NCBI GenBank assembly: GCA_021199375.1
Contig: JAJQIB010000020.1
Location: forward strand, 28,931 to 92,930
Source: Ruminococcus sp.
GTDB taxonomy: Bacteria > Bacillota > Clostridia > Oscillospirales > Ruminococcaceae
Length of the DNA stretch: 64,000 nucleotides
Direction of reading: 5' to 3'
Part shown: piece by piece, positions 1-64,000 of the stretch
Layout of the letters: the number at the start of each line of letters is the position of its first letter
How positions within the stretch are numbered: position 1 is the first letter of the stretch
The notes under the pieces: generated by a model
Databases searched by the model: none
What the model was told of the DNA's origin: nothing
Seen by the model: the letters and a program-made list of their open reading frames with translations, nothing else
Position numbers and translations under genes: made by a program

Positions 1-837
1 GAACAGATGAAGAGAACACTTGCAAACGGTGTAAAGGGCGAAGAGCTTAATTTACTTGTGGGATCCAGACCTTTTAAGGATGACAAGGTTTCAAAAAAGG
101 TTAAACTCAATATAATGAGAATACTCAATGAAAAGTATGGCATTACAGAGCACGACTTTGTTTCAGCAGAGCTTGAAATTGTTCCTGCATTTAAAGCACA
201 GGACTTAGGCTTTGACAGAAGCATGATAGGCGGTTACGGTCAAGACGATAGAGTTTGTGCATATCCTGCGCTAATGGCAATTTTGGGATGTGACAAGCCT
301 AAGCACACATGCATGACAATTCTAACCGACAAGGAGGAGACAGGCAGTGATGGAAATACAGGACTAAACAGCTCATATCTCCCCTACTTTATTGACGACC
401 TGGCACAAATGCAAGGACTCAAGGGACATAATGTTATGAGCAAGTCGCTATGCCTTTCGGCAGATGTTAATGCCGCAATAGATCCAACATTTTCAGACGT
501 TACTGAAGCGCGCAATGCTTCTAAGCTTAACTATGGCGTCGTGGTGACAAAATTCACCGGCTCAAGAGGAAAATCCGGAACCTCAGATGCATCGGCTGAG
601 TTTGTTGGTAAAATCAGAAAAATGATGGACGAAGGAGAGGTTATTTGGCAAACAGGTGAGCTAGGAAAGGTTGATGCAGGCGGCGGCGGAACTGTAGCGC
701 AGTATATTGCAAACCTTGATATGGATGTAATTGATGTTGGTGTGCCTGTGCTTTCAATGCACGCACCATTTGAGGTAACATCAAAGCTTGATACCTATAT
801 GGCTTTTAAAGCATTTTCTGTATTCTTTAAGGACTAA
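1..837 (+). CDS. M18 family aminopeptidase (aspartyl aminopeptidase-like), 5' truncated by window edge
   Basis: Motifs GYGQDDRVC, DKEETGS, SADV, GVPVLSMHAP; frame open from the window start. Confidence 0.9.
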   Translation, partial: EQMKRTLANGVKGEELNLLVGSRPFKDDKVSKKVKLNIMRILNEKYGITEHDFVSAELEIVPAFKAQDLGFDRSMIGGYGQDDRVCAYPALMAILGCDKPKHTCMTILTDKEETGSDGNTGLNSSYLPYFIDDLAQMQGLKGHNVMSKSLCLSADVNAAIDPTFSDVTEARNASKLNYGVVVTKFTGSRGKSGTSDASAEFVGKIRKMMDEGEVIWQTGELGKVDAGGGGTVAQYIANLDMDVIDVGVPVLSMHAPFEVTSKLDTYMAFKAFSVFFKD

Positions 838-850
838 ACAAAATATACAT

Positions 851-890
851 TTGCCGAGCAGCTGAAAATTTGCTGCTCGGCAATTTTTTT
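851..890 (+). terminator. Intrinsic terminator after the M18 peptidase
   Basis: ttgccgagcagc / gctgctcggcaa stem followed by a T7 run. Confidence 0.85.
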
Positions 891-921
891 ACAGATTTTC
901 TAACATTCTTTTCAAACGGAT

Positions 922-951
922 GTATAATTTATTATTTTACGTGTCATAATA
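922..951 (+). promoter_or_regulatory. Forespore sigmaG/sigmaF-type promoter candidate
   Basis: GTATA-N18-CATAATA matches the B. subtilis sigmaG consensus GHATA-N18-CATAHTA, upstream of a SpoIIQ-like gene. Confidence 0.4.
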
Positions 952-995
952 TTTCCAAAGAGCTTAGGCTCAAAGGAAAGGATCGGTGTAAATTT

Positions 996-1721
996 ATGAA
1001 ACCAATTAAGGACACAAGGCTTGCACGTTTAATAGGTGGCAAGGGCGCATACATTACGCTTGCGGCTGTTGTACTTGCAGCAGGAGGTGCAGGGGTTGCT
1101 GCTTATTCAAAAGCAGTAAGCACTGCTGAAAATAGCTTTGAGCTTAACCTCTCACAAAGCGACTACTCAAGTGCTCAGGCTGCTGACAAGACACAAGAGG
1201 ATGTAGCAAAGGATGAGGAGAGTGATGCCAATGAGAGCTCTGAAATCAGTGATCAAGAATCAAGCGATGAAGATGCTGAAAGCTCACTTGATACAAAAAC
1301 CTCACCCAATGTTATGCCGGTAAACGGAGAAATACTTTCGCCGTTTAGCAATGGTGAGCTTGTTAAAAGTGAAACACTTGGCGTTTGGAAAACGCATGAC
1401 GGCGTTGATATTGCTGCCGATGTGGGAACTCCAGTAAAGGCAATGAACAAAGGAGAGGTCACAAAGGTAGAAGAGGATCCTCTATGGGGATATACAGTCA
1501 TAATAGATCATGGCAGCGGAATTATGGGATATTACTACAATCTTTCATCATCTGTGGCTGTCGAAGAGGGCGATATTGTGGAGGCTGGTCAGACAATTGG
1601 CGCTGTAGGTGATACAGCAGAAATTGAAGCTGCTATGGCATCACATCTTCACTTTGGTCTTAAGGAAAACGGAGAATGGATAGATCCCGTTGCATATATA
1701 GATCCACTCTATGCTAAATAA
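996..1721 (+). CDS. Membrane-anchored M23 metallopeptidase (SpoIIQ-like)
   Basis: N-terminal TM segment, acidic linker, HDGVD and HLH M23 motifs; ATG 996 follows an aaggaaagga RBS, so the 870 start is unlikely. Confidence 0.8.
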   Translation: MKPIKDTRLARLIGGKGAYITLAAVVLAAGGAGVAAYSKAVSTAENSFELNLSQSDYSSAQAADKTQEDVAKDEESDANESSEISDQESSDEDAESSLDTKTSPNVMPVNGEILSPFSNGELVKSETLGVWKTHDGVDIAADVGTPVKAMNKGEVTKVEEDPLWGYTVIIDHGSGIMGYYYNLSSSVAVEEGDIVEAGQTIGAVGDTAEIEAAMASHLHFGLKENGEWIDPVAYIDPLYAK

Positions 1722-1722
1722 T

Positions 1723-1760
1723 AAAAGAAGGGCTTCCCTATCAAAAAGGAAAGCCCTTTA
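1723..1760. terminator. Bidirectional terminator between convergent M23 and GH13 genes
   Basis: aagggcttcc / ggaaagccctt stem flanked by A and T runs. Confidence 0.75.
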
Positions 1761-1774
1761 TAATATATAACTTA

Positions 1775-3100
1775 TTATTTACATCTCCAGATATGATAGG
1801 ACATCGGTTCTAGCTCACTTCCGCCACCAAAGTCGTGATCTTCGCCTGTAACAAAGTCATCAGCTAATCCGTAGCCTGCATCAAAATGTGCAGTATACGG
1901 TTTATCATCAGCATTTATAGCGATAAACACACGCTCTCCTTCGAAATCACGCTGAAGTATACACTGCTTATTTGTAAGTACAGGGATTTTTATATCTCCA
2001 TAGCAAAGAGCCTTACACTCACGGTGAGCCTTGGCAAGCTTAGATACAAGCTGAGAAATATCGTTTTCCTCGAAGCTGTCAAAGCAGGGACGAAGTGCTG
2101 GATCGCCATCCTTTTTCTCTCCCTTTGCTCCCCATTCGCTTCCGTAATATATGCAAGGAATTCCAGGCATACCAAACAGCATAGTATACACAAGCGGCAA
2201 ATGGTCAGGATTTGTAAGTATGCTTGCAATTCTTGTAACATCGTGATTATCAGCAAAGCATAGAAGATGCATTCCACGGTACTGACACCAGTTTTCAGGA
2301 CCAAAACGGTTCTTAAGTGAATGACAAATTTCAAACATATTCATCGAATTAAAGCTTGAATATAAGCCCTTATAGCACTCGTAATTTGTAGCTGAATGAA
2401 GCATTTCGTCATTAACCCATCTTGAATAATCACCATGGAGCAGTTCACCTACAAGGAAGAAATCATCGCTAAGCGAATCAGTGTAGGACCGCAAACGCTT
2501 TAAAAAGTCAAAATCAAGCGAGTAGGCAACATCAAGACGAATTCCATCAATACCAAAATACTCAATCCAGTACTTAACTGCATCTAAAATGTGTTCTACA
2601 ACAGCAGGATTTTTTAGATTTAACTTGACAAGATCAAAATGTCCCTCCCAGCCTTCATACCAAAGTCCATCGTTATAGTTGCTATTTCCATCAAAATTGA
2701 TAAAAAACCAATCCTTATAAGGACTATTCCACTTATTTTGACAAACATCCTGAAACTGCGGAAAGCCTCTTCCTACATGGTTAAACACACCATCTAAGAC
2801 CACACGAATTCCTTTATCGTGAAGCACATCGCAAACCTGCTTAAAATCCTCGTTGGTGCCAAGACGAGTATCGATTTTCTTAAAATCTCTTGTATTATAA
2901 CCATGTGTATCAGATTCAAATACAGGTGAAAAGTAAACTGCATTACAGCCAAGATCTGCTATATGATCTGCCCATTCAATAACCTTTAAGATACGGTGCT
3001 CAGGAACGCCGTCATTTTCAAATGGTGCTCCGCAAAAGCCAAGCGGGTAAATCTGATAAAAAACACTCTCGTATCCCCAGTTTTTAATATTATTGCTCAT
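1775..3100 (-). CDS. GH13 alpha-amylase family (cyclomaltodextrinase/maltodextrin glucosidase-like)
   Basis: DGVFNH, GIRLDVA, VGELLHG, DNHD conserved regions; ATG 3100 has an aaggaa RBS. Confidence 0.9.
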   Translation of the reverse strand: MSNNIKNWGYESVFYQIYPLGFCGAPFENDGVPEHRILKVIEWADHIADLGCNAVYFSPVFESDTHGYNTRDFKKIDTRLGTNEDFKQVCDVLHDKGIRVVLDGVFNHVGRGFPQFQDVCQNKWNSPYKDWFFINFDGNSNYNDGLWYEGWEGHFDLVKLNLKNPAVVEHILDAVKYWIEYFGIDGIRLDVAYSLDFDFLKRLRSYTDSLSDDFFLVGELLHGDYSRWVNDEMLHSATNYECYKGLYSSFNSMNMFEICHSLKNRFGPENWCQYRGMHLLCFADNHDVTRIASILTNPDHLPLVYTMLFGMPGIPCIYYGSEWGAKGEKKDGDPALRPCFDSFEENDISQLVSKLAKAHRECKALCYGDIKIPVLTNKQCILQRDFEGERVFIAINADDKPYTAHFDAGYGLADDFVTGEDHDFGGGSELEPMSYHIWRCK

Positions 3101-3473
3101 TATTATCAATTCCTTTCGTATGAGGGTTATACCCTGGTGATTAATATAATGATGTATCATTATATATATTATTATACCATACCAAGGGTTTAGATGCAAT
3201 GATAAAAAATGCACCTATATTTTCAACTTCTTTGGAGAAAATGCACAGTTTTTTCTTGCGATTTTCTAAAGCAATAAATTAAAAAGAAAGAAAATCACCA
3301 AATAACGTAATTCAGCCTTCCAGCTTATAAATTTACAAAAGTTCATAATATTATATTTTCGATTATTTTTCATGAAAAATTTAAAATTCCACTTGAAATT
3401 TGTGACTGTTTGTGTTATAATCATAATGGAATATTGTATGTAGAAATACTGTTACAAGGAGCGACATAGATAT

Positions 3474-5382
3474 ATGAATAATCGTAAGACAATCGGAATA
3501 TTGCTTGCTCAGCCTGAAGAAAATTACCAAAATCAATTTCTTCAGGGTGTTACTGAACAAGCCTTTGCACATGACTATGATTGTATGGTATTCGCGGTCG
3601 AGTATAAGGATGTAAAGGATAACACTTCAATTATAGGGTCTGATAATATCTTCGAGCTTGTAAACTTCGATTTACTTGATGCTGTTATAATAGTTCCAGA
3701 CACAATTAAAAATAAGCCCACACTCGAAAGACTTATAGAGAGAATAAAAAGTGAGTTTGATGGTGTTGTTGTATCAGCCGACACCAAAATTGAAGGCTTT
3801 GAAAATATTGACACCGATGATTCAGATGCTATTGAAAAGATTTGTGACCATCTTATTAATGATCATGGCGCAAAGGTTATCGATTTTATGGGAGGTATAC
3901 CGGGACATCCTCACTCGATAAGAAGACAGGAGGGTTATGTTCGTGCTCTCAAGAAGCATGGAATTGAAATTGAGTGCAAGCGAATACATGATGGTGATTT
4001 TTGGTATAACAAAGGCGAGCCCATTGCTGATGAAATCCTTAACTCATCACATCCCTTCCCTGATGCAGTTGTCTGTGCAAGTGATTCTATTTTGTGATGC
4101 TTTTTCGAAGCGCGGCATTAAAACACCAAACAATATTTTGATCACCGGATATGATTCTATAGAAGAAGGAAGGCTTCATAATCCTGCAATTACATCTTCG
4201 AGCTTACCTTCTAAAATTACAGGAATAAAGTGTGTAAATTATATTCTAAAAAAGCTCGAAGGAAAGCCGATAATCAGTGATTTTGATAAGGAAACAATAA
4301 TAAAAGCTCAAAGCTGTGGATGTGAACAGGATAACATAACATATCATAGCAACAATTCAGCATATACTGATTCAAACTATCGTACACCATTTCAAGGATA
4401 TTCAGACATAATGATGAGCAGCTTAATATCAGTAAATGATATGGACGATATGCTTGCAAATATTAACTGGTACACCTACATGATGCAGCCATTCTCTTCA
4501 TATATACTTTGCCTAACTGACGACTGGGTAGGGGCTGGAGATAACGAGGATGACTACCGCAGAAACGGATATTCTGACAAAATTCATTTGCGGCTTATTA
4601 GGCGAGATGAAAATAATGGCAATGTAGAGGATATTGTATTTGATAAGCATGAGCTTTTGCCGAGAAAATACTTTGAACGTCAGCTGCCGTCAATTTATTT
4701 TTTCTATCCTCTGCATTTTCTGGATAGATGCTTTGGATATACGGTAATGGTCTACGAGAATAAAACGACAACTCCAACGCCAGATTATCGTCCATGGACA
4801 CATTTTGTGTCAAATGGACTTGAATGTTTAAGACGCAGACTTCATATTAGAAAAATGTATGATAAACTTAAAAGCATCGCTGACTTAGATAGTCTTACAG
4901 GACTTTACAACAGAAACGCTTTTAATAGTAACGTAGAAGCTATTGCAAAACGCACCAAGAATGAATCCTTTAACGCTTTATTTCTTATGGCAGATCTTAA
5001 CTACCTAAAGACAATAAACGACACATTTGGACACCTAGCTGGAGATATAGCTCTAAGAGCAGTTGCAAAGGCAGTTCAAAGCGTATGTGACGAAAATGAT
5101 CGCAGCTACCGCTTTGGCGGAGATGAGTTTATGATTATTGCTGACGGCACACGCGGAGACGAACGAATTAAAGAAATGAAGGAAGGCATCGAGCATTATC
5201 TCGAAAAGTATAATGAAACCTCGAAGGATCCCTTTATTGTAACAGCGAGTGTGGGTGCAGTTTGCACTACTATAACAGATGCTGAAATGATAGATGATAT
5301 TATACGCACCGCTGATGAGATTATGTATTCGGATAAACAACACAAAAAGCGTAGACTAATAAATCCACTAAAAAAGGTATGA
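3474..5382 (+). pseudogene. LacI-type sugar-binding sensor-GGDEF diguanylate cyclase split by a frameshift near 4090
   Basis: ORF 3474-4097 ends ...VVCASDSIL*; the next frame resumes FCDAFSKRGIKTP...ITGYD (the rest of the PBP1 fold) and then DLNYLKTINDTFGHLAGD and RFGGDEF. Confidence 0.85.
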
Positions 5383-6383
5383 GCAAAAGAAAAATGAGAA
5401 TAAAAGTTATTTTTACAGGAGGCACGATAGGCAGCAAAATTAACGATGGATTTATTCGTCCTAATGGCGCTCCTATGACAATTATTGAAAACTACAAAAA
5501 ACAGTATGACAATGACTGCGAGTTTGAAACGCTTGAACCATTTGAAATATTAAGTGAGGAAATCACCGGAGATTATATGCTTCTACTTGGTCGTTGTGTA
5601 CGACAAGCACTTGACGATTCAGATGCTGTTATAATTACTCATGGCACCGATACCATAGCCTACACCTCAGCATTTTTAGGCTATACCTTTTCTGATGCAA
5701 AAAAGCCTATAATCCTAGTATCATCAGGATATCCGCTTGATGACAAACGATCTAACGGCAATAAAAACTTTACAGCTGCGGTAAGCCTTGCTTATGAACG
5801 AATTGGCGGAGTTTATGCTGTTTGGTGTGATGGAAAGCAAACGCAGGTACACCTTGGCACTAGACTCTTACAGCAAGCTCCTTACAGTGATAAACTAACA
5901 AGCGTTGACAACAGATATTTTGGCACTATTGAGCAAGGCAAATTCTATCCTAATGAATGTGGTCAGGCAGAAAATCATGGCGTTCGGCTGTTTTTAAGTA
6001 ATAATTTGCGAGAACTTAAAACACTTAGCGGATTTGGAAGTGTGCTAGATTTGCCATGTAGACCTAACATGTACTACCCTTCACTAACAAAAGAGGTTTC
6101 AGCAGTGTTACTCGAAAGCTACCATTCAGGTACTCTTTGTGCAGACGAGCGATTTATGTCTTTTATAAATGAAGCTAAACGACTTGACATACCTGTTTTT
6201 ATATCAGGAGCAAATGGACGTGATACAGACTACGAAACGGTAAAAAAATATCGTGAGGCGGGAGTATTTGCACTTCCTGTGGCATCACCTGCAGCCATGT
6301 ATGTAAAGCTTTCACTTATAGCATCAATAGGTGCAGACGCTATAGAGCTTATGAAGCTTTGCTGTGGTGGAGATTATATTTAA
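5379..6383 (+). CDS. ansA: L-asparaginase, type I-like
   Basis: TGGTI and HGTDT catalytic motifs. Confidence 0.85.
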   Translation: MSKRKMRIKVIFTGGTIGSKINDGFIRPNGAPMTIIENYKKQYDNDCEFETLEPFEILSEEITGDYMLLLGRCVRQALDDSDAVIITHGTDTIAYTSAFLGYTFSDAKKPIILVSSGYPLDDKRSNGNKNFTAAVSLAYERIGGVYAVWCDGKQTQVHLGTRLLQQAPYSDKLTSVDNRYFGTIEQGKFYPNECGQAENHGVRLFLSNNLRELKTLSGFGSVLDLPCRPNMYYPSLTKEVSAVLLESYHSGTLCADERFMSFINEAKRLDIPVFISGANGRDTDYETVKKYREAGVFALPVASPAAMYVKLSLIASIGADAIELMKLCCGGDYI

Positions 6384-6404
6384 GACTGGAAAGGGAAAGA
6401 ATAT

Positions 6405-7268
6405 TTGATGATAGAATTTATAAAGGTTATTATACTTGGAATTGTTGAAGGTATAACTGAATGGCTTCCCGTGAGCAGTACGGGACACCTTATACTTGTT
6501 GACGAATTTTTAACTCTTAATGCAAGTGACAGCTTTAAGGAAATGTTTGAGGTTGTGATACAGCTTGGCGCAATCCTTGCTGTAGTTGTTCTTTACTGGT
6601 CTCAAATTTTTCCTTTTGGCAAAAAGAATAATGAAGATCCATTAAGTGATAAAGGATTCGGAGCGTATATAAAAAAAGATATCTTTAGAATGTGGTTTAA
6701 GGTGCTTGTTGCATGCCTTCCGGCAGCAATAATTGGACTGCTATTTGATGACCTGTTTCACGAGCTTTTTTACAACTGGCAAACAGTTGCGGTGATGCTT
6801 ATTCTTTTTGGAATATTCTTTATTATAATCGAAAAATACAACAAAAAGAGAAAGCCTATATTTAACAGTATCGAACAAATGCCATACTGTGTTGCGCTTA
6901 TGATTGGAGCTTTTCAGTTAATAGCAGCTGTTTTTCCGGGAACATCACGTTCAGGTGCAACAATTGTTGGCGCTCTTATTATAGGAGTGTCGAGAGTGGT
7001 GGCAGCTGAGTTCACCTTTTACCTTGCAATACCCGTTATGTTTGGAGCAAGCCTGCTAAAGCTTGTAAAATTCTTTGCCGAAAGCGGCAGCATGACAGGT
7101 ACCGAAGCAGGAATGCTTCTCCTAGGAATGGCAGTTTCGTTTGTAGTATCAATCGTTGTGATTCGTTTCTTGATGAGCTACATAAAAAAGCATGACTTTA
7201 CTATATTCGGATGGTACCGAATTATTTTAGGTGCATTAGTGCTAATATATTTTGGCGTTGTCGCATAA
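6405..7268 (+). CDS. uppP: Undecaprenyl-diphosphate phosphatase
   Basis: GIVEGITEWLPVSSTGHL and PGTSRSG motifs; multi-TM. Confidence 0.95.
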   Translation: MMIEFIKVIILGIVEGITEWLPVSSTGHLILVDEFLTLNASDSFKEMFEVVIQLGAILAVVVLYWSQIFPFGKKNNEDPLSDKGFGAYIKKDIFRMWFKVLVACLPAAIIGLLFDDLFHELFYNWQTVAVMLILFGIFFIIIEKYNKKRKPIFNSIEQMPYCVALMIGAFQLIAAVFPGTSRSGATIVGALIIGVSRVVAAEFTFYLAIPVMFGASLLKLVKFFAESGSMTGTEAGMLLLGMAVSFVVSIVVIRFLMSYIKKHDFTIFGWYRIILGALVLIYFGVVA

Positions 7269-7282
7269 TAACTACATAAATC

Positions 7283-7313
7283 ATCGGTGAGCTAAATGGC
7301 TCACCGATTTTTT
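7283..7313 (+). terminator. Intrinsic terminator after uppP
   Basis: atcggtgagc / gctcaccgat stem plus T run. Confidence 0.85.
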
Positions 7314-7398
7314 ATTTTAAGGATTTGTTAATTTTCATTGTAGTTTACCGTAAGTTTATTATGTGGTGCTATAATTTGCGTTAAAGGAAAGGAGCGAT

Positions 7399-9174
7399 AT
7401 GCTTATGATAAGAATTTACAAAAACATTAAAGGCAGAGATTGGATTTTTGTTGCAATCTGTGTTGTATTCATCGTCTGTCAGGTACAGCTAAATCTAAAG
7501 CTACCTGACTATATGTCGGAAATTACAACACTTGTACAAACTGAGGGCAGCGAGATGAGCGATGTTCTATCGGCAGGTGGTAAAATGCTGCTTTGCGCAC
7601 TCGGATCATTCGCGTCATCTGTAATTGTTGGATTTTTTGCATCAAGAATAGCTGCAGGCTTTTCTATGAATGTTCGAGACAAGGTTTACACCAAAGTAAT
7701 GTCCTTCTCGGATGAGCAGATGAACAAGTTTTCAATCGCAAGCTTGATCACACGTTCAACAAACGACATAACACAGCTTCAGATGTTTACAGCTATGGGA
7801 CTCGAAGTGCTTATAAGTGCGCCAATTACAGCAGTACTTGCCATAATCAAAATCAGCAATAAAAGCTGGCAATGGACACTTCTAACAGGATGCGTAGTCG
7901 CATTTATAGTAATTATTCTTGTTTTTGTTATGGTGTTTGCAATTCCTAGGTTTAGAAAAATTCAGGGTTTAACTGATAGAATAAACCTGGTTACTCGTGA
8001 AAACTTAACTGGACTACTAGTTGTAAGAGCTTACAACGCAGAAGAATATCAGGAAAACAAATTTGATGAAGCAAATCAGAATTTGACAAAAACTCAATTG
8101 CAAGCAAATCTTGCCATGTCTGTGATGAGTCCTGGAATGAATTTGGCTATGAATGGTCTTTCATTAGGAATCTATTGGATAGGAGCTACACTTATAAGTA
8201 ATGTGGCTTTGACAAGTGCTGCGGCTGTTGCTGAAAGAATTGGAATTTTTTCGGACATGGTTGTTTTCGTATCCTATGCTATGCAGGTTGTTATGGCGTT
8301 TATGATGCTTATTATGATCTTTATAATGCTGCCAAGAGTTGCCGTATCAGCAAGACGTATAAATGAAGTTCTTGATACTGACCTTACAATAAAGGATGGA
8401 AAAGCTAGTGATGACAACAAAAATATGGTCGGTGAAATCGAGTTTAAGAATGTATCATTTAGATATACCGGTGAGAGCGGAGATGTAATTAAAAACATCA
8501 CCTTCTCTGCACACAAGGGTGAAACCGTTGCACTTATTGGAGCTACAGGTAGTGGTAAAAGTACAATAATTAGCTTGATTCCACGTACATATGATGCTAC
8601 TGGCGGTGAGGTGCTTGTAGATGGAATAAACGTAAAGGATTATACACAAAAGGCGTTAAGAAAGAAAATAGGCTATGTGCCACAAAAGGCATTTCTTTTC
8701 TCAGGTACCGTTGAAGAAAATATCGGATACGGAGAAGATGAGATTGATAAAGACAACATAAAGAAAGCAATCGAAATTGCACAAGCAAAGGAATTTGTTG
8801 AGACAGAAGATGTGGGATACAACGGATATGTATCACAATCAGGCAGTAACTTCTCTGGCGGACAAAAGCAACGTCTTTCAATCGCTAGAGCAATTGCTAA
8901 AAATCCTGAAATACTCATATTTGACGATTCGTTCTCTGCGCTTGACTATAAGACTGACAGAACCTTACGTACGGCTTTAAAGAACGAAACAAATGATATT
9001 ACCACAATTATAGTAGCACAAAGAATAGGTACTATTAAAGATGCAGACAGAATACTTGTTATAGATGAAGGCGAGATTGTAGGTAATGGTACACATGATG
9101 AGCTTATGCGTAATTGTGACGTCTACAAACAAATTGCGTACTCGCAGCTTTCAAAGGAGGAGTTAGGCATATGA
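7399..9174 (+). CDS. ABC exporter ATP-binding/permease subunit 1 (heterodimeric multidrug type)
   Basis: TMD plus GATGSGKS, FSGGQKQR and a degenerate Walker B (FDDSFS). Confidence 0.93.
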   Translation: MLMIRIYKNIKGRDWIFVAICVVFIVCQVQLNLKLPDYMSEITTLVQTEGSEMSDVLSAGGKMLLCALGSFASSVIVGFFASRIAAGFSMNVRDKVYTKVMSFSDEQMNKFSIASLITRSTNDITQLQMFTAMGLEVLISAPITAVLAIIKISNKSWQWTLLTGCVVAFIVIILVFVMVFAIPRFRKIQGLTDRINLVTRENLTGLLVVRAYNAEEYQENKFDEANQNLTKTQLQANLAMSVMSPGMNLAMNGLSLGIYWIGATLISNVALTSAAAVAERIGIFSDMVVFVSYAMQVVMAFMMLIMIFIMLPRVAVSARRINEVLDTDLTIKDGKASDDNKNMVGEIEFKNVSFRYTGESGDVIKNITFSAHKGETVALIGATGSGKSTIISLIPRTYDATGGEVLVDGINVKDYTQKALRKKIGYVPQKAFLFSGTVEENIGYGEDEIDKDNIKKAIEIAQAKEFVETEDVGYNGYVSQSGSNFSGGQKQRLSIARAIAKNPEILIFDDSFSALDYKTDRTLRTALKNETNDITTIIVAQRIGTIKDADRILVIDEGEIVGNGTHDELMRNCDVYKQIAYSQLSKEELGI

Positions 9175-11006
9175 GTGAAAATACAAATAATGTAAGAGCC
9201 ACAAATAGACCTCCTATGGGAGGAAGAGGTCCGGCAAGAGGTATGGGTGCTGGAGAAAAGCCTAAAAATTTTCGGACATCAATTTTAAAGCTTGTAAACT
9301 ACGCTAAACCATTTTGGACAGTTGTTATAATCGCGATAATAACAGAAATGTTAAGCGTTGTTACAAGACTTATAGGCCCAAACAGACTGAGCGATATTAC
9401 AGACCTTATTTCTGAGGGACTAACAGGAGAGATAGATCTAGATGAGATTGTCTCAATTTGTTGGTTCCTGGTAGTCCTCTATATTGCAGGAACACTACTT
9501 AACTACTGTACCGGACTCATAATGACAATTGTTACACAAAGAATGAACAAAAGCCTTAGAAGTGACATTAGTATAAAAATAAACAAGCTTCCGGTATCCT
9601 ACTATCAGACAACATCAACAGGCGATGTTCTTTCGAGAGTAACGAACGATGTTGATATGATAGGACAAACAATGCAAAACAGTGTTTCGTCACTTGTTTC
9701 AGCTGTTACAATGTTTATAGGCGCAGTTGTAATGATGTTCTATACAAACTGGATTATGGCACTTACAGCAGTAGCTGCTTCACTGATTGGATTTGTTTTT
9801 ATGATGCTAATTATGAGCAGATCTCAAAAATACTTTAGCGCTCGTCAAAAATGGTTGGGCGAAATGAACGGGCATATTGAAGAAATATACACAGGTCATA
9901 ACGTAGTTAAGCTATTTTGCAGTGAGGATAAGGAAAAGAAAACCTTTGATTATCTAAATCAAAAAATGTATGATAGCAACTGGAAATCACAGTTTTTATC
10001 AGGACTTATGAGACCGCTTATGAGCTTTGTCGGAAACTTTGGATATGTAGCTGTTTGCGTAGTAGGTGCAATGCTTGCAATAAATGGAAACATCACTTTC
10101 GGTGTAATTGTAGCATTTATGGTATATGTAAGACTCTTTACCACTCCCCTTTCGCAATTAGCACAGGCTGCAACAAACCTTCAATCTACAGCAGCTGCTG
10201 CGGAAAGAGTATTTGAATTCTTAGAGGCACAGGAAATGGAAGATGAAGCTTCAAAGAATGCACAGCCGAGTGAGGTCAAGGGCGAGATCGAATTTAAGAA
10301 CGTTAAGTTTGGATATACAAAGGATAAAATCATCATTCACGACTTTAGCAAGAAAATACTTCCCGGTCAAAGTGTTGCTATTGTAGGTCCTACAGGTGCA
10401 GGTAAAACTACTATGGTAAATCTGCTTATGAAGTTCTATGAACCTAACAGTGGTGAGATAATCATTGATGGAGTGCCTACATCACAGATGAAGCGTGAAA
10501 CAGTACATGATATGTTCGGTATGGTTTTACAAGACACATGGCTATTTGAGGGTACGGTACGTGAAAATCTAACCTACGGAAAAGAAAATGTAACAGATGC
10601 ACAGCTCGATGAAGCTTGCAAGGCTGTGGGACTATACCACTTCGTTAAGACACTGCCAAAAGGATATGACACGCTTATAGATGACAAGCTAAATCTTTCT
10701 ATTGGTCAAAAGCAGCTTATGACTATTGCAAGAGCTATGGTTGAAAATGCGCCAATGCTCATACTTGATGAAGCAACATCATCGGTTGATACACGTACAG
10801 AGGTATTGATTCAAAAAGCTATGGATAAGCTAACGGAAGGCAGAACCTCATTTGTTATCGCTCACAGACTTTCGACAATTAAGAATGCGGATGTTATTTT
10901 GGTTATGCAGCATGGCGATATTGTTGAAAGCGGAACACATGATGAGCTGCTGGAAAAGAACGGCTTTTATGCTCAGCTTTATAACAGTCAATTTGATGTA
11001 GCATAA
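9171..11006 (+). CDS. ABC exporter ATP-binding/permease subunit 2
   Basis: GPTGAGKT, LSIGQKQ, ILDEATSS; 4-nt overlap with subunit 1. Confidence 0.93.
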   Translation: MSENTNNVRATNRPPMGGRGPARGMGAGEKPKNFRTSILKLVNYAKPFWTVVIIAIITEMLSVVTRLIGPNRLSDITDLISEGLTGEIDLDEIVSICWFLVVLYIAGTLLNYCTGLIMTIVTQRMNKSLRSDISIKINKLPVSYYQTTSTGDVLSRVTNDVDMIGQTMQNSVSSLVSAVTMFIGAVVMMFYTNWIMALTAVAASLIGFVFMMLIMSRSQKYFSARQKWLGEMNGHIEEIYTGHNVVKLFCSEDKEKKTFDYLNQKMYDSNWKSQFLSGLMRPLMSFVGNFGYVAVCVVGAMLAINGNITFGVIVAFMVYVRLFTTPLSQLAQAATNLQSTAAAAERVFEFLEAQEMEDEASKNAQPSEVKGEIEFKNVKFGYTKDKIIIHDFSKKILPGQSVAIVGPTGAGKTTMVNLLMKFYEPNSGEIIIDGVPTSQMKRETVHDMFGMVLQDTWLFEGTVRENLTYGKENVTDAQLDEACKAVGLYHFVKTLPKGYDTLIDDKLNLSIGQKQLMTIARAMVENAPMLILDEATSSVDTRTEVLIQKAMDKLTEGRTSFVIAHRLSTIKNADVILVMQHGDIVESGTHDELLEKNGFYAQLYNSQFDVA

Positions 11007-11019
11007 ATATCAAAATAGC

Positions 11020-11053
11020 AAAATCCTCCTTGTGCTTACAGGGAGGATTTTTT
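11020..11053. terminator. Bidirectional terminator
   Basis: aaaatcctcc / ggaggatttt stem between convergent genes. Confidence 0.8.
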
Positions 11054-11077
11054 ATATGTAGTAAGATGTTTTTATTC

Positions 11078-12004
11078 TTAATAAGACGAATCATTAGCAG
11101 AATCAAGCTCAGTAACTGCGCTTACACTGTCAACTGAAGCAAAAGCTGCTAACGGATTATCAAAATCCTTAGCATCAACTATGTCGGCAGTAACACGCAC
11201 ACTAAAGCCATCATAAATAATATCTTCATTTAAAAAGAAGGTGTCAGTTTCGCTATAATTTCCTTCATCATCACTTAGATAATATGTAACCCGGGACATT
11301 TCACTAGACCAATCTGTTGGAATAATTATATTGGTAAAAAGTGTAATGCTATCCCCTGCTGTAAGCTTTTTAGCTCCGTAAAAGCTGCGTGTAAATGGAT
11401 ACTCAAAATCAAAAATCTGCGTAAAAATATCGTTTTCACCATCGCCATAATCTGATATAAAAGCTAAGTCACCGTTCTGTACGAGGCTATCAAGTTCACT
11501 TTGATTATAGCTTTTAGTGGTGTAGATTGTTGAGCTTCCTTGCACACAGCAGAACGTCTGAAGAGCCAGTTGGGCTTTTGAGTACAATAAATTGTACTCG
11601 TTCTGAAGCTTGTAGTAGGTATCAAGAAACGCCTGATAGCTTGGCGAGGCTTCATCTAATGCACCTTCATAATAATCAATATCGGTACGCAGCGCACTAA
11701 GCTTTGAATTGAAGGATTCTCCATCGCTATCTATTAGCTCAAGATTGAATCTTACATATCCCTCACCATCAGTGACCTTTACTGAACATTTATCCTTTAT
11801 AGTGGTACCGGCAGCAGTATCCTTGATTGTGTAGCTGCCATTTTCGTTATTTACCTCTGCAACAACCTGAGGGACTTGCTCGACATCCTCGTCCTCATCC
11901 TGTTTTTCAAGCATGTACCTTGCGCCTAGCATTACAGCTGATAGCAGTATCATTACTACTGCCGCCACGCTCATTTTTAAAGCAGAGCGGTTTACCTTTT
12001 TCAT
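11078..12004 (-). CDS. Secreted/membrane-anchored hypothetical protein, TasA/SipW-dependent-type fold suspected
   Basis: Signal-like N-terminus; motifs GxxIKDKCSVKV..GYVRF, LTAGDSITLFTNIIIPTDW, FSVRVTADIVD resemble SipW-class/TasA-like proteins. Confidence 0.45.
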   Translation of the reverse strand: MKKVNRSALKMSVAAVVMILLSAVMLGARYMLEKQDEDEDVEQVPQVVAEVNNENGSYTIKDTAAGTTIKDKCSVKVTDGEGYVRFNLELIDSDGESFNSKLSALRTDIDYYEGALDEASPSYQAFLDTYYKLQNEYNLLYSKAQLALQTFCCVQGSSTIYTTKSYNQSELDSLVQNGDLAFISDYGDGENDIFTQIFDFEYPFTRSFYGAKKLTAGDSITLFTNIIIPTDWSSEMSRVTYYLSDDEGNYSETDTFFLNEDIIYDGFSVRVTADIVDAKDFDNPLAAFASVDSVSAVTELDSANDSSY

Positions 12005-12228
12005 TTGTTTTTCCTTTCTGATTCTTTGCATTGTAGATGCATATGCTTCCTCTCATAAATTTTCCTTATTCCTTACATTTTAATTATATCACATATATTC
12101 TGTTTTGTCAACTGCTTATTCAGCTTGTTATTCAACAAAAAAAGACAAGTGATTCTATGTAAAACCACTTGTCAGCTTTATATTACACTATTTCTATCTT
12201 TAAAAAGCATTGAAACTAAAATAATAAA

Positions 12229-14016
12229 CTAATCGAGATAATTGATTTCGTTTATTACTTCTAGCTCCGGATATTCTTCTAAAACATCCTCTCTAACATA
12301 AACAGAAACTTCGGCACCATCATAAGAAAATTTCCAGATATGTGTTGTGGTCGTGGTATAAACCTCTCGATAAATTGGAAAATCATCTTCACCATATATA
12401 ATTGAGAGCTCATATAAAAATGGATATATTTTAGAATATGGAGTGCCAACTATAACCTCAGGATAACCCTGAGCTTCAATTAGATCACAAAATTCCTGCT
12501 GTTGCTCTTCGTCATATTTTTGAAAATTCACATATGTTTTACTGGGATCATCAGGATTTAAATTCATGATTATATTATCATCAAAATAGAAATCTAACGC
12601 AGTTCCAACAGCAGTATATGATATGTTATAATCATCACGCACTTCATTAAACTCTTCTACAGTAATTTCATTAAAATCTTTATTTATAGAGTCGTTATCA
12701 TCATCGTCAATACCTTTTTCCTCATAAATCTTTTCTAAAGCATCTTCATCAAATTGAAATGCCCATTCACTCATTATTAATCTATCGTCAAGATTATTCT
12801 CTTTTAAGAAAGCTGCCATATCTTTAGCAAATCCGTAGCTTATATTTACATCCATAATAGAAGCGTAAACGGAAGCTATTACAGGACTAGTCAAAACTAG
12901 TAAAATTCCGCATATAATTACCTTACGTATGTACTTTGATTTAAGTAGAGATGTAAATTTATTACATGTCAACTTAATAAATTCAAATTCATCACGTTCA
13001 CCGCTAACCCAAACTATAAATAATATAAGCGAGGTGCAGGTTCCAAGATGATAAATAGATGAATATTTGAATATCATAAAGGTGACTAATGCAAAATAAG
13101 TAATAAAGAAGTATGCACGCAGTTTTGTTCGCTTTGTTAATAGGTACAAATATACAAGCACAAGAATTCCACAAACGATCTCAAAAATGAAAATAACCAT
13201 TCCGGGTTTATAGGCATAGTAACCAACAAAAACACCTAATAAAGAATCAAAAGCGTAAATTACATAATTCGCTAAGCTATAAATAGTGACATCAAATTCA
13301 TCATAAGTTACATCACTTGCTGGGATGATCATAAGTATAAGAGATACAGCAAATATTGCAAGAACCAATAACGAATAGCAGCGTTTATCTTTAAATACAT
13401 TTGAAAGCTTATCATTCTTCTTGTGAGATGAAAAAATCTCTACAACCCAGACTATACAAATCATTCCTGAAATAATAATTCCATATGCGTGTGAACCGCA
13501 AAGAAGCATCATCGAAAGAACAAATGGAATAGGCTTTTGATCACGCTTTGAGAAGGTGAGGGCAACTAACACCATACCAAGAGTAAAAAGGCTATAGCAT
13601 CTAGATACAACACCAAACTGATAGAAATAAAAAAACGAAAAAGGAATCAGTCGTCTTACAACATTAGGAAAAGGCGATTTAAAAATGATAATACCCATTG
13701 CTATTGTCATAATAATTATATTAACAGATTTTAAACCAAGCTCAGGATTCACACCAAGACGTGCAGGAATTGCAAGCAATAATGACCATAGCGGCGGATG
13801 CCCCTCATAATGTGGTCGAACAAACAGTATATCATGTAAGCTAGCAGTTTTAGCAATGCTCCATGCTTGAATCTCATCAAACCACGGCTCATGAAAAGCA
13901 GAAACAATCGACACCAGTACTACATAAAGCAGCAAACAGACAACATCTACCCTAGTACGTTCAAATCCAAACAAATTCAAACGCTCACGCCATGACTTTT
14001 TAACATTACTTTCCAT
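12229..14016 (-). CDS. Polytopic membrane protein, GT-C glycosyltransferase-like
   Basis: HEPWFDEIQAW and HYEGHPPLW loop motifs, many TM segments; ATG 14016 has a ggagg RBS. Confidence 0.6.
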   Translation of the reverse strand: MESNVKKSWRERLNLFGFERTRVDVVCLLLYVVLVSIVSAFHEPWFDEIQAWSIAKTASLHDILFVRPHYEGHPPLWSLLLAIPARLGVNPELGLKSVNIIIMTIAMGIIIFKSPFPNVVRRLIPFSFFYFYQFGVVSRCYSLFTLGMVLVALTFSKRDQKPIPFVLSMMLLCGSHAYGIIISGMICIVWVVEIFSSHKKNDKLSNVFKDKRCYSLLVLAIFAVSLILMIIPASDVTYDEFDVTIYSLANYVIYAFDSLLGVFVGYYAYKPGMVIFIFEIVCGILVLVYLYLLTKRTKLRAYFFITYFALVTFMIFKYSSIYHLGTCTSLILFIVWVSGERDEFEFIKLTCNKFTSLLKSKYIRKVIICGILLVLTSPVIASVYASIMDVNISYGFAKDMAAFLKENNLDDRLIMSEWAFQFDEDALEKIYEEKGIDDDDNDSINKDFNEITVEEFNEVRDDYNISYTAVGTALDFYFDDNIIMNLNPDDPSKTYVNFQKYDEEQQQEFCDLIEAQGYPEVIVGTPYSKIYPFLYELSIIYGEDDFPIYREVYTTTTTHIWKFSYDGAEVSVYVREDVLEEYPELEVINEINYLD

Positions 14017-14170
14017 CAAATATCCTCCAATAAATGCACCATGTTCCAGCAATTTATCATCATCCACTTTATTATATCATATTTCTATCTTTTTGTCAAT
14101 AGTATTTCATATGCATAAATAATAACTAATATCACTACGAATTCACAAAACTCATATCTAAATATATGAT

Positions 14171-14213
14171 AAAAAAACTCCGACTGCGAATTACAGTCGG
14201 AGAAATTCTTTTT
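14171..14213. terminator. Hairpin terminator
   Basis: ctccgactg / cagtcggag stem with flanking A and T tracts. Confidence 0.7.
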
Positions 14214-14216
14214 GAT

Positions 14217-14391
14217 TTACTCAACGGTTATTGTTACTGTAGCTGTAAGCGTAAAACTATCCGTCTCCCAAAGTACTTTGCTCATCAATCGTAAACTCTG
14301 CGACATTCTCATCCGTTTCATCATCTGCTTCGATTGACTATTCTTTGTCATCAGCACCTTCAAATTCGCTTCCGCAATTTGGACAAAACAT
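14217..14391 (-). pseudogene. Collapsed relic of a zinc-ribbon/Ig-like surface protein gene
   Basis: ggagg RBS then MFCPNCGSEFEGADDKE*; a different frame ends KVLWETDSFTLTATVTITVE*. Confidence 0.55.
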
Positions 14392-14545
14392 AAATCATTC
14401 CTCCATTTAAAAATTTTACATTTTTGCCTTTATCACTAAATCCGAAACCGTTTTCCCCCGTTGGTACCTGCTTGTACCAATAATTTTATTTTATCACAAA
14501 AAAGACTTCCCCACCTTAAAGGTAAGGAAGCCTTATATATTCATT

Positions 14546-16888
14546 TTACAGTTCGATTATAACCTTGCCGCTGTAGGAAGGACTAACAGTTATCGACTTG
14601 TCTGTATTTGCAACGCTAACTGTAAAGGTCTTATCAGTTTGCGTGTAGCTGCACTCAATCACATTGCCGCTTCTAGCTGCAGTTAGTTCAAATAACTTAT
14701 TGCTCTCAGTATCATAAATCGGAGCAGTTGCGCTCTTGCCATCCTCAAGCTCATAGATTGTAAATGTAGCGTTATCAAGATAATCATACTCGACATCACG
14801 TTCAAAATTGCCGTAGGTAACAATTGAATTAGGCTTAGCAAGTGCGGGAATCTCAAAATAACTGCACTTGTGTGTATACCACTTGCCACCCTCAAGCACC
14901 TTACCAGTGATGATATCAGTCCACTTGCCCTCAGGTAGATAGTACTGTGCAATACCATCCTCATTTAGAATAGGAGCAACTAGCAGATTATCTCCGAACA
15001 TATACTGTCTGTCAAGTGTCAAGCAGGCGGGATCATCAGCGTAATCTATAACCATCGCTCTCATCATAGGCACACCTACCGTGTGAGTTTTTATAGCCTG
15101 TGCCCAGATGTAAGGCATAAGCTTACCCTTTAGCTTAGCAAAGAAGCGAAGCACATCACACGACTCTTCGTCAAACAGCCACGGCACTCTATAGCTCTGG
15201 TTTCCGTGTAGACGTGAGTGAGATGAGAACATTCCGAAGGCTGCCCATCTCTTGTAAATGTCAGGTGTAGCAGTTGCCTCAAAGCCAGCCATATCGTGAG
15301 ATGTGTAGCCAAAGCCCGAAATGCAAAGAGACAAGCATCCTCTTACAACCTCTGCCATTGAGTTGTAGTTGCCCGAACAGTCGCCGCCCCAGTGTACAGG
15401 GAATTTCTGTCCGCCAGCTGTAGCACTTCTTGCAAATAGGCAAGCCTTGTTTTCACCAAAGTAGTCTTTAAGTACATTAAATACGCACTCGTTATATAAA
15501 TATGTATAGAAGTTGTGCATTTTAATCGGGTCGCTGCCATCAAAATACTTAACTCCTCTTGTCGGTATTCTCTCGCCAAAGTCTGTTTTAAATGTGTCAA
15601 CGCCCATTTCACATAGCGCACGCAGCTTGGAGGAATACCACTTGCATGCTTCAGGATTAGTAAAGTCAACGATTGCCATACCAGGCTGCCACTCATCACA
15701 CTGGAATACGCTTCCGTCGTCCTTCTTGATGAAGTATCCGTTTTCCATACCCTCGTCAAACAGCTTTGAGCGCTGTCCGATATACGGATTAATCCATACG
15801 CAGGTGTGAAGACCCTTATCCTTGTGCAGACGCTCAAGCATTGCAGGCGGATCTGGGAACTGACTCTTATCCCACTCAAAGTTACACCACTCAAAGCCCT
15901 TCATCCAGAAGCAGTCGAAGTGGAACACCTGAAGAGGAATATCACGCTCAGCCATCCCATCAATAAACGATGTGATAGTTTCTTCATCATAATTTGTAGT
16001 AAATGATGTGGTGAGCCATAGTCCGAACGAAAATGCAGGCGGAAGTGAAGGCTTACCTGTAAGCGTGGTGTAGCCGTTAAGTGCATCAGCAATTGTATCT
16101 CCGCCAAATACAAAGTACTCAAGATTTTCGCCTGGTACAGTCATAGAAACCTTTGATACAGTATCAGAGCAAACCTCATATGAAACCTTATCAGTGCTGT
16201 TTACAAATACACCATAGCCTCTTGATGAAACATAAAAAGGTATAGACTTGTAGGATTGATCCGAGCAGGTTCCGCCATCGGCGTTCCAGATCTCAACTGT
16301 TGCGCCATTCTTTACAAATGGTGTAAACTTCTCGCCAAAGCCATAGAAATACTCGCCGACGGTTGTGTCAAGCTGTTCTCTTATATATGTTCTTGCGGGA
16401 TTAGCAGGATAGCTCCAGAAGGAGTCGTCAAGCTGAGTTTCCAGTCTAGCCTGTTGCTTGTATGCACTCTCAAAAATAACACCTGAAGATCTCCAAGCAC
16501 CACCGGTCAGATGCTTATCGCCATAATAGAACTGAAAGCTCCATGTTTCCTTGGATACAACAAGCTTTGTTTTACCGGAAATAATTACAGCCTCTTTGTC
16601 GTTAATTGTCACTTCAGGCTTGTAGCTACCCTCATTTAGAACGAAATGCGGTCCATTATCGGTGTAGCCCTTGTGGTGAGTAATGCTCACCTTAATGCAG
16701 TTTTCTTGTGTAGATGTGTAGGAAATCTCGAGATTAGTACTTCCGAGCATCATAGCACGATTATATACTACAAAAGGAGTAGCAACAACGGTGAAACCGT
16801 TTTCACACGGAACAATCTCAAAAGCCTGATTGGCGTAGTTTACCTCATAACCACGCTGATTAAGCCAAAATCCATCGGCAAATTTCAT
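14546..16888 (-). CDS. yicI: GH31 alpha-xylosidase
   Basis: FHFDCFWM, FKTDFGER, HWGGDC, SHDMAGF, HSRLHG motifs. Confidence 0.93.
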   Translation of the reverse strand: MKFADGFWLNQRGYEVNYANQAFEIVPCENGFTVVATPFVVYNRAMMLGSTNLEISYTSTQENCIKVSITHHKGYTDNGPHFVLNEGSYKPEVTINDKEAVIISGKTKLVVSKETWSFQFYYGDKHLTGGAWRSSGVIFESAYKQQARLETQLDDSFWSYPANPARTYIREQLDTTVGEYFYGFGEKFTPFVKNGATVEIWNADGGTCSDQSYKSIPFYVSSRGYGVFVNSTDKVSYEVCSDTVSKVSMTVPGENLEYFVFGGDTIADALNGYTTLTGKPSLPPAFSFGLWLTTSFTTNYDEETITSFIDGMAERDIPLQVFHFDCFWMKGFEWCNFEWDKSQFPDPPAMLERLHKDKGLHTCVWINPYIGQRSKLFDEGMENGYFIKKDDGSVFQCDEWQPGMAIVDFTNPEACKWYSSKLRALCEMGVDTFKTDFGERIPTRGVKYFDGSDPIKMHNFYTYLYNECVFNVLKDYFGENKACLFARSATAGGQKFPVHWGGDCSGNYNSMAEVVRGCLSLCISGFGYTSHDMAGFEATATPDIYKRWAAFGMFSSHSRLHGNQSYRVPWLFDEESCDVLRFFAKLKGKLMPYIWAQAIKTHTVGVPMMRAMVIDYADDPACLTLDRQYMFGDNLLVAPILNEDGIAQYYLPEGKWTDIITGKVLEGGKWYTHKCSYFEIPALAKPNSIVTYGNFERDVEYDYLDNATFTIYELEDGKSATAPIYDTESNKLFELTAARSGNVIECSYTQTDKTFTVSVANTDKSITVSPSYSGKVIIEL

Positions 16889-17078
16889 AATTTATGACCT
16901 CCATTATTATATTTATATTCTGTCACCAATGCAAAAATTTTAGCGACAGATTGTTTTCCTGTTAAGAGAAAGCTTTTTATCTTTCTATGTATATTCTACA
17001 CTAAAAAAGAAAGAAAATCAATAGAAAGATAATAATGTTTAGAACAATTTTAATACAAAAATTTGAACCAACGCTTTG

Positions 17079-18374
17079 TTACTCAATTGATAAAAATTCA
17101 CTTGGTATATAGCTTAAGCATTCCTCGACAACACTGCGAGTAACTCCTGCATTATAGTTTAATGAGAAAAGCTCATCAGTATAGTCAGCATAAGGATATA
17201 TCTTGCAATTATACCATGCTGAGCTGTATGAATCACCTTCAAAATGAGAAATTATTGGTATAGCCTTAACATTTTCAAATGAAACCTCTCCTGTTTCGTA
17301 GTCGAGGGTTACATCTAAATCTCCCATAATTCCGACTGCTGTGTGCTGATCATACATTGTGTGGAAGAAATTACCAAGTCCGTAATATACGAACGCTTGA
17401 CCTCCATCGGGCTTATCAAGATATTCACAGGTGCTTACACAGTGCGATTGTGTACCTATAATAAGATCTGCTCCCCATTCTACAAGCTTAGGTGTTAGTG
17501 TCTGCTGCTGAGTATTAAGCTCATGCTCAACCTCAGTACCGTAATGACACGACACTACCACAACATCAGCTATTTCATCTGCCGCTTTAATCTGACGCTC
17601 AATGGTTTCCTCATCCGCAAGATAGATAACCTTTCCATCCTCATAATTTGATAATGTAATACCATTAGTATGCTCGGTGTAGCCTAAAAAAGCAAATGTA
17701 ATATCATTTATTTCAAGCGTACGAATATCCTCGCTATCAGCCTCATCACGGTATGCTCCGTAGTGTACAACGTCCTTAGAATCCCAATAATCAAGTGACG
17801 ATATAAGTCCGGTTGAGCCCTTATCAAGCACATGATTGTTTGCCATAGATATAACGTTAAATCCAAGCTCTACAAGCGCATCTCCACACTCGGTAGGTGT
17901 TGAGAAAACGGGATAGCTCTGAGCCTCGTAAGCATCGTTGACAAGTGATTCTTGATTGACAATAGCTACATCAGCCTTTTCAATATAAGGTGCAACTAGC
18001 TCGTACATGCTGCTAAAGTCATACTCGCCATTGCCAAGCGTGTAAGCTTCATTAAATATATTATCGTGTATGAGATTATCACCAACGCAAATAAGATGTG
18101 CAGTAGTTGTGCCCTCAGAAGGCGCATCCTGCTCAGAGGCTTTGCTAACCTCAGCATTTGCAGGCACTGCTTCAGAGTCCAAAGAGTCTGATTCTGACTC
18201 CTGTACGCTCGAAGAGCTTGAAAAGCTCTCAGTAACACCATCATTATCAGGTGAAGATAAAAGCGTACTGTTATCAGAGGTTCCAATGCTCTGACCGCAT
18301 CCCGTCATAAGCAATGCTGCTGAAAGAGTAACTGCTCTTTTACATAAATATGTCATACTATTCATAGCTACCAT
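17079..18374 (-). CDS. CapA-family metallophosphoesterase lipoprotein
   Basis: Lipobox LMTGC; VGDNLIH, NQES, MANNHVLD, HYGTE motifs. Confidence 0.88.
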   Translation of the reverse strand: MVAMNSMTYLCKRAVTLSAALLMTGCGQSIGTSDNSTLLSSPDNDGVTESFSSSSSVQESESDSLDSEAVPANAEVSKASEQDAPSEGTTTAHLICVGDNLIHDNIFNEAYTLGNGEYDFSSMYELVAPYIEKADVAIVNQESLVNDAYEAQSYPVFSTPTECGDALVELGFNVISMANNHVLDKGSTGLISSLDYWDSKDVVHYGAYRDEADSEDIRTLEINDITFAFLGYTEHTNGITLSNYEDGKVIYLADEETIERQIKAADEIADVVVVSCHYGTEVEHELNTQQQTLTPKLVEWGADLIIGTQSHCVSTCEYLDKPDGGQAFVYYGLGNFFHTMYDQHTAVGIMGDLDVTLDYETGEVSFENVKAIPIISHFEGDSYSSAWYNCKIYPYADYTDELFSLNYNAGVTRSVVEECLSYIPSEFLSIE

Positions 18375-18514
18375 CCAAAAATTTGATTATATTCATGTTG
18401 ATTATACCACATATTTTTATAAATTTCAATAGTTTTTTAAGAGTTTTCAGTAATTTTTCGGTTAAAATCGACTAAAAAATAAACCGAATAAATTTTATTG
18501 ATACTTGTAAAGGG

Positions 18515-18543
18515 TTGACAAAGTAAAGTCAAAGTGATAAAAT
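18515..18543 (+). promoter_or_regulatory. sigma70 promoter embedded in a MuF-linker-like coding relic
   Basis: TTGACA-N17-TAAAAT with TGn; the same bases read LTK*SQSDKIEE. Confidence 0.7.
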
Positions 18544-18559
18544 AGAAGAAACTAAGAAG

Positions 18560-18754
18560 ATGTCATATAGTCAAAGTACATATGAGAAAACGTGTAAATA
18601 TATTTTTGAGTACTTTGCCGACTGTCTTGCAATGAGCAGAATGGGAATATACTTTAATTCTAATGCTATTGATTATTTGGAATGGAAAGGAGTTACAATA
18701 ACATACAATGAATTTATGAGGAGAACGATATATGGACTTAAATTACACTACTAA
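18560..18754 (+). pseudogene. Probable remnant of a phage MuF toxin C-terminal (zincin-like) domain
   Basis: Follows the linker-promoter; EYFADCLA resembles the third-ligand helix of zincins; no HExxH left. Confidence 0.4.
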
Positions 18755-18936
18755 GACCACGCTTGAAGAGCATAAGTACTTATGCAAGGCAGAAGAAGAA
18801 ATTTTAGATAAAGGTGCAACCGAAAAGAGATGCCCTAGATGTGGGGACGAAATCATTATTGAGTTTTTTCGGTTCTTCTTATTCAGTCAGGTGTAAAACT
18901 TCTAATTGCATACATGCGGATTTTAGAGGGATATAA
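18732..18936 (+). pseudogene. Small Cys-rich (CPRC...C..NC) immunity-like gene with a +1 T frameshift
   Basis: Removing one T from T6 at 18864-18869 gives MDLNY...KRCPRCGDEIIIEFFGSSYSVRCKTSNCIHADFRGI*. Confidence 0.65.
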
Positions 18937-18958
18937 ACTTAATCAGGAGGATACACAA

Positions 18959-19126
18959 ATGAAAATAGATATGTATAAAAGATACAAGTTAAAAGATGGG
19001 CGTACAGGATACACTATTGAATCTTTTGATAGTGGCAAGGCTTACATGATAGAACTTGACGATAAATCAGAAGAAGATTGGATGCCAATAGTAAAAAAAG
19101 AGGATATAGTTGAACAATTAAATTGA
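18959..19126 (+). CDS. Small phage-type protein (immunity-like), 55 aa
   Basis: aggagg RBS; MKIDMYKRYKLKDGRTGYTIESFDSGKAYMIE resembles small genes found after phage MuF genes. Confidence 0.7.
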   Translation: MKIDMYKRYKLKDGRTGYTIESFDSGKAYMIELDDKSEEDWMPIVKKEDIVEQLN

Positions 19127-19141
19127 TATTTAATATTTCTC

Positions 19142-19175
19142 AGCACTCACACATATGTTGTGGGTGCTTGCTTTT
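19142..19175 (+). repeat. 34-bp terminator-like repeat, copy A
   Basis: agcactcacacatatgttgtgggtgcttgctttt; identical to the reverse complement of 46642-46675 and similar to 44037-44069. Confidence 0.9.
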
Positions 19176-19200
19176 GCATAAACTAAACGAACAAAAGCTA

Positions 19201-19229
19201 TTGACAATCACCAAAAAAAGGCGTATAAT
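19201..19229 (+). promoter_or_regulatory. Consensus sigma70 promoter, homologous to 44317-44345
   Basis: TTGACA-N17-TATAAT; shares 25 identical nt (aaaaaaggcgtataataaaagcagt) with the minus-strand copy. Confidence 0.8.
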
Positions 19230-19391
19230 AAAAGCAGTTAAAGTAAAGTGTTCTGATGAAAATCAGGGATGAGCAGTAAAAAATCGACAGAATAGATTGT
19301 CGATTAAGCTACTTATGCATCAACAATATTACACAATAATTATTTGGAAAGGAGAATAAGATTATAGTAGCTTTACTATAATCATGTAAGA

Positions 19392-20429
19392 ATGACTATG
19401 ACTAAATACAAAGAAGGAAGCTTTGATAGCTCTGATGGCATACATAGCTGTCATTATATAGTAGCAAAGCCTGATGGCGAGCCGCGTGGAATAGTACAGA
19501 TATCACACGGTATGTGCGAGTACATCGAGCGATATTTAGACTTTATGAGCTTTCTCACAGACAATGGATATGTTGTGTGTGGCAATGATCATCTCGGACA
19601 CGGTCACACCGTTGACGATTCAAGCGAGCTTGGCTACTTCAGTGAACAAAACGGTTGGCAAAACACGGTTGAAGATCTTTATACACTTACTAAAATTATG
19701 AAGCTTAAATATCCGAAGCAGCCATATTTTTTACTTGGACATAGCATGGGAAGCTTTCTTGCTAGGGCTTATGCGATTAAGCATGCTCACGAGTGCGATG
19801 GATATATTTTTATGGGTACTGCAGACGGTTTTGGTGGCACTGTAAAAGATTATGCTAAACCGAAATTAGATAAGCTTTCACCAAAGCTATATTCATGCAT
19901 AAATATTAAGGATAGCACCTTATCAAGCCTCGCCTCATCTGTTTTAATAAGCCAAGCTGAGACAATAGGCAAAATTAAAGGAGACACATATAGAAGTGCT
20001 AAGCTAAACGATTTAGCATTTGGCAAATATAATGAAAGAATTGACAATCCTAAGACAGAGTATGATTGGATTTCAAAGGATGAAAAAATAGTAGATAAAT
20101 ATGCACACGATCCTCTATGTACTTTTATGTTCACAGTAAATGGCTATATAAACCTTTGTTCGGCTCTCGCCTATGTGTCAAACGACAGATGGTTTTCTGC
20201 CTTTCCTAAAGATATACCTGCACTTTTGCTTGCAGGTGATGCTGACCCTGTTGGCAATTATGGTAAGGGTGTTAAGAACGTTTATAACAAGATGTGTGAA
20301 TACAGATGTCAGGTTTCTATGAAGCTTTATGAAGGCGATAGACATGAGCTTTTAAACGAAACAAATCGGACAGAGGTTTATGCCGATATTCTCGAATACA
20401 TTGACAGTATAACTGGAACTGTACAATAA
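19392..20429 (+). CDS. Alpha/beta hydrolase (lysophospholipase-like, Hydrolase_4)
   Basis: HGMCE, DHLGHG, GHSMG, GDADPV, RHELLNE motifs. Confidence 0.9.
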   Translation: MTMTKYKEGSFDSSDGIHSCHYIVAKPDGEPRGIVQISHGMCEYIERYLDFMSFLTDNGYVVCGNDHLGHGHTVDDSSELGYFSEQNGWQNTVEDLYTLTKIMKLKYPKQPYFLLGHSMGSFLARAYAIKHAHECDGYIFMGTADGFGGTVKDYAKPKLDKLSPKLYSCINIKDSTLSSLASSVLISQAETIGKIKGDTYRSAKLNDLAFGKYNERIDNPKTEYDWISKDEKIVDKYAHDPLCTFMFTVNGYINLCSALAYVSNDRWFSAFPKDIPALLLAGDADPVGNYGKGVKNVYNKMCEYRCQVSMKLYEGDRHELLNETNRTEVYADILEYIDSITGTVQ

Positions 20430-20453
20430 AACGGACACTAAGGAGAAAAATGA

Positions 20454-21992
20454 ATGTATTATAAAGTGAAAAGCTTCGGGCTCACCGGACTTAACGCATT
20501 TCCTGTTACAGCAGAAATTGAGGCAAGCTCAGATTTAGCTGACTTTCAAATAATAGGTCTTCCTGATGCTGCGGTAAAAGAGTGTCGAGAGCGTATGAAA
20601 AGCGCCTTTAGAAGCACTTCTTTATCATTTCCAGATATGCGAGTAATGATTAATCTTGCGCCCGCAGATGTTAAAAAGAGCGGTACAGTACATGATCTCT
20701 CAATTGCGGCGGCGCTGTGCATACTTCAAGGCTGGATCAAACCAAGACAAGCTGAAAATGCTGCTTTTATCGGAGAGGTTTCTTTAGGCGGCGAGGTGCG
20801 TGGCATAAGAGGTGTGCTGCCAATGACAATACTTGCTAAGGAGCAGGGCTGCAAGCAGATATTTGTCCCCGCTGAAAACGCATTTGAAGCATCAGTGGTT
20901 GAGGGTATAGATGTCTATCCCGTAGCAAGCTTAAAGGAACTGGTAACACACTTCTTGGGCAAGACTCCAATTTCTCCTGCGGAGGTATACAAGCCTGTTC
21001 AGCATGAAATAGTTGAAAAAAATGACTTTGCTGATATCAAGGGTCAGGAGTTTTCAAAGCGTGCAATGGAAGTAGCTGCCGCAGGCGGTCACAATATACT
21101 TCTTATAGGTCCTCCCGGATCGGGCAAGTCGATGCTGGCAAAGGCTTTGCCATCTATACTTCCAACGCTCACATTTGATGAGGCAATAGAGGTTTCAAAG
21201 GTATACTCAGTAGCAGGAGAGCTAGATCCTAAGCACCCGCTTATGACCGAACGTCCCTTTCGCTGTCCACATCATACCGTATCAAATGCAGGTCTAGCAG
21301 GCGGCGGAACAGTACCACATCCAGGCGAAATTTCACTTGCACATAATGGAGTATTATTCTTAGACGAGCTTCCAGAGTTTAATCGAGGCGCTCTTGAAAT
21401 TTTACGTCAGCCTATTGAGGATGGTAAGGTTACTATTTCACGTGCTTGGGGAAGTGTAACATACCCAAGCTCATTTATGCTTGTAGCGGCAATGAACCCT
21501 TGCCCGTGTGGCTATTATGGTCATCCCACAAGAAAATGCACCTGTGACTCACGTAAGGTGGCGAATTATCTCTCGAAAATCTCAGGCCCAATGCTAGACA
21601 GAATAGACATAAATGTTGAAGCGGCATCAGTTGAATTTGCAGATCTTTCTTCTAATCAAAAGGCTGAACCAAGCTGTGATATTCGCAAGCGTGTTCAGGC
21701 CGCAAGAGATATTCAAACTGAGCGTTATAAGGGTACACCTATCAACTGCAATGCAAAGCTCACTCCTGATATGATGGGAGAGGTGTGCATAATGACAGAC
21801 GATGCAAGAGACGCACTTAAAATGGTGTTCGAAGCGTTTAATATGTCGGCACGCTCTTATGACAAGGTACTAAAGGTTGCTCGCACTATTGCAGATCTTG
21901 ACAACAGTGATGTAATAAAGCACAATCACATCCTTGAAGCGTCAAACTACCGTACATTAGATAAAAAATATTGGACCAACAGCAAAAAATAA
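20454..21992 (+). CDS. comM: YifB/ComM Mg-chelatase-like AAA+ ATPase
   Basis: INLAPADVKK, GPPGSGKSM, HNGVLFLDELPEF, NPCPCG motifs. Confidence 0.92.
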   Translation: MYYKVKSFGLTGLNAFPVTAEIEASSDLADFQIIGLPDAAVKECRERMKSAFRSTSLSFPDMRVMINLAPADVKKSGTVHDLSIAAALCILQGWIKPRQAENAAFIGEVSLGGEVRGIRGVLPMTILAKEQGCKQIFVPAENAFEASVVEGIDVYPVASLKELVTHFLGKTPISPAEVYKPVQHEIVEKNDFADIKGQEFSKRAMEVAAAGGHNILLIGPPGSGKSMLAKALPSILPTLTFDEAIEVSKVYSVAGELDPKHPLMTERPFRCPHHTVSNAGLAGGGTVPHPGEISLAHNGVLFLDELPEFNRGALEILRQPIEDGKVTISRAWGSVTYPSSFMLVAAMNPCPCGYYGHPTRKCTCDSRKVANYLSKISGPMLDRIDINVEAASVEFADLSSNQKAEPSCDIRKRVQAARDIQTERYKGTPINCNAKLTPDMMGEVCIMTDDARDALKMVFEAFNMSARSYDKVLKVARTIADLDNSDVIKHNHILEASNYRTLDKKYWTNSKK

Positions 21993-22136
21993 TAAAAAAG
22001 CTTTTTATACAATGGTATTCAGTATACTTTTATCTGAAATAATGAACAAAAAATTAAAACTACAAAAAGTGCTGGAATTATTTCTGCATTTGTGCTATAA
22101 TTTAAATAGCATAATATTATTATGAGGTGGTAAACT

Positions 22137-23861
22137 ATGACAAATGAAATTATGGAAGCATACAAGCTTTGGAAGGAAAAAGCAGTTGACGATGAGGATT
22201 TGCAGACAGAGCTAAATAAAATTGAGGGTGACGATGAGGCAATAAGCGACAGATTTTACCGTGACCTTGAATTTGGAACCGGTGGACTTCGTGGAGTAAT
22301 CGGTGCTGGAAGCTACAGAATGAACATCTACACTGTCAGACGTGCAACTCAAGGATTAGCTGACTACGTAAACGGAGACTTTGAGAATGGCTCAGTTGCT
22401 ATTTCATATGACTCACGTATTAAATCAGACGTATTTGCAAAGGAATCTGCAAGAGTGCTTGTGGCAAATGGCATCAAAGTATATTTATATAGTGAGCTTA
22501 TGCCTACACCTATGCTTTCTTATGCTGTTCGTTACTTTGGCGCAAGTGCTGGTATTATGGTAACAGCATCACACAATCCTGCTAAGTACAATGGCTATAA
22601 GGTTTATGGAAGTGACGGATGCCAAATTACACTTGATGTGGCTAACACGGTTATTGGAAAGATAAACGCTGTTGATATGTTTGGCGGTGCAAAGGTAGCT
22701 GACTTTGACAAGGCTGTAGATGAAGGAATGATAGAATATATCGGTCAGGATTGTATTGACTCATATTTAAATGAGGTTAGTCGCCAGGGTGTACACACCG
22801 ATTTAGTTGCGCAAAGCGGGCTTAAGGTAGTATATACTCCTTTAAATGGCACAGGAAACAAGCCGGTACGTGCTATACTTAAAAAAATAGGTATTAAAGA
22901 CGTAACTGTAGTTCCTGAGCAGGAAAATCCTGATGGAAATTTTCCTACCTGTCCATTTCCTAATCCTGAAATCAAAGAAGCTCTTGCGTATGGTCTTAAG
23001 CTTTGCGAGAGTGTAAAGCCGGATCTTCTTCTTGCGACAGACCCTGACTGCGATCGTGTTGGAATCGCTGTTCCCTCGCCGAGTGGTGAGTATGTGCTAT
23101 TTTCCGGCAATGAAGTAGGCGCACTCCTTATGGAATACATTTGCAGTGAAAGAAGAGCTCTTGGCACTATGCCTGAGAATCCTGTTGCTGTAAAAACCAT
23201 TGTAACTACAGATATAGTTACTAAGATGGCTAAGGAGTATGGAGTAGAGCTAAGAGAGGTCTTGACAGGATTTAAATTTATAGGTGAACAGATAGGATTT
23301 CTCGAAGCAGACGGCGAAGATGACAGGTATGTATTTGGCTTTGAAGAAAGCTATGGTTATCTTGCCGGTTCGTATGTAAGAGATAAGGATGCTGTAGTAG
23401 CATCAATGCTGATTTGCGAGATGGCAGCCTTCTATCGAACCAAGGGAATATCTTTGCTTGATGCAAGGGATAAAATGTACGCTAAGTACGGTAACTATCT
23501 TCATTCGCAGGAATCATTTGTATGCGAGGGAGAAAGCGGTATGCAGCGCATGAAGGAAATCATGTCTGACCTAAGAACAAATACTCCTCAGGAAATCGGT
23601 GGACTTAAGGTTCTTAGATTTGGTGATTATATGGCATCTTGTGAAGCTGAGCTTGCTACCGGTGAAAAGACTGAGATTAAGCTTCCTAAATCAGATGTAC
23701 TGGCATTTAGACTCGAAAAGGATGCGTCTGTAATCATCCGTCCTTCAGGTACCGAGCCTAAAATTAAGGCTTATTACACCACAATAGCAGATACTAGAGA
23801 TGAAGCTTGCGAAATGCAAAGTAAAATAGCAGCTGATTTTAAGAGCATTCTTGGTTTTTAA
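22137..23861 (+). CDS. pgm: Phosphoglucomutase/phosphomannomutase
   Basis: FGTGG, TASHNP, DPDCDR, FEESYG, RPSGTEPK motifs. Confidence 0.93.
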   Translation: MTNEIMEAYKLWKEKAVDDEDLQTELNKIEGDDEAISDRFYRDLEFGTGGLRGVIGAGSYRMNIYTVRRATQGLADYVNGDFENGSVAISYDSRIKSDVFAKESARVLVANGIKVYLYSELMPTPMLSYAVRYFGASAGIMVTASHNPAKYNGYKVYGSDGCQITLDVANTVIGKINAVDMFGGAKVADFDKAVDEGMIEYIGQDCIDSYLNEVSRQGVHTDLVAQSGLKVVYTPLNGTGNKPVRAILKKIGIKDVTVVPEQENPDGNFPTCPFPNPEIKEALAYGLKLCESVKPDLLLATDPDCDRVGIAVPSPSGEYVLFSGNEVGALLMEYICSERRALGTMPENPVAVKTIVTTDIVTKMAKEYGVELREVLTGFKFIGEQIGFLEADGEDDRYVFGFEESYGYLAGSYVRDKDAVVASMLICEMAAFYRTKGISLLDARDKMYAKYGNYLHSQESFVCEGESGMQRMKEIMSDLRTNTPQEIGGLKVLRFGDYMASCEAELATGEKTEIKLPKSDVLAFRLEKDASVIIRPSGTEPKIKAYYTTIADTRDEACEMQSKIAADFKSILGF

Positions 23862-23879
23862 ATAATGTAGAAAAATACT

Positions 23880-23920
23880 ACAGGCAATACCGCAGCAAAA
23901 ACGGTATTGTCTGTTATTTT
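23880..23920 (+). terminator. Terminator after pgm
   Basis: acaggcaataccg / cggtattgtctgt stem plus T tract. Confidence 0.75.
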
Positions 23921-23939
23921 AGATTGGAGCTTACATTAG

Positions 23940-25483
23940 ATGGATAAATTAAAAAAGATTGCCGAGCTTTTATTTCCACCTGTAGCAGTTGCGATTTTGA
24001 TTATGGTTATCTTTTATACTCAGGATTTTTATCCCTTTGGAGATGGAACTGTTACCTGGTGCGATATGACTCAGCAAACAATTCCTTTACTGCTTGATTT
24101 TAAAGACATACTTGATGGCAAAAGTAGCTTGTTTTTTAACATTAATAATGCAGGATGAATGAACTTTTACGGTGTGTTCTTCTTCTATCTGTCAAGTCCG
24201 TTTAGCTTTTTGGTAAAATTTGTAGACAAAGAAAACCTAGTGCTTTTTGTAAACATCCTTGTTGTTCTTAAGCTTAGCGTATGTGCTCTGACGGCATACA
24301 TTTTCTTTAAATTCTCAAATAGGGAGCTTTCCTTCGGGATTTGTGCATTACTCTCGATTGCATATGCGCTATGCGGTTATGGATTGCTCTTTTATCAAAA
24401 TCTCATGTGGCTTGATGTAATGTATATGTTTCCAATATTTATGTTAGCTCTAGAAAGACTCATAAATAAAAAAGGTATTATATTATACATTTTAAGTCTG
24501 AGTATAATAATATATCTAAATTTCTATTTAACCTATATGGTGGCGGTATTTGCAATTCTTTTTGCCGGAGCGTTTATTCTTACTGATAAAAACAAAGAGA
24601 ATGCACGAGAAGCGAGTACGAGCTTAATACTTGGCACTATAATCTCACTTCTTTTGACTGCATTTGTTTGGCTTCCAAGCCTATTTGAGTATCTTTCATC
24701 TGGACGTTCAAAATCTATTATCGAAACACTTGAAGCTTCAAATACACTTTCAAGCTATAAAACAGTGCTGCCACTTTTGTTTTGCAGCGGACTTATTTTC
24801 GCTATAATCCTTGTTAATGGACTATCAGGAAGAAAAAGAAGTCCAAGATTAAATCGATATATGCTGTTATTTTTCTTAACACTCGTTCCATTCTTTGTAG
24901 AGCCAATCAACGAAATGTGGCATACTGGAAATTATATGTCCTTCCCGGCAAGATACGGATTTATAACAATATTTATAGGTCTAATTTGCTGTGCCGATGT
25001 TTTTGAGGAGGATATTAAATTACTAAATAGTAAAAGGGCTAAATACAATATTCCTTTTACAGCTCTTGGTGCAGTATTAGTTATAGTATATTTTTCGTGG
25101 TCGCTTAAATATATCGAGCAAAAGGGACTTGATTTGTGCACCTATACAAAAAGTCTTTGGGGCGACGACACTTCATTTGAGAATCTTTCCATTATGTTTT
25201 TTGTTGCTTTAGCCTGCTATGCTGTCCTGTACCTTATTTATCGTTATGCAAGAATAAATGTATCTAGCTTTGCTTTTCTAATGGTTGTAGTTTTGATGGT
25301 GGAATCTTCGGGAAATGTTCGTGTTTATCTGACAAGTGCATATAGTCATAATGACACACGAACAGAAACCTTTCAGGATGTCGTTTCTATGGCTGATAAA
25401 ATTGATGATGACAGCTTTTACCGTATTATTACCGATAGTAAAATAACAGATTACAACACAGTTGGCGGACTTGGTTATCCCTC
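23940..25483 (+). pseudogene. yfhO: YfhO-family membrane protein, 5' part (in-frame TGA at 24156-24158; interrupted by the IME)
   Basis: WCDMTQQ, NNAG*MNF, YQNLMWLD, SFPARYGF; frame continues GYP|SLGHYTSLT once the element is removed. Confidence 0.85.
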
Positions 25484-25608
25484 CGTGAAGCACTTATAAG
25501 TACACCCACTGTTAAATCAGGCAATAAACCATATTCGATGAATATAAAATAACGCAACATGAGGCTATGTCTCCGAAACTATTAATGGAGGCATAGCTAA
25601 TTTTTCTC

Positions 25609-25637
25609 TTGAAATAATTGCTCCGATGTGGTATAAT
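25609..25637 (+). promoter_or_regulatory. sigma70 promoter of agrAC
   Basis: TTGAAA-N17-TATAAT with TGn; preceded by a hairpin (gctatgtctcc / ggaggcatagc). Confidence 0.7.
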
Positions 25638-25680
25638 GATAACTGATACATAAAGCGTGACCAATCGTGAGGTGATTGCT

Positions 25681-26376
25681 ATGAATATTGCTATCGTTGA
25701 TGATGAACCTGTATTCTTAAAACAACTTCATAACAGATTAAGAGAAATGAAACTACCCGACTGCGAAATACACGAATTTACAAGTGGGAAAGACTTATTG
25801 AGTTTCTATGTCAAGGGAATGTATGAGGTTATCATACTTGATGTAGAGATGCCTGATCTGAACGGGTTGCAGACTGCTGAAAGAATCAGACAGATAGATA
25901 ACTCTGTTATTATTTCTTTCCTGACGAATTATGCCGAATTTGCCGTTCAGGGCTATGATGTAGGCGCGTTTCGCTATATATTGAAAAATCAACCTGACTA
26001 TGTATATACCAAACAGCTAAATTCTATCATTGCTGAATGCCAGCAACGATTTAGGACTTTCACTTTCAACAATAAAAATCTGTCATTTAAGTTCAGGTTG
26101 ACAGACATTCTTTACTTTGAAGGACATAGAAGAAAGGTATCGCTATTCACGCTTAATGGTGAATTGGAGTACGGCGGTGATTTTTCAAGTGTGTGTGGTG
26201 AGTTGTTAAAATACAATTTCGCAATGATAAACCGTGGAATACTTGTAAATCTTGACCACATACAGAATATTACTAAATATGATGTGATTCTCAGTAATGG
26301 AAAGAAAGTCCCAATAGGCAAAACATATAAAGATGAGATAGTTGCTCGCTATCTTAACTACGCAACAGGGAGATGA
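25681..26376 (+). CDS. agrA: LytTR-family response regulator (AgrA-like)
   Basis: IVDDE, ILDVEMP receiver motifs; LytTR tail (YFEG...INRGILVNL..I). Confidence 0.9.
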   Translation: MNIAIVDDEPVFLKQLHNRLREMKLPDCEIHEFTSGKDLLSFYVKGMYEVIILDVEMPDLNGLQTAERIRQIDNSVIISFLTNYAEFAVQGYDVGAFRYILKNQPDYVYTKQLNSIIAECQQRFRTFTFNNKNLSFKFRLTDILYFEGHRRKVSLFTLNGELEYGGDFSSVCGELLKYNFAMINRGILVNLDHIQNITKYDVILSNGKKVPIGKTYKDEIVARYLNYATGR

Positions 26377-27671
26377 TCAGATTGCCTATATGGATTGAAA
26401 GTGGTATAGAAATTGCAAATGTGGCTATCGAAATTGCATTGATATTTCTTTACTTCTCACTATTGAGCAGGCGGAAGAGCAACCCTATTATAATGGTGGC
26501 TACATTTTTGTCAGCAACGATTATTCTTTCTTTTGTTGTTCTGTATTTTGAGAATATATTCTTTTATATGATAACAACAACTTTTCTCATAGCTGCAATT
26601 TCATTTGCCTGTTTTGAAGATAGCATAAAACATAGGATATTCTGGACAGTAATGTATTTGATGATAATATCGGTGTCTGAGCCGATTGTTATCGGAATAC
26701 TATGTATTGCAAATTTGGGTACTCCTGAAGATTTCTTACAATCTGGTTTAGGACGCTATCTCGGTATGGTGGGGACTGATCTGATTTATTTGTGGCTTAT
26801 AGGTATGATGCACCGAATCATAAATAAAAGGATAAGAAATCTTCCTGTGAAATATTGGATTTTGATAGTCTTAATCCCGATAATAAGCATTTTTCTGCTA
26901 CAAACCATACTCGACATCTTTACAGCGTACAGCACGATAAACTATTGGTCATTAGGTATATCACTTTTAGGCATTATATACATCAATATTGCGATGTTCA
27001 ATTTTTTTGAAAGTTATGAAGATAAAATAAAGTTGAGATACCTTGAAACTATGAAACATCAAGAACAAGAAAATTACAAAATGCTTACTCTTTCATACAA
27101 GCAAGTACGAGAATTTAAACACGATATTGAAAATCAATTCTTAGTTTTGAATGATATGTTAGAGAACAACGATACCGATTCTGCCAAAGAGTATCTTGTC
27201 AAACTAAGCTCATTTGTAAGGCTTGCTAACAGGCTTTGCTATACTGGAAATAACGCCGTAGATTCTATCGTGAACATCAAAGGTTCTCTTGCTCAGACCT
27301 ATGGTATAGATTTTATTTGCAAGGTCAATATCATAACAAGTATCAAGGCTGATGAATTGGAACTTTGCCGTATCATAGGAAACGCTCTTGATAACGCAAT
27401 AGAGGGCTGTCAGAGGGCTGATGTTCCACATAAGCATATTTGGATAAGCCTAACGGAAGAACGAGAGAAGCTATTTATTGTCATTACAAACACATCAGAT
27501 AAGGTAGATACATCTGCTTTAACATCAACAAAGAAAGAACAAGGGCTTCACGGCATAGGGATAAACAGTATCAAATCTTCCGTAGATAGATTGGGAGGGT
27601 TGGTAAGTTTCGATTATGAGGACGGAATTTTTAAGCTGAATATTATGGTTCGTAATTGTTTGCTGATTTAA
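26373..27671 (+). CDS. agrC: GHKL sensor histidine kinase (AgrC-like)
   Basis: Multi-TM N-terminus, FKHDIEN H-box, GNALDNAIEG, HGIGINSI. Confidence 0.9.
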   Translation: MIRLPIWIESGIEIANVAIEIALIFLYFSLLSRRKSNPIIMVATFLSATIILSFVVLYFENIFFYMITTTFLIAAISFACFEDSIKHRIFWTVMYLMIISVSEPIVIGILCIANLGTPEDFLQSGLGRYLGMVGTDLIYLWLIGMMHRIINKRIRNLPVKYWILIVLIPIISIFLLQTILDIFTAYSTINYWSLGISLLGIIYINIAMFNFFESYEDKIKLRYLETMKHQEQENYKMLTLSYKQVREFKHDIENQFLVLNDMLENNDTDSAKEYLVKLSSFVRLANRLCYTGNNAVDSIVNIKGSLAQTYGIDFICKVNIITSIKADELELCRIIGNALDNAIEGCQRADVPHKHIWISLTEEREKLFIVITNTSDKVDTSALTSTKKEQGLHGIGINSIKSSVDRLGGLVSFDYEDGIFKLNIMVRNCLLI

Positions 27672-27680
27672 TCATCTGAC

Positions 27681-27767
27681 TTTCGGTACAAGAAAGCGAC
27701 ATTTCAGTACACTTTGCGGCACTTTTGTGTAAAATCTATTGAAAAAATCGCCAGCGTGTGCTATGAT
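27681..27767 (+). promoter_or_regulatory. LytTR (AgrA)-box direct repeats and agrB promoter
   Basis: TTTCGGTACA (27681) and TTTCAGTACA (27702) 21 bp apart, upstream of TTGAAA-N17-TATGAT (27739-27767). Confidence 0.7.
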
Positions 27768-27850
27768 TTTTGCAGGAAGTGATTCAGAAATGATTTTTGC
27801 AGGAAGTGATTCAGAAATGATTTTTGCAGGAAGTGATTCAGAAATGATTT
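27763..27850 (+). repeat. 27-bp perfect tandem repeat x3 (plus a partial) spanning the agrB RBS and start
   Basis: Unit atgatttttgcaggaagtgattcagaa at 27763, 27790, 27817; encodes MIFAGSDSE. Confidence 0.95.
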
Positions 27851-28434
27851 CAAAACTTGCAAAAAACATAGCACACTTTTTTGTGATTCAGAACATAACG
27901 GAAGAATCCAAAGAGGTAATCTATGCATATGGAATGGAGCTGCTGATCTCCGATGTGCTGAATACCATCATCGTCCTGCTGATTGCTCTGATCTCCCATA
28001 CACTGCCTGCGGTTGTTGTATTCATAGCCGTATTTATGGGGTTGAGAAAGTTTGTGGGTGGGTATCATGCTAACAGTCATCTGAGCTGTATGTTCACGCT
28101 TGTCATGGTGATGCTGGCTTTCTCTTATGGCATTTGCAATATAAGCGGACAAATTGCTCAGATATTCAGCATTGGCTTCATAACGATAGCATTGCCCATC
28201 ATTTTCTGTATCGCTCCCGTTCCGCATCCGAATAAACCGATGTCAGAGGAAAAGGGTATCAAGTTGAGGAAACGGAGTATTATACTTGCCGTTGCCCTTT
28301 CTGCTGCTGTGATCGCACTGCTTGTATTCCAATACCAGAAAATAAGCCTTTATGTATCAAGCGGAATACTGCTGTCAGCAATCATGGCACTGCTCGGTCA
28401 CTTTTTGAATCGGGGTGATAACAGTAAACGATGA
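27844..28434 (+). CDS. agrB: Accessory gene regulator B (AIP-processing peptidase)
   Basis: YAYGME, LRKFVGGYHANSHLSC (catalytic H/C), APVPHPNKP motifs. Confidence 0.92.
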   Translation: MISKLAKNIAHFFVIQNITEESKEVIYAYGMELLISDVLNTIIVLLIALISHTLPAVVVFIAVFMGLRKFVGGYHANSHLSCMFTLVMVMLAFSYGICNISGQIAQIFSIGFITIALPIIFCIAPVPHPNKPMSEEKGIKLRKRSIILAVALSAAVIALLVFQYQKISLYVSSGILLSAIMALLGHFLNRGDNSKR

Positions 28435-28588
28435 CAAGGAAAGAGAAAAACGAAGTATTTGGGCGATTATAATTCTTGCTCTGGTTAGGGTAGCATTGTA
28501 TCTTGCAAACGGCAGTGCTTGCGGTATTACGTTCTATCAGCCCCCAGAGCCTGACTTATCTGAGCTGTTTGAAAGGAGGGATTTGTAA
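28415..28588 (+). CDS. agrD: AgrD cyclic-peptide precursor 1 (ring CGITF); GTG start or frameshifted ATG 28431
   Basis: ...IWAIIILALVRVALYLANGSA-CGITF-YQPPEPDLSELFERRDL*; absent from the ORF track. Confidence 0.8.
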   Translation: MITVNDDKEREKRSIWAIIILALVRVALYLANGSACGITFYQPPEPDLSELFERRDL

Positions 28589-28743
28589 TGAAAAAGCTGA
28601 TGAGTATCGCAAAGAAGGCTTCCACGGCACTGGCGGCTCTCGCACTGGTGGTAGCTACCACATCTGTTCCAAGTGCTTGCTATCACTGGTTCGCACAGCC
28701 TGTTGAGCCGGAGGAGCTTAGAAAATATGTGAACAAAAAATAA
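28588..28743 (+). CDS. agrD: AgrD cyclic-peptide precursor 2 (ring CYHWF), 51 aa
   Basis: aggaggg RBS; MKKLMSIAKKASTALAALALVVATTSVPSA-CYHWF-AQPVEPEELRKYVNKK*; absent from the ORF track. Confidence 0.9.
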   Translation: MKKLMSIAKKASTALAALALVVATTSVPSACYHWFAQPVEPEELRKYVNKK

Positions 28744-28777
28744 TTAGCAACTATGTGTTGTAGAAAGGTGGTATGAA

Positions 28778-31700
28778 ATGGTTAAGAATAAGATTTTGAA
28801 ACGTATCGTGGCAGGTCTTAGCTGTATTGCGTTATCTACAACTATGCTTACGAGTTTACCTGCTTTTGCCGATGATTATGTTGACGAATATCAATATTAC
28901 TCAACGTTAGATCCTAATGGTGAAGAGTACCAAGAATGGAAATCAAATCTGGCAAGTTCTGCTGTAAGTGTTCCCCAAAATAGAATGCTTAAAAGTATTC
29001 TCAAAAATAATACTTTAATAGCAAATGACTACATTGAGTTCAACACTGCAAGTAATGGGCACTATACTATTGGTACAACAGGAGGAAACCCTAATAGTTC
29101 AACTGATGATAATAAAAAGATGCTTTTCGGTCATCCGGGTGGAGGAACATCAAAAACAACAATTGTTGTCGGCGAGAACAAAAATGAATTTACATCATCA
29201 AATGTAACTTATGATGCTGATGGATCTAAAAGTGTCTCCAAAGCCACTTACGATGGTGTTGATGTCACACAAGAATTATCTATTATAGAGAATTCTGCGA
29301 CAGGACGAGATGATGTTGTTCAGATTAAGTATATCGTTAAAAATGATACAGAGTACGAGAAGCAAGTGGGCATAAGAATTATGATGGACACTATGCTCGG
29401 AGGTAATGATGCTGCACCATTCAGAGTTAATGGCTCTGATGTAACAACTGAAACTGAATATACGGGTTCTAGTATTCCACAAATATGGCAAGCCTTTGAT
29501 TCTGCAACTAATCCCGGTGTAGTAGCACAAGGAACATTCTACAAATCGGGTGACAGAAAGCCCGATAAAGTACAATTTACTAATTGGGGAAATGTATCAC
29601 ACACACTTTGGGATTACGTGACTCATCCAGCAGTTTCCAATGGAGATAGTGCGGTATCCATAACATGGAACAAAGATACTTTCTCCAGTGGTGAAACAAG
29701 AGAATTTGTTACCTATTACGGATTGAGTGAGTTAGAACAAGATTTAGTTCCTCCTATTGCTCTTAGTGTTTATGCTGATAATACATTAGAATACGGAAAT
29801 GGACAATATGGAAATGCAAATCTTTCGATTTATTTAGACAACATAAGCGACGTAAATGTTAACAATGTAGTGCTTTCCATATCTACTCCAACTTATCTTG
29901 AAAAGGTAACGGGTTTAAATTCACCAGTAACATATTCAGTGATGTCATCGGGAAGTCATAAAGCTCTTAATTTATCATACAAGCTTAAGCAAAGCATTAA
30001 TGTGGCAGAAGATTTAGAAGATGAAATCAAGATAACGCTTACTTATCCTCTCGATGCGGAGAACAATGAGGTAAAGGAAATAACCAAGAAGATAAAAATT
30101 CCTAAAATTGATAAAGCAATAGTAATTGTTCCAGGTATAATGGGTTCCCAGTTGTTTAGGGAAAATGGGGATAGGTGTTGGGAACCTTTTTGGCTTAATG
30201 AAGATATGAGTGTTGATTGGGATGATGATTTTATTATAAACGGCTTAATGATTAGAAGTATGGTAGCTGATTTGATGCACATCAGTTGCGATAACAATGG
30301 AGAATCAGATGATCCTATTAATCTTGGCACACAGTTTTATGGAACCATGGATGTTTATGAAAAACTACATAATAAATTAAATCAAGCAAATTTTAATGAA
30401 AACACTGATGTAATCTTCTATGCTTATGATTGGAGATTAGATATTAATTCGCAGCTCTCTGACTTGTACAATAAAGTGAAAGATTATGATGATATTAACT
30501 TTGTTGCTCATAGTATGGGTGGATTATTGGTTGATGGATATGTCAACAACTATGATACAAGTAAGATATCTAAAGTAGTAACTCTTGGTACACCATTTGG
30601 GGGCGCTCCTCTTGCTGGTAAAGTATTATTAAGTGGTGATTTATCAGATGTTTTGGGATACGATGAGTTAGGGTATGCAGGACCGTTTGTACAAAGCCTT
30701 GCCAATAATTTCACAAGCATTTATGAATTGTTGCCAAATGAGGATTATATCTATACAAGCAGTTGGTTAAATCGACGCACCATTGCTTATACTGGTGAAT
30801 GGTGGGAATTCTGGAAAACAGAAAGCGTCGATGAACCTTTGAATTACTCAGAAACAAATTCTATTATTGGGGATGTTTGTAACAATAAGTTATTAAACAA
30901 GGCAATTGACTTCCAAAATTCACTTGATGATAACGCATATAATGGTATAGAAACTATTGCATTCATTGGTAATAGTAACACAGATACTTTTGCTTCTATG
31001 TCATGTGCCTATACAAGTGAGGGCTTTTTTACAATGCCATCGTACGCAAATAGTACGGCAACTGGTGATTCTATAGTTCCGCTGATAAGTGCAAAGCAGC
31101 GATTTAAGGATTACAAGGTCTATGGAAAAAATCATATGGGTCTTGCAACCGATGATCAGGTACTTGAAGATGTTGTAACATTTCTGAAAAATGGCAAAAG
31201 CTCTCTTCAGGGTGGCTACATTACTCAGGCAAAAGCAAGGAAGCTTCTCGCATCATCAACTCCATCCTATAATTATCAACTCGCTTTTAAGGGAAACATG
31301 AATATGTCCGCTGTCAGTGATGATAGTGAGTATAATTTAATTCTTAGTAAAGCAAATGATAGTTGGTTTGGTATCTACGACAATAGTGAAGAATTCCGAA
31401 TCGACAGAATGGGCAATCTTAATAATCAGGAAATGTATATATGTACTTATTCTGATAACAAGTATACTTATACTTTTGAGTCCTTAGAAGACCAAACTGT
31501 CGACTTTGTATTCTCAAATGGTGAAGATTCGTTTGTTGCTGCTGGAATAGTGGTTTCAGAAGGAACAACAGTGTTGGTTAATACGCAAAATAAAACAGTA
31601 ACTGTTAATGATGCGACTTATAGATTTAGAAATATTAATCCCATCACACTTAATGAGAATGATATTTCTTTGAAATCTAAAAATGTGTACAATGACATAA

Positions 31701-32110
31701 TTACTAATACTATAGCAGCGCGAATTAAACTGTCAAATCTTTCAGGTAAGGAAATTGATATCAACAACCTTGAAATAGTTTACCTTTATGATAATGATAA
31801 TAATATAAACGAGATATTTGAATGCGACTGGGCTGGACTTGATAACGTAACAATTAATAGTTCTGTTATTGGTAATATTTCGTATGATGAGGAGCTTGAA
31901 TGCTCAAAGATAACATTGAGCTTTAATCAGGTTGAAAACAGCATTTTACCTGAGAATACTGATTTAGATGTTCATTTCCGAGTACACACAATGAGTTGGG
32001 ATAATTATGATATTTCCAACGATTACTCATTGAATGGTGGAGACTACTCAGAAAATGACAGGATTTTAGTTTATTATAATGGGGTTTTGGTGAGTGGAAA
32101 TGCCGAATAA
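28778..32110 (+). CDS. Secreted multidomain protein: unknown N-domain, LCAT/PGAP1-like lipase-acyltransferase, C-terminal CBM3
   Basis: Signal peptide ...LPAFA; IVPGIMGS, YDWRL, AHSMGG, TLGTPFGGAP, GDSIVP, NHMGL; CBM3-like ECDWAG...FRVHTMSWDNYDISNDYS...ILVYYNGVLVSG. Confidence 0.8.
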   Translation: MVKNKILKRIVAGLSCIALSTTMLTSLPAFADDYVDEYQYYSTLDPNGEEYQEWKSNLASSAVSVPQNRMLKSILKNNTLIANDYIEFNTASNGHYTIGTTGGNPNSSTDDNKKMLFGHPGGGTSKTTIVVGENKNEFTSSNVTYDADGSKSVSKATYDGVDVTQELSIIENSATGRDDVVQIKYIVKNDTEYEKQVGIRIMMDTMLGGNDAAPFRVNGSDVTTETEYTGSSIPQIWQAFDSATNPGVVAQGTFYKSGDRKPDKVQFTNWGNVSHTLWDYVTHPAVSNGDSAVSITWNKDTFSSGETREFVTYYGLSELEQDLVPPIALSVYADNTLEYGNGQYGNANLSIYLDNISDVNVNNVVLSISTPTYLEKVTGLNSPVTYSVMSSGSHKALNLSYKLKQSINVAEDLEDEIKITLTYPLDAENNEVKEITKKIKIPKIDKAIVIVPGIMGSQLFRENGDRCWEPFWLNEDMSVDWDDDFIINGLMIRSMVADLMHISCDNNGESDDPINLGTQFYGTMDVYEKLHNKLNQANFNENTDVIFYAYDWRLDINSQLSDLYNKVKDYDDINFVAHSMGGLLVDGYVNNYDTSKISKVVTLGTPFGGAPLAGKVLLSGDLSDVLGYDELGYAGPFVQSLANNFTSIYELLPNEDYIYTSSWLNRRTIAYTGEWWEFWKTESVDEPLNYSETNSIIGDVCNNKLLNKAIDFQNSLDDNAYNGIETIAFIGNSNTDTFASMSCAYTSEGFFTMPSYANSTATGDSIVPLISAKQRFKDYKVYGKNHMGLATDDQVLEDVVTFLKNGKSSLQGGYITQAKARKLLASSTPSYNYQLAFKGNMNMSAVSDDSEYNLILSKANDSWFGIYDNSEEFRIDRMGNLNNQEMYICTYSDNKYTYTFESLEDQTVDFVFSNGEDSFVAAGIVVSEGTTVLVNTQNKTVTVNDATYRFRNINPITLNENDISLKSKNVYNDIITNTIAARIKLSNLSGKEIDINNLEIVYLYDNDNNINEIFECDWAGLDNVTINSSVIGNISYDEELECSKITLSFNQVENSILPENTDLDVHFRVHTMSWDNYDISNDYSLNGGDYSENDRILVYYNGVLVSGNAE

Positions 32111-33050
32111 ACTACTCTCGAGTCAGAAACCCTTAATAATAACTTCTCTTATAATAGCTTTGCTATCAATCGTTATCATTCCCGTTGTTATGAAACAACT
32201 AAGAAATATCAAAGCAGATATTAACCAGTATGATTCATATGCCAATGTAATTAAAGACTATTCCTTTGTTCTTGGGTGTCAAAATACAGTAAAATGCCAA
32301 GTTACAAAGTCCAGCGACTATAGCAGAAAATATGTATATAACACTTATTATGACAGTGATGATAAGGTAATATTCCAATACGGATTGTTTCAAAACAGCT
32401 ACAAGTACGAAAAGCAGGAATTGTTCAAAGGAATTAACCTTGTAAAGCCATTCCCCGAAGCAGCACTTCCAAATCATGCTGACACCCACATGGAGTTCAG
32501 GCATTATCAAAGTAAATGTGAACCTGATATTGTATTTGACCCCGACAATCCTCATGATCAATTAGCTTTATCTTTTGGCAGTTCGATGAGCTATAAAGAA
32601 GTAATGGAGTACAACACAAGACTTAATGATTTAGGGTATGCCGTTAAGTTTTGTTGGGTAGATACCTATCTTCCTGATGATGTTACAGCTTCTTCTAAGT
32701 ATGCAGCTGGTCATCACATTCCGCAAACAGTTAGTGGATATGAGTTATATTCTGATTATGATACTGCTTATGGATTCTTACTCTATGATCATGACTATCT
32801 TAACAAGACTGAGTTCGATGCCCCTGCTCAAAGATTTATTGATATTATTTCAACTCAGTATGAAGATAACTTTATGTCAGAAAAATTGAACAACATTAGA
32901 GAAAAGCTGAAACAAAAAGATGCGCTAAGTGTGGATAAGTTGGAAATTATAGGTGTCGTTCTGGAAAAGGAAGACGGCAAGCAGTTTACCGCCGATGAGA
33001 TTTATAATATCACTAATAATGACGAATTGGTTGTATTTGCTTATTCCTAA
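32094..33050 (+). CDS. Single-TM extracytoplasmic protein with a Sigma_reg_C-like domain
   Basis: Overlaps the upstream gene by 17 nt; ALSFGSSMSYKEV, FCWVDTY, AYGF, LEIIGVV motifs. Confidence 0.55.
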   Translation: MEMPNKLLSSQKPLIITSLIIALLSIVIIPVVMKQLRNIKADINQYDSYANVIKDYSFVLGCQNTVKCQVTKSSDYSRKYVYNTYYDSDDKVIFQYGLFQNSYKYEKQELFKGINLVKPFPEAALPNHADTHMEFRHYQSKCEPDIVFDPDNPHDQLALSFGSSMSYKEVMEYNTRLNDLGYAVKFCWVDTYLPDDVTASSKYAAGHHIPQTVSGYELYSDYDTAYGFLLYDHDYLNKTEFDAPAQRFIDIISTQYEDNFMSEKLNNIREKLKQKDALSVDKLEIIGVVLEKEDGKQFTADEIYNITNNDELVVFAYS

Positions 33051-33298
33051 AATTACGGAAATTGAATAACTTTGCTTTTACCCATAGCCTATTGGCGCAC
33101 CTGTTTTTCGTTCCACACAAGTCTGAATAGTCATTGTGGCGCACACCACAACAGGCACAAACTCTATTGGAACTGAATAACCGCAAGCCCTCGGAAATGC
33201 TCTTGTAAGCGTTTCTGAGGGTTTTTCTTTTTCAGCGGTTAAGTTTTCCGCTCCGCAGGCTCGGACGGCACTGTAGGGCTTTTCCGTTTGCCCGACGG

Positions 33299-33892
33299 TC
33301 AAGCAGAGGTCTGCTCGGTGATGCCGTGACGGAGTTCATACTCACGCACACGGCGATAGAAAGTGTTAGCTGACAATCCCATTCTCCGCATAAAGTCCCT
33401 GCCCGTAATGTTCTTCGACTTCCATTCCCCATAGAGCTGCCCGAACCTCGTCCAGTCGGTGGGGATAGGCTTTCGCCCGGTGTACTTGCCCTGTGCCTTA
33501 GCGATCTCGATGCCCTCACGCTGTCGCTGTTTGAGCTGTTCACGCTCCAATTGTGAGAGGGCTGCGAACACGGTCAACATGAATTTTCCTGACGGTGTAT
33601 CGGTGTCGATTTTCTCCTTGTGGCTGACGATGATTACTCCCTTTTCGGTGAGCGTGTCGATGATGTTCAGCAAGTCCTTCGTGGAGCGCCCCAGACGGCT
33701 GATACTCTCGATGTAGAGCGTATCGCCCTCACGCACATAGTCCAGCATTGCCCTGAGCTGAGGACGGTCTGTGTCCGCTCCTGACAGCTTCTCGGAGAAG
33801 ATGCGGTCAACCTGATAGTCGCACATGATCTCATGCTGTCTCGCTGTTTCCTGATGTTCCGTTGAAACTCTGATGTATCCTATTTTGCTCAT
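33299..33892 (-). CDS. Small serine recombinase (resolvase/invertase) with C-terminal HTH
   Basis: GYIRVST, SGADTDRPQL, SISRLGRS motifs. Confidence 0.92.
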   Translation of the reverse strand: MSKIGYIRVSTEHQETARQHEIMCDYQVDRIFSEKLSGADTDRPQLRAMLDYVREGDTLYIESISRLGRSTKDLLNIIDTLTEKGVIIVSHKEKIDTDTPSGKFMLTVFAALSQLEREQLKQRQREGIEIAKAQGKYTGRKPIPTDWTRFGQLYGEWKSKNITGRDFMRRMGLSANTFYRRVREYELRHGITEQTSA

Positions 33893-33943
33893 AGCTTTTG
33901 TTTCCTTTCTGATGTAAAATTTTTTCTTTTTGTTGATTGACGG

Positions 33944-34019
33944 TTGACTTATTGGTGGTGATGATGTATAATTACTGATAAGGGTAGGCACTTAGCTTGC
34001 TCGTGAAAATCGGAATTTA
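33944..34019 (+). repeat. Cassette 5' site 1: promoter, TAAGGGTAGGCA box, 16 nt, AAATCGGAATTT
   Basis: TTGACT-N17-TATAAT (33944-33972), box 33979-33990, IR 34007-34018; homologous to 37082-37157. Confidence 0.75.
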
Positions 34020-34033
34020 GAGGAGTAGCACTT

Positions 34034-34495
34034 ATGGATTTTTTAGATTTAGATGATGAAGTATTGAATGATGTCCAGAAAGTAATGAGCTATGATTCCT
34101 CTATTCCGCTTCATTATAGGATTTTAGGAAAACTGAACTATAATGATGATCTTCGCAATTGTATCAGATTTATTGAAGCAAATAGAAGTCTATTTATGGA
34201 TGAATACGCTTATCTGATGCTTGAATCAGCAGTTGAGATGTGCCTTAATTCTGTTGTCAATGAGGATGGAGAGATATTTAATCTTTCAGATATCCCCAAA
34301 AATCATACTTATAAACCCGCTCCAATGGAACTGGAATACATCGAGTATCTTCTCAAAAATGGAGCAAGTCCGCTTCTTCCAAAACATTTTAATCAGTATG
34401 AACATATTGAAGATATGGAGGAAGATTGTTCTAATCAGATGGGTGTTCAATTTATATTGTCAGAGGTGAAAATGCTATTTGACAAATACTGCTAA
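34034..34495 (+). CDS. Hypothetical acidic cargo protein, 153 aa
   Basis: gaggag RBS; AT-rich; opposite strand to the flanking backbone genes. Confidence 0.75.
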   Translation: MDFLDLDDEVLNDVQKVMSYDSSIPLHYRILGKLNYNDDLRNCIRFIEANRSLFMDEYAYLMLESAVEMCLNSVVNEDGEIFNLSDIPKNHTYKPAPMELEYIEYLLKNGASPLLPKHFNQYEHIEDMEEDCSNQMGVQFILSEVKMLFDKYC

Positions 34496-34516
34496 ATTCT
34501 GATTTTTCTAAGTAAC
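34493..34516 (+). repeat. Cassette 3' site 1
   Basis: TAAATTCTGATTTTTCTAAGTAAC; 20/24 identical to 37660-37683; first 13 nt are a 12/13 inverted repeat of 34007-34019. Confidence 0.75.
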
Positions 34517-34529
34517 TATACATATCCTC

Positions 34530-34567
34530 AATGGCAAGGAGAAACCACTCTCCTTGCCGTTATTTTT
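34530..34567. terminator. Terminator between the cargo gene and the relaxase
   Basis: atggcaaggaga / tctccttgccgt stem plus T tract. Confidence 0.75.
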
Positions 34568-35978
34568 ATTCAAGCTGACTTTTCTTTCTCTTGGCAGATT
34601 GTTCGTTTTCCATATATCGGGAAAGTGTTCTCTGACTGTCACGCTTCTGCTGTGCAAGCCTTGAAAGCCTGTCCGCTTCTTTCTTTAGGGCTTTACGCTC
34701 CGCACTCATCTTGGCATAATCCTCACGGGCTTTCTTCAGCTCGTCCTGCAAGTCCTTGATCTTGGGAATAACGCCATTCGGAAACAGTTCTTTCAGCTTT
34801 TTACGACACTCATGATACTGGTCGAGTTCGTAACGGCAGTTCTCCCCATATTTCTTTTTAGCCTTTCCCTCCAAAGAAGAATAGTTCTTGTAATAGACCT
34901 TATACTTGCGGTATTCCTCGATAGCCGGAATTTGCTCCTCCAAAGCGTGGATACGGTCGCTCAATTCAAACTGCGGTGTTGACATGACCATAAATTCGGC
35001 AAGTGCCCTGTGAGCTGCGCTCTCCAATTCTTCAAGGGTGGAATTGCTTGCGTTCATCTCGTTGAGTGCCTTGCTTACCACCTTCATATTCTCACGGTCT
35101 GCCCAATTCGTCAAACCCTGAGACAGCTGAAATTTCTCGGTTGTGGTGCGAATAATTCTCGCTGTCGGGCGGTGCGACATTTGGTACTTGTAACTCTCGA
35201 TACGCTTTCTGATCTGCTGGCTCTCATAGAAGTAGCCCAGCGTTTTTGCTCTTGTAAACTTCGCCCTCGGATTGCGTTCCTTTTGCTCCGCAAGCATAAA
35301 TTTCAGGTCTATTTTGTGGTCGGGATTGTAGTCAACCAATATGCCGAAATCAGCACACTTTGCAAGGAAATCCTCAAAATCCTCGCTGACCTTGATAACC
35401 TCGTCAATGGCTCGTTTAAGCTGTTCTTTCCACGAAAGATTTTGCTTGTCAAGCTCCCACTCCCAATGGCTCTTACCCTTTGAAAGATGCGGATTTTCAA
35501 TGATAGAAAGTCCGTGTTTCCTGCAAAGTTCGTCCGAAATCGTGCGGAGTTTGCTCCACGCTCGGTCGGGAATTTTGCCCTGATTATGCTCGGTTTCAAA
35601 GGTCTTGCCCGTGTAGAAATTTACATTGTTCACGATGATGTGATTATGGATATGCTCATGGTCGCAATGCACAGCTAAAACATACTGATACTCGTCATTG
35701 AAAAATGCCTTGCAAAGCTCCTGCCCGATAAGCAAAGCCCGTTCGGGAGTGACCTCTCCGGGGGCAAAGCTCTGAATTATGTGCTGGCACTCGCTTCGGC
35801 TTCGTCCTGTGCCGACTGACTGCCTGATGTTCCTAAACTGTTCTGATGCTCCACATGGAGTAGATACGCACAAGTTGCTAACAACATATTTGCCGTCTGC
35901 GGTTTTGTCTGGGTTGCAGATATAAGCAATTGCGCCGTATGTTCCCGTGTGGATCGTATGGATACGAGTAACTGCCAA
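34566..35978 (-). CDS. Relaxase/mobilisation nuclease (MOBP-like)
   Basis: AIAYICNP (catalytic Y), HIIQSFAPGE, HCDHEHIHNH 3H motif. Confidence 0.9.
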   Translation of the reverse strand: MAVTRIHTIHTGTYGAIAYICNPDKTADGKYVVSNLCVSTPCGASEQFRNIRQSVGTGRSRSECQHIIQSFAPGEVTPERALLIGQELCKAFFNDEYQYVLAVHCDHEHIHNHIIVNNVNFYTGKTFETEHNQGKIPDRAWSKLRTISDELCRKHGLSIIENPHLSKGKSHWEWELDKQNLSWKEQLKRAIDEVIKVSEDFEDFLAKCADFGILVDYNPDHKIDLKFMLAEQKERNPRAKFTRAKTLGYFYESQQIRKRIESYKYQMSHRPTARIIRTTTEKFQLSQGLTNWADRENMKVVSKALNEMNASNSTLEELESAAHRALAEFMVMSTPQFELSDRIHALEEQIPAIEEYRKYKVYYKNYSSLEGKAKKKYGENCRYELDQYHECRKKLKELFPNGVIPKIKDLQDELKKAREDYAKMSAERKALKKEADRLSRLAQQKRDSQRTLSRYMENEQSAKRKKSQLE

Positions 35979-36529
35979 ACTTCCTCTAACCTCGCTTTCA
36001 TATCGGCAATATCCTCATCGTAGAGTTTGCCGCCTTTATTCACTCTATGGGCTACCTGATTGAACGAATTGGAGATAGATGAGATGTATCGTGCTATCTG
36101 TTTTATGTCCTCGGTATCTTCCTCAACATTCATCACGGTGAGTGCAGAATATCTGCAAAAATCACCCCTGCTTCTGAAACTTGTTTCAGTATATCGGCGG
36201 TTGATTGCTTCAAGCTCCATATCGTTCACTCTGAATGTGATAAGGTGCTTGCGTACCTCGCTCGGCTCGGTGTCCTGCGGTGGGGATTCGCCCTCGGTGG
36301 TTTCGGGCGGTTCTGTGAAATCCACCTCGCCCGATTCCGTGACTTCCAACATTGGAACAGGCTCGGCAGTGGTGTCCTCGGCGGTATCTGTTTCGGGATT
36401 ATCGGACAGCGTATCCGCCTGCATTTCGTCCGCATAGGTGTGGGCAAGTTTCTCCGCAAGCTCCTCGACTTGCTTATGCTTGAACAGCTTTGCAAGGAAG
36501 CCTTTTTCTGGCTTTTTGAATATTGACAT
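35777..36529 (-). CDS. mobC: MobC relaxosome accessory protein with acidic N-terminal extension
   Basis: ITFRVNDMELEAI RHH and ISSISNSFNQVAHRVN MobC motif; overlaps the relaxase start. Confidence 0.8.
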   Translation of the reverse strand: MSIFKKPEKGFLAKLFKHKQVEELAEKLAHTYADEMQADTLSDNPETDTAEDTTAEPVPMLEVTESGEVDFTEPPETTEGESPPQDTEPSEVRKHLITFRVNDMELEAINRRYTETSFRSRGDFCRYSALTVMNVEEDTEDIKQIARYISSISNSFNQVAHRVNKGGKLYDEDIADMKARLEEVWQLLVSIRSTREHTAQLLISATQTKPQTANMLLATCAYLLHVEHQNSLGTSGSQSAQDEAEASAST

Positions 36530-36602
36530 TGTGTTGTCCTCACTTTCTCGGCGGTTCTGCCGCCGTTCTTCGATTGCTCCTGCAATCGCTCTCAGGGGTC
36601 TT

Positions 36603-36667
36603 AGGGGAATTTTCCCCTGACAAGCCGTATAAAGTTTACGATTTTCCATAATCGTAATACTTTATAC
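36603..36667. promoter_or_regulatory. Candidate oriT (paired inverted repeats upstream of mobC)
   Basis: aggggaa / ttcccct and a 41-bp imperfect palindrome gtataaagtttacgatt...aatcgtaatactttatac. Confidence 0.35.
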
Positions 36668-37081
36668 CGTGCTTGTGAAAATTGATCGGGCGTTTCACGC
36701 CCTCACTTGTTTTTCGCTGTTTCACGGCGTTTTTTCACGCTCCTGCGTGATTTGGAGCTATGCGACTTTCTCTCTGTTCCGCACGGCTCTGAGAGTATTT
36801 TACCGGGGTTCGGCGCAGTTATGATGCTGGGTGGGCGGCAGTCTGGTGAAACCTTCCGTTCGGCTCTCCCTGAGCCGATTTTGAATGTCGATATGTTTAT
36901 CGTTACATTCAAATTTCTGCCCTGCCTGACCGCCCATGAAAATACCCTTCTACTTTACTACCGACGTTTTTGAGAAAATGCTCATGATTTTCCGAAAAGT
37001 TTACAGTTTGTTCATGACGATTCTCCCTCTTGCATAGTTTCAACATGGAATTTCTGTGTATGATGACGGTGATTTCAGAGG

Positions 37082-37157
37082 TTGCTTTTTCGGGGACGGT
37101 ATGATATAATTTAGGGGTAAGAGTAGGCATATGGCTTTCTTACGCAAATCGGAATTT
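37082..37157 (+). repeat. Cassette 5' site 2: promoter, TAAGAGTAGGCA box, 16 nt, AAATCGGAATTT
   Basis: TTGCTT-N17-TATAAT (37082-37110), box 37118-37129, IR 37146-37157. Confidence 0.75.
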
Positions 37158-37170
37158 GAGGAGATATTAT

Positions 37171-37662
37171 ATGGCTGAGATATGGGATGCATATGATAAT
37201 GAATTTAATAAAATAAAGAATATTACATTATTGAGAGGAGAACCAATTCCTGATGGCATATATCATTTGGTGGGTGAAGTTATTGTTAAACATATAGATG
37301 GCACTTACTTGATTATGCAAAGAGATTTTGAAAAAAAATTCGGTGGAATGTGGGAGTTGACAGCAGGTGGTTCTGCATTGCAAGGTGAAACGCCTTTAGA
37401 GTGTGCAGTAAGGGAATTGAAAGAAGAAACAGGTATTGAAGCATTACAAATTATGGAAATTGGGAGATTTGTGCAAGATGTTAACCACTCTCTTTATGCT
37501 GAATATCTATGTGTTACTGATTGGAAGAAAAATGCAGTTTCTCTTCAAGAAGGAGAAACTGTCAATTATAGGTGGGTAGATAAAAAGAGCCTTTTGGAAA
37601 TGAGCCAAGACGAGTTAGTATCATCAAGGGCAATCAAACTTATTAAATCATTAGATATATAA
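37171..37662 (+). CDS. NUDIX hydrolase (cargo)
   Basis: Nudix box GGSALQGETPLECAVRELKEETG. Confidence 0.92.
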   Translation: MAEIWDAYDNEFNKIKNITLLRGEPIPDGIYHLVGEVIVKHIDGTYLIMQRDFEKKFGGMWELTAGGSALQGETPLECAVRELKEETGIEALQIMEIGRFVQDVNHSLYAEYLCVTDWKKNAVSLQEGETVNYRWVDKKSLLEMSQDELVSSRAIKLIKSLDI

Positions 37663-37683
37663 ATTATGATTTATCTTAGCAAC
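37660..37683 (+). repeat. Cassette 3' site 2
   Basis: TAAATTATGATTTATCTTAGCAAC, starting at the NUDIX stop codon. Confidence 0.75.
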
Positions 37684-37902
37684 AAAAAACTGAATATCAA
37701 TATCATATGCAGAGCAACACCAGCTCTGCATTTTTTATACCCGATTCAAAATTCCCCATAACATTTTCACGATAAGAAAAGTTTTATGGCGCACTCAACT
37801 TCATGCGCACTGCGAATAGACTTTCACCTCGAAAGTGCGCTATAATTTTAGTATGGGGCTTAAGTATAGGCTCGACTAAAATTTCAGAATGGTGGTGATG
37901 AT

Positions 37903-38241
37903 ATGGCTACGACTTCTATCGCTGACAAGCTGGCGAAACTCGAAAAGAAGATCGCCAAGCGACAGGCTACGATCGCTGAGGAGCAGAAGCAGCTCGACAA
38001 GGAAATGGAGGAGTACAACAAGCTCTATCTGACGGCACTTGCCAACAAGTACAAGCTGAGTGGAAAAGACCTTTTCTCTGCTATCGAGCGTGAGCATGAA
38101 CAGCTTGAAAAGCTCCGTGAGGGTGAGCAGTCCGATGATGATGCGGACAGTAATTCCTCGGTCACGGACGATGAGGAAAAGCAGGACGATACTGCGGTCA
38201 AGCACAGCAGTTTTCCCCATAGCTACTCAGGCGGTAATTGA
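37903..38241 (+). CDS. Coiled-coil hypothetical protein (element backbone)
   Basis: tggtggtg RBS; heptad-rich sequence. Confidence 0.75.
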   Translation: MATTSIADKLAKLEKKIAKRQATIAEEQKQLDKEMEEYNKLYLTALANKYKLSGKDLFSAIEREHEQLEKLREGEQSDDDADSNSSVTDDEEKQDDTAVKHSSFPHSYSGGN

Positions 38242-38258
38242 CGGAAAGGGGGCTTTGA

Positions 38259-38708
38259 ATGAGTGACTATGTTTTCCTCGTTGGTGACGATTATGAGAGC
38301 AGCAACAAGGAATATGTTTCAATAAATTCTGACAAGGGAAAGCTGATAAGCATTGCCCTCGCCGCAAGCGGAATTCCGTTCAAAGGGCGGTTTGACAAAG
38401 AGCGTATGCTGTTCAATTATGACGGTGTTTACAAGGAGTCCGTTGATGAAATTATTGCAAAATTCACCTCGGACGAGTATGCCGAACAGCGTAATGAGTT
38501 AGCGGAGCATAAGGGCGATGACTGTCTTTATTTCCTGCCTGCTGTCGCAAAGCTCCTGCGTATGACAGAGGGTACGCTCCGCCGCAGACCTCTTGACATT
38601 CAGCTTGCCGTCTGCAAGCTGAATGTGGATAACTGGTACTGCGACACTTACACAATTCAGCATGAGCTGAAAGATGCGATGATGCTGATAACTAAACCCG
38701 AAACTTAA
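38259..38708 (+). CDS. Hypothetical protein (element backbone)
   Basis: aaggggg RBS; co-oriented with the recombinase operon. Confidence 0.7.
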   Translation: MSDYVFLVGDDYESSNKEYVSINSDKGKLISIALAASGIPFKGRFDKERMLFNYDGVYKESVDEIIAKFTSDEYAEQRNELAEHKGDDCLYFLPAVAKLLRMTEGTLRRRPLDIQLAVCKLNVDNWYCDTYTIQHELKDAMMLITKPET

Positions 38709-38836
38709 CATAAAATGATAGCTGTGTATGGGACGGCACTTGCCGTTCCGCACGGCTACCCTGTGCAGGCGTAACGCCCCTGCAACAAAAAGCCTATGCG
38801 TGTAGAGATAGATAATCGCAGGCGGAAAGGAGAAAC

Positions 38837-39034
38837 TTGGCAAGAAAGGATACAGGATATACTTTGGCTGAGCTGAATGAGCGATATAAAGACAAGCCTA
38901 CCAGCAAAGCCGTGTACGAAGTGGACGGTCAGCGTTATGCTGTGACAAGCCATTTCGTTGGTAATAAAGACCTTGACAAGGTGCTTTATGACCTCGCTTT
39001 CAAAAGAGCGTTTCAGGAAACCGAAAACAAGTAA
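38837..39034 (+). CDS. tnpW: TnpW-family transposon-encoded protein
   Basis: YEVDGQRYAVTSHFVG..LDKVLYDLA motif directly upstream of the large serine recombinase; aaaggag RBS. Confidence 0.65.
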   Translation: MARKDTGYTLAELNERYKDKPTSKAVYEVDGQRYAVTSHFVGNKDLDKVLYDLAFKRAFQETENK

Positions 39035-39126
39035 AAGTTTTGAAAAAAGACTTGCCATATTCGGTTTTCTGCGCTATAATAGTTGTATCATCGAATATGG
39101 TTTGCTTTGATTGGAAAGGAGTTATT

Positions 39127-40791
39127 ATGGCAAAGCAAACTACTTACAATGTCGGGATCTATGTGCGTTTGTCGCAGGAGGACGAGCGTGCAGGCGAATC
39201 CCTTTCGATTGAAAATCAGAAGAAGATGCTGACGGAATATGTCAGCAGACAGGAGGGCTGGAATCTCATCGAGATCTGCGAGGACGACGGCTATTCGGGA
39301 ACAAGTTTCGACAGACCCGGTGTCAGACAGCTTCTTGAAGATGCAAAGTCGGGAAAGATAAATTTGATCCTCTGTAAAGATTTATCCAGATTTGGTCGTA
39401 ATTACATCGAAGTCGGTCAGTATATCGACTATATTTTCCCTTCGTTCAATATTCGCTTCATCGCCCTGAGCGACAACGTGGATACCCTCGATAGAAACAG
39501 CTCGGCAATGGATCTTATGCCTGTGATGAATTTGTTCAACGAATGGCACGCCGCCAATACTTCAAAAAAAGTACGAAGTGTTATGGCGGCAAATTCAAGG
39601 CAGGGCAAGTATCTGGCGGCTTCCGCTGCTTACGGTTACATCAAGGCTGATGATGAAAAGCATACGCCTATCATTGATGAAGAAGCCGCCGTTATCGTAA
39701 GACGTATATTTGAGCAGAGGGCAAGAGGGTTAAGTCCGAAGCAGATCGCTATACAGCTTAACAAGGACGGCATCGCAACTCCCTCAGATCATCGCTATCA
39801 GCTTAAAGGCAAAGAAAATCCCCTTGTGACTTCACATCTGTGGAATGACTGTATGGTGCGTGGCATTCTTAACAATGAGATTTATATCGGAAATCTCGCA
39901 CAGCAGAGAGTAACAACAGTATCCTACAAAAACCACAAGCAGATACGCAAGGACAGGTCGGAGTGGGTCATCGTAGAAAATACCCATGAGCCAATCATTT
40001 CAAGGAAACTGTGGGATAAGGTTAGAGAGGTCGAAGCATCGGTGAGTATTGGTAAAATTACAAAGGAGGGTGTGATTCGCCCTTTGTCGGGCTTCATGTA
40101 CTGCCCTGAATGCGGATATAAGATGAAAATGAACAGAACTATGCACACCACAAAGAAGCGAGGTACTTACGAGACGGTCAGCTATCGCTGTGGTACTTAT
40201 GTGAGAAGTGGAATGGACGGCTGCACTCCTCATTCTATTTTGGAAAGAGTTATTTCAAAGGTCATTGTTGATGATATTAGAGCAAAGGCAAGGCTTGCCG
40301 TTGAGGACGAGGACACACTCCGTGAAGCCGTCCGCAAGCGCAGACAGGCTACTGCCGATGCGGAGAGCCAGCGCAACATGAGAGAACTTCGTGAGGGTGA
40401 GAAACGGCTTGCACAGCTTGAAACGCTTATCAGCAAGACCTATGAAGAAAAGCTCCTCGGTACTGTACCCGAAGAACTCTGCGTGAAAATGCTGAATCAG
40501 TATCTTGATGAACAGAAGATGCTGAGAGAGAAAGTTGCTGTGCTGAAAGAAAAGTGTGAAAGTGCTGAACAGGCTGAAAAAGATGTTGACAGGTTCGTTG
40601 AAAACATCAAAAAGTATGTCGATATTCAGGAGCTTACCCGTGAAACTTGTCTGGAACTTATTGAGTACATCGTGGTCGGAGACCGTCCCGAAATCAAGGG
40701 TGAGGACAGGCAGATACACATATTCTACAAGTTCCTTGATAAGGGGCTTACGGAAAAAAGAAACATTCTGCTGCCGCAGAATGTGGAGTAA
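39127..40791 (+). CDS. Large serine recombinase (TnpX/TndX-like integrase)
   Basis: IYVRLSQED, DDGYSGT, KDLSRFGRN, recombinase domain, CPECG...C zinc ribbon, coiled coil. Confidence 0.95.
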   Translation: MAKQTTYNVGIYVRLSQEDERAGESLSIENQKKMLTEYVSRQEGWNLIEICEDDGYSGTSFDRPGVRQLLEDAKSGKINLILCKDLSRFGRNYIEVGQYIDYIFPSFNIRFIALSDNVDTLDRNSSAMDLMPVMNLFNEWHAANTSKKVRSVMAANSRQGKYLAASAAYGYIKADDEKHTPIIDEEAAVIVRRIFEQRARGLSPKQIAIQLNKDGIATPSDHRYQLKGKENPLVTSHLWNDCMVRGILNNEIYIGNLAQQRVTTVSYKNHKQIRKDRSEWVIVENTHEPIISRKLWDKVREVEASVSIGKITKEGVIRPLSGFMYCPECGYKMKMNRTMHTTKKRGTYETVSYRCGTYVRSGMDGCTPHSILERVISKVIVDDIRAKARLAVEDEDTLREAVRKRRQATADAESQRNMRELREGEKRLAQLETLISKTYEEKLLGTVPEELCVKMLNQYLDEQKMLREKVAVLKEKCESAEQAEKDVDRFVENIKKYVDIQELTRETCLELIEYIVVGDRPEIKGEDRQIHIFYKFLDKGLTEKRNILLPQNVE

Positions 40792-40826
40792 AATATTTTT
40801 GGGTGTGCTTTTATGGGGTTCTCCTC

Positions 40827-41955
40827 TTTAGGTCACTATACCTCGCTTACAGATAACGACAATATGACCTTGCAAAAGAAGCTTGGATATACATCTGTTT
40901 GGATGGAGGTTGGAACAGCAGGAGGAACACGGTTTACAAATGCGTTGTATTCTGCAAAATACAAGCTAGTGAAATCAAACAGCAGTGAGGATTCGATATA
41001 TTCGTCTAATGGATATAGTATTGTAGAAATGCCATATAGCTACGGACTGGGAATAATCACTGACAGCGACCTGAGTGATTGTGAAGAAATACCCGATGAG
41101 CTTACTCGTGCACAAATTCAACAGTATATCTTTTCATCTCTTTATAATGACAAAACGCTTATAACTGAATATGATTATAACGCTGAAACATCATCAGGTA
41201 TTAGCTATAACAGCAACAATGGTAAATATGCAATTTCAAATGGTGCTTGCATTTATTACACGATAGACGTTTCTGACAGACAGGTGCTGTATGCAGACTG
41301 CTTTGATGATATTTCTAATAATCTGTCAGAGGACTATTATGATAGTCTTGAGGTATCTGTAAACGGAATTACAATATCAAATAGTTATCCTTCAAGCACT
41401 AAGAACTGTTTACTTGAGCTTGGGGAGTTTGAAGATGAAACGGTTACCGTTACAATAAAATGTAAAAGTCAAATTAAATGCTACTCGTTTGGAGTGTTTA
41501 GCCTTGACAGCGAAGTATTAGAGGAGGCTATAGAAGCAACCGACTGTGCAAATTTAACCTATGATGGAAGCAAGCTCATTGGAAATACTACAGTTAGTGG
41601 AGAAAAGACCTGCGTTTTGAGTGTTCCTTATAATGATGGATTCACTGTAAGGGTAAATGGTGAGAAGGTTGAGTATAGTCGTGTTTTCTCTGATTTTATA
41701 TCATTTGAGCTTGACAATGGCGAAAATGAAATTGAAATAAGCTTTATCCCAAAAGGCTTTGTGCCTGGTCTTGTTATCACAATAGTAGGTGCGGCAGTAT
41801 TTGTTTTGTATATCCTATTTAAAGATAGGATTGAATTTAAAGACATAGTAGGTAAAATATCTATTATTGCTGTTGGAGCTGTCGTAGTAATAGGATTCAT
41901 TTTAGTATACGTTTTTCCTATGGTGGTAAAAATGTTTACAGCTTTTAAAGAATAA
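40827..41955 (+). pseudogene. yfhO: YfhO-family membrane protein, 3' part
   Basis: GHYTSLT..., LSVPYNDGFTVRVNG, EISFIPKGF C-terminal YfhO motifs; continuous with 25483. Confidence 0.85.
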
Positions 41956-42018
41956 CACTTGACTTGTTAACTTAAAAGTGTTATAATTGATGTATATCTA
42001 TGAAAGAAAGTGAACTAA

Positions 42019-43212
42019 ATGCAGGATTATAAAAATTTGATTAGGAGATGCGAAACCCCCGTAATATTCAAAGAGCTAATGCATGACAATGTTGTATCTG
42101 GACTTGTGCGTGTGCTTAGTAAAATAGATGCAGGAGATAAGGACGAGGCTGTAAAGAGCTATTGTGATTTTGTTTCCTATCTTTATATATATGGAGATAA
42201 TCTCACTGAGTACATTTTAAAGCTTGTGCTTGAAAATGAAAATCTATATATGCTAAAAAAGGCTGAAGGCAAGCAAACAGGTCAGATGCTGGATGAGTGT
42301 TTAGCAAGTGAGCTATATCTGCTCGAAGAGCTTGCGCAGGTGCCGTGTGAGGACATTCTTGATGCACTTAAATTTGACGGATTTCTCCCTCACTATAGGA
42401 CTAAAAAAATTGATTTTTCGCAAATATATGCCGAGCGTATACATGAAATTTCTAAATTCGGATATGGTATCTATTCGCAATATCATGTATTCATGCTTAA
42501 GGATGGCAAAATTGTCCCTGTTAAATATCCGGATGATATAACGCTGGATAAGCTATCGGGTTATAAGCGTGAGCGTGGAGAGGTAATAGACAATACTCTT
42601 GCACTGCTTAAGGGGAAGCCAGCTAATAACGTGCTGCTTTATGGAGATTGTGGCACGGGTAAATCATCTACAGTAAAAGCGATTGCAAACGAATATGCTA
42701 AGGATGGTCTGCGGCTTATTGAGCTTAAAAAAAGTCAGCTGCATGAAATTCCTGAGATAGTAAATCAAATTAGTCGTAATCCGCTTAAGTTCATAATCTT
42801 TATAGATGATTTGAGCTTTACAGAGGATGATGAGGATTTTGCTGCATTAAAAGCAATACTAGAGGGTAGTGTTTCATCTACTGCGGACAATCTTTGCATT
42901 TACGCAACATCAAACAGACGTCATCTTGTACGTGAAACCTTCACAGCACGAGAGGGAGATGAAATTCATTTTAACGATACGATGCAGGAGCTGCTCTCGC
43001 TATCAGATAGATTTGGTCTTACAGTTACATATATTAAACCTGATAAGAAGCTATATCTATCAGTAGTTGAAGATCTTGCTAAGCAGTATGAAATTAAGAC
43101 ACCTATAGAAGAGGTGAAAAAGCAAGCCGAGGCTTTTGCTCTTTCACGAGCAGGACGCTCACCACGTGTGGCAAAGCAGTTTATTGAATATCTAAAGGGT
43201 ACGGAGGATTAG
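42019..43212 (+). CDS. AAA+ ATPase, DUF815 family
   Basis: ANNVLLYGDCGTGKSS, FIDDLSF, YATSNRRHL, SLSDRFG, RSPRVA motifs. Confidence 0.9.
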   Translation: MQDYKNLIRRCETPVIFKELMHDNVVSGLVRVLSKIDAGDKDEAVKSYCDFVSYLYIYGDNLTEYILKLVLENENLYMLKKAEGKQTGQMLDECLASELYLLEELAQVPCEDILDALKFDGFLPHYRTKKIDFSQIYAERIHEISKFGYGIYSQYHVFMLKDGKIVPVKYPDDITLDKLSGYKRERGEVIDNTLALLKGKPANNVLLYGDCGTGKSSTVKAIANEYAKDGLRLIELKKSQLHEIPEIVNQISRNPLKFIIFIDDLSFTEDDEDFAALKAILEGSVSSTADNLCIYATSNRRHLVRETFTAREGDEIHFNDTMQELLSLSDRFGLTVTYIKPDKKLYLSVVEDLAKQYEIKTPIEEVKKQAEAFALSRAGRSPRVAKQFIEYLKGTED

Positions 43213-43213
43213 C

Positions 43214-43714
43214 ATGACAACGCTTGAATATAGAGAGTGTAAAACCGAGCATGATATAAATCTAGTTTCAGAGTTAGCAGATGAAATTTGGCACGAGTAT
43301 TTTCCTGCTATAATTACAAACGAGCAGATCGACTATATGCTTCAAAGGTTTCAAAGCAAGGATGCCATTACCTCACAAATTGAAAAGGAAGGCTACAAAT
43401 ACTTTGCACTATTATTTGACGAAAATATAATAGGCTATTACGCTGTACACAAAGAAAATGGCAATATGTTTTTATCAAAGCTTTACTTAAGAAAAGACAT
43501 GAGACATAAGGGCTTTGCAAGCAAAATGTTTAAAGAGGTAAAGAGACTTGCAAGGCGTGAGGGCTGTGAGCTTATTTGGCTTACAGTGAATAAGGATAAT
43601 TCACATGCAATAAGCGTCTACAAGCATTTGGGAATGACGCTAATGCGTGAGCAACAGGCAGATATTGGTGAAGGCTTTGTCATGGATGACTATGTTTTTG
43701 GAATTATGATTTGA
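43214..43714 (+). CDS. GNAT acetyltransferase
   Basis: LSKLYL...RHKGFA, LTVNKDN..AISVYKHLG, GEGFVMDDY motifs. Confidence 0.9.
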   Translation: MTTLEYRECKTEHDINLVSELADEIWHEYFPAIITNEQIDYMLQRFQSKDAITSQIEKEGYKYFALLFDENIIGYYAVHKENGNMFLSKLYLRKDMRHKGFASKMFKEVKRLARREGCELIWLTVNKDNSHAISVYKHLGMTLMREQQADIGEGFVMDDYVFGIMI

Positions 43715-43847
43715 TGATCACATATAATTTCCCAGAAAATAAGAACAATATTTGTGCAAACTGATAATTTTTTTCTTATCCCTTGACAAACACACGATAT
43801 TTTGATATAATTATTTAGCACGTTGACGAGATGTCAATTTTAGATAT

Positions 43848-43920
43848 GAGTTATTAGCTCAGTTGGCAGAGCATTTGACTTTTAATCAAAGGGTCCGGGG
43901 TTCAAATCCCCGATAGCTCA
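43848..43920 (+). tRNA. tRNA-Lys (anticodon TTT), CCA not encoded
   Basis: Acceptor GAGTTAT/ATAGCTC, D-arm TAGCTCAGTTGGCAGAGC, anticodon stem TTTGA/TCAAA with loop CTTTTAA, T-arm CGGGG-TTCAAAT-CCCCG. Confidence 0.97.
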
Positions 43921-43922
43921 TT

Positions 43923-43977
43923 AAAAAACACCCGTAAATCGTTGATTTTACACGATTTGCGGGTGTTTTAATTTTTT
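43923..43977 (+). terminator. Long hairpin after tRNA-Lys
   Basis: aaaacacccgtaaatcgt / acgatttgcgggtgtttt. Confidence 0.75.
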
Positions 43978-44036
43978 ACTCATTATAGGCTTATCACGTC
44001 ATATTCTGCGGCAGCTGGAGAATCTTATTGTAACAT

Positions 44037-44069
44037 AAAAAGCACCCACACCGTATGTGTGGAGCACTT
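44037..44069 (-). repeat. Terminator-like repeat, divergent copy C
   Basis: Reverse complement aagtgctccacacatacggtgtgggtgcttttt resembles copies A and B. Confidence 0.75.
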
Positions 44070-44084
44070 AAAAAAACTTGTTTA

Positions 44085-44260
44085 TTATTCGATATCAATT
44101 ATTCTCTCTTCGTTAGCAACCCCCTGCAATTTGGATCTGAACAGTGGAACCACGTGGCTGTAGAATTGTTTTCACCGCTCACGTCAAAATAGCTTTTTTT
44201 ACAAACTGGGCAAAGGACTTTCTCGCCTCTTCTTAGCTTATCGAATATGTTTTCTTCCAT
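44085..44260 (-). pseudogene. Small zinc-ribbon immunity-like gene with a 1-nt deletion near the 3' end
   Basis: MEENIFDKLRRGEKVLCPVC...FHCSDPNCRG; a shifted frame ends ANEERIIDIE*, matching the paralog end IIEIE* of 44981-45166. Confidence 0.65.
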
Positions 44261-44316
44261 AAATAGTGCATCCCTTCCGCCAATCGATATCATTGTAGGC
44301 TTCTTTTACTGCTTTT

Positions 44317-44345
44317 ATTATACGCCTTTTTTCTGCAATTGTCAA
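44317..44345 (-). promoter_or_regulatory. sigma70 promoter embedded in a MuF-linker relic
   Basis: TTGACA-N17-TATAAT; reads QLTIAEKRRIIKAVKE. Confidence 0.8.
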
Positions 44346-44408
44346 TTGCATTTGCTCTTTTTGTCAACTGCTTTAGCAGTAATATTTATTGACTTATGTG
44401 TTTTTTGC

Positions 44409-44437
44409 TTGACTTCCACACACTGATGTGATATAAT
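44409..44437 (+). promoter_or_regulatory. sigma70 promoter of the hydrophobic-peptide pair
   Basis: TTGACT-N17-TATAAT with TGn. Confidence 0.7.
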
Positions 44438-44463
44438 AATAACATAGAAAATAAGTGAATACG

Positions 44464-44570
44464 ATGAGTAAGCATATAAAAGAAAAGCAAAGAGCTTTCT
44501 TAAAATTGCAACAGGCGCTAGCTTAATACTCGCCAGTATTGCGAACCTGATAACAGTAATTAAACATTAA
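44464..44570 (+). pseudogene. Short hydrophobic peptide (type I toxin-like), 1 nt short in an A-run
   Basis: Adding one A at 44478-44481 gives MSKHIKRKAKSFLKIATGASLILASIANLITVIKH*. Confidence 0.5.
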
Positions 44571-44624
44571 GAAGCTCTGAGAAGCTTTAAACTCCTCCCA
44601 CATAAGGGGGATTGCTTTCAAATT

Positions 44625-44654
44625 TATTATATCACTAATATTGGAGGTTGTCAA
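44625..44654 (-). promoter_or_regulatory. Antisense promoter candidate facing the upstream peptide gene
   Basis: TTGACA-N18-TATAAT with TGn on the minus strand, overlapping the RBS of 44656. Confidence 0.55.
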
Positions 44655-44655
44655 G

Positions 44656-44823
44656 ATGAAAAAAACTGATATTTGCTTATTAGCGCTAGCTTCTTCGCTG
44701 CTTTTAGCCATTAACACTGATTGGAGCTTGTATTCCAAAATATCCGTAATAACATCGTCAATCTGTTGCATGGCTTGTGGGGTATTGACTATTAAGGATG
44801 CTTTGGACGGTGATGAGGATTAA
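44656..44823 (+). CDS. Small two-TM hydrophobic protein, 55 aa
   Basis: ggagg RBS; MKKTDICLLALASSLLLAIN...SIC. Confidence 0.65.
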   Translation: MKKTDICLLALASSLLLAINTDWSLYSKISVITSSICCMACGVLTIKDALDGDED

Positions 44824-44980
44824 ATAAATCATGCTAAATCAATTGGCATTTTATGGCTATAAAAATAAGGCAATGTAGTTAATTCGACCATTTCAGAAGC
44901 TAGAAATATGAGATAAGAAATAATCAAATGACCAAAGGAACCAAGCCTTGAATTTAATTAGAGAAAAGGCGGTTATGTAT

Positions 44981-45166
44981 ATGTCAGAAGGAAATAATGA
45001 TCTGTTAACCAAATTAAGGAATGAAGAGAAAATTAAATATCCAAAATGCCATAGTGGAAATGTCATTCCATATAATGCCGTTGCAGAAAAGGCTCATTAT
45101 TTTTACTGCTCTAATGAAATCTGTGATTGGTATTTGCAAATAGACCCAATAATTGAAATCGAATAA
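44981..45166 (+). CDS. Small zinc-ribbon immunity-like protein (paralog of 44085-44260; first Cys replaced by Tyr)
   Basis: LTKLRNEEKIKYPKCHSG...AHYFYCSNEICDW...IIEIE. Confidence 0.65.
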   Translation: MSEGNNDLLTKLRNEEKIKYPKCHSGNVIPYNAVAEKAHYFYCSNEICDWYLQIDPIIEIE

Positions 45167-45258
45167 TTAGTTGAGGTTATGTTCGAATCTGAAGCGAAAT
45201 AAGTTTATTAAAGAGTAAAATCTTTAGTGTATACATATGTAGAGAGGTGGCACAAATA

Positions 45259-45435
45259 ATGTCAGTTGTTATCCCAGACTGTACTTCTTGCAAGCATATT
45301 TTTAAAGAAAACGACAGCACTACTTTTTATTGTAGCGCTTTCCCTAATGGAATACCAAAAGATTATTTTTGGGGGAATGTAGATGTACGTAAAATTTTTG
45401 AGTGTGCTAACGGAATCAAATTTGAAGAAGATTAA
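45259..45435 (+). CDS. Small Cys-rich immunity-like protein (CxxC...C.AFP.GIP...C)
   Basis: gagaggtgg RBS; DCTSCKH...CSAFPNGIPKD...ECANGIKFEED; same pattern as 46973-47155. Confidence 0.7.
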   Translation: MSVVIPDCTSCKHIFKENDSTTFYCSAFPNGIPKDYFWGNVDVRKIFECANGIKFEED

Positions 45436-45674
45436 GCAGCATAAAAAGCATATATAAAAAAACACCTACCATCCCTTCATGGCTCAACGTTCTTGCGGGT
45501 TAGCAGCATATTGACTTCTTGAAAGCGTTGTGATCCTCTCTCAAGAAGCAATTGGGAGTAGATTAGTAATGCTTGACTTTTTTTAGAGTGTATGATATAA
45601 TAAGGATATAATAAGGATATAAAAATGAAATTTTACGTTAAATAAGACGACAGGTGTCAGTAAGGAGGATAACT

Positions 45675-45797
45675 ATGGATGAGATGACTGATATGCAATT
45701 CGAAGCTATAATAAATGCGATAATTCAAATAATCAAAGATAATAATAGCAAAGAAGAAACAATTAAAAAAATCGAAGCCTTAATTCATACGAATTAA
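45675..45797 (+). CDS. 40-aa helical peptide (MTDxQF family)
   Basis: aaggagg RBS; upstream TTGACT-N17-TATAAT; MDEMTDMQFEAIINAIIQIIKDNNSKEETIKKIEALIHTN*; absent from the ORF track. Confidence 0.75.
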   Translation: MDEMTDMQFEAIINAIIQIIKDNNSKEETIKKIEALIHTN

Positions 45798-45895
45798 GAC
45801 TTTAGAAAGTCCAAAGAGAGAGGGCGACAAGCTTGCCACCGTCCTCCGCCCCCTATTTTAATACATGGCAAGCAAAATTTAAAGAGGTGATTAAA

Positions 45896-46081
45896 ATGGC
45901 ATATGATGAGAAGGCAAAGCAACGCACAATGAAGTACATGAAAGAAAAACGAGATAAGCTTACTCTCAATTTTCCACTTGGTGATAAAGACCGTTACAAA
46001 GCGTATGCAGAAAGTCAAGGCATGAGTTTAACAGCACTGATTGTTAAGCTTTTGGAAGAGGATATAAAGAGACATGAGTAG
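45896..46081 (+). CDS. Ribbon-helix-helix DNA-binding protein (antitoxin/Arc-like)
   Basis: gaggtga RBS; KLTLNFPLGDKDRYKAYAESQGMSLTALIVKLLEE. Confidence 0.75.
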   Translation: MAYDEKAKQRTMKYMKEKRDKLTLNFPLGDKDRYKAYAESQGMSLTALIVKLLEEDIKRHE

Positions 46082-46093
46082 GGAGATGATTAT

Positions 46094-46396
46094 ATGAGTG
46101 AAAATCATTCAATGACCCCGCAAGAGAAGTATGATAAGGAAAATACTCAATTTGTAGGCATGAAGCTTAGCAAGAAAAACGATGCTGATATTTTAGAAGC
46201 AATTAACGGCAAAGCAAAGCAAACAGAATTGAAAAGACTTATCAGGCTTGGCTTGGGAGAAAGTGCTGAAAGCAGTGTAGGAATGACAGATTATCAGTTT
46301 AAATTCATCTTATCATTAATTAAAGTGTGCGTTGAAACAATGGACAAAAGCGAAGTTATAGATTTGCTTGACAGCTTCATAAATGAGGCTAAATGA
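46094..46396 (+). CDS. RHH-like domain fused to an MTDxQF helical domain
   Basis: TPQEKYDKENTQFVGMKL..KNDADIL...KQTELKRLIR followed by MTDYQFKFIL. Confidence 0.65.
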   Translation: MSENHSMTPQEKYDKENTQFVGMKLSKKNDADILEAINGKAKQTELKRLIRLGLGESAESSVGMTDYQFKFILSLIKVCVETMDKSEVIDLLDSFINEAK

Positions 46397-46519
46397 TTAA
46401 CTTACCAATTACATACAATATTTGTGATTATTTGAGTGAGATATATATTTTGTCATTTCCTTTCGAAAATAAGGGCTATTGCCGGTTAGGCGATGGTCCT
46501 TTTAACTTTCATCAGCATT

Positions 46520-46586
46520 CCTTTCGTTACGCTTTTACGGGGTCGTGTCCCTTTACGAGTTTAGTTTTACGTCATTTCGGACAATA
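46520..46586 (-). ncRNA. Phage scaffold (GP20)-leader-like structured RNA remnant
   Basis: TTGTCCGAAATGACGTAAAACT...GGGACACGACCCCGTAAAAGCGTAACGAAAGGA precedes a truncated ORF (MLMKVKGPSPNRQ*); position after MuF-immunity-terminator matches the scaffold gene slot. Confidence 0.4.
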
Positions 46587-46641
46587 TTAAAAACGCCTGC
46601 AATTGTTTACAAGCGTTGTTTACAGATTTGGTTTTTGGTAT

Positions 46642-46675
46642 AAAAGCAAGCACCCACAACATATGTGTGAGTGCT
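46642..46675 (-). repeat. 34-bp terminator-like repeat, copy B
   Basis: Reverse complement identical to 19142-19175. Confidence 0.9.
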
Positions 46676-46791
46676 TGAAGCGCTTAATCAGAAAGCGCCT
46701 TACCAACTGCAAGACACCTTCAGGAACCCTTTCTGCTCATGGCAGATGGGTGATTGTCTTCCTTATGTATGAGCACTGAAAAAAAGTATTT

Positions 46792-46953
46792 TTAGTTCAC
46801 TGTGTGTTCCGCTGCGTATTCCACTGTGTGTTCCGATAGGCCGATCATATCAAATGGGATCATAGTTTCTTTTTGAAGCTTTAGGAGACCTCGAATTTCT
46901 TTGTCAGAATATCCATATTCCTTTGCCTGCTTTATGAATTCCATTTCCGTCAT
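46792..46953 (-). CDS. 53-aa phage-type small protein
   Basis: MTEMEFIKQAKEYGYSDKEIRGLLKLQKETMIPFDMIGLSEHTVEYAAEHTVN*; absent from the ORF track. Confidence 0.6.
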   Translation of the reverse strand: MTEMEFIKQAKEYGYSDKEIRGLLKLQKETMIPFDMIGLSEHTVEYAAEHTVN

Positions 46954-46972
46954 TTACCATTCACCTTCCTTT

Positions 46973-47155
46973 CTACTCATGGTAGATGGACGGCTTTGGC
47001 AAATTTTCATCCACTTCTATTTCCTTGTCCTCATACCACTCGCATTCTACATCTTCTACGAAAATTTCAGAAGGTATCTCCTCGGGATATTTTTCACACT
47101 TTTTGTGTGGAAACATAAAAAACTTGCATCCAGTGCAATTGGGCATTCTTGCCAT
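46973..47155 (-). CDS. Small Cys-rich immunity-like protein
   Basis: ggagg RBS; NCTGCKFF...KCEKYPEEIPSEIF...CEWYE. Confidence 0.7.
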   Translation of the reverse strand: MARMPNCTGCKFFMFPHKKCEKYPEEIPSEIFVEDVECEWYEDKEIEVDENLPKPSIYHE

Positions 47156-47159
47156 AGCT

Positions 47160-47700
47160 CTAACCTCCAAAGTAATCTTTTATATATTCGTTATAAACGT
47201 CTAGATATTTTGTGGGGACTTTTTCCCATTTATTTAATGCAACGTGCACTTCGTTTAAGAATTCGCCGCCATCTGAATCAACTAATCTACAAAAGCCTTT
47301 CATACAGTGCTTCAGCTTTTTCAATTGAATTTCCATAATTGATTTTTGAATGCATAATCTCATGGTTGACTAAATCGCTAACGTTCTTGCTTTTCCACCA
47401 GTTATCATTAAAGCATTTTTCACATGCGCCGTTCAAGTCATTCAAGCTTTTGCCCCAAAAGTAATCTTTGTTCAAATATAATTGCGTTTTTAGAATGTCT
47501 TGCGATATGTCTTTGCCTTCAAAATTGGTGCTAGCATTTAACAAATAAGTACAATCATCGGGAATTTGACCGATTTCTTTAAACTTATTATACCACCTTC
47601 ACGCCCGATCGTCAACTCCTTATTGCTTTTCCACTTCCCAATCCCGACATTTCCAACTCCGTCAACAGTAACTCTTTTCCTTTGACAATGTAACAATCCA
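47160..47700 (-). pseudogene. Phage minor capsid (MuF-type) C-terminal relic with HExxH metallopeptidase-like toxin domain, two internal deletions
   Basis: RVTVDGVGNVGIGKWK, linker ELTIGREGGII, then in shifted frames ...LVNHEIMHSKINY... and ...GFCRLVDSDGGEFLNEV...DYFGG*. Confidence 0.65.
47587..47615 (-). promoter_or_regulatory. sigma70 promoter embedded in MuF linker codons
   Basis: TTGACG-N17-TATAAT with TGn; encodes LTIGREGGII. Confidence 0.75.
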
Positions 47701-47791
47701 AAAATTTGTAATAAATATTCTTGAAATACTTGACATGAAATCAATTTTATGTTATAATCAAAATATTAAAATTATAAAAGGAGACAATATA

Positions 47792-47977
47792 ATGTTAGAA
47801 AACATAAATAATGACTATTCTATATCGCTTGATGAAGAAATCGAAAATCGTATAAAAACAATGGAGCAACAAGATTATAAATTTGCGCAAAAATTCGCTA
47901 AAAATGACTACATTCTTCTAATCATAGTAGTTATAGTTTGTCTTGTAGGTGTTATCGGCGGAGCATTTATTAAGTAA
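47792..47977 (+). CDS. Small membrane protein, 61 aa
   Basis: aaggag RBS; C-terminal TM segment. Confidence 0.7.
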   Translation: MLENINNDYSISLDEEIENRIKTMEQQDYKFAQKFAKNDYILLIIVVIVCLVGVIGGAFIK

Positions 47978-47993
47978 GGTGGAGTTCTGATAT

Positions 47994-49433
47994 ATGGAGA
48001 AAATGGAGAAAATGGACGTTGATTCGCAAATTCAAAGGGAGGCTTTGTTTGGCTGTGCACCTGTGCTGCAAAGCGAAAGGGTGTATGGATTGTTGGATGC
48101 AATGCTCATCCTGTCTGGCTACTGTATAGCAACATGGAGCTACACTCAAGGCTCTTATTTAGCTACGCTTGTTGGTTTTAAACAGCTGCTTATAGGCGCT
48201 TTTTTAGGAGCAATACTTATGCTTGCTATATATCAGCTGCCGGTCATTCTTTCTGTTCGATACGGAATAGATATATGGATTTGGTTAAAATCCGTGTTTG
48301 GGCACAAAGGCGTTACTCTCATGACAGTCATAATAATTTTGATAAATTATCCATGGTATGCAGTTTGTGCAGATTTATTTGCATCTTCAATGTCAAGCCT
48401 CGCTCAATTAGCCGGAATAGCACTTCCTCAATCAATAGTGCTCTTATTGCGTCTGCTTTGCGTTGCAATAGGCACTTTTATTGCTTATCAAGGATTAGAT
48501 GCTATTACAAAATCCACAAGAATACTAGTTCCTTTACTGCTGGCACTTGGTGTAATGGTGGTCATTGTCGGCTTTTCCTCTGTTCCGTTTAGTGCTATTT
48601 GGAATTATAAGCCTCAGGAAACAGGCTACAACAACAGCATAATTCCATACATAATTTCAATAGAGGCAAATTTTGCTTTTGTCATTACATTAGTAGGAGG
48701 AATGGCTGAGGTTCCGAGGCTTGCTAAAAAAGAAAACTCAGGCTTTTGGGCAGGAGTTATCGGTCAGGGTGTATCAGGCTCTTTTTTTGTTGTAGTGGGA
48801 TCAGTTATGGCGATTGCAATGCAATACGTCACAGGCGAGATGATCGACGATCCAACAGTGATGCTTGCAACATTATCTGTACCTGCGCTTGCATGTAGCT
48901 CGCTTCTGCTTGTAGCATTTGCAAATATAGGTACTCAGGCGGTAGGAGCTTATATTTATGGTGTAATGCTAAAAACTTCATTTAAAAGGCTAAGCTACAG
49001 AATGCTTATAATGATTCTTGCTATATACGCCGCGCTGCTTTGCGTTTGGGGAAAGATAATTGATTATTTCGGATCGTTTTTAACAATAAGTGCTTGTATA
49101 TATGCTCCACTTGCAGCACTTTTATTTGTAGATTTCTTCTTTGTTAGAAAACAGAAGCTTTCACTTCGTTCGGCTTATAAACTAAAGGGCTATAATGCTT
49201 ATGAATATACTAAGGGATTTAACATTGTAGGACTTGCATGTGTTGCAGCCGGCGTTGCAATGTCGCTATTAATCTACAACCCTGTAACCGGAGAGATACA
49301 TAACATGCTGCTTTTCCACTTAACTCCAACAGGGTTTTCCTTTTTGGGAACGGGAGCCTTGTACTATCTATTAAGTCTCATTCCTGCTGTAAGAAAATAT
49401 ATTCTCAGAGATCGAGATGAAATCACTGTATAA
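47994..49433 (+). CDS. Purine-cytosine permease (NCS1) family transporter
   Basis: About 12 TM; SVRYGID, FLTISACIYAPLAALLFVDFF, GFNIVGL motifs. Confidence 0.85.
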   Translation: MEKMEKMDVDSQIQREALFGCAPVLQSERVYGLLDAMLILSGYCIATWSYTQGSYLATLVGFKQLLIGAFLGAILMLAIYQLPVILSVRYGIDIWIWLKSVFGHKGVTLMTVIIILINYPWYAVCADLFASSMSSLAQLAGIALPQSIVLLLRLLCVAIGTFIAYQGLDAITKSTRILVPLLLALGVMVVIVGFSSVPFSAIWNYKPQETGYNNSIIPYIISIEANFAFVITLVGGMAEVPRLAKKENSGFWAGVIGQGVSGSFFVVVGSVMAIAMQYVTGEMIDDPTVMLATLSVPALACSSLLLVAFANIGTQAVGAYIYGVMLKTSFKRLSYRMLIMILAIYAALLCVWGKIIDYFGSFLTISACIYAPLAALLFVDFFFVRKQKLSLRSAYKLKGYNAYEYTKGFNIVGLACVAAGVAMSLLIYNPVTGEIHNMLLFHLTPTGFSFLGTGALYYLLSLIPAVRKYILRDRDEITV

Positions 49434-49448
49434 AGGGGTATATACAAA

Positions 49449-50741
49449 ATGGGTAAGAAAAAGAAAAAAATAGACACCAAGCCATTTGACAGGAAACGTA
49501 TTCCGCCTAAACAAAATCTTTTCTTTATGCCGCTAATTTGGCTTATATGCAAGGTGATTACAGCTCCTGCAAAGCTTAAAATCACGAAAGTGAATATGAA
49601 GGGCTTAAAACCACCATATCTTGTTCTTGGTACGCATCAGTCATTTAACGACTTTCTTGTATCACCACTCGCTGTATTTCCTCACAGAGCAAATTATGTT
49701 TCAGAGCTTGAAGGCTTTGAAAACTATGGGGAATGGCTTTACAGACAAGTCGGCTGCTTGGGAACAAGAAAGTTTGTAAACGATATATCACTTATCAAGA
49801 ACATAAAGCTGATCATGAAGCGAAATGGCATTTTAATAATGTATCCTGAAGCACGTTATGCAAATGTAGGTACAAGCTCAAGGCTTCCGGAATCAGTTGG
49901 AAAGCTTGCAAAATATTTAGATGTGCCGCTTGTAACACTTAATATGCGGGGAAATTATTTGCAGTCGCCTATTTGGAATTTAACAATAAGAAAACAAGCA
50001 AGAATCGATGCCACCATAACGCAAATTTACACACGTGAACAGCTAAGAAAGGCATCTGTAGACGAAATAAACGAAAAGCTTGCACAATATCTTTCATATG
50101 ACGAATATAAATATCAATATGACACAAAAATGTCCATTACATATGACAAACGTGCAGAGGGTATTGAAATGCCACTTTATCGATGTCCGAAATGTGAAAC
50201 AGAATTTATGATGAAGACTAAGGGAGCAGAAATTTTCTGCGAGAAATGCGGACATAGAAGGCTAATGACAGAGCTTGGCAGGATGGTAAGCCTTGATGAT
50301 GGCAAAGAAACTGATGACTGCTTTTCTCATATTCCCGACTGGTATGAGTGGGAAAGAAAATGTGTTATTGCAGAAATTGAGCTCGGCAAATATATGCTTG
50401 ATACACGAGTGCATATCGAATCGCTGCCGAATGCGGTGAACTTTATTGATTTAGGTGAAGGCAGGCTGATTCACAACAATAACGGCTTTACGCTAACCTT
50501 TACAGATTATGGTCAATCAACTCCAACTACGCTTGAATTTTCACCGCTATCGATGACCTCAGTGCACACCGAATATAGTTACAGAGGGAAAGGGCAATGT
50601 ATAACACTTTCTACACTTGACAACACCTATTTTCTCTTCCCTCTTGAAAAAGGCTTTAACGCTACAAAAATTCAATTTGCAGCTGAGTATTTATATGAAA
50701 GAGAGAAGGAAAAGTCGCATAATTATTGCAAAAAAATATAA
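49449..50741 (+). CDS. Lysophospholipid acyltransferase (PlsC domain)
   Basis: THQSFND (HxxxxD), YPEARY motifs; CPKC...CEKC zinc finger. Confidence 0.8.
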   Translation: MGKKKKKIDTKPFDRKRIPPKQNLFFMPLIWLICKVITAPAKLKITKVNMKGLKPPYLVLGTHQSFNDFLVSPLAVFPHRANYVSELEGFENYGEWLYRQVGCLGTRKFVNDISLIKNIKLIMKRNGILIMYPEARYANVGTSSRLPESVGKLAKYLDVPLVTLNMRGNYLQSPIWNLTIRKQARIDATITQIYTREQLRKASVDEINEKLAQYLSYDEYKYQYDTKMSITYDKRAEGIEMPLYRCPKCETEFMMKTKGAEIFCEKCGHRRLMTELGRMVSLDDGKETDDCFSHIPDWYEWERKCVIAEIELGKYMLDTRVHIESLPNAVNFIDLGEGRLIHNNNGFTLTFTDYGQSTPTTLEFSPLSMTSVHTEYSYRGKGQCITLSTLDNTYFLFPLEKGFNATKIQFAAEYLYEREKEKSHNYCKKI

Positions 50742-50752
50742 TCCACCATAGG

Positions 50753-50781
50753 TTGACAAAACGGAAAAAGTGGAGTATAAT
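50753..50781 (+). promoter_or_regulatory. Perfect sigma70 promoter of the ncRNA
   Basis: TTGACA-N17-TATAAT. Confidence 0.85.
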
Positions 50782-50787
50782 ATAATT

Positions 50788-50998
50788 GAGGAAAGGGATC
50801 CGTCGCTTTTCTTAGTGTGGCTGACACTTTAGGGGCACATTCTTTATGAATGGGGCGTATCCGAAACTTAGAATTCCCGCCCGTTTGTTGTTTGTAATAA
50901 ATTGGCAGCTTTGAGGAGTTGGTCGACTAAGCGACTATAAAAATCAGCTTTTAATAAAGCGGAGTCAACAGTGAAAAACTGTTGACTCCATTATTTTT
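50788..50998 (+). ncRNA. Structured ncRNA, 6S RNA-like
   Basis: Own promoter and terminator, no ORF; rod fold gtcgc/gcgac, ttagt/actaa, ggctgac/gttggtc, AU-rich central bubble, gggcg/cgccc apical stem. Confidence 0.5.
50961..50998. terminator. Terminator (bidirectional)
   Basis: ggagtcaacag / ctgttgactcc stem plus T tract. Confidence 0.85.
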
Positions 50999-51035
50999 TA
51001 TGAGAAAATATCAAATTGTGCTTTATTACCATTAT

Positions 51036-51521
51036 TTAGTCACTTGAATCAAGATTAAGTAAAAATAAATATGAATCTCTGTCCGGATATTCATAGTGAA
51101 AGGGTAAATCACAAGCTGTAATTCTTTTAAAACCAGCCTTTTGATAAAAATGATGAGAATCCTTTGCGATCGAAGGTGTATCAAGCAAAATTTTATGATA
51201 ATTATGCTCAACTAAATAATTGTATGCATTCAAATACAAAGCCAGACCTATGCCTTTACCCCGATAGTCAGACCGAACAAAAAATTTTTTTAGAACGGCG
51301 TTTGAATCACCATAATTCATAAATGCAATTGTACCAATAATTTCTCCATCATTGATTGCTACCCAAAATTCGCCTCCACCCTTTTGATAAAAGGATACAA
51401 TATCCATTAAATCCGGCTGTTCATCCAGCGTGAGATCAATTTTGTATTCTTCGTTTTGGATATGTAATATTAAATCTATTACAGCATTTTTATATTTTTC
51501 TTGATAGCAAAAAATTTCCAC
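51036..51521 (-). CDS. GNAT acetyltransferase
   Basis: LKKFFVRSDYRGKGIG, HHFYQKAGF motifs. Confidence 0.9.
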   Translation of the reverse strand: MEIFCYQEKYKNAVIDLILHIQNEEYKIDLTLDEQPDLMDIVSFYQKGGGEFWVAINDGEIIGTIAFMNYGDSNAVLKKFFVRSDYRGKGIGLALYLNAYNYLVEHNYHKILLDTPSIAKDSHHFYQKAGFKRITACDLPFHYEYPDRDSYLFLLNLDSSD

Positions 51522-51621
51522 CTACAATCACCTCTATATTCACTCAAATTATACTACTATTATTTTTATTTGTCAAGAGCTTCCCAATTATTATTTACAA
51601 ATTGAAATGACAAATCACAGG

Positions 51622-51650
51622 TAATATTATCGCCAAGCTTCGCATATACT
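51622..51650 (+). promoter_or_regulatory. sigmaE-type sporulation promoter
   Basis: TAATATT-N14-CATATACT matches the sigmaE consensus and spacing; spoIIID is sigmaE-dependent in model organisms. Confidence 0.55.
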
Positions 51651-51686
51651 TTAATTACGCAAAAATATATGTTTTGGGGTGAGATT

Positions 51687-51962
51687 ATGAGCCTTACTGA
51701 CAAAAGTCGACCTGTAATGCTCGGCGAGTACATGGTAAGCAACAGCGCAACTGTTAGATCTGCGGCAAAGCAGTTTGGAATCTCAAAATCCACGGTACAT
51801 AAAGATATACGCGAGAAGCTGCCAAAAATTTCTCCGCAGCTTTACAAAGAGGTCGAAAAGCTTCTGGAAATAAACAAGCAGGAACGGCATATACGAGGCG
51901 GTATGGCAACAAAACGAAAGTACGAGCTGCAAAATAAAGCAAAAAATGCAGAGAAAAGATAA
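51687..51962 (+). CDS. spoIIID: Sporulation transcriptional regulator SpoIIID
   Basis: ATVRSAAKQFGISKSTVHKD...ERHIRGGMATKRKY. Confidence 0.93.
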   Translation: MSLTDKSRPVMLGEYMVSNSATVRSAAKQFGISKSTVHKDIREKLPKISPQLYKEVEKLLEINKQERHIRGGMATKRKYELQNKAKNAEKR

Positions 51963-52054
51963 AAAATGTGTAAAACCACTTGATTTTGATGAGAAATAGT
52001 AGTAAAATAGTATATGGATATCAAAAATCTAATCCTGAAAGGAAGTTTATTCAA

Positions 52055-52633
52055 ATGTCAAAAGAATTTATAGTTGAAACATCCGCAAGACATGTTCATG
52101 TAACAGAGGAAACACTCGCTGTTTTATTCGGTGAGGGTCATGAGCTAACAAAGAAAAAGGATCTTTCTCAGCCTGGTCAGTTTGCTTGTGAAGAAAGAGT
52201 CACCGTAGTAGGACCCAAGAAGGAGCTGCCAAACGTTTCAATTTTAGGACCATGTCGCAAGGCTGATCAAATCGAGCTTTCTGCAACAGATGCACGTTCA
52301 ATTGGAATTGCTGCTCCCGTAAGAGAATCAGGCGATGTTGCAGGCTCAGGTGCCTGCAAGCTTGTAGGACCATGTGGAGAGGTTGATGTTAAAGAGGGTG
52401 TCATCGTCGCTAAAAGACACATTCACCTGACACCTGCCGATGCTCAGGAGCTAGGTGTTACTAATGGCGAGGTTGTTTCAGTAAAAATCGACTCTGCTGA
52501 TAGAAGTGCTATCCTATGCGATACAGTATGTCGAGTAAGCGACAGCTACGCTAGAGCAATGCACATTGACACAGATGAATCAAACGCTGTAGGCGCCGGC
52601 AGAGATCAGGTAGGAACTATTGTTAAACTGTAA
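52055..52633 (+). CDS. pduL: PduL-type phosphate acyltransferase
   Basis: SARHVH, LSQPGQFA, AKRHIHLTP, MHIDTDESNA motifs. Confidence 0.92.
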   Translation: MSKEFIVETSARHVHVTEETLAVLFGEGHELTKKKDLSQPGQFACEERVTVVGPKKELPNVSILGPCRKADQIELSATDARSIGIAAPVRESGDVAGSGACKLVGPCGEVDVKEGVIVAKRHIHLTPADAQELGVTNGEVVSVKIDSADRSAILCDTVCRVSDSYARAMHIDTDESNAVGAGRDQVGTIVKL

Positions 52634-52655
52634 AGCAATAAACATAACTAAGCTT

Positions 52656-52689
52656 AAACACCGTGCTAAAAGATAGGCACGGTGTTTTT
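52656..52689 (+). terminator. Terminator after pduL
   Basis: aaacaccgtgc / gcacggtgttt plus T tract. Confidence 0.8.
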
Positions 52690-52823
52690 ATGTTGGTGCT
52701 ATAAAATTGTAATGGAAAATTTAGACCATTGACAACAATCAAAAAATATGATATAATAGATTAAATTGCCGAGTCTTTTAAGGTGTTTGGCAAACTCATA
52801 AATACACATAGGAGATTTTTGTT

Positions 52824-53978
52824 ATGAATCAACTAATTACACTACTTGGTGTGCTTGGATTGACAGCATATGCTCTTAAGCCTATAAAAGCCTATGCATG
52901 GTCAACCGATACTCATGGAGATATTACCTCATCAGCACTGGATTTACTTCAAAAGGAAAATAAGCTTAAGCTTGTTGCTTTTTATAAGGACTATACTGAT
53001 GAGCTTTTAAAGGGCTCAAAAGATCCAGACGAGTCAGGAGATAGAGATAAGGGCACAGGCACCCACTACTACTCTTGTGCAAACGCTAAAGGAAAAAGCT
53101 TACCATCAAAAGAGGGGTACTATCAAAATCGTTTGGGCGACTACTCTAAAAGCGCACGTACTATGCTTGAAGAAAATTACACAAGTGCATTATGTCTATA
53201 CAAAAATAACCGAATTAGCGAAGCTATGTATACACTTGGACGTGCCATTCACTTTGTTGAGGATATAGCCTGTCCTGTTCACACAGCTAACATGAGATAT
53301 CTTCCCAAACCTGGAAATCCACATAGTGCATTTGAAAAGCATGCTAATACCATATCAAAAAAATATGCACCCGTACGTTTTGACAAACGTCTGCTGAAGG
53401 TGTATTCTGGTGACAGCTTTGAAACAGCAGCTAACAAGCTTTCAGAGCTGTCAAATAAGCATGCAGAGCCTATATCTAAGCTGGATCCTATAGCTTTTGA
53501 TAATGCAGTTAAGGCAATGGTTCCGCTGGCAGCGCAAAATGTCATGGCGCTACTAACTAAATTTTATGACGATTGCAAAGCAGACAATGGCAATTATTTG
53601 CTTGATGGAAAGGCTTATACGTTTAAAAATCAAGCGTCGGGACTAGTTATGACTGTCACAGAAAAAGGAATTTCGCTTGAAAAGCCTGACAGCAAAAAGG
53701 AGCAGCGTCTTACGCTAATTATGTCCAACGAAGGCACCTTTGCACTTAAGGCAAATGATGGAGGCACACTTTCGGGTAATCTCAAGGGATATGACTATGC
53801 AAAAAATGATACAGCCGGAGCACAATTCCGCTTTGCATCACTAGGTAAAAATCGTTATCGTATTACACTTGAATCAAGTAAATTTGAGAAGGTAGTTGCC
53901 TGCACCAGAATGGGTGGAATAGCAGCAGCTGATTTCGAGCCTGCTGATATAACACAGATTTGGATACTTAACAAATAA
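52824..53978 (+). CDS. Secreted zinc-dependent phospholipase C family protein with C-terminal beta-trefoil-like domain
   Basis: Signal peptide ...AYA then mature WSTDTH; PD, THYY, HFVEDIACPVH, HSAFE zinc ligands. Confidence 0.8.
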   Translation: MNQLITLLGVLGLTAYALKPIKAYAWSTDTHGDITSSALDLLQKENKLKLVAFYKDYTDELLKGSKDPDESGDRDKGTGTHYYSCANAKGKSLPSKEGYYQNRLGDYSKSARTMLEENYTSALCLYKNNRISEAMYTLGRAIHFVEDIACPVHTANMRYLPKPGNPHSAFEKHANTISKKYAPVRFDKRLLKVYSGDSFETAANKLSELSNKHAEPISKLDPIAFDNAVKAMVPLAAQNVMALLTKFYDDCKADNGNYLLDGKAYTFKNQASGLVMTVTEKGISLEKPDSKKEQRLTLIMSNEGTFALKANDGGTLSGNLKGYDYAKNDTAGAQFRFASLGKNRYRITLESSKFEKVVACTRMGGIAAADFEPADITQIWILNK

Positions 53979-53992
53979 GGAGATGACTAGCC

Positions 53993-55102
53993 TTGAAAAA
54001 ATTGGGATTCGGATTTATGAGGCTGCCTCTGCTTGATGGCAGTGATCAGAAAAGCTTTGACAAAGAACAGCTTTGCAAAATGGTTGATACATTTCTTGAA
54101 CGTGGCTTTACATACTTTGACACAGCTTATATGTATCATGAGGGGTACAGTGAACGAGTTATAAAAGAAGTGCTTGTTGAGCGTCACAAAAGGGATGAAT
54201 ATACTCTTGCAACTAAGCTTCCGACTATGATGCTAAAGGAAGCTAATGACATGGAGCGCATCTTTAATGAGCAGCTTGATAGGACAGGAGTCGACTACTT
54301 TGATTATTATTTGCTGCACTGCTTAAACAAGGATAATTATGCTACATCTGAGCGGCTAGGTGCTTTTGAATTTGTTAGTGATAAGAAAGCACAGGGCAAG
54401 GTTAAGTGCATGGGATTTTCATTCCATGACACACCCGAGCTATTAGATCAGATTCTTACTGAGCATCCTGAAACAGAGTTTGTACAATTACAAATAAACT
54501 ACCTCGATTGGGAAAGTGAAAGCGTACAATCACGCAGATGCTATGAGATTGCAAGAAAGCATGGAAAGAAAATTGTTATTATGGAGCCTGTAAAGGGCGG
54601 AGCACTTGCAAATGTACCACCTAAGGCTGAAAAGCTGCTAAAGGATAGTCTGCCTAACATGAGCGTTTCCTCATGGGCAATTAGATTTGCTGCAGGACTT
54701 GATGATGTTATGACAGTACTTAGCGGAATGAGCAATAAGCAGCAGCTGCTTGACAACACTGACTATATGCAGGATTTCAAACCTCTTAGTGAGAGCGAAA
54801 TTCAAAAATGCATGATGGTAGCGGATATAATTAATGATATGAACAATGTTCCCTGCACAGCATGTCGCTACTGTGTGGAAGGATGTCCAATGAACATAGC
54901 AATTCCCGAATACTTTGCGATGTATAATTCCGCTAAAAAGGAATCATGGGGTATTGACAAGCAAAAGAAGGATTACAGCGAGCTTAACAATACGCGTGGC
55001 AAAGCAAGCGATTGTGTGGAATGTGGTCAATGTGAGGAGCATTGTCCGCAGCATATAAATATTATTGAACGATTAAAGGTGGTAGCAGAAACCCTAGAGT
55101 AA
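53993..55102 (+). CDS. Aldo/keto reductase with 4Fe-4S dicluster
   Basis: LGFGFMRLP, YFDTAYMY, YYLLH, CTACRYC, CVECGQCEEHCPQ. Confidence 0.92.
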   Translation: MKKLGFGFMRLPLLDGSDQKSFDKEQLCKMVDTFLERGFTYFDTAYMYHEGYSERVIKEVLVERHKRDEYTLATKLPTMMLKEANDMERIFNEQLDRTGVDYFDYYLLHCLNKDNYATSERLGAFEFVSDKKAQGKVKCMGFSFHDTPELLDQILTEHPETEFVQLQINYLDWESESVQSRRCYEIARKHGKKIVIMEPVKGGALANVPPKAEKLLKDSLPNMSVSSWAIRFAAGLDDVMTVLSGMSNKQQLLDNTDYMQDFKPLSESEIQKCMMVADIINDMNNVPCTACRYCVEGCPMNIAIPEYFAMYNSAKKESWGIDKQKKDYSELNNTRGKASDCVECGQCEEHCPQHINIIERLKVVAETLE

Positions 55103-55281
55103 ATAAGACTTAAATAAAAGTAAAAGGCATAATTTTAAAGGACAAACAGTATTTTAGATATTATAAAGACTGCTTGTCCTCTTTTTATTAGCGAATGTCA
55201 CAAAAATCACTTGAATTTTTTGTGTAAAACGCCGTAATTAAAATAATTCGTAAATCTTGCACAAAAATTTTTAAAAATCAC

Positions 55282-55310
55282 TTGAAATTTGTCGAAAAAT
55301 ACTGTATAAT
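55282..55310 (+). promoter_or_regulatory. sigma70 promoter of hydCBA
   Basis: TTGAAA-N17-TATAAT with TGn. Confidence 0.65.
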
Positions 55311-55387
55311 TAAATACATAGCGTATGTGAAATATTGTATAGCTTACAATTTCAATATCTATATTATTCCAACAGGAGGTTAGTGTT

Positions 55388-55906
55388 ATGAATGAAAAAT
55401 CCCTAAACACATTTAAGGGAACAATCGTTCAGGAACGGCAATTGAAGGAAGTAATCGCAAATCACCATGACCAGCAGGGTGGGTTGATGCCTATACTGCA
55501 GGAGGCACAGGAGATTTACGGATATCTTCCCATTGAGGTTCAAACAATGATTGCCGATGGACTGGGCATCTCGCTTTCAGAGGTTTACGGAGTTGCGACT
55601 TTCTATTCGCAGTTTTCTCTTACACCAAAGGGCGAACACCAAATCAGCGTCTGTCTAGGAACAGCTTGCTATGTTAAAGGCTCAGACAAGATTCTTGAGG
55701 CTGTTGAAAAACGCCTTGGCATCAAGTCGGGAGAATGCACGCCTGACGGACTTTTCTCAATCGATTCCTGCCGCTGTGTAGGAGCTTGCGGACTTGCTCC
55801 CGTAATGATGGTTGATGATGACGTTTACGGAAAGGTAACTCCCGAACAGGTGGATTCGATCATCGATTCCTACCTTGCTAAAAAAGGAGGTAAGCGTAAG
55901 AAATGA
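55388..55906 (+). CDS. hydC: Bifurcating [FeFe]-hydrogenase gamma subunit (NuoE-like)
   Basis: VCLGTACYVKG and CRCVGACGLAP 2Fe-2S motifs. Confidence 0.92.
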   Translation: MNEKSLNTFKGTIVQERQLKEVIANHHDQQGGLMPILQEAQEIYGYLPIEVQTMIADGLGISLSEVYGVATFYSQFSLTPKGEHQISVCLGTACYVKGSDKILEAVEKRLGIKSGECTPDGLFSIDSCRCVGACGLAPVMMVDDDVYGKVTPEQVDSIIDSYLAKKGGKRKK

Positions 55907-57795
55907 CAATTGAAGAGCTAAATAAAATAAAAGCCGAGTATTCAGACCTTGTAAAGGTTAGAAAGCTCGTTGCATCCGAAGGCGAAAAGCTTGCAAAGAA
56001 AACAGGCTATCGCAAGCAGATTTTGGTCTGTGGAGGTACAGGCTGTACATCATCGGGTAGTAAAAAGGTAATTGAAGCATTAGAAAGTGAGCTTAAAAAG
56101 CAAGGACTCGAAAAGGATGTCCTCGTTGTAAAAACAGGTTGCTTCGGACTTTGCGCTTTAGGCCCTATTATGATCGTTTACCCTGAGGGTGCATTTTATG
56201 CACAGGCTACCCCTGAAGGAGTAATAAGAGTAGTAGATGAGCACATAAAGAAGGGCAACATCGTTAAGGACCTGCTCTATAAAGAAACTGTTCATGCAGA
56301 TGGTTCAATCATCTCACTAGCCGAAACAAACTTCTACAAAAAGCAGCTCAGAATTGCACTGAGAAACTGCGGTGTTATCAATCCTGAGGATATCAGAGAG
56401 TACATAGCGACAAGCGGTTATCAGGCACTTGCTAAGGCACTTACCAAGATGACACCAGATGATGTTATCAACGAGCTTCTTGAATCCGGACTTCGCGGAC
56501 GTGGTGGCGCAGGCTTCCCAACAGGAAGAAAATGGGCATTTGCTAAGGCTTCTAAGGGCGATATTAAATATGTCTGTTGTAACGCCGATGAGGGCGACCC
56601 CGGAGCTTTCATGGATAGATCTATCCTAGAAGGCGACCCTCATGCGGTAATCGAGGCTATGGCTATTGCTGGCTACACAATCGGTGCAAGCCAGGGTTAT
56701 ATTTATGTTCGTGCTGAGTACCCAGTTGCAGTTTCAAGACTTGAGATTGCTATAAATCAAGCTAGAGAATATGGTCTGCTTGGTCAAAACATTCTTGGCA
56801 CAAACTTCAATTTTGACATAGAAATTCGTCTTGGCGCAGGTGCATTCGTATGCGGTGAGGAAACTGCACTTACGACATCAATTGAAGGACACAGAGGTGA
56901 GCCTCGTCCTCGTCCTCCCTTCCCTGCTGTAAAGGGTCTATTTGGTAAGCCTACAGTTTTAAATAACGTTGAAACCTATGCAAATATTCCTCAGATTATT
57001 GGTAAGGGTGCTAAGTGGTATTCATCAATTGGAACCGAAACCTCTAAGGGAACCAAGGTTTTCGCTCTTGGCGGAAAAATTACAAATGTAGGACTTGTTG
57101 AAATTCCTATGGGTACTACACTTCGTGAAATCGTTGAGGAAATCGGTGGCGGTATCCCCAATGGCAAGAAGTTTAAGGCTGCACAAACAGGTGGCCCTTC
57201 AGGCGGATGTATTCCTGCATGTCACATCGACACACCTATCGACTATGAGCATCTGACAGCGCTCGGCTCTATGATGGGTTCAGGCGGACTTATCATTATG
57301 GATGAGGACACATGTATGGTCGACATCTCAAAGTTCTATCTAAACTTTACAGTTGATGAGTCGTGCGGAAAATGTACACCTTGTCGAATTGGTACAAGAA
57401 GACTGCTACAGTTCCTAGAGAAGATAACATCAGGTGAGGGCGAGCCTGAAGATCTTGATAAGATTGAAGAGCTTGCAAATCACATGAAGTCATCATCCCT
57501 TTGCGCTCTCGGACAGTCAGCACCTAACCCCGTCCTTTCTACAATCAAATATTTTAAGGATGAATATATCGAGCATATTGTTGATAAGCATTGCCCAGCA
57601 GGTGTATGTAAGAATCTGCTTCACTATGAAATTGACCCGGGTCTTTGCAAGGGATGTACTCTTTGTGCAAGAAACTGCCCTGTGGATGCTATTTCGGGTA
57701 CGGTAAAGCAGCCGCATAAGATTGATAAAACTAAGTGCATTAAGTGCGGACTTTGCATGAAGAACTGCAAGTTCGGTGCTGTTATGCGTAAGTAA
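55903..57795 (+). CDS. hydB: Bifurcating [FeFe]-hydrogenase beta subunit (NuoF-like)
   Basis: GRGGAGFPTG, EGDPGAFMDR, GAGAFVCGEET, ESCGKCTPCR, two C-terminal 4Fe-4S motifs. Confidence 0.93.
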   Translation: MTIEELNKIKAEYSDLVKVRKLVASEGEKLAKKTGYRKQILVCGGTGCTSSGSKKVIEALESELKKQGLEKDVLVVKTGCFGLCALGPIMIVYPEGAFYAQATPEGVIRVVDEHIKKGNIVKDLLYKETVHADGSIISLAETNFYKKQLRIALRNCGVINPEDIREYIATSGYQALAKALTKMTPDDVINELLESGLRGRGGAGFPTGRKWAFAKASKGDIKYVCCNADEGDPGAFMDRSILEGDPHAVIEAMAIAGYTIGASQGYIYVRAEYPVAVSRLEIAINQAREYGLLGQNILGTNFNFDIEIRLGAGAFVCGEETALTTSIEGHRGEPRPRPPFPAVKGLFGKPTVLNNVETYANIPQIIGKGAKWYSSIGTETSKGTKVFALGGKITNVGLVEIPMGTTLREIVEEIGGGIPNGKKFKAAQTGGPSGGCIPACHIDTPIDYEHLTALGSMMGSGGLIIMDEDTCMVDISKFYLNFTVDESCGKCTPCRIGTRRLLQFLEKITSGEGEPEDLDKIEELANHMKSSSLCALGQSAPNPVLSTIKYFKDEYIEHIVDKHCPAGVCKNLLHYEIDPGLCKGCTLCARNCPVDAISGTVKQPHKIDKTKCIKCGLCMKNCKFGAVMRK

Positions 57796-57810
57796 GGGAG
57801 GGCAGACAAA

Positions 57811-59562
57811 ATGGCAGCAGAAAAAAAGAAAATGATTCACCTTAAGGTGAACAATATACCCGTTGAGGTGCCGGAAGGTACAACGGTTTTGCAGGCAGCA
57901 AAGGCTGTGAACATTGAAATTCCCTCACTTTGTTACCTAAAGGATGTAAACTGCATAGGTGCATGCCGTGTCTGTGTAGTTGAGATAGTTGGAAGAAGAG
58001 GTCTTGTTGCATCCTGCGTTTATCCTGTTGAGGAGGGTATGGAAGTGCTTACCAACACTCCACAGGTTAGAGCATCAAGAAAGACAACAATCGAGCTTAT
58101 TCTTTCGAGTCACCACAAGAAATGTCTATCATGCGTTCGTGGAAACAATTGTGAGCTGCAGAAGCTTGCCTTTGACTATGGCGTAGATGAGGACAGATTT
58201 AAGGGCGATGACATAGTTTATCCGATTGATGATGCGTCACCTTATATTGTACGTGATAACAATAAATGTATACAGTGCATGAGATGTGTTGCAGCTTGTA
58301 AAAACGTTCAGAGCGTTTCATGTATTGGACCTATCAGACGTGGATTTAACGTACATGTTGGATGTGCATTTGAAAAGAGCTTACACGACTCGCCTTGTGT
58401 AGGATGTGGACAGTGTATCGTAGCATGTCCTGTAGGAGCGCTTAATGAAAAGAGCCAGATTGACCAGGTATGGGATGCAATTTCAGATCCTAAGAAAAAG
58501 GTTGTATTCTTCACCGCTCCTTCAATTCGTGCAACCCTTGGTGAAAGCTTTGGAATGCCGATAGGAACAAACGTTGAGGGTAAGATGGTTTCGTCTATCC
58601 GCAGACTTGGTGTAGATAAGGTATTTAATATGGATGTGACGGCTGACCTTACCATTATGGAAGAGGCACATGAGCTTATCGAGCGTATAACAAAGAAGAA
58701 AACTCTTCCGATGTTTACCTCGTGCTGTCCCGGATGGGTTAAGTTCTGCGAGCATTATTATCCTGAAATGCTTCCTCATCTTTCTACATGTAAGTCACCT
58801 CAGCAGATGTTTGGTGCAGTGCTAAAGAGCTACTATTGCCAGAAGTTTAATATCAACCCCAGAGATCTATTTGTAGTTTCCATAATCCCCTGCACTGCTA
58901 AGAAGTTTGAGGTTACAAGAGAGGAGCTCAGAACCTTCGATTATGACGATGTTGATGTAGCACTTACAACGCGTGAGCTTGCTAAGATGATTAAGGGTGC
59001 TGGTATTAACTTTGCTGATATGGATGACGAGCAATTTGACAATCCGTTTGAAACAGCTTCAGGTGGCGGCGCAATCTTCGGAGCAACAGGCGGCGTTATG
59101 GAAGCTGCATTAAGAACCGCTTCATATATGCTTGATGGAAACGCTAAGAAGATTGAGTTTAAGGAAGTTCGTGGCACTCAAGGAATTAAAGAGGCTACCT
59201 ACAAGATTGCCGGAGTCGACGTAAATGTCGCTGTAGCATCGGGTCTTTCAAATGCGAGAAAGATTATCGAACAGGTTAAGTCGGGCGAGAAAAACTATCA
59301 GATGGTAGAGATTATGGCTTGTCCCGGCGGATGCATCAATGGCGGAGGACAGCCTGTTCAGAGCGACTCGGTAAGAAATTATCAGGATCTAAAGACGCTC
59401 AGAGCAAAGGCACTTTACGATGCAGATAGCTCGATGAAGCTAAGAAAATCTCACGAGAGCCCTGTTATGAAGCTACTTTATGACGAGTACTTCGATGCTC
59501 CCGGAAAGCCTAGAGCGCACAAGCTTTTACATACAACATATGTCAAGAGAAGTGCACACTAA
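57811..59562 (+). CDS. hydA: [FeFe]-hydrogenase catalytic subunit (group A3)
   Basis: H-cluster motifs FTSCCPGW, PCTAKKFE, MACPGGCINGGGQP; N-terminal 2Fe-2S and 4Fe-4S clusters. Confidence 0.95.
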   Translation: MAAEKKKMIHLKVNNIPVEVPEGTTVLQAAKAVNIEIPSLCYLKDVNCIGACRVCVVEIVGRRGLVASCVYPVEEGMEVLTNTPQVRASRKTTIELILSSHHKKCLSCVRGNNCELQKLAFDYGVDEDRFKGDDIVYPIDDASPYIVRDNNKCIQCMRCVAACKNVQSVSCIGPIRRGFNVHVGCAFEKSLHDSPCVGCGQCIVACPVGALNEKSQIDQVWDAISDPKKKVVFFTAPSIRATLGESFGMPIGTNVEGKMVSSIRRLGVDKVFNMDVTADLTIMEEAHELIERITKKKTLPMFTSCCPGWVKFCEHYYPEMLPHLSTCKSPQQMFGAVLKSYYCQKFNINPRDLFVVSIIPCTAKKFEVTREELRTFDYDDVDVALTTRELAKMIKGAGINFADMDDEQFDNPFETASGGGAIFGATGGVMEAALRTASYMLDGNAKKIEFKEVRGTQGIKEATYKIAGVDVNVAVASGLSNARKIIEQVKSGEKNYQMVEIMACPGGCINGGGQPVQSDSVRNYQDLKTLRAKALYDADSSMKLRKSHESPVMKLLYDEYFDAPGKPRAHKLLHTTYVKRSAH

Positions 59563-59577
59563 TCTAAAATAAAATAT

Positions 59578-59612
59578 GTCCCATAACCTTAGAATGGGTT
59601 GCGGGACTTTTT
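59578..59612 (+). terminator. Terminator after hydA
   Basis: gtcccataacc / ggttgcgggac plus T tract. Confidence 0.75.
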
Positions 59613-59716
59613 GTTTGCAAAAGTTTAAGAAAATATAACTTGATTTTTTGTCGAATCTATAGTAAAATGATTTTAATTAGATTTAGAAGTATATTGTAAT
59701 ATGAAAGGAAAATACT

Positions 59717-60481
59717 ATGAGCTTTATACTTATCCTTGCATTTTTATTCGCAATTGGCAGCCTTATTGGCTGGGTACTGGAGCTTTTCTTTAGACGCTTT
59801 TTTGACAAGGCAAACAAGGAACGCAAATGGATTAATCCCGGCTTTTTAAATGGTCCTTACCTACCGATCTACGGAATCAGCTTGATTATGCTTTACCTGC
59901 TAGCACAGCTTGAACAGTATGTACACATCGATAACGATGTGATCCGGAAGCTTATTTTGTTTTTTATCATGGCAGCATGTATAACGATATTTGAGTTTTT
60001 TACAGGAATGATATTCATTGTAAAGCTAAAAATCGAGCTATGGGACTACACCGAACAACCCGGAAACATCAAGGGCGTTATTTGTCCGCTATTCAGCTTC
60101 TTTTGGATGGTGTTAAGCGCTATATACTATTTTTTGATAGACCCATATATACAAGAAGCACTCTTATGGCTTTCGCAAAACCTCGCATTTTCCTTCTTTA
60201 TCGGTGCATTCTTCGGAGTATTTGCAGTTGATTTAACTGTTACAATACGTGATATGATAAAAATTTATATCTTTGCAAATGAAAATGAAATTATAGTAAG
60301 GCTTGAGGAGTTAAAATATGAAATATCAGAATTTAAAGCACAGCGCAAGGAGAAATACGGATTTTTCATGCAGCTTAGATCTTCTGACACCATTCAACAT
60401 CATCTTGAGCGTTACAAATCAATTCAAGAGGGCTTTGATAAGTATAAAGATAAGCTAAAAGAGATTACTGAAAAAAGATAA
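59717..60481 (+). CDS. Putative ABC transporter permease (CmpB-like) membrane protein
   Basis: GFLNGPYLPIYG, LWDY...NIKGVICPLFS motifs. Confidence 0.85.
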   Translation: MSFILILAFLFAIGSLIGWVLELFFRRFFDKANKERKWINPGFLNGPYLPIYGISLIMLYLLAQLEQYVHIDNDVIRKLILFFIMAACITIFEFFTGMIFIVKLKIELWDYTEQPGNIKGVICPLFSFFWMVLSAIYYFLIDPYIQEALLWLSQNLAFSFFIGAFFGVFAVDLTVTIRDMIKIYIFANENEIIVRLEELKYEISEFKAQRKEKYGFFMQLRSSDTIQHHLERYKSIQEGFDKYKDKLKEITEKR

Positions 60482-60524
60482 AAAAATTTCCGTGGGATTA
60501 TGATATCCTGCGGAAATTTTTATA

Positions 60525-60737
60525 CTACTCTTCTATGTCTTTTGAATCGTCACATTCCTCTGGCTTTTCTTCAAGCTGCTCATTTAGCTGCTCTTCCTTT
60601 TTTAGCTTGCGATTTTTTCTTACATCCATAATAACAGATATAAGCACTGCAACGGCTATAGTAGCTGCAACTAAAGGCGGCGAATATAGGCTACTGCTCT
60701 CTGCTGTGGAATCACTTAGATATTCAAATCCTAACAC
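60525..60737 (-). CDS. Small single-TM protein
   Basis: GTG start overlaps the upstream stop; one TM then a charged tail. Confidence 0.6.
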   Translation of the reverse strand: MLGFEYLSDSTAESSSLYSPPLVAATIAVAVLISVIMDVRKNRKLKKEEQLNEQLEEKPEECDDSKDIEE

Positions 60738-62548
60738 TATTCATCGCCTTCTTCTGAGCTTTGTTCCTCACTCTTGATGCTTTCAGCAACATCATCGAGA
60801 TTTGGAAGCTCATCAAGCGTTAAAGTGTAATTGTTGTTGTAATACTCTATAAATCTGCTGCAAAGCGAGCTCTGTGTGTCCTCATCCTCATCAAGTCCTA
60901 GCTGTGCGCTTAAATATGGCTCGCTGTAAAGAGCCGTATACGACCACAGCGCATTTGATTGAAGTATACTTTCCATAGCAGGCAGACTAGAGCATTCGCT
61001 CATTGCAAGGGGCTTGGTTTTACAAATGTTGTTGAGAAATAGCAGAGTGTTAATCTGTGCACTCATGGTTTCTCCTTCAGTGTACACATCAACCGAAAGC
61101 ACATCACAGTATTCATCACCTACATACCAATCAGCATTTTGTGCACTCCATACCCATATAAGATTGCTAAGATCATGGTATTCGGTCATTCTTGTATATA
61201 CAAGCTTCCAAAGCCATTGATACGCTTCCTCATCGGTTCCCCACCAATATAGACCATTGCTGGCTACAGGAAGTGGTCTGAAAATAACCGCCGTACCATC
61301 CTTTTTTAGCACATTAAGCTTTGCGGATATTGTATCTATATCATTTAAAATAAGATAGCATTCCTCAGAGATAGCACCAATGCTGTATTCGTACTCAATA
61401 TCCTCAGTCGACCACATAGCCATTTCTTCAATGGATATCTCATACTCTTCTTCGGTGGTTGTAAGAGATGCCGACTGCGAGCCTGCGCTTTGCTGATCTT
61501 CATCAAGGTCATCAGGGTAGCTGTCGTCACTTTCAGCTTCAACCTCTATCTTTTCCGGAACTGCTTTTGTAATATCAAAATCGGTATTTGTTATTTCAAT
61601 GTCAGTGCAGCTTTCATCTCCACTGGGATCTATCCAATACCAATCATATGCTATAATTCCACCTTTTTCAGCATATTTTTCTGCCTTTGATATATCCTTG
61701 ATATTACCTTTAGTATAACCACCGATATCAGAAACTCTTATAGCAGCCGACTTCCCTGTTACCTGCTCTACTGTATTTGTTTCCGAAAGGCTTCCCGCTG
61801 TATCATGCTGTGCAGTCAAGACCTGATTACCGTAATCCGAGCATAAAAGCGAGTAGAGAGCCTTAGCATTATAGTCAGCATTTTCATTTGATAGCTCAGC
61901 ATTAGAAAGGTCGGGATTTAGAGTACTTATCTCTGAATTAGCTTCTATCTTTATATAGTCGATATCTACTGCATCATCAGTAGATTCAATAGTTATTTCA
62001 TTAATCCCTTCTTCAAGCCATATATTTTCTAGATTTTTTGTAGAAAAAACTCCATCACCGCTGGTTCTGAAAATCCAAACCTGCTGACCATTTACATACA
62101 ATGATGCATTAAGAGATCTATCAGCAGCTGTCTGAACAGTGATATTATAAAACTGAGATTCAGGCAGATCGAAGCTTATGCTCCAGTTTTCTAAATTAGC
62201 TCCCTCAACATACCCATCACCTTTAAATGAGGCTCTATCCTTTTTTACTGTAGCTCCTTCACCCGTAAAAGTACCGAACTCTGCTTGATAGGTTTCTGAA
62301 TACTCAGTATAGGGAATTTCTATTGTATCGAAGTTAGTTTCTGTTGTAGCAGCTGACACTGCAACACTTTCCTCATCATAATTTGAATCAGATCCAGAAG
62401 AGAGATCTGTAACTGCTGATTCACCTTCAGATGATGAATCATCCCCGCTTATTTTTTCGTTCTTAATTATTGATGTTCCGCATGATGTAAATGCACTAAG
62501 TGCCATAACCGCAGCAGCTGATGCTGCTACAAGTCTTTTTAATTTCAT
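60737..62548 (-). CDS. GH26-like lipoprotein with CBM35/CBM6-like module; acid/base Glu absent
   Basis: Lipobox FTSC; CBM-like ASFKGDGYV...IDYI; IFRPLPVASNGLYWWG replaces RPLHE; LAMSEC retained. Confidence 0.8.
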   Translation of the reverse strand: MKLKRLVAASAAAVMALSAFTSCGTSIIKNEKISGDDSSSEGESAVTDLSSGSDSNYDEESVAVSAATTETNFDTIEIPYTEYSETYQAEFGTFTGEGATVKKDRASFKGDGYVEGANLENWSISFDLPESQFYNITVQTAADRSLNASLYVNGQQVWIFRTSGDGVFSTKNLENIWLEEGINEITIESTDDAVDIDYIKIEANSEISTLNPDLSNAELSNENADYNAKALYSLLCSDYGNQVLTAQHDTAGSLSETNTVEQVTGKSAAIRVSDIGGYTKGNIKDISKAEKYAEKGGIIAYDWYWIDPSGDESCTDIEITNTDFDITKAVPEKIEVEAESDDSYPDDLDEDQQSAGSQSASLTTTEEEYEISIEEMAMWSTEDIEYEYSIGAISEECYLILNDIDTISAKLNVLKKDGTAVIFRPLPVASNGLYWWGTDEEAYQWLWKLVYTRMTEYHDLSNLIWVWSAQNADWYVGDEYCDVLSVDVYTEGETMSAQINTLLFLNNICKTKPLAMSECSSLPAMESILQSNALWSYTALYSEPYLSAQLGLDEDEDTQSSLCSRFIEYYNNNYTLTLDELPNLDDVAESIKSEEQSSEEGDE

Positions 62549-62572
62549 ACAAACTTCCTCTTTCCTTTGTTA

Positions 62573-64000
62573 TCACATAAGTGTGTAGGTCTTACCTGCT
62601 TTCATGGCTATTGTAATGGTGTCACCATGTAAATCTGTTACATCAGATCTGTCGCTTAGATTCAAGTCATGGTTCATGACAAGATTAACCGTAGTATCCT
62701 TATCAGGAGTTATTGATGCATATTCAAGCTTGCAATTGCTCCATCTGCAATCTATAGTTAAGCCACCTCTTGCTCTGAGACCTTTAAAGCTGCCATTACT
62801 CCACTGTCTAGGAATAGCCGGCAAAAGAATCAACTCATTATTTTCACTTTGTAAAAGCGCCTCGGTTATGCCTGCAGTGCCTCCGAAGTTGCCGTCAATC
62901 TGAAATGGAGGATGCATATCAAATAGATTCTTGCTGGTAGAATATGACAGCAAAGCCCGTACATTTTCCTCAACCTTATCTGAATCAAAAAGTCTTGCCC
63001 AGAAGTTAATAATCCATGCTCTTGACCATCCGGTGTGACCTCCACCATGTGCAAGTCTGCGTTCAAGAGTTGCCCTTGCAGCCTGAGCAAGCTCAGGTGT
63101 TTTGCGCATGGAAATCTGATCAGCAGGATAAAGTGCAAATAGCTGTGATACATGTCTGTGACCCGGCTCAACCTCATCGTAGTCAATAGCCCATTCTTTT
63201 ATCTGACCATACTTGCCGATTTCAGGCTTGGGTAGTCTATCTCGCATTGATTCTAGCTTTCTACTATGTTCTGAATCTACTTGTAAAATATCGGCTGCCT
63301 CAATTACAGCAGTAAAAAGCTCATAGATAATCTCGCTGTCCATAGATGGACCAATACAAAGAGCGCCCTTTGTTCCACTTTCTGTAATATAAGAATTCTC
63401 TGGAGAAACCGAAGGGCAGGTGACAAGTCTTCCGTACTTATCTTCAATAAGAAAGTCCTCAAAAAACTCAGCAGCCTCCTTTAGAGTAGGATATTTTTCT
63501 CTTAAAAAGTCCTTATCAAGTGTAAATTTATAGTGCTCCCAAATGTGTAAGCACAGCCAAGCTGCACCCATAGGCCATTGAGTGCCTGGCATCCATAAAT
63601 CCTGTGGAGCAGTATCTCCCCAAATATCAGTATTATGATGACATACAAAGCCACCGCAATCATACATTTCACGAGCAGTAACACGTCCGTTAGGTCTCAT
63701 TCGTTCAATATGGTCGAAAAGCGGATTCGCAAGCTCTGAAAGGTTGCTGGTTTCAACACCCCAATAGTTCATCTCAGTATTTATATTTACAGTAAATCTG
63801 CATCCCCATGCAGGCCACATATCCTTATTCCAAATTCCCTGAAGATTCATAGGAAGTGTTCCCTCACGACTTGCAGAAATCATGAGATATCTTGAATAAT
63901 TCCAATAAAGAGCTACAAGCTTATTATCCTCGCCACCATTTTTATAAGCTTCAAGTCGTTTATCGGTAGGAGCGTTAATTTCCTTACCACCCAGGTCAAT
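62573..64000 (-). CDS. GH95 alpha-L-fucosidase, 5' truncated by window edge
   Basis: [41 protein letters not shown]; frame open to 64000. Confidence 0.92.

Follow-up and report, generated by a model that had tools for sequence, protein, structure and literature searches.

Agr signalling is usually viewed as a system in which one precursor is paired with one cyclase and one receptor. The locus described here, an agr-type cassette at positions 25681–28743 of a 64-kb window (i.e., the whole stretch of DNA analysed) from a gut Ruminococcus-like bacterium, shares with agrBDCA of Staphylococcus aureus an AgrB His/Cys pair, an AgrD in which a Cys ring of five residues precedes an acidic follower, a polytopic HPK10-type kinase with a hypervariable sensor, and a LytTR regulator together with 9-bp direct repeats separated by a 12-bp spacer, to which binding is predicted here. 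It differs from the staphylococcal system in its gene order (A-C-B-D-D), in the presence of two promoters on one strand, without an RNAIII-type divergent transcript, in having two precursors instead of one, and in its location on a mobile element. Moreover, unlike in S. aureus, agrD does not adjoin the hypervariable sensor, which shows no clean co-variation with it.

The TIGR04223 AgrD family is common to the clostridial agr loci (i.e., Clostridium perfringens agrBD, C. difficile agr1/agr2, and Ruminiclostridium cellulolyticum cAIP) and to AgrD2 of the cassette analysed here, and the same C-xxxx-x-QPxxP layout is seen in the AgrD proteins of C. perfringens and C. difficile. The clostridial loci carry one agrD per agrB, unlike the two found here; in R. 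cellulolyticum, four separate agrBD pairs are present (PMC8251862). For C. autoethanogenum it was proposed that a single AgrB processes two different AgrD peptides (PMC8748961); its agrD genes are localized in separate operons, each with its own agrC, whereas here they are adjacent, translationally coupled, and accompanied by one cassette kinase. Two AgrD peptides playing different roles in one organism are encoded by agrBD1 and agrBD2 of C. botulinum/C. sporogenes (PMC3673130). There, unlike here, each agrD has its own agrB. The agr locus of the C. difficile phage phiCDHM1 reportedly contains a single agrD and no regulator. Localization of agrB, agrD, and agrC on this mobile genetic element was described previously (PMC3901668), and the present locus is distinguished by an integrative mobilizable element (IME) as its carrier, a complete agr set, and a second agrD. 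A full-text literature search (of incomplete coverage) returned no description of tandem agrD genes and no AgrD1 or AgrD2 peptide sequences, and for agr in Ruminococcus it returned gene counts only.

The initial annotation of the window had proposed the order agrA-agrC-agrB-agrD1-agrD2, with two differing precursors (CGITF-YQPPEP and CYHWF-AQPVEP) served by one AgrB and one AgrC, on an IME. Pfam and NCBIfam profiles, together with reading of the sequence, placed all five genes in that order (Table 1), and TIGR04223 scores, profile alignment, and conservation indicated that the two small ORFs did not arise by chance. The single AgrB and single AgrC hold for the 64-kb window, in which tblastn revealed no paralogues; a second receptor may be encoded in another part of the genome. 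We consider it probable that this is a cyclic-peptide quorum-sensing cassette with two precursor genes, being a cargo of a 15.3-kb IME.

Table 1. Features of the agr cassette and of the element carrying it (coordinates of the window; those of the mobilization module are of the longest ORFs).
Feature	Coordinates	Strand	Basis
Integrative mobilizable element, 15,343 bp, in yfhO	25480..40822	.	Empty sites, yfhO split, recombinase, relaxase
Sigma-A type promoter of regulator-kinase pair, TTGAAA-N17-TGgTATAAT	25609..25637	+	11/12 consensus matches, TG extension
AgrA-like response regulator (receiver and LytTR domain)	25681..26376	+	Pfam Response_reg 1e-19, LytTR 2.3e-14
AgrC-like histidine kinase	26373..27671	+	Pfam HATPase_c_5 5.6e-22
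LytTR-type direct repeats TTTCGGTAC-N12-TTTCAGTAC	27681..27710	+	Conserved, co-varying among loci
agrB promoter, TTGAAA-N17-TGcTATGAT	27739..27767	+	10/12 matches with TG; conserved across loci
Perfect 27-bp tandem repeat, 3.3 copies	27763..27850	+	Tandem Repeats Finder, 100% matches
agrB, membrane peptidase-cyclase	27844..28434	+	PF04647 1.5e-40
agrD1, probable divergent AgrD precursor, 57 aa	28415..28588	+	TIGR04223 score, conservation, profile alignment
agrD2, canonical AgrD precursor, 51 aa	28588..28743	+	TIGR04223 43.5 bits
Secreted protein, 1110 aa (signal peptide, LCAT-like alpha/beta hydrolase, CBM3)	28778..32110	+	Pfam LCAT 4.9e-13, CBM_3 1.6e-5
ORF, 318 aa, final gene of putative operon	32094..33050	+	Co-conserved in 99.9% identical contigs
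Intrinsic terminator, 17-pair stem then T run	33185..33224	+	Predicted from sequence
Small serine recombinase (resolvase)	33299..33991	-	Pfam Resolvase 9.8e-43
Mobilization module: MobA/VirD2-type relaxase (34566-35978), MobC/NikA-like (35777-36649)	34566..36649	-	Pfam Relaxase 1.6e-33, MobC 1.6e-5
Large serine recombinase, integrase of the element	39040..40791	+	Pfam Resolvase, Recombinase, Zn_ribbon_recom, DUF4368

The regulator gene starts with an ATG preceded by the ribosome-binding site GAGGTGAT, and its stop is overlapped by the start of the kinase gene. Hydropathy analysis indicated at least six hydrophobic segments within residues 1–212 of the kinase, i.e., a polytopic sensor, which is followed by the H-box FKHDIEN and a GHKL domain of the HATPase_c_5 type. 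The sensor is hypervariable, with 50–71% identity to relatives, as compared with 64–94% for the cytoplasmic half. AgrB has 196 aa when counted from the ATG kept in relatives (further in-frame ATGs are localized upstream, at 27790 and 27817), and in its motif GG(Y/F)HA-x5-C the predicted catalytic pair, His75 and Cys82, is invariant in seven aligned relatives. A PDB sequence search with AgrB gave only spurious matches to designed Kelch-repeat proteins, and a scan of viral contigs with AgrB of the window revealed no relative. The 27-bp tandem repeat reiterates, in frame, the agrB ribosome-binding site and ATG. It is multi-copy in this window only, the unit being single-copy wherever it was detected (16 of 16 genome loci, L017–L024, and 71 of 78 metagenome loci), and both RNA and DNA contigs skip 54 bp at this site. 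The three downstream genes are packed as for translational coupling: the GTG start of agrD1 lies 20 nt inside the agrB 3′ end, and the agrD1 stop overlaps the agrD2 ATG (TAATG).

AgrD2 is a full-length member of NCBIfam TIGR04223 (43.5 bits, E = 2.3e-11, cut-off 19). Its gene is preceded by a strong ribosome-binding site (GGAGG), and the protein contains a single hydrophobic segment (residues 13–27) and, around the predicted ring, the sequence PSA-CYHWF-AQPVEPEEL, of which AQPVEPEEL constitutes the follower. AgrD1 (GSA-CGITF-YQPPEPDL, with the follower YQPPEPDL) scored just under the same cut-off (17.7 bits, E = 0.003); nevertheless, its profile aligned in register with that of AgrD2, Cys36 to Cys31 (E = 1.8e-4, probability 48%), and NCBI names some of its relatives "AgrD family cyclic lactone autoinducer peptide". 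Neither precursor matches Pfam AgrD (PF05931), a model that represents the staphylococcal AgrD type. Judged by these alignments, AgrD1 is probably a divergent paralogue of AgrD2. Its ring is nearly invariant.

There is no in-frame ATG in agrD1, and no canonical ribosome-binding site precedes its GTG. That the gene might be a fixed pseudogene, a possibility raised by the initial annotation, does not hold, because the frame, the GTG, and the CGITF core are conserved in all 12 alignable genome loci, and the whole-gene pN/pS of 0.21 (the same as for agrD2) indicates purifying selection. In addition, 6-nt indels preserve the frame, codons 7–15, localized downstream of the agrB stop, have a pN/pS of 0.04, the CGITF-YQPxEPDL core is invariant across nine aligned homologues, and, of about 52 AgrD1-like ring matches in the cluster sequences retrieved, 35 have CGITF. 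An out-of-frame ATG at 28431, on the agrB stop, would be in frame if the A5 run were A6, but such a frameshift-pseudogene reading was rejected for the window, in which the GTG frame is a conserved one: substitutions fall at third positions, and indels leave it intact. ATG-frame alleles constitute a second configuration (A6 in locus L025, A7 in L026–L029), in which the encoded peptide stays the same, and some relatives have an ATG at, or adjoining, the GTG position. Programmed -1 frameshifting at GAGAAAAAC was also set aside: there is no canonical slippery heptamer, and both the ATG and the A run are unconserved (L008, L012).

LytTR boxes had been noted upstream of agrB, and conserved 9-bp direct repeats, being predicted binding sites, were indeed found before the agrB promoter, i.e., TTTCGGTAC (27681) and TTTCAGTAC (27702), with a 21-bp period and a 12-bp spacer. 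They are conserved in all relatives, and their half-sites switch in concert between loci (GGTAC, GGGAC, ATTAC). The stretch 27681–27710 is the sole exact match to this pattern in the window, with one other site at three mismatches. A -10 box (TAAAAT at 27730) directly after the second repeat is unconserved in relatives, and TTGAAA-N17-TATGAT was preferred. The repeats are localized about 50 bp upstream of the -10 box of this promoter, which is an atypical position, and the -35 box is already good. As the classic arrangement, with a weak -35 box overlapped by a LytTR box, is absent, autoinduction of agrB may be modest.

No terminator was found between agrD2 and the gene of the 1110-aa secreted protein, which is likely a co-transcribed output gene; the 318-aa ORF downstream has no Pfam or NCBIfam match, and the intrinsic terminator at 33185 is the likely end of the operon. 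Metatranscriptome contigs, which are unstranded and may contain DNA, span 28224–28680 and 28652–28890, covering agrB-agrD1-agrD2, and the latter bridges agrD2 and the gene of the 1110-aa protein. Contig depth is higher for agrB-agrD than for the kinase. Gut metagenomes of pig, bovine, and human origin commonly contain the locus, which, with the same reservation as to strand and DNA content of the contigs, is transcribed there.

The location on an IME, as suggested in the initial annotation, was confirmed by a recombinase at one end, a split yfhO, empty sites, and a relaxase. The Pfam profile of yfhO is covered at 4–489 to the left of the element and at 500–835 to its right, and the tetranucleotide CCTC is present at both junctions (25480–25483 and 40823–40826). 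In contigs of three public DNA runs, position 25479 is joined straight to 40823 (15,343 bp skipped, four letters shared), which represents the empty site. In run X19, such an empty yfhO site is accompanied by the element at another site: the contigs are mostly identical (0–6 differences per piece), and their flanks enter unrelated sequence. The large serine recombinase lies 31 bp from the right junction, and the small one adjoins the agr cargo also in loci L003, L004, L008, and L014. A profile scan of ORFs of at least 100 aa within the element gave no match to a secretion ATPase or coupling protein. Large proteins that are secreted or localized at the surface, i.e., hydrolase/CBM3 or VWA proteins, are encoded in linkage with agr in these elements.

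Surveying relatives for agrD number and alleles, as the initial annotation had advised, showed that the agrD1-agrD2 pairing is kept in about a hundred related loci: both genes were found in about 74 of the 78 evaluable metagenome loci, and the tandem order in at least 11 of 16 genome loci. The pair stays together even in distant variants (CGFTF with CHCWF, CAIMC with CHYWF), including those where a 984-aa gene intervenes between it and agrB. Clustering at 90% identity yielded 57 AgrD1 and 94 AgrD2 clusters, with three and at least 11 ring types, respectively. Almost no variation is seen in the AgrD1 ring, whereas positions 2–3 of the AgrD2 ring vary, and this difference in evolution suggests that the two precursors play non-redundant roles, one as a conserved and the other as an allele-specific signal. 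In some natural loci one of the genes is missing or disrupted: L063, L070, and L105 have lost AgrD2 and L012 lacks it, whereas AgrD1 has a frameshift in L041 and was deleted from L011. The genes agrD1 and agrD2 are therefore not strictly co-dependent.

How the two peptides share the work may be read in several ways. The initial annotation suggested that one peptide may be the autoinducer and the other a second signal or a quenching peptide, and that the system could count element-carrying cells. Along these lines it is possible, although we hold this only tentatively, that AgrD2 is the allele-specific autoinducer of the linked kinase, while AgrD1, with its fixed ring, acts on other cells as a cross-inhibitor of rival agr systems, a signal perceived by a receptor that is encoded elsewhere, or an antimicrobial. 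Such a division would fit the canonical character of AgrD2, its strong ribosome-binding site, and a ring diversification resembling known specificity groups, as well as the situation in L001 and L002, where the AgrB-AgrD1 block is 94–98% identical to that of the window, while AgrD2 (72.5%), the kinase (60–64%), the regulator (53%), and the LytTR boxes diverge jointly. However, the AgrC sensors of L003 and L017 are 100% identical and their AgrD2 rings differ; reciprocally, AgrD1 and AgrD2 of the window and L017 are identical and the sensors share just 65% identity. In this comparison, which is blurred by recombination, the sensor co-varies cleanly with neither ring. Furthermore, L012, L063, and L070 retain the regulator, kinase, AgrB, and AgrD1 without AgrD2, and agonism by AgrD2 only would render these systems dead. 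As weak and general evidence against an antimicrobial role, synthetic autoinducing peptides of gut commensals showed no antibacterial activity (PMC11953309).

That both peptides activate the same kinase redundantly or additively, with the duplication raising or buffering the output, seems unlikely to us. The presence of one kinase in the cassette and in the window, the persistence of natural loci with either precursor alone, and the C. autoethanogenum phenotype observed in the double agrD mutant only (PMC8748961) would agree with redundancy, but CGITF and CYHWF have just Cys1 and Phe5 in common, three versus at least 11 ring types would not be expected of interchangeable ligands, and the two precursors have remained distinct throughout deep divergence. 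More elaborate, and in our opinion doubtful, is a two-channel scheme in which AgrD1, with its CGITF ring, is a common signal read by all variants of the element family, AgrD2 provides a private signal or cross-inhibitor specific to one variant, and one kinase integrates both, comparing the density of the own variant with that of all carriers; if true, this comparison would tune expression of the secreted cargo or behaviour related to transfer. Finally, it is highly improbable that agrD1 represents a relic without function or an ORF arisen by chance over the agrB 3′ end, with AgrD2 as the sole product, since the missing in-frame ATG and clear ribosome-binding site, the ATG at 28431, and the TIGR04223 score under the cut-off are opposed by the low pN/pS overall and just past the agrB stop, the frame-keeping indels, the invariant core with its prevalent CGITF ring, the A6/A7 alleles that bring an ATG into frame with the same peptide encoded, and the ATGs at or beside the GTG position in relatives.

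According to the favoured reading, i.e., a quorum-sensing cassette with two precursors, the system would probably work as follows. The promoter at 25609 would drive the LytTR regulator and the AgrC-like kinase, and the one at 27739, downstream of the LytTR-type repeats, would drive agrB, agrD1, agrD2, and the genes of the 1110-aa protein and the 318-aa ORF, up to the terminator at 33185. On the basis of the established AgrB mechanism, AgrB (His75/Cys82) would cut the QPxEP follower off both precursors (we infer such processing also for AgrD1) and close a five-residue thiolactone, giving a CGITF ring from AgrD1 and a CYHWF ring from AgrD2. For the rings without a tail, the calculated [M+H]+ values are 522.238 (CGITF) and 737.286 (CYHWF). 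Should cleavage of the leader leave the Cys as the first residue, rearrangement into homodetic cyclopeptides may take place, as reported for Clostridia (PMC8251862). At least one of the two peptides would activate the kinase, and the phosphorylated regulator would then bind the repeats, so that the agrB operon with its secreted cargo would be transcribed more strongly.

Against the usual scheme, two distinct precursors, one with a fixed and the other with a variable ring, have here stayed together while the loci diverged deeply, their modules were shuffled, and mobilizable elements carried them from genome to genome. The system is also tractable, as both predicted products are easily synthesised five-residue rings and the promoter and receptor are defined, and it could reveal how a single AgrB copes with two substrates and a single receptor with two ligands. 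Because of the linkage of agr to large proteins of the secreted or surface type in these elements, the cassette may control traits related to colonisation or fibre degradation that are spread horizontally among Ruminococcus.

Both the ORF listing and direct reading of the sequence placed five co-oriented agr genes on the forward strand, and the coordinates, gene order and predicted rings proposed in the initial annotation all agreed with them. The tblastn searches revealed no second kinase, regulator or AgrB copy in the 64-kb window. At least six hydrophobic segments were found within residues 1-212 of the kinase, which carries an H-box (FKHDIEN). All relatives share without change the AgrB motif GGYHA-x5-C, whose Cys lies seven residues after the His.

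Genes and predicted control sequences of the agr cassette (window coordinates)
Feature	Position	Strand	Characteristics
Promoter of the regulator-kinase pair	25609-25637	+	near-consensus
Response regulator	ATG 25681	+	GAGGTGAT precedes ATG; receiver 1e-19, LytTR 2.3e-14
Kinase	26373-27671	+	HATPase_c_5 5.6e-22; overlaps regulator gene by ATGA
Direct repeats	27681 (TTTCGGTAC), 27702 (TTTCAGTAC)	+	9 bp, 21-bp period, upstream of agrB promoter
agrB promoter	27739-27767	+	TTGAAA-N17-TGcTATGAT; conserved across all relatives
AgrB	third gene	+	PF04647, 1.5e-40
agrD1	28415-28588	+	reads ...NGSA-CGITF-YQPPEPDLSELFERRDL
agrD2	28588-28743	+	reads MKKLMSIAKKASTALAALALVVATTSVPSA-CYHWF-AQPVEPEELRKYVNKK

TIGR04223 (NCBIfam) represents the AgrD family of cyclic lactone autoinducer peptides. 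AgrD2 matched it over the full length (43.5 bits, E 2.3e-11, cut-off 19) and AgrD1 scored slightly below the cut-off (17.7 bits, E 0.003); neither protein matched the staphylococcal Pfam AgrD model. When profiles built from nine AgrD1 and eight AgrD2 homologues were compared, they aligned over 22 columns (E 1.8e-4), with Cys36-Cys31, Phe40-Phe35 and both QPxEP motifs in register (AgrD1-AgrD2). The two genes are read as probable old paralogues, agrD1 being the divergent one.

The genome scan with AgrB yielded 16 loci, distributed among Ruminococcus species, Oscillospiraceae MAGs, R. albus AR67 and Hominimerdicola aceti, and the regulator-kinase-AgrB-AgrD1-AgrD2 order was preserved in the genome loci wherever contig extent permitted. 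In metagenomes 258 relatives were found, of which 80 were fetched and 78 could be evaluated; both agrD genes were present in about 74 of these 78, the fetched loci being mostly one common human-gut allele and hence not independent samples. Independent support for conserved pairing comes from two distant variants, i.e., L030 (CGFTF AgrD1 with CHCWF AgrD2) and L033 (CAIMC AgrD1 with CHYWF AgrD2). In the latter (L033:821-4832), a gene for a 984-aa metallophosphatase lies between agrB and agrD1, yet agrD1 and agrD2 are still adjacent, sharing 29 nt, and agrD1 starts at an ATG preceded by a ribosome-binding site of its own. AgrD2 was lost through replacement or deletion in L063, L070 and L105, and AgrD1 was frameshifted in L041. 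At 90% identity, searches of the protein collection gave 57 clusters for AgrD1 and 94 for AgrD2. NCBI has given several of them the name 'AgrD family cyclic lactone autoinducer peptide [Ruminococcus sp.]', and annotation pipelines assign both ORFs to the AgrD family.

Several copies are degenerate. In a second locus of Ruminococcus sp. 210702-SL.1.03 (L006:6001-6588), agrB has an early stop (TCA->TAA, 177 aa) and QS replaces QP in the AgrD1 follower; in R. albus AR67 (L011:3894-4544), the 3' end of agrB runs directly into the agrD1 follower through a deletion, and AgrD2 reads QH instead of QP; in Hominimerdicola aceti (L014:2307-2714), regulator and kinase are kept, agrB is cut at residue 136 and there is no agrD. 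In some metagenome contigs AgrD1 and AgrD2 are fused in a single ORF (P0004, 109 aa; P0046, 89 aa) through a lost or shifted agrD1 stop, and these fusions may be true alleles or sequencing errors. In one metagenome contig, another agr-like module (L017:1304-2446), unrelated to the cassette, precedes it by approximately 3 kb, with a kinase fragment, an AgrB of 198 aa and one AgrD-like ORF (MRSFKKLL...AACGCASMYGGYQAKEPKK).

The agrD1 frame lacks an ATG and opens at GTG 28415, 20 nt within agrB. An ATG at 28431 overlaps the agrB stop (ATGA) with a one-base offset from this frame; an A6 run in place of the A5 at 28446-28450 would bring it into frame, which raised the idea that agrD1 is a frameshifted pseudogene. 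The relatives rule this out: the GTG and the frame were kept in 12/12 alignable genome loci, the 6-nt deletions in agrD1 of L008 and L012 leave the frame intact, the out-of-frame ATG is wholly missing from L008, and just past the agrB stop the between-locus differences fall at third positions of the GTG frame (pN/pS 0.04). With the frame retained in relatives and a whole-gene pN/pS of 0.21 (also 0.21 for agrD2), agrD1 is not the fixed pseudogene whose possibility had been considered in the initial annotation. The majority of alleles have A5, with GTG 28415 in frame, and the A6 of L025 and the A7 of L026-L029 (independent assemblies) put the ATG on the agrB stop in frame. These minority alleles (L025:1491, L026:10001) encode a peptide that begins MTRKEKK(R)SI... 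and shares its leader, core and follower with the GTG-frame alleles. As two starts in two frames flank the poly-A run, a one-base slip would alter the AgrD1 N-terminus and preserve the peptide; the run after the agrB stop (28431-28450) acts on agrD1 as a frame switch, which we regard as an oddity of this locus rather than a sign of decay.

The two precursors evolve under different regimes. Across the clusters, AgrD1 rings took three forms, i.e., CGITF (35), CGFTF (13-14) and CAIMC (4), whereas at least 11 forms were found for AgrD2, the commonest being CFHWF (29), CYHWF (~26) and CHYWF (15) and the rarer ones including CHRWF, CHCWF, CHCCF, CFYWF and CHHWF. AgrD2 rings do not vary at Cys1 and Phe5, vary little at Trp4 and vary freely at positions 2-3. 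The sensor of the kinase is hypervariable (50-71% identity vs 64-94% in the cytoplasmic half, with a minimum at residues 10-80). Comparison of the sensor with each of the two rings gave a mixed picture. Loci L001 and L002 resemble the window closely (94-98% identical) only between the agrB -10 box and the agrD1 stop; outside this block, agrD2, LytTR boxes, regulator and kinase are all divergent, which fits AgrD2 moving functionally together with the receptor. Locus L017, however, counts against the receptor tracking AgrD2. Its agrB-agrD1-agrD2 block is that of the window (99.7% over 1,046 bases, 27817-28862), and when L017 (5530-8680) was compared with window 25600-28800, they matched exactly from approximately 27100 on, while the regulator and kinase sensor were those of L003; the sensor is 100% identical in L017 and L003, but the AgrD2 ring is CYHWF in the former and CFHWF in the latter. 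The Tyr/Phe exchange in this ring may be neutral for the receptor. We lean, without conviction, towards AgrD2 as the allele-specific ligand. Modules of the cassette are shuffled by recombination.

AgrA, ComE and PlnC sites share the LytTR layout of 9-bp repeats with a 21-bp period, and the LytTR-type boxes seen upstream of agrB in the initial annotation were recovered as direct repeats in this layout. Their half-sites change jointly among loci (GGTAC, GGGAC, ATTAC), in parallel with regulator divergence; a search of the window for the repeat pattern found no second exact copy and one other site at 3 mismatches. The repeats end approximately 50 bp ahead of the -10 box, an atypical position, and the promoter has a good -35 box of its own; basal agrB expression may thus be high. 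Transcription from this promoter is predicted to start near 27773. A perfect 27-bp unit (ATGATTTTTGCAGGAAGTGATTCAGAA) occurs at 27763-27850 in 3.3 copies in this window only, and it is single-copy where detected in 16/16 genome loci, eight 99.9%-identical contigs, 71/78 metagenome loci, one RNA contig and one DNA contig. Its first copy overlaps the -10 box, and the extra 54 bp duplicate the agrB ribosome-binding site and ATG in frame; given these repeated ATGs, AgrB could carry 9 or 18 additional N-terminal residues (MIFAGSDSE repeats). The triplication is either a real strain feature or an assembly effect.

No terminator was predicted between the kinase gene and agrB or between agrD2 and the following gene, and the first strong one on the forward strand is at 33185; the operon therefore likely comprises agrB-agrD1-agrD2, the gene of a 1110-aa secreted LCAT-like hydrolase with CBM3, and a 318-aa ORF. 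A very large secreted protein is always encoded directly 3' of agrD2, and its kind differs between cassettes: the window (28778-32110) and L003 have the LCAT-like hydrolase with CBM3, and other loci (L026:10339-14274; L030:5366-9004) have VWA-domain proteins of 1212-1311 aa. These differences point to an exchangeable output gene that agr would control. Metatranscriptome contigs from pig and other guts cover 28224-28680, from the 3' end of agrB through agrD1 to part of agrD2, and 28652-28890, from agrD2 to within the hydrolase gene, with a greater depth for agrB-agrD than for the kinase; transcription of the region is supported, not proved, by these contigs, which are unstranded and may include DNA.

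The placement of the locus on an IME was confirmed. The yfhO gene is split (Pfam profile 4-489 left of 25499, 500-835 from 40813), and its halves enclose the agr cargo, a small resolvase, a MobA/VirD2 relaxase, a MobC/NikA protein, a NUDIX protein, small ORFs and a large serine recombinase ending 31 bp from the right junction. In contigs of three public DNA runs, derived from related strains (flanks ~96-97% identical), 25479 is joined directly to 40823, skipping 15,343 bp, with CCTC (4 bp) shared at this empty-site joint. One of these runs, X19, also holds the element in mostly exact contigs that continue into unrelated sequence, and there the same element occupies another site. Another run, X26, contains a related backbone without the agr cargo (window 33335-39500, resolvase to recombinase; ~90% identical, several indels) at a greater depth than the host flanks. 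No type IV secretion proteins were found among element ORFs of at least 100 aa, and the element was therefore classed as mobilizable, not self-transmissible. The cassettes of relatives are likewise flanked by serine recombinases, relaxases or resolvases. The small serine resolvase (33299-33991, reverse strand) is 89-93% identical between loci; it closely follows the agr-plus-cargo module in L003, L004, L008, L014 and many metagenome loci, and might mark a boundary for cargo exchange. Besides the insertion, yfhO has a nonsense TGA at codon 73 (24156-24158), where related strains have G at 24156 (GGA, Gly), and the interrupted gene is decaying further.

Multiple agrD genes have been reported previously: C. 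botulinum has two agrBD pairs (PMC3673130) and R. cellulolyticum four (PMC8251862). In C. autoethanogenum one AgrB was proposed to process two AgrDs, although their genes, unlike those described here, belong to separate operons that each include an agrC (PMC8748961). A C. difficile phage is reported to carry agrB, agrD and agrC (PMC3901668), and reviews of rumen signalling give agr gene counts only (PMC10838665). Tandem agrD genes and this Ruminococcus family were not described in the full texts searched, peptide strings included. What is already known is the annotation of the genes as AgrD-family members; the conserved two-precursor architecture, the contrasting ring evolution and the IME context do not appear in the searched literature.

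By analogy with the established agr mechanism, AgrB would cut the followers and close five-residue thiolactones, and the leader would be cut near the small residues ahead of Cys (GSA|C and PSA|C). The cyclised products have predicted [M+H]+ values of 522.238 (CGITF) and 737.286 (CYHWF), and tailed forms such as SA-CGITF and SA-CYHWF would give 680.307 and 895.356. The tail-less rings may then undergo an S-to-N acyl shift, as described for Clostridia (PMC8251862). The kinase would sense at least one of the products, and the regulator would activate the agrB operon. We consider it fairly probable that both precursors are functional and that at least one of them is an autoinducer.

Follow-up and report, generated by a model that had tools for sequence, protein, structure and literature searches.

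A 23-bp inverted repeat was found to bracket unrelated single genes in two expression slots of a mobile element of Ruminococcus sp. Dozens of unrelated genes in other elements and in chromosomes of Ruminococcus-like bacteria are flanked by the same repeat pair, which suggests a system of gene-cassette exchange that differs from integrons. We consider it somewhat probable that the two boxes are the ends of exchangeable single-gene cassettes, which sit in fixed expression slots and would be swapped by a trans-acting site-specific recombinase. The analyzed window is a stretch of 64,000 nt (GCA_021199375.1, contig JAJQIB010000020.1, positions 28,931 to 92,930, forward strand), and all coordinates given here are positions within this window. 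For comparison, 79 related loci from genomes and 76 loci of metagenomic or viral origin were used.

In the window, a split yfhO gene holds approximately 15.3 kb of inserted DNA (25.5–40.8 kb). The core common to relatives is smaller (7.7 kb), and the window element is known from assembled contigs only. The GC content is about 0.37–0.39 in the cargo regions compared to about 0.48 in the backbone. Between slots A and B lies a mobilization module on the minus strand (34566..36529), which comprises a MobA/VirD2-type relaxase (34566–35978) and a MobC/NikA-like protein. Two serine recombinases are candidate enzymes. The small one (197 aa; 33299..33893, minus strand; Pfam Resolvase, 1e-42) scores weakly, well under the cut-off in every case, against the XisF, CcrB and Mpi invertase models and is present only in contexts of the window element. 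The large one (39040..40791, plus strand) carries Resolvase, Recombinase, Zn ribbon and DUF4368 domains and is presumed to be the integrase of the element. No tyrosine recombinase was detected among the 30 window ORFs scanned, in agreement with the original prediction.

The combination TAAGRGTAGGCA-N16-AAATCGGAATTT occurs exactly twice in the window, at 33979 and 37118 on the plus strand (0.00 copies expected from 100 shuffles), and the 3′ site TAAATTNTGATTTNTCTNAGNAAC was likewise found in exactly two copies, at 34493 and 37660 (0.03 expected). Both pairs of boxes had been predicted at these positions. The spacing of exactly 16 nt holds in both window slots and becomes 15–16 nt in relatives. 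The two 3′ sites are identical at 20 of 24 bases, and their first 12–13 nt form the inverted complement of AAATCGGAATTT as predicted, except for one G.T mismatch in cassette A and one G.T and one G/A mismatch in cassette B.

On sequence comparison, the universal part of the site proved to be an inverted repeat of 23 bp, with the 5′ copy GTTGCTAAGAT-AAATCGGAATTT and the 3′ copy AAATTCTGATTT-ATCTTAGCAAC. The core of the repeat pair is TAAATC(G/A)GAATTTR, a 5-4-5 palindrome (TAAAT-NNNN-ATTTA) with an asymmetric spacer. At position 6 of the inner repeat, 41 of 45 left sites have a G and 44 of 45 right sites have an A; this asymmetry is equally expected from G.U wobble in an RNA stem. The inner end of the repeat is more conserved than the outer tip. 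In the metagenome set, the right repeat was a requirement of the scan, which accounts for part of its conservation there. On the cassette side, conservation is limited to one R/Y position, so that a classical two-arm crossover site is not evident. The TAAGRGTAGGCA box, originally regarded as part of the site, is just the 5′ arm and loop of a predicted mRNA stem-loop peculiar to this element lineage, with 89% paired cells over 29 leaders (30–52% in slid controls) and with A-U to G.U changes. The inverted-repeat boxes were retained and redefined as the 23-bp pair.

In each slot, a strong promoter is followed by the left repeat, the RBS with its ORF, the right repeat and a terminator; only in this lineage does the leader stem-loop lie between the promoter and the left repeat. 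The left repeat is found immediately after a −10 box and 250–2500 nt upstream of the right repeat. The cassette itself contains an RBS and one ORF, which is often terminated by the stop codons of the right repeat (TAA, TGA and TAG or TAA across the three frames).

Slot A is a complete expression module of promoter, leader, cassette and terminator (33894..34564, plus strand), located between the start codon of the resolvase and the stop codon of the relaxase. Its sigma70-type promoter TTGACT-17-TATAAT (33944..33972, plus strand; 11/12 match) is kept in every occupied slot A. The plus strand then carries the leader stem-loop GGGTAGGC-ACTTA-GCTTGCTC (33982..34002), which includes the originally described TAAGGGTAGGCA box, the left repeat (33996..34018; inner 12 nt AAATCGGAATTT at 34007–34018), the interior with the RBS and the ORF 34034–34495 (34019..34493), the right repeat AAATTCTGATTT-TTCTAAGTAAC (34494..34516) and an intrinsic terminator (34530..34571; hairpin 34530–34561), which is conserved in slot A relatives. 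Together with the T at 34493, the right repeat yields stop codons in three frames. To the encoded protein of 153 aa no Pfam or NCBIfam family was assigned, and its AF2 model (pLDDT 92) had no match in the PDB. In 24 related loci slot A is vacant, with only 11–13 bp in place of the module, and in approximately 11 related loci it is filled by other ORFs.

The promoter of slot B, TTGCTT-17-(TG)TATAAT with a TG-extended −10 (37082..37110, plus strand), adjoins the oriT region. It scores under the threshold of the promoter scanner, yet it is conserved in all relatives retaining slot B. A promoter had been predicted for each slot and is present in both. The slot B promoter is followed on the plus strand by the leader stem-loop GAGTAGGC-ATATG-GCTTTCTT (37121..37141), the left repeat (37135..37157; inner 12 nt at 37146–37157), the interior with the RBS and the NUDIX ORF 37171–37662 (37158..37660), the right repeat AAATTATGATTT-ATCTTAGCAAC (37661..37683; one mismatch to the 23-mer consensus) and an intrinsic terminator (37707..37740; hairpin 37707–37731). 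In relatives, the NUDIX cargo is swapped for about 20 unrelated ORFs. Both cargo genes had been described as antisense to the backbone. Only cassette A runs against its neighbors; the NUDIX gene shares its direction with the large serine recombinase and the genes downstream.

Taken over both slots of the element, 31 slot proteins fall into 27 families. In total, approximately 45 distinct cassettes are bracketed by the same repeat pair, and 76 slot and cassette proteins represent 59 unrelated families, a count that includes the cargos of box-less slots. Among them are GNATs, CAAX proteases, Imm5/SUKH immunity proteins, NUDIX enzymes, hydrolases and kinases. In the metagenome scan, the 3′ box was identified at 74 loci in at least 6 flank contexts. 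Besides both element slots, the repeat pair occupies ICE-like regions, several intergenic sites of chromosomes, and tandem arrays in Ruminococcus/Oscillospiraceae DNA. The system had been placed inside the IME; both slots are indeed located there, but the pair is not a property of the element. Outside the element, the sites lie next to housekeeping genes (OGG, a tRNA U5-methyltransferase-type RNA methyltransferase with TRAM domain, upp, an HD hydrolase, an S11 peptidase and GHL10) and ICE-type genes (ImpB, NYN and ParB-methylase). No recombinase was found among them, and a dedicated enzyme, if any, must therefore act in trans at these sites. Many slots of relatives carry different ORFs despite having no repeats, and cargo turnover can therefore also proceed without them.

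Integron cassettes (IntI, attI, attC) are similar in several respects: they are compact single-ORF units from a very diverse pool with a platform-supplied promoter, their stop codons sometimes lie inside the site, acetyltransferases, immunity-type proteins and small unknown proteins are frequent among their cargo, and the platform is found on both mobile elements and chromosomes. However, the integron attC site is an imperfect palindrome of 57–141 bp 3′ of the ORF with GTTRRRY/RYYYAAC cores, and no attC-like structure is present here, consistent with the predicted distinction from attI/attC integrons. Here, inverted repeats flank the ORF on either side, each promoter-terminator slot holds one cassette, arrays repeat whole modules, and none of the slots examined has a tyrosine integrase next to it. 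The host bacteria, Oscillospiraceae, are Gram-positive.

The homology among relatives ends at the inner ends of the repeats. Flanks of 85–96% identity extend through the left repeat to its final base and set in again with the first base of the right repeat, whereas the interiors are dissimilar. For slot A, homology runs out at 34017–34020 and restarts at 34486–34495. For slot B, it runs out at 37154–37162 in several relatives and restarts at 37661–37662 in L015 and L023. The original interpretation as a cassette-capture system is thus partly supported: the slots for exchangeable genes and the breakpoints at the inverted repeats were found in the alignments of relatives, while the definition of the site had to be revised.

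In total, the comparison yielded a single exchange pair and a single case of inversion. The same cargo is located in slot A of L115 and in slot B of L127 (94% identity over 636 nt). The outer repeat halves are slot-specific despite the common cargo, which places the crossovers within approximately 12 bp on each side. In the inversion case, a 407-bp interior of L083 is exactly inverted compared to L085 and L118 (99.5–99.8% identity) and is bounded by a perfect repeat pair. The flanks of L083 and L085 are 99.75–100% identical over 380–400 nt, and the downstream flank is 94.7% identical between L083 and L118. The contigs come from independent assemblies, whose k greatly exceeds the repeat length. 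Both sites of this invertible segment carry an A, and it contains no convincing ORF.

A trans-acting site-specific recombinase would recognize the core TAAATC(G/A)GAATTTR, and recombination of left with left and of right with right sites on two replicons would exchange the cassette interiors, as a natural form of recombinase-mediated cassette exchange. The enzyme could be the 197-aa serine recombinase of the element or a host recombinase. The central G (left) and A (right) may render the two sites incompatible; inversion would therefore be blocked and every ORF kept facing the promoter, and an A in both sites would permit inversion as in the case observed. In engineered Cre/lox and Flp/FRT cassette exchange, two incompatible sites allow a double reciprocal exchange in fixed orientation, and identical inverted sites lead to inversion. 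The pattern described here matches, whereas we infer the enzyme, the crossover point and the G/A-site incompatibility; the engineered systems are artificial and use known enzymes.

In the pdif (XerC/XerD) modules of Acinetobacter, short recombination sites in inverted orientation also bound gene modules, which occur in many plasmid and chromosomal contexts, depend on a host enzyme in trans, and are reported to undergo module exchange and inversion (PMC11705084, PMC9947245, PMC12907356). The pdif sites are 28-bp dif-like sequences of two conserved 11-bp arms and a 6-bp spacer, in contrast to the 5-4-5 dyad in a 23-bp asymmetric repeat with an unconserved cassette side, and here single ORFs are wired into a promoter and a terminator.

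The repeats could instead be mainly expression elements of a reusable promoter-UTR-terminator platform, with turnover by homologous or illegitimate recombination at the conserved flanks and no dedicated recombinase. Pairing of the 5′ and 3′ UTR would stabilize or process the mRNA, and the three-frame stops would insulate translation. Promoter and terminator enclose both repeats, which are hence transcribed, and fragments of cargo A were found among metatranscriptome contigs. The predicted mRNA fold of cassette A closes by a long-range 5′-3′ stem (z = −4.8), the repeat mismatches are skewed to the sense-strand G.T type (104 versus 36 of the antisense type), and the A-U to G.U changes of the adjacent 5′ stem-loop are typical of RNA. 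We nevertheless regard this explanation as rather unlikely. The predicted fold of cassette B is devoid of 5′-3′ repeat pairing, and the sequence is conserved beyond complementarity over unrelated contexts. RecA-type recombination is very unlikely to confine the crossovers of an exchange to approximately 12 bp on either side or to invert a segment exactly between perfect repeats of 12 bp, and dozens of unrelated ORFs joined at the same nucleotide would be left unexplained.

Known invertons and shufflons (Hin, Gin, Mpi, RecV; PMC7672463 for hsdS invertons) likewise have inverted repeats around a flippable segment, and gut bacteria possess recombinases acting in trans on many sites. The outside promoter and the interior found in both orientations within near-identical DNA would fit a phase-variation switch, in which a host invertase turns the ORF on or off against a fixed promoter and cargo diversity is a by-product. 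This is improbable, since 0 of approximately 44 distinct ORF cassettes from independent assemblies are in OFF orientation, the conserved central position differs between left and right sites, and the one invertible example is the segment lacking a convincing ORF. Mixed orientation was not seen in two metagenomes that carry the invertible locus. No recombination product or excised form was detected within a sample either; the raw reads for the L085 locus gave almost no coverage. Furthermore, known invertons flip promoters or alternative coding segments, whereas here unrelated whole ORFs replace each other.

In mobile insertion cassettes, of which Bacillus cereus MIC231 is an example, passenger genes are enclosed by insertion-sequence-like terminal inverted repeats with no transposase inside. 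Passenger genes between 23-bp terminal inverted repeats and many chromosomal intergenic copies without an internal enzyme are also seen here, and non-autonomous transposons of the mobile insertion cassette or MITE type, moved by the transposase of an insertion sequence in trans, were considered. We judge them quite improbable: mobile insertion cassettes travel with their repeats and generate target duplications at varied sites, whereas here the outer repeat halves remain with the slot when the cargo moves, every copy lies in a single orientation right after the −10 box and before the terminator, and target-site duplications are not evident in the flanks inspected. In addition, none of the cassettes encodes a transposase, and conservation of the repeat peaks at its inner end rather than at the outer tip. 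Paired operators of a DNA-looping dimeric repressor that co-regulates accessory genes, positioned at the cargo boundaries by coincidence, would agree with the palindromic core and with the left box between promoter and RBS, but are highly improbable, as the breakpoints, exchange and inversion at the boxes would be unexplained and the sites have no linked regulator gene.

Outside the cassette slots, box-less homologs of the cargo A family occur in ordinary chromosomal contexts.

The 5′ pattern TAAGRGTAGGCA-N16-AAATCGGAATTT was found in the window only at 33979 and 37118, with zero matches expected from shuffled sequences, and the 3′ pattern only at 34493 and 37660, with 0.03 expected. This confirms the two composite motifs of the original prediction, both in their location and as non-chance matches. 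AAATCGGAATTT is the inverted complement of the inner 12 nt of the 3′ box. The predicted gene layout was recovered as well: both genes, that for cargo A (34034-34495, 153 aa) and that for a NUDIX protein, have a promoter, a leader of about 60 nt, an RBS, the ORF, a 3′ box beginning at the stop codon and an intrinsic terminator. In the following, the RBS and ORF are termed the cassette interior, the 5′ and 3′ boxes the left and right repeats, and the whole unit from promoter to terminator slot A (cargo A) or slot B (NUDIX).

The only hit to Rfam 15 at gathering threshold in the window was a tRNA at 43848, no family being assigned to the leaders or the 3′ boxes, and a sensitive scan of 33900-37800 returned chance-level matches only. 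A riboswitch or other known RNA was rejected, since no Rfam family was obtained at gathering or permissive thresholds. A long hairpin in the presumed oriT region (36603-36690) gave spurious mir-276 matches on both strands, and the sequence after it, GCTTGTGAAAATTGATCGGG, is similar to the cassette leader GCTTGCTCGTGAAAATCGGAATTT.

Both slots belong to an element with five recognisable components between 33.1 and 40.8 kb, namely a 197-aa serine recombinase, a MobA/VirD2 relaxase, a MobC/NikA-like protein, two small unknown proteins and a large serine recombinase with DUF4368. It is an integrative mobilizable element in that it has a large serine recombinase, a relaxase and an oriT region, lacks conjugation machinery and lies inside a host gene. 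The latter is yfhO, whose N-terminal part was located at 24159-25499 (Pfam profile positions 62-489) and whose C-terminal part at 40813-41955 (positions 500-835). These parts are about 15.3 kb apart, so the inserted DNA exceeds the 7.7-kb core common to relatives. The insertion also contains agr-like genes (LytTR regulator, GHKL kinase and AgrB; 25657-28434) and encodes a 1110-aa LCAT-like protein, and it may be a composite or tandem element. As predicted, no tyrosine integrase was detected in the window (no Phage_integrase match among the 30 ORFs scanned).

For comparison, 79 related loci from Ruminococcus albus, R. flavefaciens, R. callidus and Oscillospiraceae genomes were collected in a relaxase-based scan. 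Slot A extends from the start codon of the resolvase to the stop codon of the relaxase. It is reduced to 11-13 bp in 24 relatives, and about 11 others have the same promoter and terminator with different single ORFs. Slot B, which lies past the oriT region, is never empty in the relatives and holds about 20 unrelated ORFs. Where the boxes are present, homology to the window stops at 34017-34020 and restarts at 34486-34495 in slot A, and stops at about 37154-37162 and restarts at 37661-37662 in slot B. This is where the inverted repeats end on the cassette side, and the alignment of relatives thus bore out the expectation of different ORFs, or an empty site, with breakpoints at the repeats. The two boxes co-occur, as a slot that lacks one also lacks the other. 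R. flavefaciens FD-1 carries three element copies (contigs L016, L017 and L019) with relaxases 88-89% identical to that of the window, and the slot cargo differs in each; Ruminococcus sp. YRD2003 and R. albus AR67 likewise have several slots. A degenerate copy was found on the 420-kb megaplasmid pRUMAL01 of R. albus 7 (L003, 6000-11270), with a truncated relaxase, an empty slot A and a different 147-aa ORF in slot B, whose leader and 3′ box are decayed repeats.

The search was extended to metagenome contigs, selected by the presence of the 3′ box, and to a viral collection, which yielded 74 and 2 loci, respectively. In the viral contigs, the 5′ pattern gave chance matches only, and the two real loci were found with the 3′ pattern. 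The repeat pair occurs in at least six flanking contexts. Besides both slots of the window-type element, these comprise a chromosomal site encountered frequently, next to an 8-oxoguanine glycosylase gene and, slightly further away, a gene for a tRNA U5-methyltransferase-type (TRAM-domain) RNA methyltransferase, a site adjoining ImpB/MucB polymerase and NYN genes, a site 3′ of a ParB-methylase gene, and sites adjoining upp, HD hydrolase, UPF0029, S11 peptidase, GHL10 and permease genes. The recombinases and the relaxase of the element are absent from the non-element contexts. No recombinase or transposase was found next to the chromosomal slots scanned or among the cargos, and the subset of neighbouring ORFs scanned in the other contexts gave no Phage_integrase match.

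In the non-element contexts, the left box starts 1-2 nt past a consensus −10 hexamer and reads GTTGCTAACAT-AAATCGAAATTT or similar, which is an inverted copy of the entire 23-nt 3′ box. The left repeat of the window-type element has a diverged outer half (GCTTGCTCGTGA), a segment that also forms the 3′ arm of a 5′ stem-loop. TAAGRGTAGGCA, which the original prediction had taken as a site, is present but represents the 5′ arm and loop of this lineage-specific leader structure. Over 29 leaders, 89% of the cells of the stem are paired compared to 30-52% for slid controls, and the stem shows A-U to G.U changes. RNAalifold predicted no structure for the same 29 leaders, and the alignment supports the hand-specified stem only moderately.

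As a less likely alternative, the repeats, which lie within the transcript, could function at the RNA level, with the cargo turned over by ordinary recombination. The predicted fold of cassette A contains pairing between the untranslated regions (z = −4.8) and repeat mismatches are enriched for sense-strand G.T, whereas the predicted fold of cassette B shows no such pairing. A role of the repeats in expression could coexist with one in recombination.

The cassettes with coding capacity contain one ORF, rarely two, all oriented with the promoter, and the start codon lies 10-30 nt past the left repeat. Many of these ORFs have no stop codon of their own, and it is provided by the right repeat, in which TAA (T plus the AA of the repeat), TGA (AAATTCTGA) and TAG (ATCTTAG) jointly cover the three frames. 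The 76 proteins encoded in slots or cassettes represent 59 unrelated families. Pfam matches include enzymes (GNAT acetyltransferases, CAAX/Rce1-like proteases, FMN reductase, alpha/beta hydrolases, AAA_33/CPT-like kinases and NUDIX hydrolases), immunity proteins (Imm5-like, SUKH-1 and SUKH-2) and DUF2262, GyrI-like and LUD-domain proteins. By inspection of their sequences, further cargos resemble EamA or MFS transporters or a beta-lactamase-like protein.

Cargo A matched no Pfam or NCBIfam family. It belongs to a small family of about 25 sequence clusters, all from gut Oscillospiraceae-type samples, and the AlphaFold model is confident (pLDDT 92.4) with zero fold matches in the PDB. Other family members reside in ordinary chromosomal contexts without boxes; candidate box remnants beside these homologues were rejected, as the resemblance was not above background. 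Parts of cargo A are present in metatranscriptome RNA contigs.

Many locus pairs have flanks whose 85-96% identity extends to the final base of the left repeat and restarts at the initial base of the right repeat, and their interiors share nothing. In roughly 40 of 45 cassettes (by eye), a purine adjoins the left repeat on the cassette side, and the base preceding the right repeat is mostly a pyrimidine. With this extension, the core becomes TAAATC(G/A)GAATTTR, a 5-4-5 palindrome with an asymmetric spacer. Of the 45 left sites, 41 have G at the central position, and of the 45 right sites, 44 have A.

One interior was found in both orientations. A 407-bp segment 3′ of the ParB-methylase gene is exactly inverted in metagenome locus L083 relative to L085 and L118 (99.5-99.8% identity), and the flanks of L083 and L085 are 99.75-100% identical over 380-400 nt; compared with L118, the downstream flank is 94.7% identical. 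The inversion is not an artefact, because the assemblies are independent and the repeats fall well short of any assembly k. At this locus, the sole one found in both orientations, left and right sites alike carry an A at the central position. The interior (822-1228 in L085) is GC-rich, non-coding and full of perfect 11-18-bp palindromes, with an internal third repeat-like copy near 1020-1035 of L085 and no match to an Rfam family. Raw reads from two metagenomes, at near-zero coverage of the L085 locus, contained no joints at the repeats and no mixed orientation within a sample. This segment is what a phase-variable inverton, a less likely alternative, would produce. None of the approximately 44 distinct ORF cassettes was seen inverted.

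Exchange between slots is documented by a cargo shared by two loci, L115 in the slot A context and L127 in the slot B context (94% identity over 636 nt). The similarity extends from a few nucleotides past the left repeat up to the right repeat, and the outer repeat halves and all flanks are slot-specific. These outer halves do not travel along with the cargo, as the terminal repeats of a mobile insertion cassette or MITE would, and no direct repeats indicative of target-site duplication were evident in the flanks inspected by eye. Repressor operators, the last alternative, share with the other three that they do not account for crossovers which, in unrelated contexts, are limited to about 12 bp at either end. 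Sequence comparison delimits the cassettes and reveals the diversity of their cargo, one exchange and one inversion.

In the best-supported reading, cassette interiors are exchanged between slots by a site-specific recombinase that is provided in trans. This would involve two reciprocal crossovers, one between left sites and one between right sites, and the central G/A difference would render left and right sites incompatible. Such incompatibility would explain why no ORF cassette was found inverted and the perfect pair inverts. We infer the enzyme and its crossover point, the site incompatibility and the capture of new ORFs. The 197-aa serine recombinase adjoining slot A is a candidate for the enzyme, and it is absent from the chromosomal contexts. 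The cassette interpretation of the original prediction is largely supported and extended in its scope, the proposed recombination mechanism being unproven. Taken together, we tentatively propose, with somewhat less than even confidence, a novel integron-independent cassette system in gut and rumen Firmicutes, in which a trans-acting recombinase, by natural exchange between heterospecific inverted-site pairs, would move a large pool of single ORFs, including toxin-immunity proteins, drug- and metabolite-modifying enzymes and NUDIX hydrolases, among chromosomes, integrative mobilizable elements and ICEs into promoter-terminator slots in a fixed orientation.

Integrons are the textbook platform for the capture and expression of gene cassettes. 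They and the pdif modules of Acinetobacter are the closest analogues, relative to which the system described here is new; a literature search with the repeat sequences and with cassette, inverton or Ruminococcus terms found no description of it. An integron attC site is a 3′ imperfect palindrome with R''/L'' and L'/R' boxes and GTTRRRY/RYYYAAC cores, whereas the 23-bp 3′ box has neither a local palindrome nor a GTTRRRY core, and its inverted partner lies 5′ of the ORF at 0.25-2.5 kb. An IntI-type tyrosine recombinase with attI and Pc beside the cassettes was not found among the scanned ORFs. Instead of promoterless head-to-tail arrays behind one promoter, there is one cassette per promoter-terminator slot. 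The dif-like sites of pdif/Xer modules consist of two inverted 11-bp arms and a 6-bp spacer, whereas the dyad here is only TAAAT-N4-ATTTA and the cassette side of the repeats is variable past one R/Y position. Occurrence on different replicons, inverted bounding sites and the inversion and exchange seen are common to both; this likeness is one of working, not of membership.

To our knowledge, integrons are essentially confined to Gram-negative bacteria, and we know of no settled origin of their cassettes. If the proposed reading is true, a second, mechanistically different cassette platform exists in abundant gut and rumen Firmicutes. It would give immunity and detoxification genes, and possibly resistance genes, a hidden path of spread between chromosomes and mobile elements, and would be an independent system for studying the origin of tightly trimmed ORF cassettes. 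It could also serve as a compact natural tool for exchanging cassettes in a set orientation in Gram-positive bacteria. Should the repeats mainly be expression signals, the locus is still a widespread modular expression slot with very fast cargo turnover, a view that by itself helps the annotation of Ruminococcus accessory genes.

Several loci showed further arrangements. Tandem arrays were found in L093 (2200-4560) and L108 (330-1560), in which each unit comprises promoter, left repeat, ORF, right repeat and the same terminator, suggesting that the entire module can also be duplicated or moved. This differs from integron arrays in that promoter and terminator are repeated with the module. A non-coding region of L094 (12370-12660) contains two back-to-back minimal cassettes with GC-rich palindromic filler between them, the repeats being 9 nt apart in the first (AAATCATAATTT-TGCTCCGCA-AAATTATGATTT-ATCTAAGCACC) and 15 nt apart in the second; both are candidate empty sites. 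A 46-mer representing an empty site gave only chance-level matches in plasmid and phage collections, apart from R. albus 7. By inspection, the repeats have no similarity to the element ends or to dif.

The chromosomal cassette of L116 (about 1640-4190, 3′ box on the plus strand) carries a group II intron-type reverse transcriptase ORF of 442 aa with a YADD motif. This insert starts with GTGCG, precisely where the left repeat ends on its inner side (...AAATCGGAATT|GTGCGCCC), and precedes a DUF998 cargo gene. One isolate-like run (X3) has contigs in which the NUDIX interior (window 37220-37700) has a depth of 11 compared to 23-24 in the flanks, i.e. half, with contig breaks near 37220-37248 and 37647-37700. 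Two element copies, or a mixed population, differing in the NUDIX cassette would fit this depth.

Follow-up and report, generated by a model that had tools for sequence, protein, structure and literature searches.

A strain-variable patch adjoining a tRNA-Lys gene in Ruminococcus sp. (44044-47700 of the window, by which we mean the whole stretch of 64,000 nucleotides analysed) is, judging from its sequence, very probably a patchwork of orphan cassettes that come from head modules of more than one temperate phage. Deletion has left of the MuF genes of these modules a broken domain in unit 1 and the last 15-25 codons in units 2 and 3, and has spared the small genes that follow them, here called partner genes. 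Three, possibly four, cassettes of common design were confirmed, each made of the 3' remnant of a phage MuF/minor-capsid gene and then a small Cys-rich gene, ordered as in intact phages. The origin from phage MuF cassettes is supported and a putative immunity role is plausible; origin and inhibitor role, taken jointly, have an even chance of being right.

The left border of the patch is tRNA-Lys(UUU), at 43847-43921 on the plus strand (ARAGORN; Rfam tRNA, 72.8 bits). Contigs of the metagenome strains X1, X3 and X4 part from the window sequence at 44043 and diverge from 44044 onward. Cassette turnover across strains was detected: X1 has the whole segment 44830-45433 exchanged for 766 other bases, and the ZnR64 unit is absent from three of the four metagenome strains (X1, X3 and X4). 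A sequence-only reading had seen no portal, terminase, capsid or integrase gene here, which is true for 43.9-47.7 kb. Neither an att repeat nor any other phage gene was found at the patch, and the tRNA-Lys 3' end has no second copy elsewhere in the window. A large serine recombinase at 39127-40791 belongs to a separate element.

In intact phages, the gene after the portal encodes a MuF-type minor capsid protein (PF06152 or PF04233) with a C-terminal HExxH zincin-like extension, and a gene for a predicted zinc-binding protein of 53-88 aa starts a few bases from the MuF stop. The order in L087-L092 is terS-terL-portal, a Phage_min_cap2+HExxH protein of 607 or 620 aa, a Cys-rich gene, scaffold and major capsid protein; L094-L098 show the identical order, with HEMAH-type extensions. 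The small genes of the patch had been called paralogous, but they fall into two unrelated families, one with the pattern CxxC..C..[FY]PxGIP..C (Cys65, Cys62) and the other a zinc ribbon (ZnR64, ZnR72). Phage homologs of both lie directly after MuF genes. The CxxC..FPxGIP partner follows HE[IM][MA]H-type MuF extensions at 46 of the 46 viral loci with downstream DNA, its start lying between -15 and +43 nt relative to the MuF stop (29 distinct partner sequences). Homologues of the ZnR family follow HETKH-/HEQKH-type MuF2 proteins in two phages, L144 and L146, 2 nt 3' of the MuF stop or overlapping it.

Unit 1, on the minus strand, holds in order a MuF2 linker, a broken HExxH domain, an intact partner gene, a 53-aa gene, terminators and a decayed scaffold leader, as the sequence-only reading had described. 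The linker remnant (47559-47684; RVTVDGVGNVGIGKWK; QRKRVTVDGVGNVGIGKWK...) belongs after the Phage_min_cap2 domain and aligns to L095 residues 375-412; it contains a promoter-like site (47615-47587, 11/12, with TG) and, near 47590, the second of the two frameshifts of the unit. The HExxH extension (47163-47568, HEIMH at 47364-47350) carries the other frameshift, near 47295-47303, and an internal deletion of about 45 aa near 47490; the deleted residues are still present in X1 and L001. The intact partner gene, Cys65 (46973-47170), is of subfamily A of the CxxC..FPxGIP family, and an 18-nt insertion has turned the conserved tail LPxAKGR into LPKPSIYHE. Next come the 53-aa gene, SinI/MerR-helix-like (46792-46953; NCBIfam SinI, E 0.001), and two predicted terminator-like hairpins within 46592-46677 (46677-46647 and 46617-46592). 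The decayed GP20-b-like RNA motif at 46528-46583, a probable relic of a scaffold-gene leader, scores 26 bits, below the gathering score of 36.2, with a local E of 0.0015. It shares with GP20-b (RF03003) the CGUAAAA, GGGAC..CCC and AGCGUA blocks and the site ahead of the expected scaffold gene, but its first hairpin is disrupted and no scaffold gene follows. The same relative position is taken by true motifs in L095 (GP20-b, ahead of the scaffold gene) and in L086 (GP20-a).

The HExxH, G and ExxxE residues of the extension are invariant or nearly so. An AlphaFold2 model (mean pLDDT 83.5) gave Foldseek matches in the viral library BFVD named Matrixin, Metalloprotease, Lethal factor and MuF-like minor capsid, and weak SprT-like matches were obtained in Pfam and BFVD. 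Residues and model point to a zincin with predicted peptidase activity. It is MuF-restricted: of 78 long relatives, 74 have it joined to a MuF1, MuF2 or VG15 N-terminus, and none of the relatives searched has it on another toxin-trafficking domain.

MuF polymorphic toxins of temperate phages were described by Jamet et al. 2017 (PMC5576092). As in the phages considered here, a MuF1 (PF04233) or MuF2 (PF06152) N-terminus encoded just after the portal carries a variable C-terminal extension, and a small ORF follows directly, in that survey after 89% of toxin-type MuF genes. Metallopeptidase domains were found on 20% of MuF toxins, and 75% of MuF toxin domains were common to other polymorphic-toxin families. 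The present extension, in contrast, matches no Pfam toxin family or known toxin domain and was met only on MuF/VG15 proteins; hence a hallmark of MuF toxin domains is missing, and the domain may equally well be an effector or a processing peptidase that has a cognate inhibitor or cofactor. Further differences are that the partner families matched no Pfam, NCBIfam or PADLOC model, that the window has no intact MuF gene, and that the word 'orphan' is absent from the main text of that paper. In the part of Iyer et al. 2017 (PMC5512222) that deals with the zincin-like metallopeptidase (MPTase) domains of phage 'polyvalent proteins', the fold is as here, with a helix at the N-terminus, a sheet of three strands, HExxH within one helix and a Glu in a later one. 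Fusion to MuF, with predicted packaging in the virion and delivery into the cell, is a further likeness. Those passages favour autoprocessing or effector roles over toxin plus immunity; unlike the present case, they contain no specific fusion of MuF with a zincin and no small gene dedicated to it as partner.

The two further mini-units noticed in the sequence-only reading are both present. In unit 2 (minus strand), a stub at 44274-44348 (QLTIAEKRRIIKAVKEAYNDIDWRK) represents the 3'-terminal 25 codons of an HE[TQ]KH-type MuF gene (tblastn, 52% identity to the L144 MuF C-terminus, E 0.006) and has a consensus promoter embedded in it (TTGACA-17-TATAAT, 44345-44317, 12/12). A 37-aa ORF at 44238-44351(-) was rejected as a separate gene, as it corresponds to these codons and their promoter. 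The stub is followed by ZnR64 (44099-44293; CPVC...CSDPNC), whose family is found after HE[TQ]KH-type MuF genes in phages, and a predicted terminator-like hairpin (44045-44063) closes the unit; the X2 copy of ZnR64 bears +1 and -1 indels. Unit 3, on the plus strand, retains the last 15 codons and stop of a HEMAH-type MuF gene (45212-45259, RVKSLVYTYVERWHK*; tblastn, 73% identity to the L094 and L115 MuF C-termini). This stub carries no promoter and overlaps the start of intact Cys62 (45247-45435, CxxC..C..FPNGIP..C family, phrog_33375, E 3e-6; probable start ATG at 45259), which is the exact phage arrangement. Cys62 is 69% identical to the gene abutting the 561-aa Phage_min_cap2 protein of L094. 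The possible fourth cassette is ZnR72 (44948-45166, plus strand, identified by alignment and frame translations), in which the first Cys is replaced by Tyr (KYPKC), so that one Zn ligand is missing; a very degenerate MuF stub (..EFN*RKGG), weakly identified, may precede it at about 44860-44950. Every small Zn gene in the patch thus has a MuF C-terminal-extension 3' stub or remnant upstream, with this reservation for ZnR72.

Promoters are also found inside the MuF 3' parts of phages: 12/12 sites in L144, L094 and L095, and 11/12 in L146, a 12/12 match being expected by chance with a probability of about 0.001 per kb per strand. Terminators lie 3' of the partner gene in L094, L095 and L141. A second copy of a terminator and promoter-bearing stub is found outside the patch (19142-19243, plus strand), where it now faces a hydrolase gene; its terminator end (19142-19175) is identical, inverted, to 46642-46675 of unit 1 (100%), and in L001 and X3 the sequence at 19142-19243 is joined to unit 1. 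The promoter of this copy (19201-19229) keeps the LT...II codons of L144 and L146, and the hexamers lie on identical codons in these two phages and in both window copies.

A tentative reading, to which we give slightly less than an even chance, is that the partner acts as the cognate inhibitor of the peptidase borne by MuF and could loosely be called an 'immunity' protein. In phages the partner would be a self-contained transcription unit, with a promoter inside the MuF 3' end and often a terminator after the gene, so that its expression in a lysogen would not depend on the late operon. Orphans would keep the stub because the stub is, or was, the promoter, and a cell with stub and partner would neutralise the peptidase imported by a related phage along with its DNA. 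This suggests that bacteria hoard small, probably inhibitor, partner genes of a capsid-borne phage peptidase.

Orphan stubs with partners occur in at least six other, unrelated genomes, some as arrays. L142/L143 have a 45-codon stub 96% identical to the MuF of phage L141, L022 has a 63-codon stub with a stop codon, and L140 has the array ZnR-Cys-ZnR-Cys; further orphans are found in L139, L086/L003, L002 and L085. The proposal that several phage head-module fragments were captured and trimmed to promoter plus small downstream gene is therefore upheld by the MuF stubs, the intact phages, the other genomes and the strain turnover; its toxin-immunity part is not, given the nature of the HExxH domain, and the idea of an immunity library is weakened by decay of the patch.

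That decay admits another explanation, a prophage graveyard, in which phages integrated near tRNA-Lys suffered random deletions and short ORFs persist as small mutational targets with no present function. We consider it rather unlikely. In its favour are the lack of integrase, att repeat or other phage gene, the lost Cys of ZnR72, the indels and patchy presence of ZnR64, the replaced Cys65 tail, an HExxH remnant that decays differently from strain to strain, and the rapid evolution of the 53-aa gene (pN/pS 1.8 against X1). However, Cys65 has a pN/pS of 0.19 in the same comparison (one pair of strains, 11 substitutions); perfect promoters are retained in two window stub copies, deletion end-points recur just upstream of the partner gene in the six or more unrelated genomes and their arrays, and the partner protein of the L142/L143 chromosomal orphan is identical to that of phage L141. 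Whether retention at this particular patch is adaptive rather than leftover is doubtful all the same.

SprT-family peptidases carry Zn-binding modules, and the partner, which none of the phages lacks, might serve as a cofactor or as a chaperone of assembly instead of an inhibitor. More broadly, the small Zn proteins might be cofactors, chaperones or regulators, for instance a detached SprT-like zinc module or a head-operon DNA-binding regulator, the orphans being inert or domesticated. Universal occurrence (46/46), translational coupling to the MuF gene, the weak SprT-like matches and the autoprocessing predicted for zincin-like domains of polyvalent proteins in the relevant part of PMC5512222 all fit. 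Yet a cofactor without its enzyme has no obvious use and orphans are frequent and arrayed, and own promoters and terminators suit lysogen-expressed genes better than assembly factors; we regard this alternative as improbable.

Delivery by a dedicated cassette-array system rather than in-place prophage decay is suggested by L139, where a 36-nt repeat present eight times bounds small cassettes, two of them a MuF stub plus partner (one Cys-rich, one ZnR), and by L142, where a repeat of about 35 nt occurs three times with one copy abutting the stub, but it is very improbable here. No copy of the L139 repeat occurs in the window, where just a terminator and the stub are shared as boundary sequences, and unit 1 preserves the order of a head module without interruption over about 1.2 kb, as far as the scaffold leader, in agreement with in-place decay.

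Polyimmunity loci and defence clusters contain small protective genes without the full toxin, often arrayed and strain-variable, and often with a toxin-gene fragment upstream. Zhang et al. in 2012 reportedly described orphan toxin-tip/immunity modules and polyimmunity loci of polymorphic toxin systems (CDI, Rhs), and Ross et al. in 2019 are said to have described acquired interbacterial defence clusters in gut Bacteroidales. The patch resembles such loci in having partners without the full gene, arrays, upstream fragments and strain variation. It differs in that the source is a phage head gene and not a secretion-system toxin, that no full-length gene lies nearby for recombination, and that the stub is the extreme 3' end with a promoter and not the conserved stretch that precedes the toxin tip. 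Having a promoter and a terminator of its own within a late operon, the partner gene is also like phage morons and superinfection-exclusion genes; unlike them, it is linked to one specific domain of the structural protein encoded just before it, and its promoter forms part of the coding sequence for that protein.

The rest of the patch lacks a MuF link. A promoter-like site (44409-44437) and a hydrophobic ORF of 55-60 aa (44641-44823) head a plus-strand operon; this region (44409-44823) is not MuF-derived and is conserved in X1, whereas the adjoining segment is replaced. An accessory operon at 45573-46501 (plus strand) comprises a promoter (45573-45601), a 47-aa ORF, an Arc/RHH-like 82-aa protein (Arc82, 45833-46081), a 100-aa protein (46094-46396) and a predicted terminator (46471-46501). 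An Arc82 homologue in MT836843 adjoins an Abi-like gene and an integrase.

The variable patch beside tRNA-Lys(UUU) (43847-43921) very probably derives from MuF cassettes, that is, phage minor-capsid genes of the Phage_Mu_F (PF04233) or Phage_min_cap2 (PF06152) type with a small partner gene directly 3'. The source is a Ruminococcus belonging to the R. albus/Hominimerdicola group; the DUF815 protein encoded in the window is most similar (77% amino acid identity) to that of a Ruminococcus metagenome-assembled genome, and contig L004 represents the same strain as the window. Among sequencing runs, the locus was found in metagenome contigs of unrecorded type only. Only small ORFs are found between tRNA-Lys and an 80-aa membrane ORF and permease operon (47735 onward). 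Contigs from four metagenomes (X1-X4), whose flanks are 90-97% identical, diverge from the window sequence at 44043, and the variable patch was therefore taken to span 44044 to ~47700. An initial sequence-only reading had reported that portal, terminase and capsid genes are absent, and none was detected in 43.9-47.7 kb; hence, the patch does not occupy the after-portal location of a head module. A second copy of the tRNA 3' end, as expected of an att site, was not found within the window. Between species, synteny is kept for DUF815-GNAT(-tRNA-Lys) and is not conserved beyond, so that between-species comparison of the locus is uninformative.

The anatomy of the locus was examined by three-frame translation and tblastn with phage proteins, and the sequence-only reading proved right in this respect. 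Unit 1 (47684-46528, minus strand) starts in the linker 3' of the Phage_min_cap2 domain (QRKRVTVDGVGNVGIGKWK..., 47684-47559) and is then frameshifted. The N-terminal part of an HExxH domain follows (HEIMH, 47364-47350), interrupted by a second frameshift, and a C-terminal part ends in ..YIKDYFGG and a stop. Around 45 residues between DILKT and KTQLYL are missing in the window when compared with proteins P0001-P0004; the segment is still present in strain X1 and in contig L001. Downstream lie the Cys-rich partner gene Cys65 (46973-47170), a 53-aa SinI-like gene (p53, 46792-46953), two terminators and a GP20-b (RF03003) match of 26 bits, below the Rfam gathering score of 36.2. In phage contig L095, used as positive control, GP20-b scores 43.5 bits and separates the small genes from the scaffold gene; L086 has a GP20-a at the same location. 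Because of these controls, the weak match of unit 1 can be read as a putative relic of a scaffold-gene leader.

The intact counterpart of unit 1 is found in IMG/VR contigs L087-L091 and in the high-GC contig L092. Here terS, terL and portal genes precede a protein of 607 or 620 aa in which Phage_min_cap2 occupies residues 1-366 and the HExxH domain is terminal; a CxxC..C..IP..C protein of 60-62 aa starts 2-3 nt further on, and scaffold (PF06810) and major capsid genes follow. In L087, a RAGATH-28 RNA (5895-5977; 67 bits, above the gathering score) directly precedes the gene for the small terminase. 'MuF2' is the name used by Jamet et al. 2017 (PMC5576092) for PF06152. Pfam detects a MuF domain in relatives L087 (E 6e-103), L092, L094, L095, L141 and L144, and the after-portal position of the MuF gene is observed in the intact relatives. 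No MuF domain is detected in the window because only the post-domain linker (47684-47559) and stubs of 15-25 codons remain. The MuF toxin system of Jamet et al. thus shares with the window the downstream small ORF, whereas the MuF domain and the after-portal location are absent from the window.

Linkage between the HExxH-type MuF gene and its partner is universal among the viral loci with downstream DNA: an ORF of 57-88 aa with the pattern CxxC..C..[FY]PxGIP lies at −15 to +43 nt from the MuF stop in 46/46 (29 distinct partner sequences, 1 of them frameshifted). A small ORF (<150 aa) directly 3' of muf is likewise found in L144, L146 and the units of the window. Partner subfamilies follow domain subfamilies, as HEIMH domains are accompanied by partners with ..LPxAKGR tails, and HEMAH, HELAH and HEAAH domains by partners with FPNGIP..CNNGI. 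The expectation that phage homologues would lie directly after MuF toxin domains was therefore borne out as regards position (46/46, L144 and L146); the extension contains no Pfam toxin domain. Neither the HExxH domain nor Cys65 matched anything in a collection of isolated phages, where Cys62 and ZnR64, the partners of units 3 and 2, had weak matches only.

A profile search with the HExxH domain retrieved 365 clusters among 1.84 billion representatives, and the domain is C-terminal among the full-length matches listed. Of 78 long members, 42 have Phage_Mu_F, 26 Phage_min_cap2, 6 VG15 and 1 a portal domain, and another toxin-trafficking domain was detected in 0/78. No recognised or shared polymorphic-toxin domain was found in the extension by Pfam. 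The H, E and H residues are conserved in alignments A4, A5 and A6, an ExxxE further on shows no variation in A4 and hardly any in A6, and a G downstream of HExxH is invariant or nearly invariant. An AlphaFold2 model built from 30 sequences (mean pLDDT 83.5) has a helix at 63-79, three strands, and helices at 149-165 and 195-207, hence the helix/3-strand sheet/helix core with HExxH and downstream Glu that is typical of a zincin; a model from 6 sequences was unusable (mean pLDDT 52). Foldseek comparison with the viral library BFVD retrieved phage proteins named Matrixin, Minor capsid protein, Metalloprotease, Lethal factor and SprT-like (best match E 3e-11), while sequence and fold searches of the PDB gave no match. 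Altogether, conservation, predicted fold, BFVD matches and MuF or VG15 N-termini point to a predicted zincin-like peptidase that is confined to MuF proteins. No term for this peptidase type occurs in the supplements of Jamet et al. 2017 (PMC5576092). The domain would fit the metallopeptidase (MPTase) domain of phage polyvalent proteins (PMC5512222) at least as well as the label 'polymorphic toxin'.

Units 2 and 3 are smaller relics. In unit 3, the sequence directly 5' of Cys62 (45247-45435, plus strand; 69% identity to the partner of phage L094) reads RVKSLVYTYVERWHK and a stop (45212-45256), and corresponds to the 15 terminal codons of the MuF gene in L094/L115 (RVKSLVDEYIERWRK and a stop), with the same overlap between MuF stop and partner start. 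The match has an E of 0.09 over the whole window, and in its 50-nt spot the probability of a chance match would be ~3e-5. No promoter is present in this 15-codon stub, and unit 3 must depend on the operon promoter at 44409. The sequence-only reading considered all small Cys-rich genes paralogous; this view had to be abandoned, as the zinc-ribbon genes ZnR64 and ZnR72 are unrelated to Cys65 and Cys62. When viral contigs were scanned for the zinc-ribbon family, L144 and then L146 were retrieved, both with intact head modules. Their Phage_min_cap2 proteins (546 or 552 aa) end in a different HExxH extension (HETKH, HEQKH), and a ZnR homologue of 53 or 61 aa starts at or before the MuF stop. The '37-aa ORF' 5' of ZnR64, 52% identical to L144, represents the 25 terminal codons of a HETKH/HEQKH-type MuF gene. 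Comparable stubs precede ZnR genes in L022, L139 (whose copy was found by HMM search) and L140, and a very degenerate stub may precede ZnR72. Cys65, Cys62, ZnR64 and ZnR72 thus each adjoin a broken or stub MuF gene, and every small Zn gene in the patch is therefore considered a MuF partner. In L146 (3178-4200) and L002 (2142-2309), L27-like leader motifs (..DLRLFD.., ..MQFFAE..) stand at the start of the scaffold and capsid proteins; leaders of this kind are substrates of the Prp protease. L146 also encodes a Prp-like protein of 94 aa, its gene lying between ZnR and scaffold.

The MuF 3' part contains perfect TTGACA-17-TATAAT promoters in L144, 48 nt ahead of ZnR, and in L094 and L095, ~290 nt ahead of the partner; by chance, ~0.001 such 12/12 sites would occur per kb and strand. 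An 11/12 site is present in the MuF 3' part of L146, and another in the linker remnant of unit 1. L087 has 10/12 sites only. In L144, L146 and two places in the window (44345-44317 and 19201-19229), the two hexamers coincide with the same codons, Leu-Thr and Ile-Ile. Terminators are found 3' of the partner in L094, L095 and L141. In-gene promoters and terminators thus suggest that the partner is built as an independent transcription unit whose predicted promoter is carried by the stub, and this would explain the recurrence of the stub-plus-partner design.

The second promoter-bearing stub (19182-19243) is an 84% copy of 44303-44364 and now faces a hydrolase gene. Beside it, a 34-nt terminator (19142-19175) is 100% identical, in inverted orientation, to 46642-46675. 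Directly 5' of this terminator, 18732-19126 (plus strand) forms another mini-cluster of two genes: one is zinc-ribbon-like and frameshifted (..RCPRCGDEIIIEFF / GSSYSVRCKTSNC..), and the other encodes 55 aa that weakly match DUF4926 (E 0.003). In contig L001 and run X3, unit 1 is joined to 19142->20725, which admits two explanations: other strains differ by a 27.5-kb inversion between the repeats, or the assembly is chimeric.

Orphan partners are also found elsewhere. L086/L003 contains a terS fragment, a 297-aa truncated MuF2-HExxH protein, a partner and a scaffold N-terminus among chromosomal genes, beside a tRNA. L002 encodes a 261-aa HExxH protein without MuF adjoining glgA; L022 has ZnR, a 63-codon stub with a stop, and a Cys-rich gene; and L140 has the array ZnR-Cys-ZnR-Cys beside rubrerythrin. 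A 45-codon stub and partner lie among housekeeping genes in L142/L143, and this partner (P0042) is identical to that following a 490-aa Phage_Mu_F protein in Mu-like phage L141. Three copies of a ~35-nt repeat (TATGATGACCGTCAATTTTTGGAGGGGCGTCAACC), ~440 nt apart, occur at L142 4928-5863, the last one abutting the stub. L085 harbors a lone partner, apparently flanked (9836-10351) by ~70-bp direct repeats (peptide ..KSFVKLSVLYHTHLENSNS.. twice, opposite strand). In L139 (2258-5530), adjoining an HsdR gene, 8 copies of a 36-nt imperfect palindrome (CCTGAATGACCCACCCAAAATGGTGCATCGTTCAAC) spaced 332-682 nt border small cassettes in a possibly integron-like array; one copy and a truncated HEMAH domain form an in-frame fusion. 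An array-type origin of the window locus was rejected because the L139 repeat is absent from the window.

Cassette turnover, for which the sequence-only reading had suggested a strain comparison, was observed across strains. X1 exchanges 44830-45433 (ZnR72 and Cys62) for 766 other bases; read depth in X2 and X3 is zero over ZnR72 and nearly zero over Cys62; and the ZnR64 unit occurs in X2 only, with +1 and −1 indels. X3 and L001 have a deletion from 47567 to 48495 that reaches into the permease gene. An apparent 2309-bp deletion (joint 44332->46642 in X1-X3) was rejected, as the joint is the paralogous locus 19142-19243. Genes at 45573-46501 (plus strand) for an Arc/RHH-like protein (Arc82), a 100-aa protein and a 47-aa protein have no MuF link; in an integrative element, a homologue of Arc82 adjoins an integrase and an Abi-like gene. 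On visual comparison, the 47-aa ORF (45654-45797, MTDMQFEAIINAIIQIIKDNN..) seems paralogous to the last third of the 100-aa ORF (46280-46396, MTDYQFKFILSLIKVCVETMD..).

Between the window and X1, Cys65 has 11 substitutions, of which 4 are replacements, none at Cys or EIP residues (pN/pS 0.19). This signal of selection is not shared by the 53-aa gene, with 15 replacements among 23 substitutions (pN/pS 1.8). The caveat that some genes are decaying was well founded: the first Cys of ZnR72 has changed to Tyr, Cys65 has lost its conserved LPxAKGR tail to an 18-nt insertion in both window and X1, and ZnR64 carries its indels in X2. A neutral prophage graveyard, which such decay would suit and which would make the locus an ordinary prophage remnant, is a less likely but plausible alternative. 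Some support for a putative immunity role of the small gene 3' of the MuF extension comes from its universal linkage, its co-diversification with the domain, its predicted own promoters, the frequency of orphans and the one selection signal. Less probably, the partner may be a cofactor. Partner genes have no significant match in Pfam, NCBIfam or PADLOC, hence none to a known immunity family; PADLOC returned nothing, and NCBIfam gave weak sub-threshold matches for p53 and Arc82 only. If 'immunity-type' is granted from position alone, the patch is an orphan locus with at least two such genes lacking a functional cognate toxin.

Among gut Firmicute phages, C-terminally extended MuF proteins are abundant, and the candidate roles of the extension are a toxin against competitors, an effector in the infected cell, or a processing enzyme. 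If hosts repeatedly keep only the partner and its own promoter, it is probable that the peptidase works inside the recipient cell and that hosts benefit from blocking it. A bolder and rather unlikely proposal is that the Zn partners form an unrecognised class of phage resistance that inhibits a capsid-carried, injected effector and is collected by bacteria as minimal cassettes of promoter-bearing stub and partner, in some cases arrayed, leading to poly-immunity to enzymes that phages deliver. Cassette portability would then stem from the promoter written into the last MuF codons. Should the immunity reading be true, two unannotated families of ~60-aa proteins would join the candidate immunity and defence genes, and a MuF 3' stub followed by a Zn-protein gene would provide a searchable genomic signature.

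Two further elements of the window deserve mention. The stretch 33214-40791 has a G+C of 0.39-0.49 versus ~0.36 and encodes a resolvase, a relaxase, a NikA-like protein, a NUDIX protein and a large serine recombinase (39127-40791). An ORF for 380 aa of the YfhO C-terminus (40813-41955) adjoins the stretch, which resembles an integrative mobilisable element that has inserted into yfhO or beside it. At 27763-27850, a 34-nt unit (ATGATTTTTGCAGGAAGTGATTCAGAAATGATTT) is present in 3 perfect copies that overlap at 27-nt spacing.
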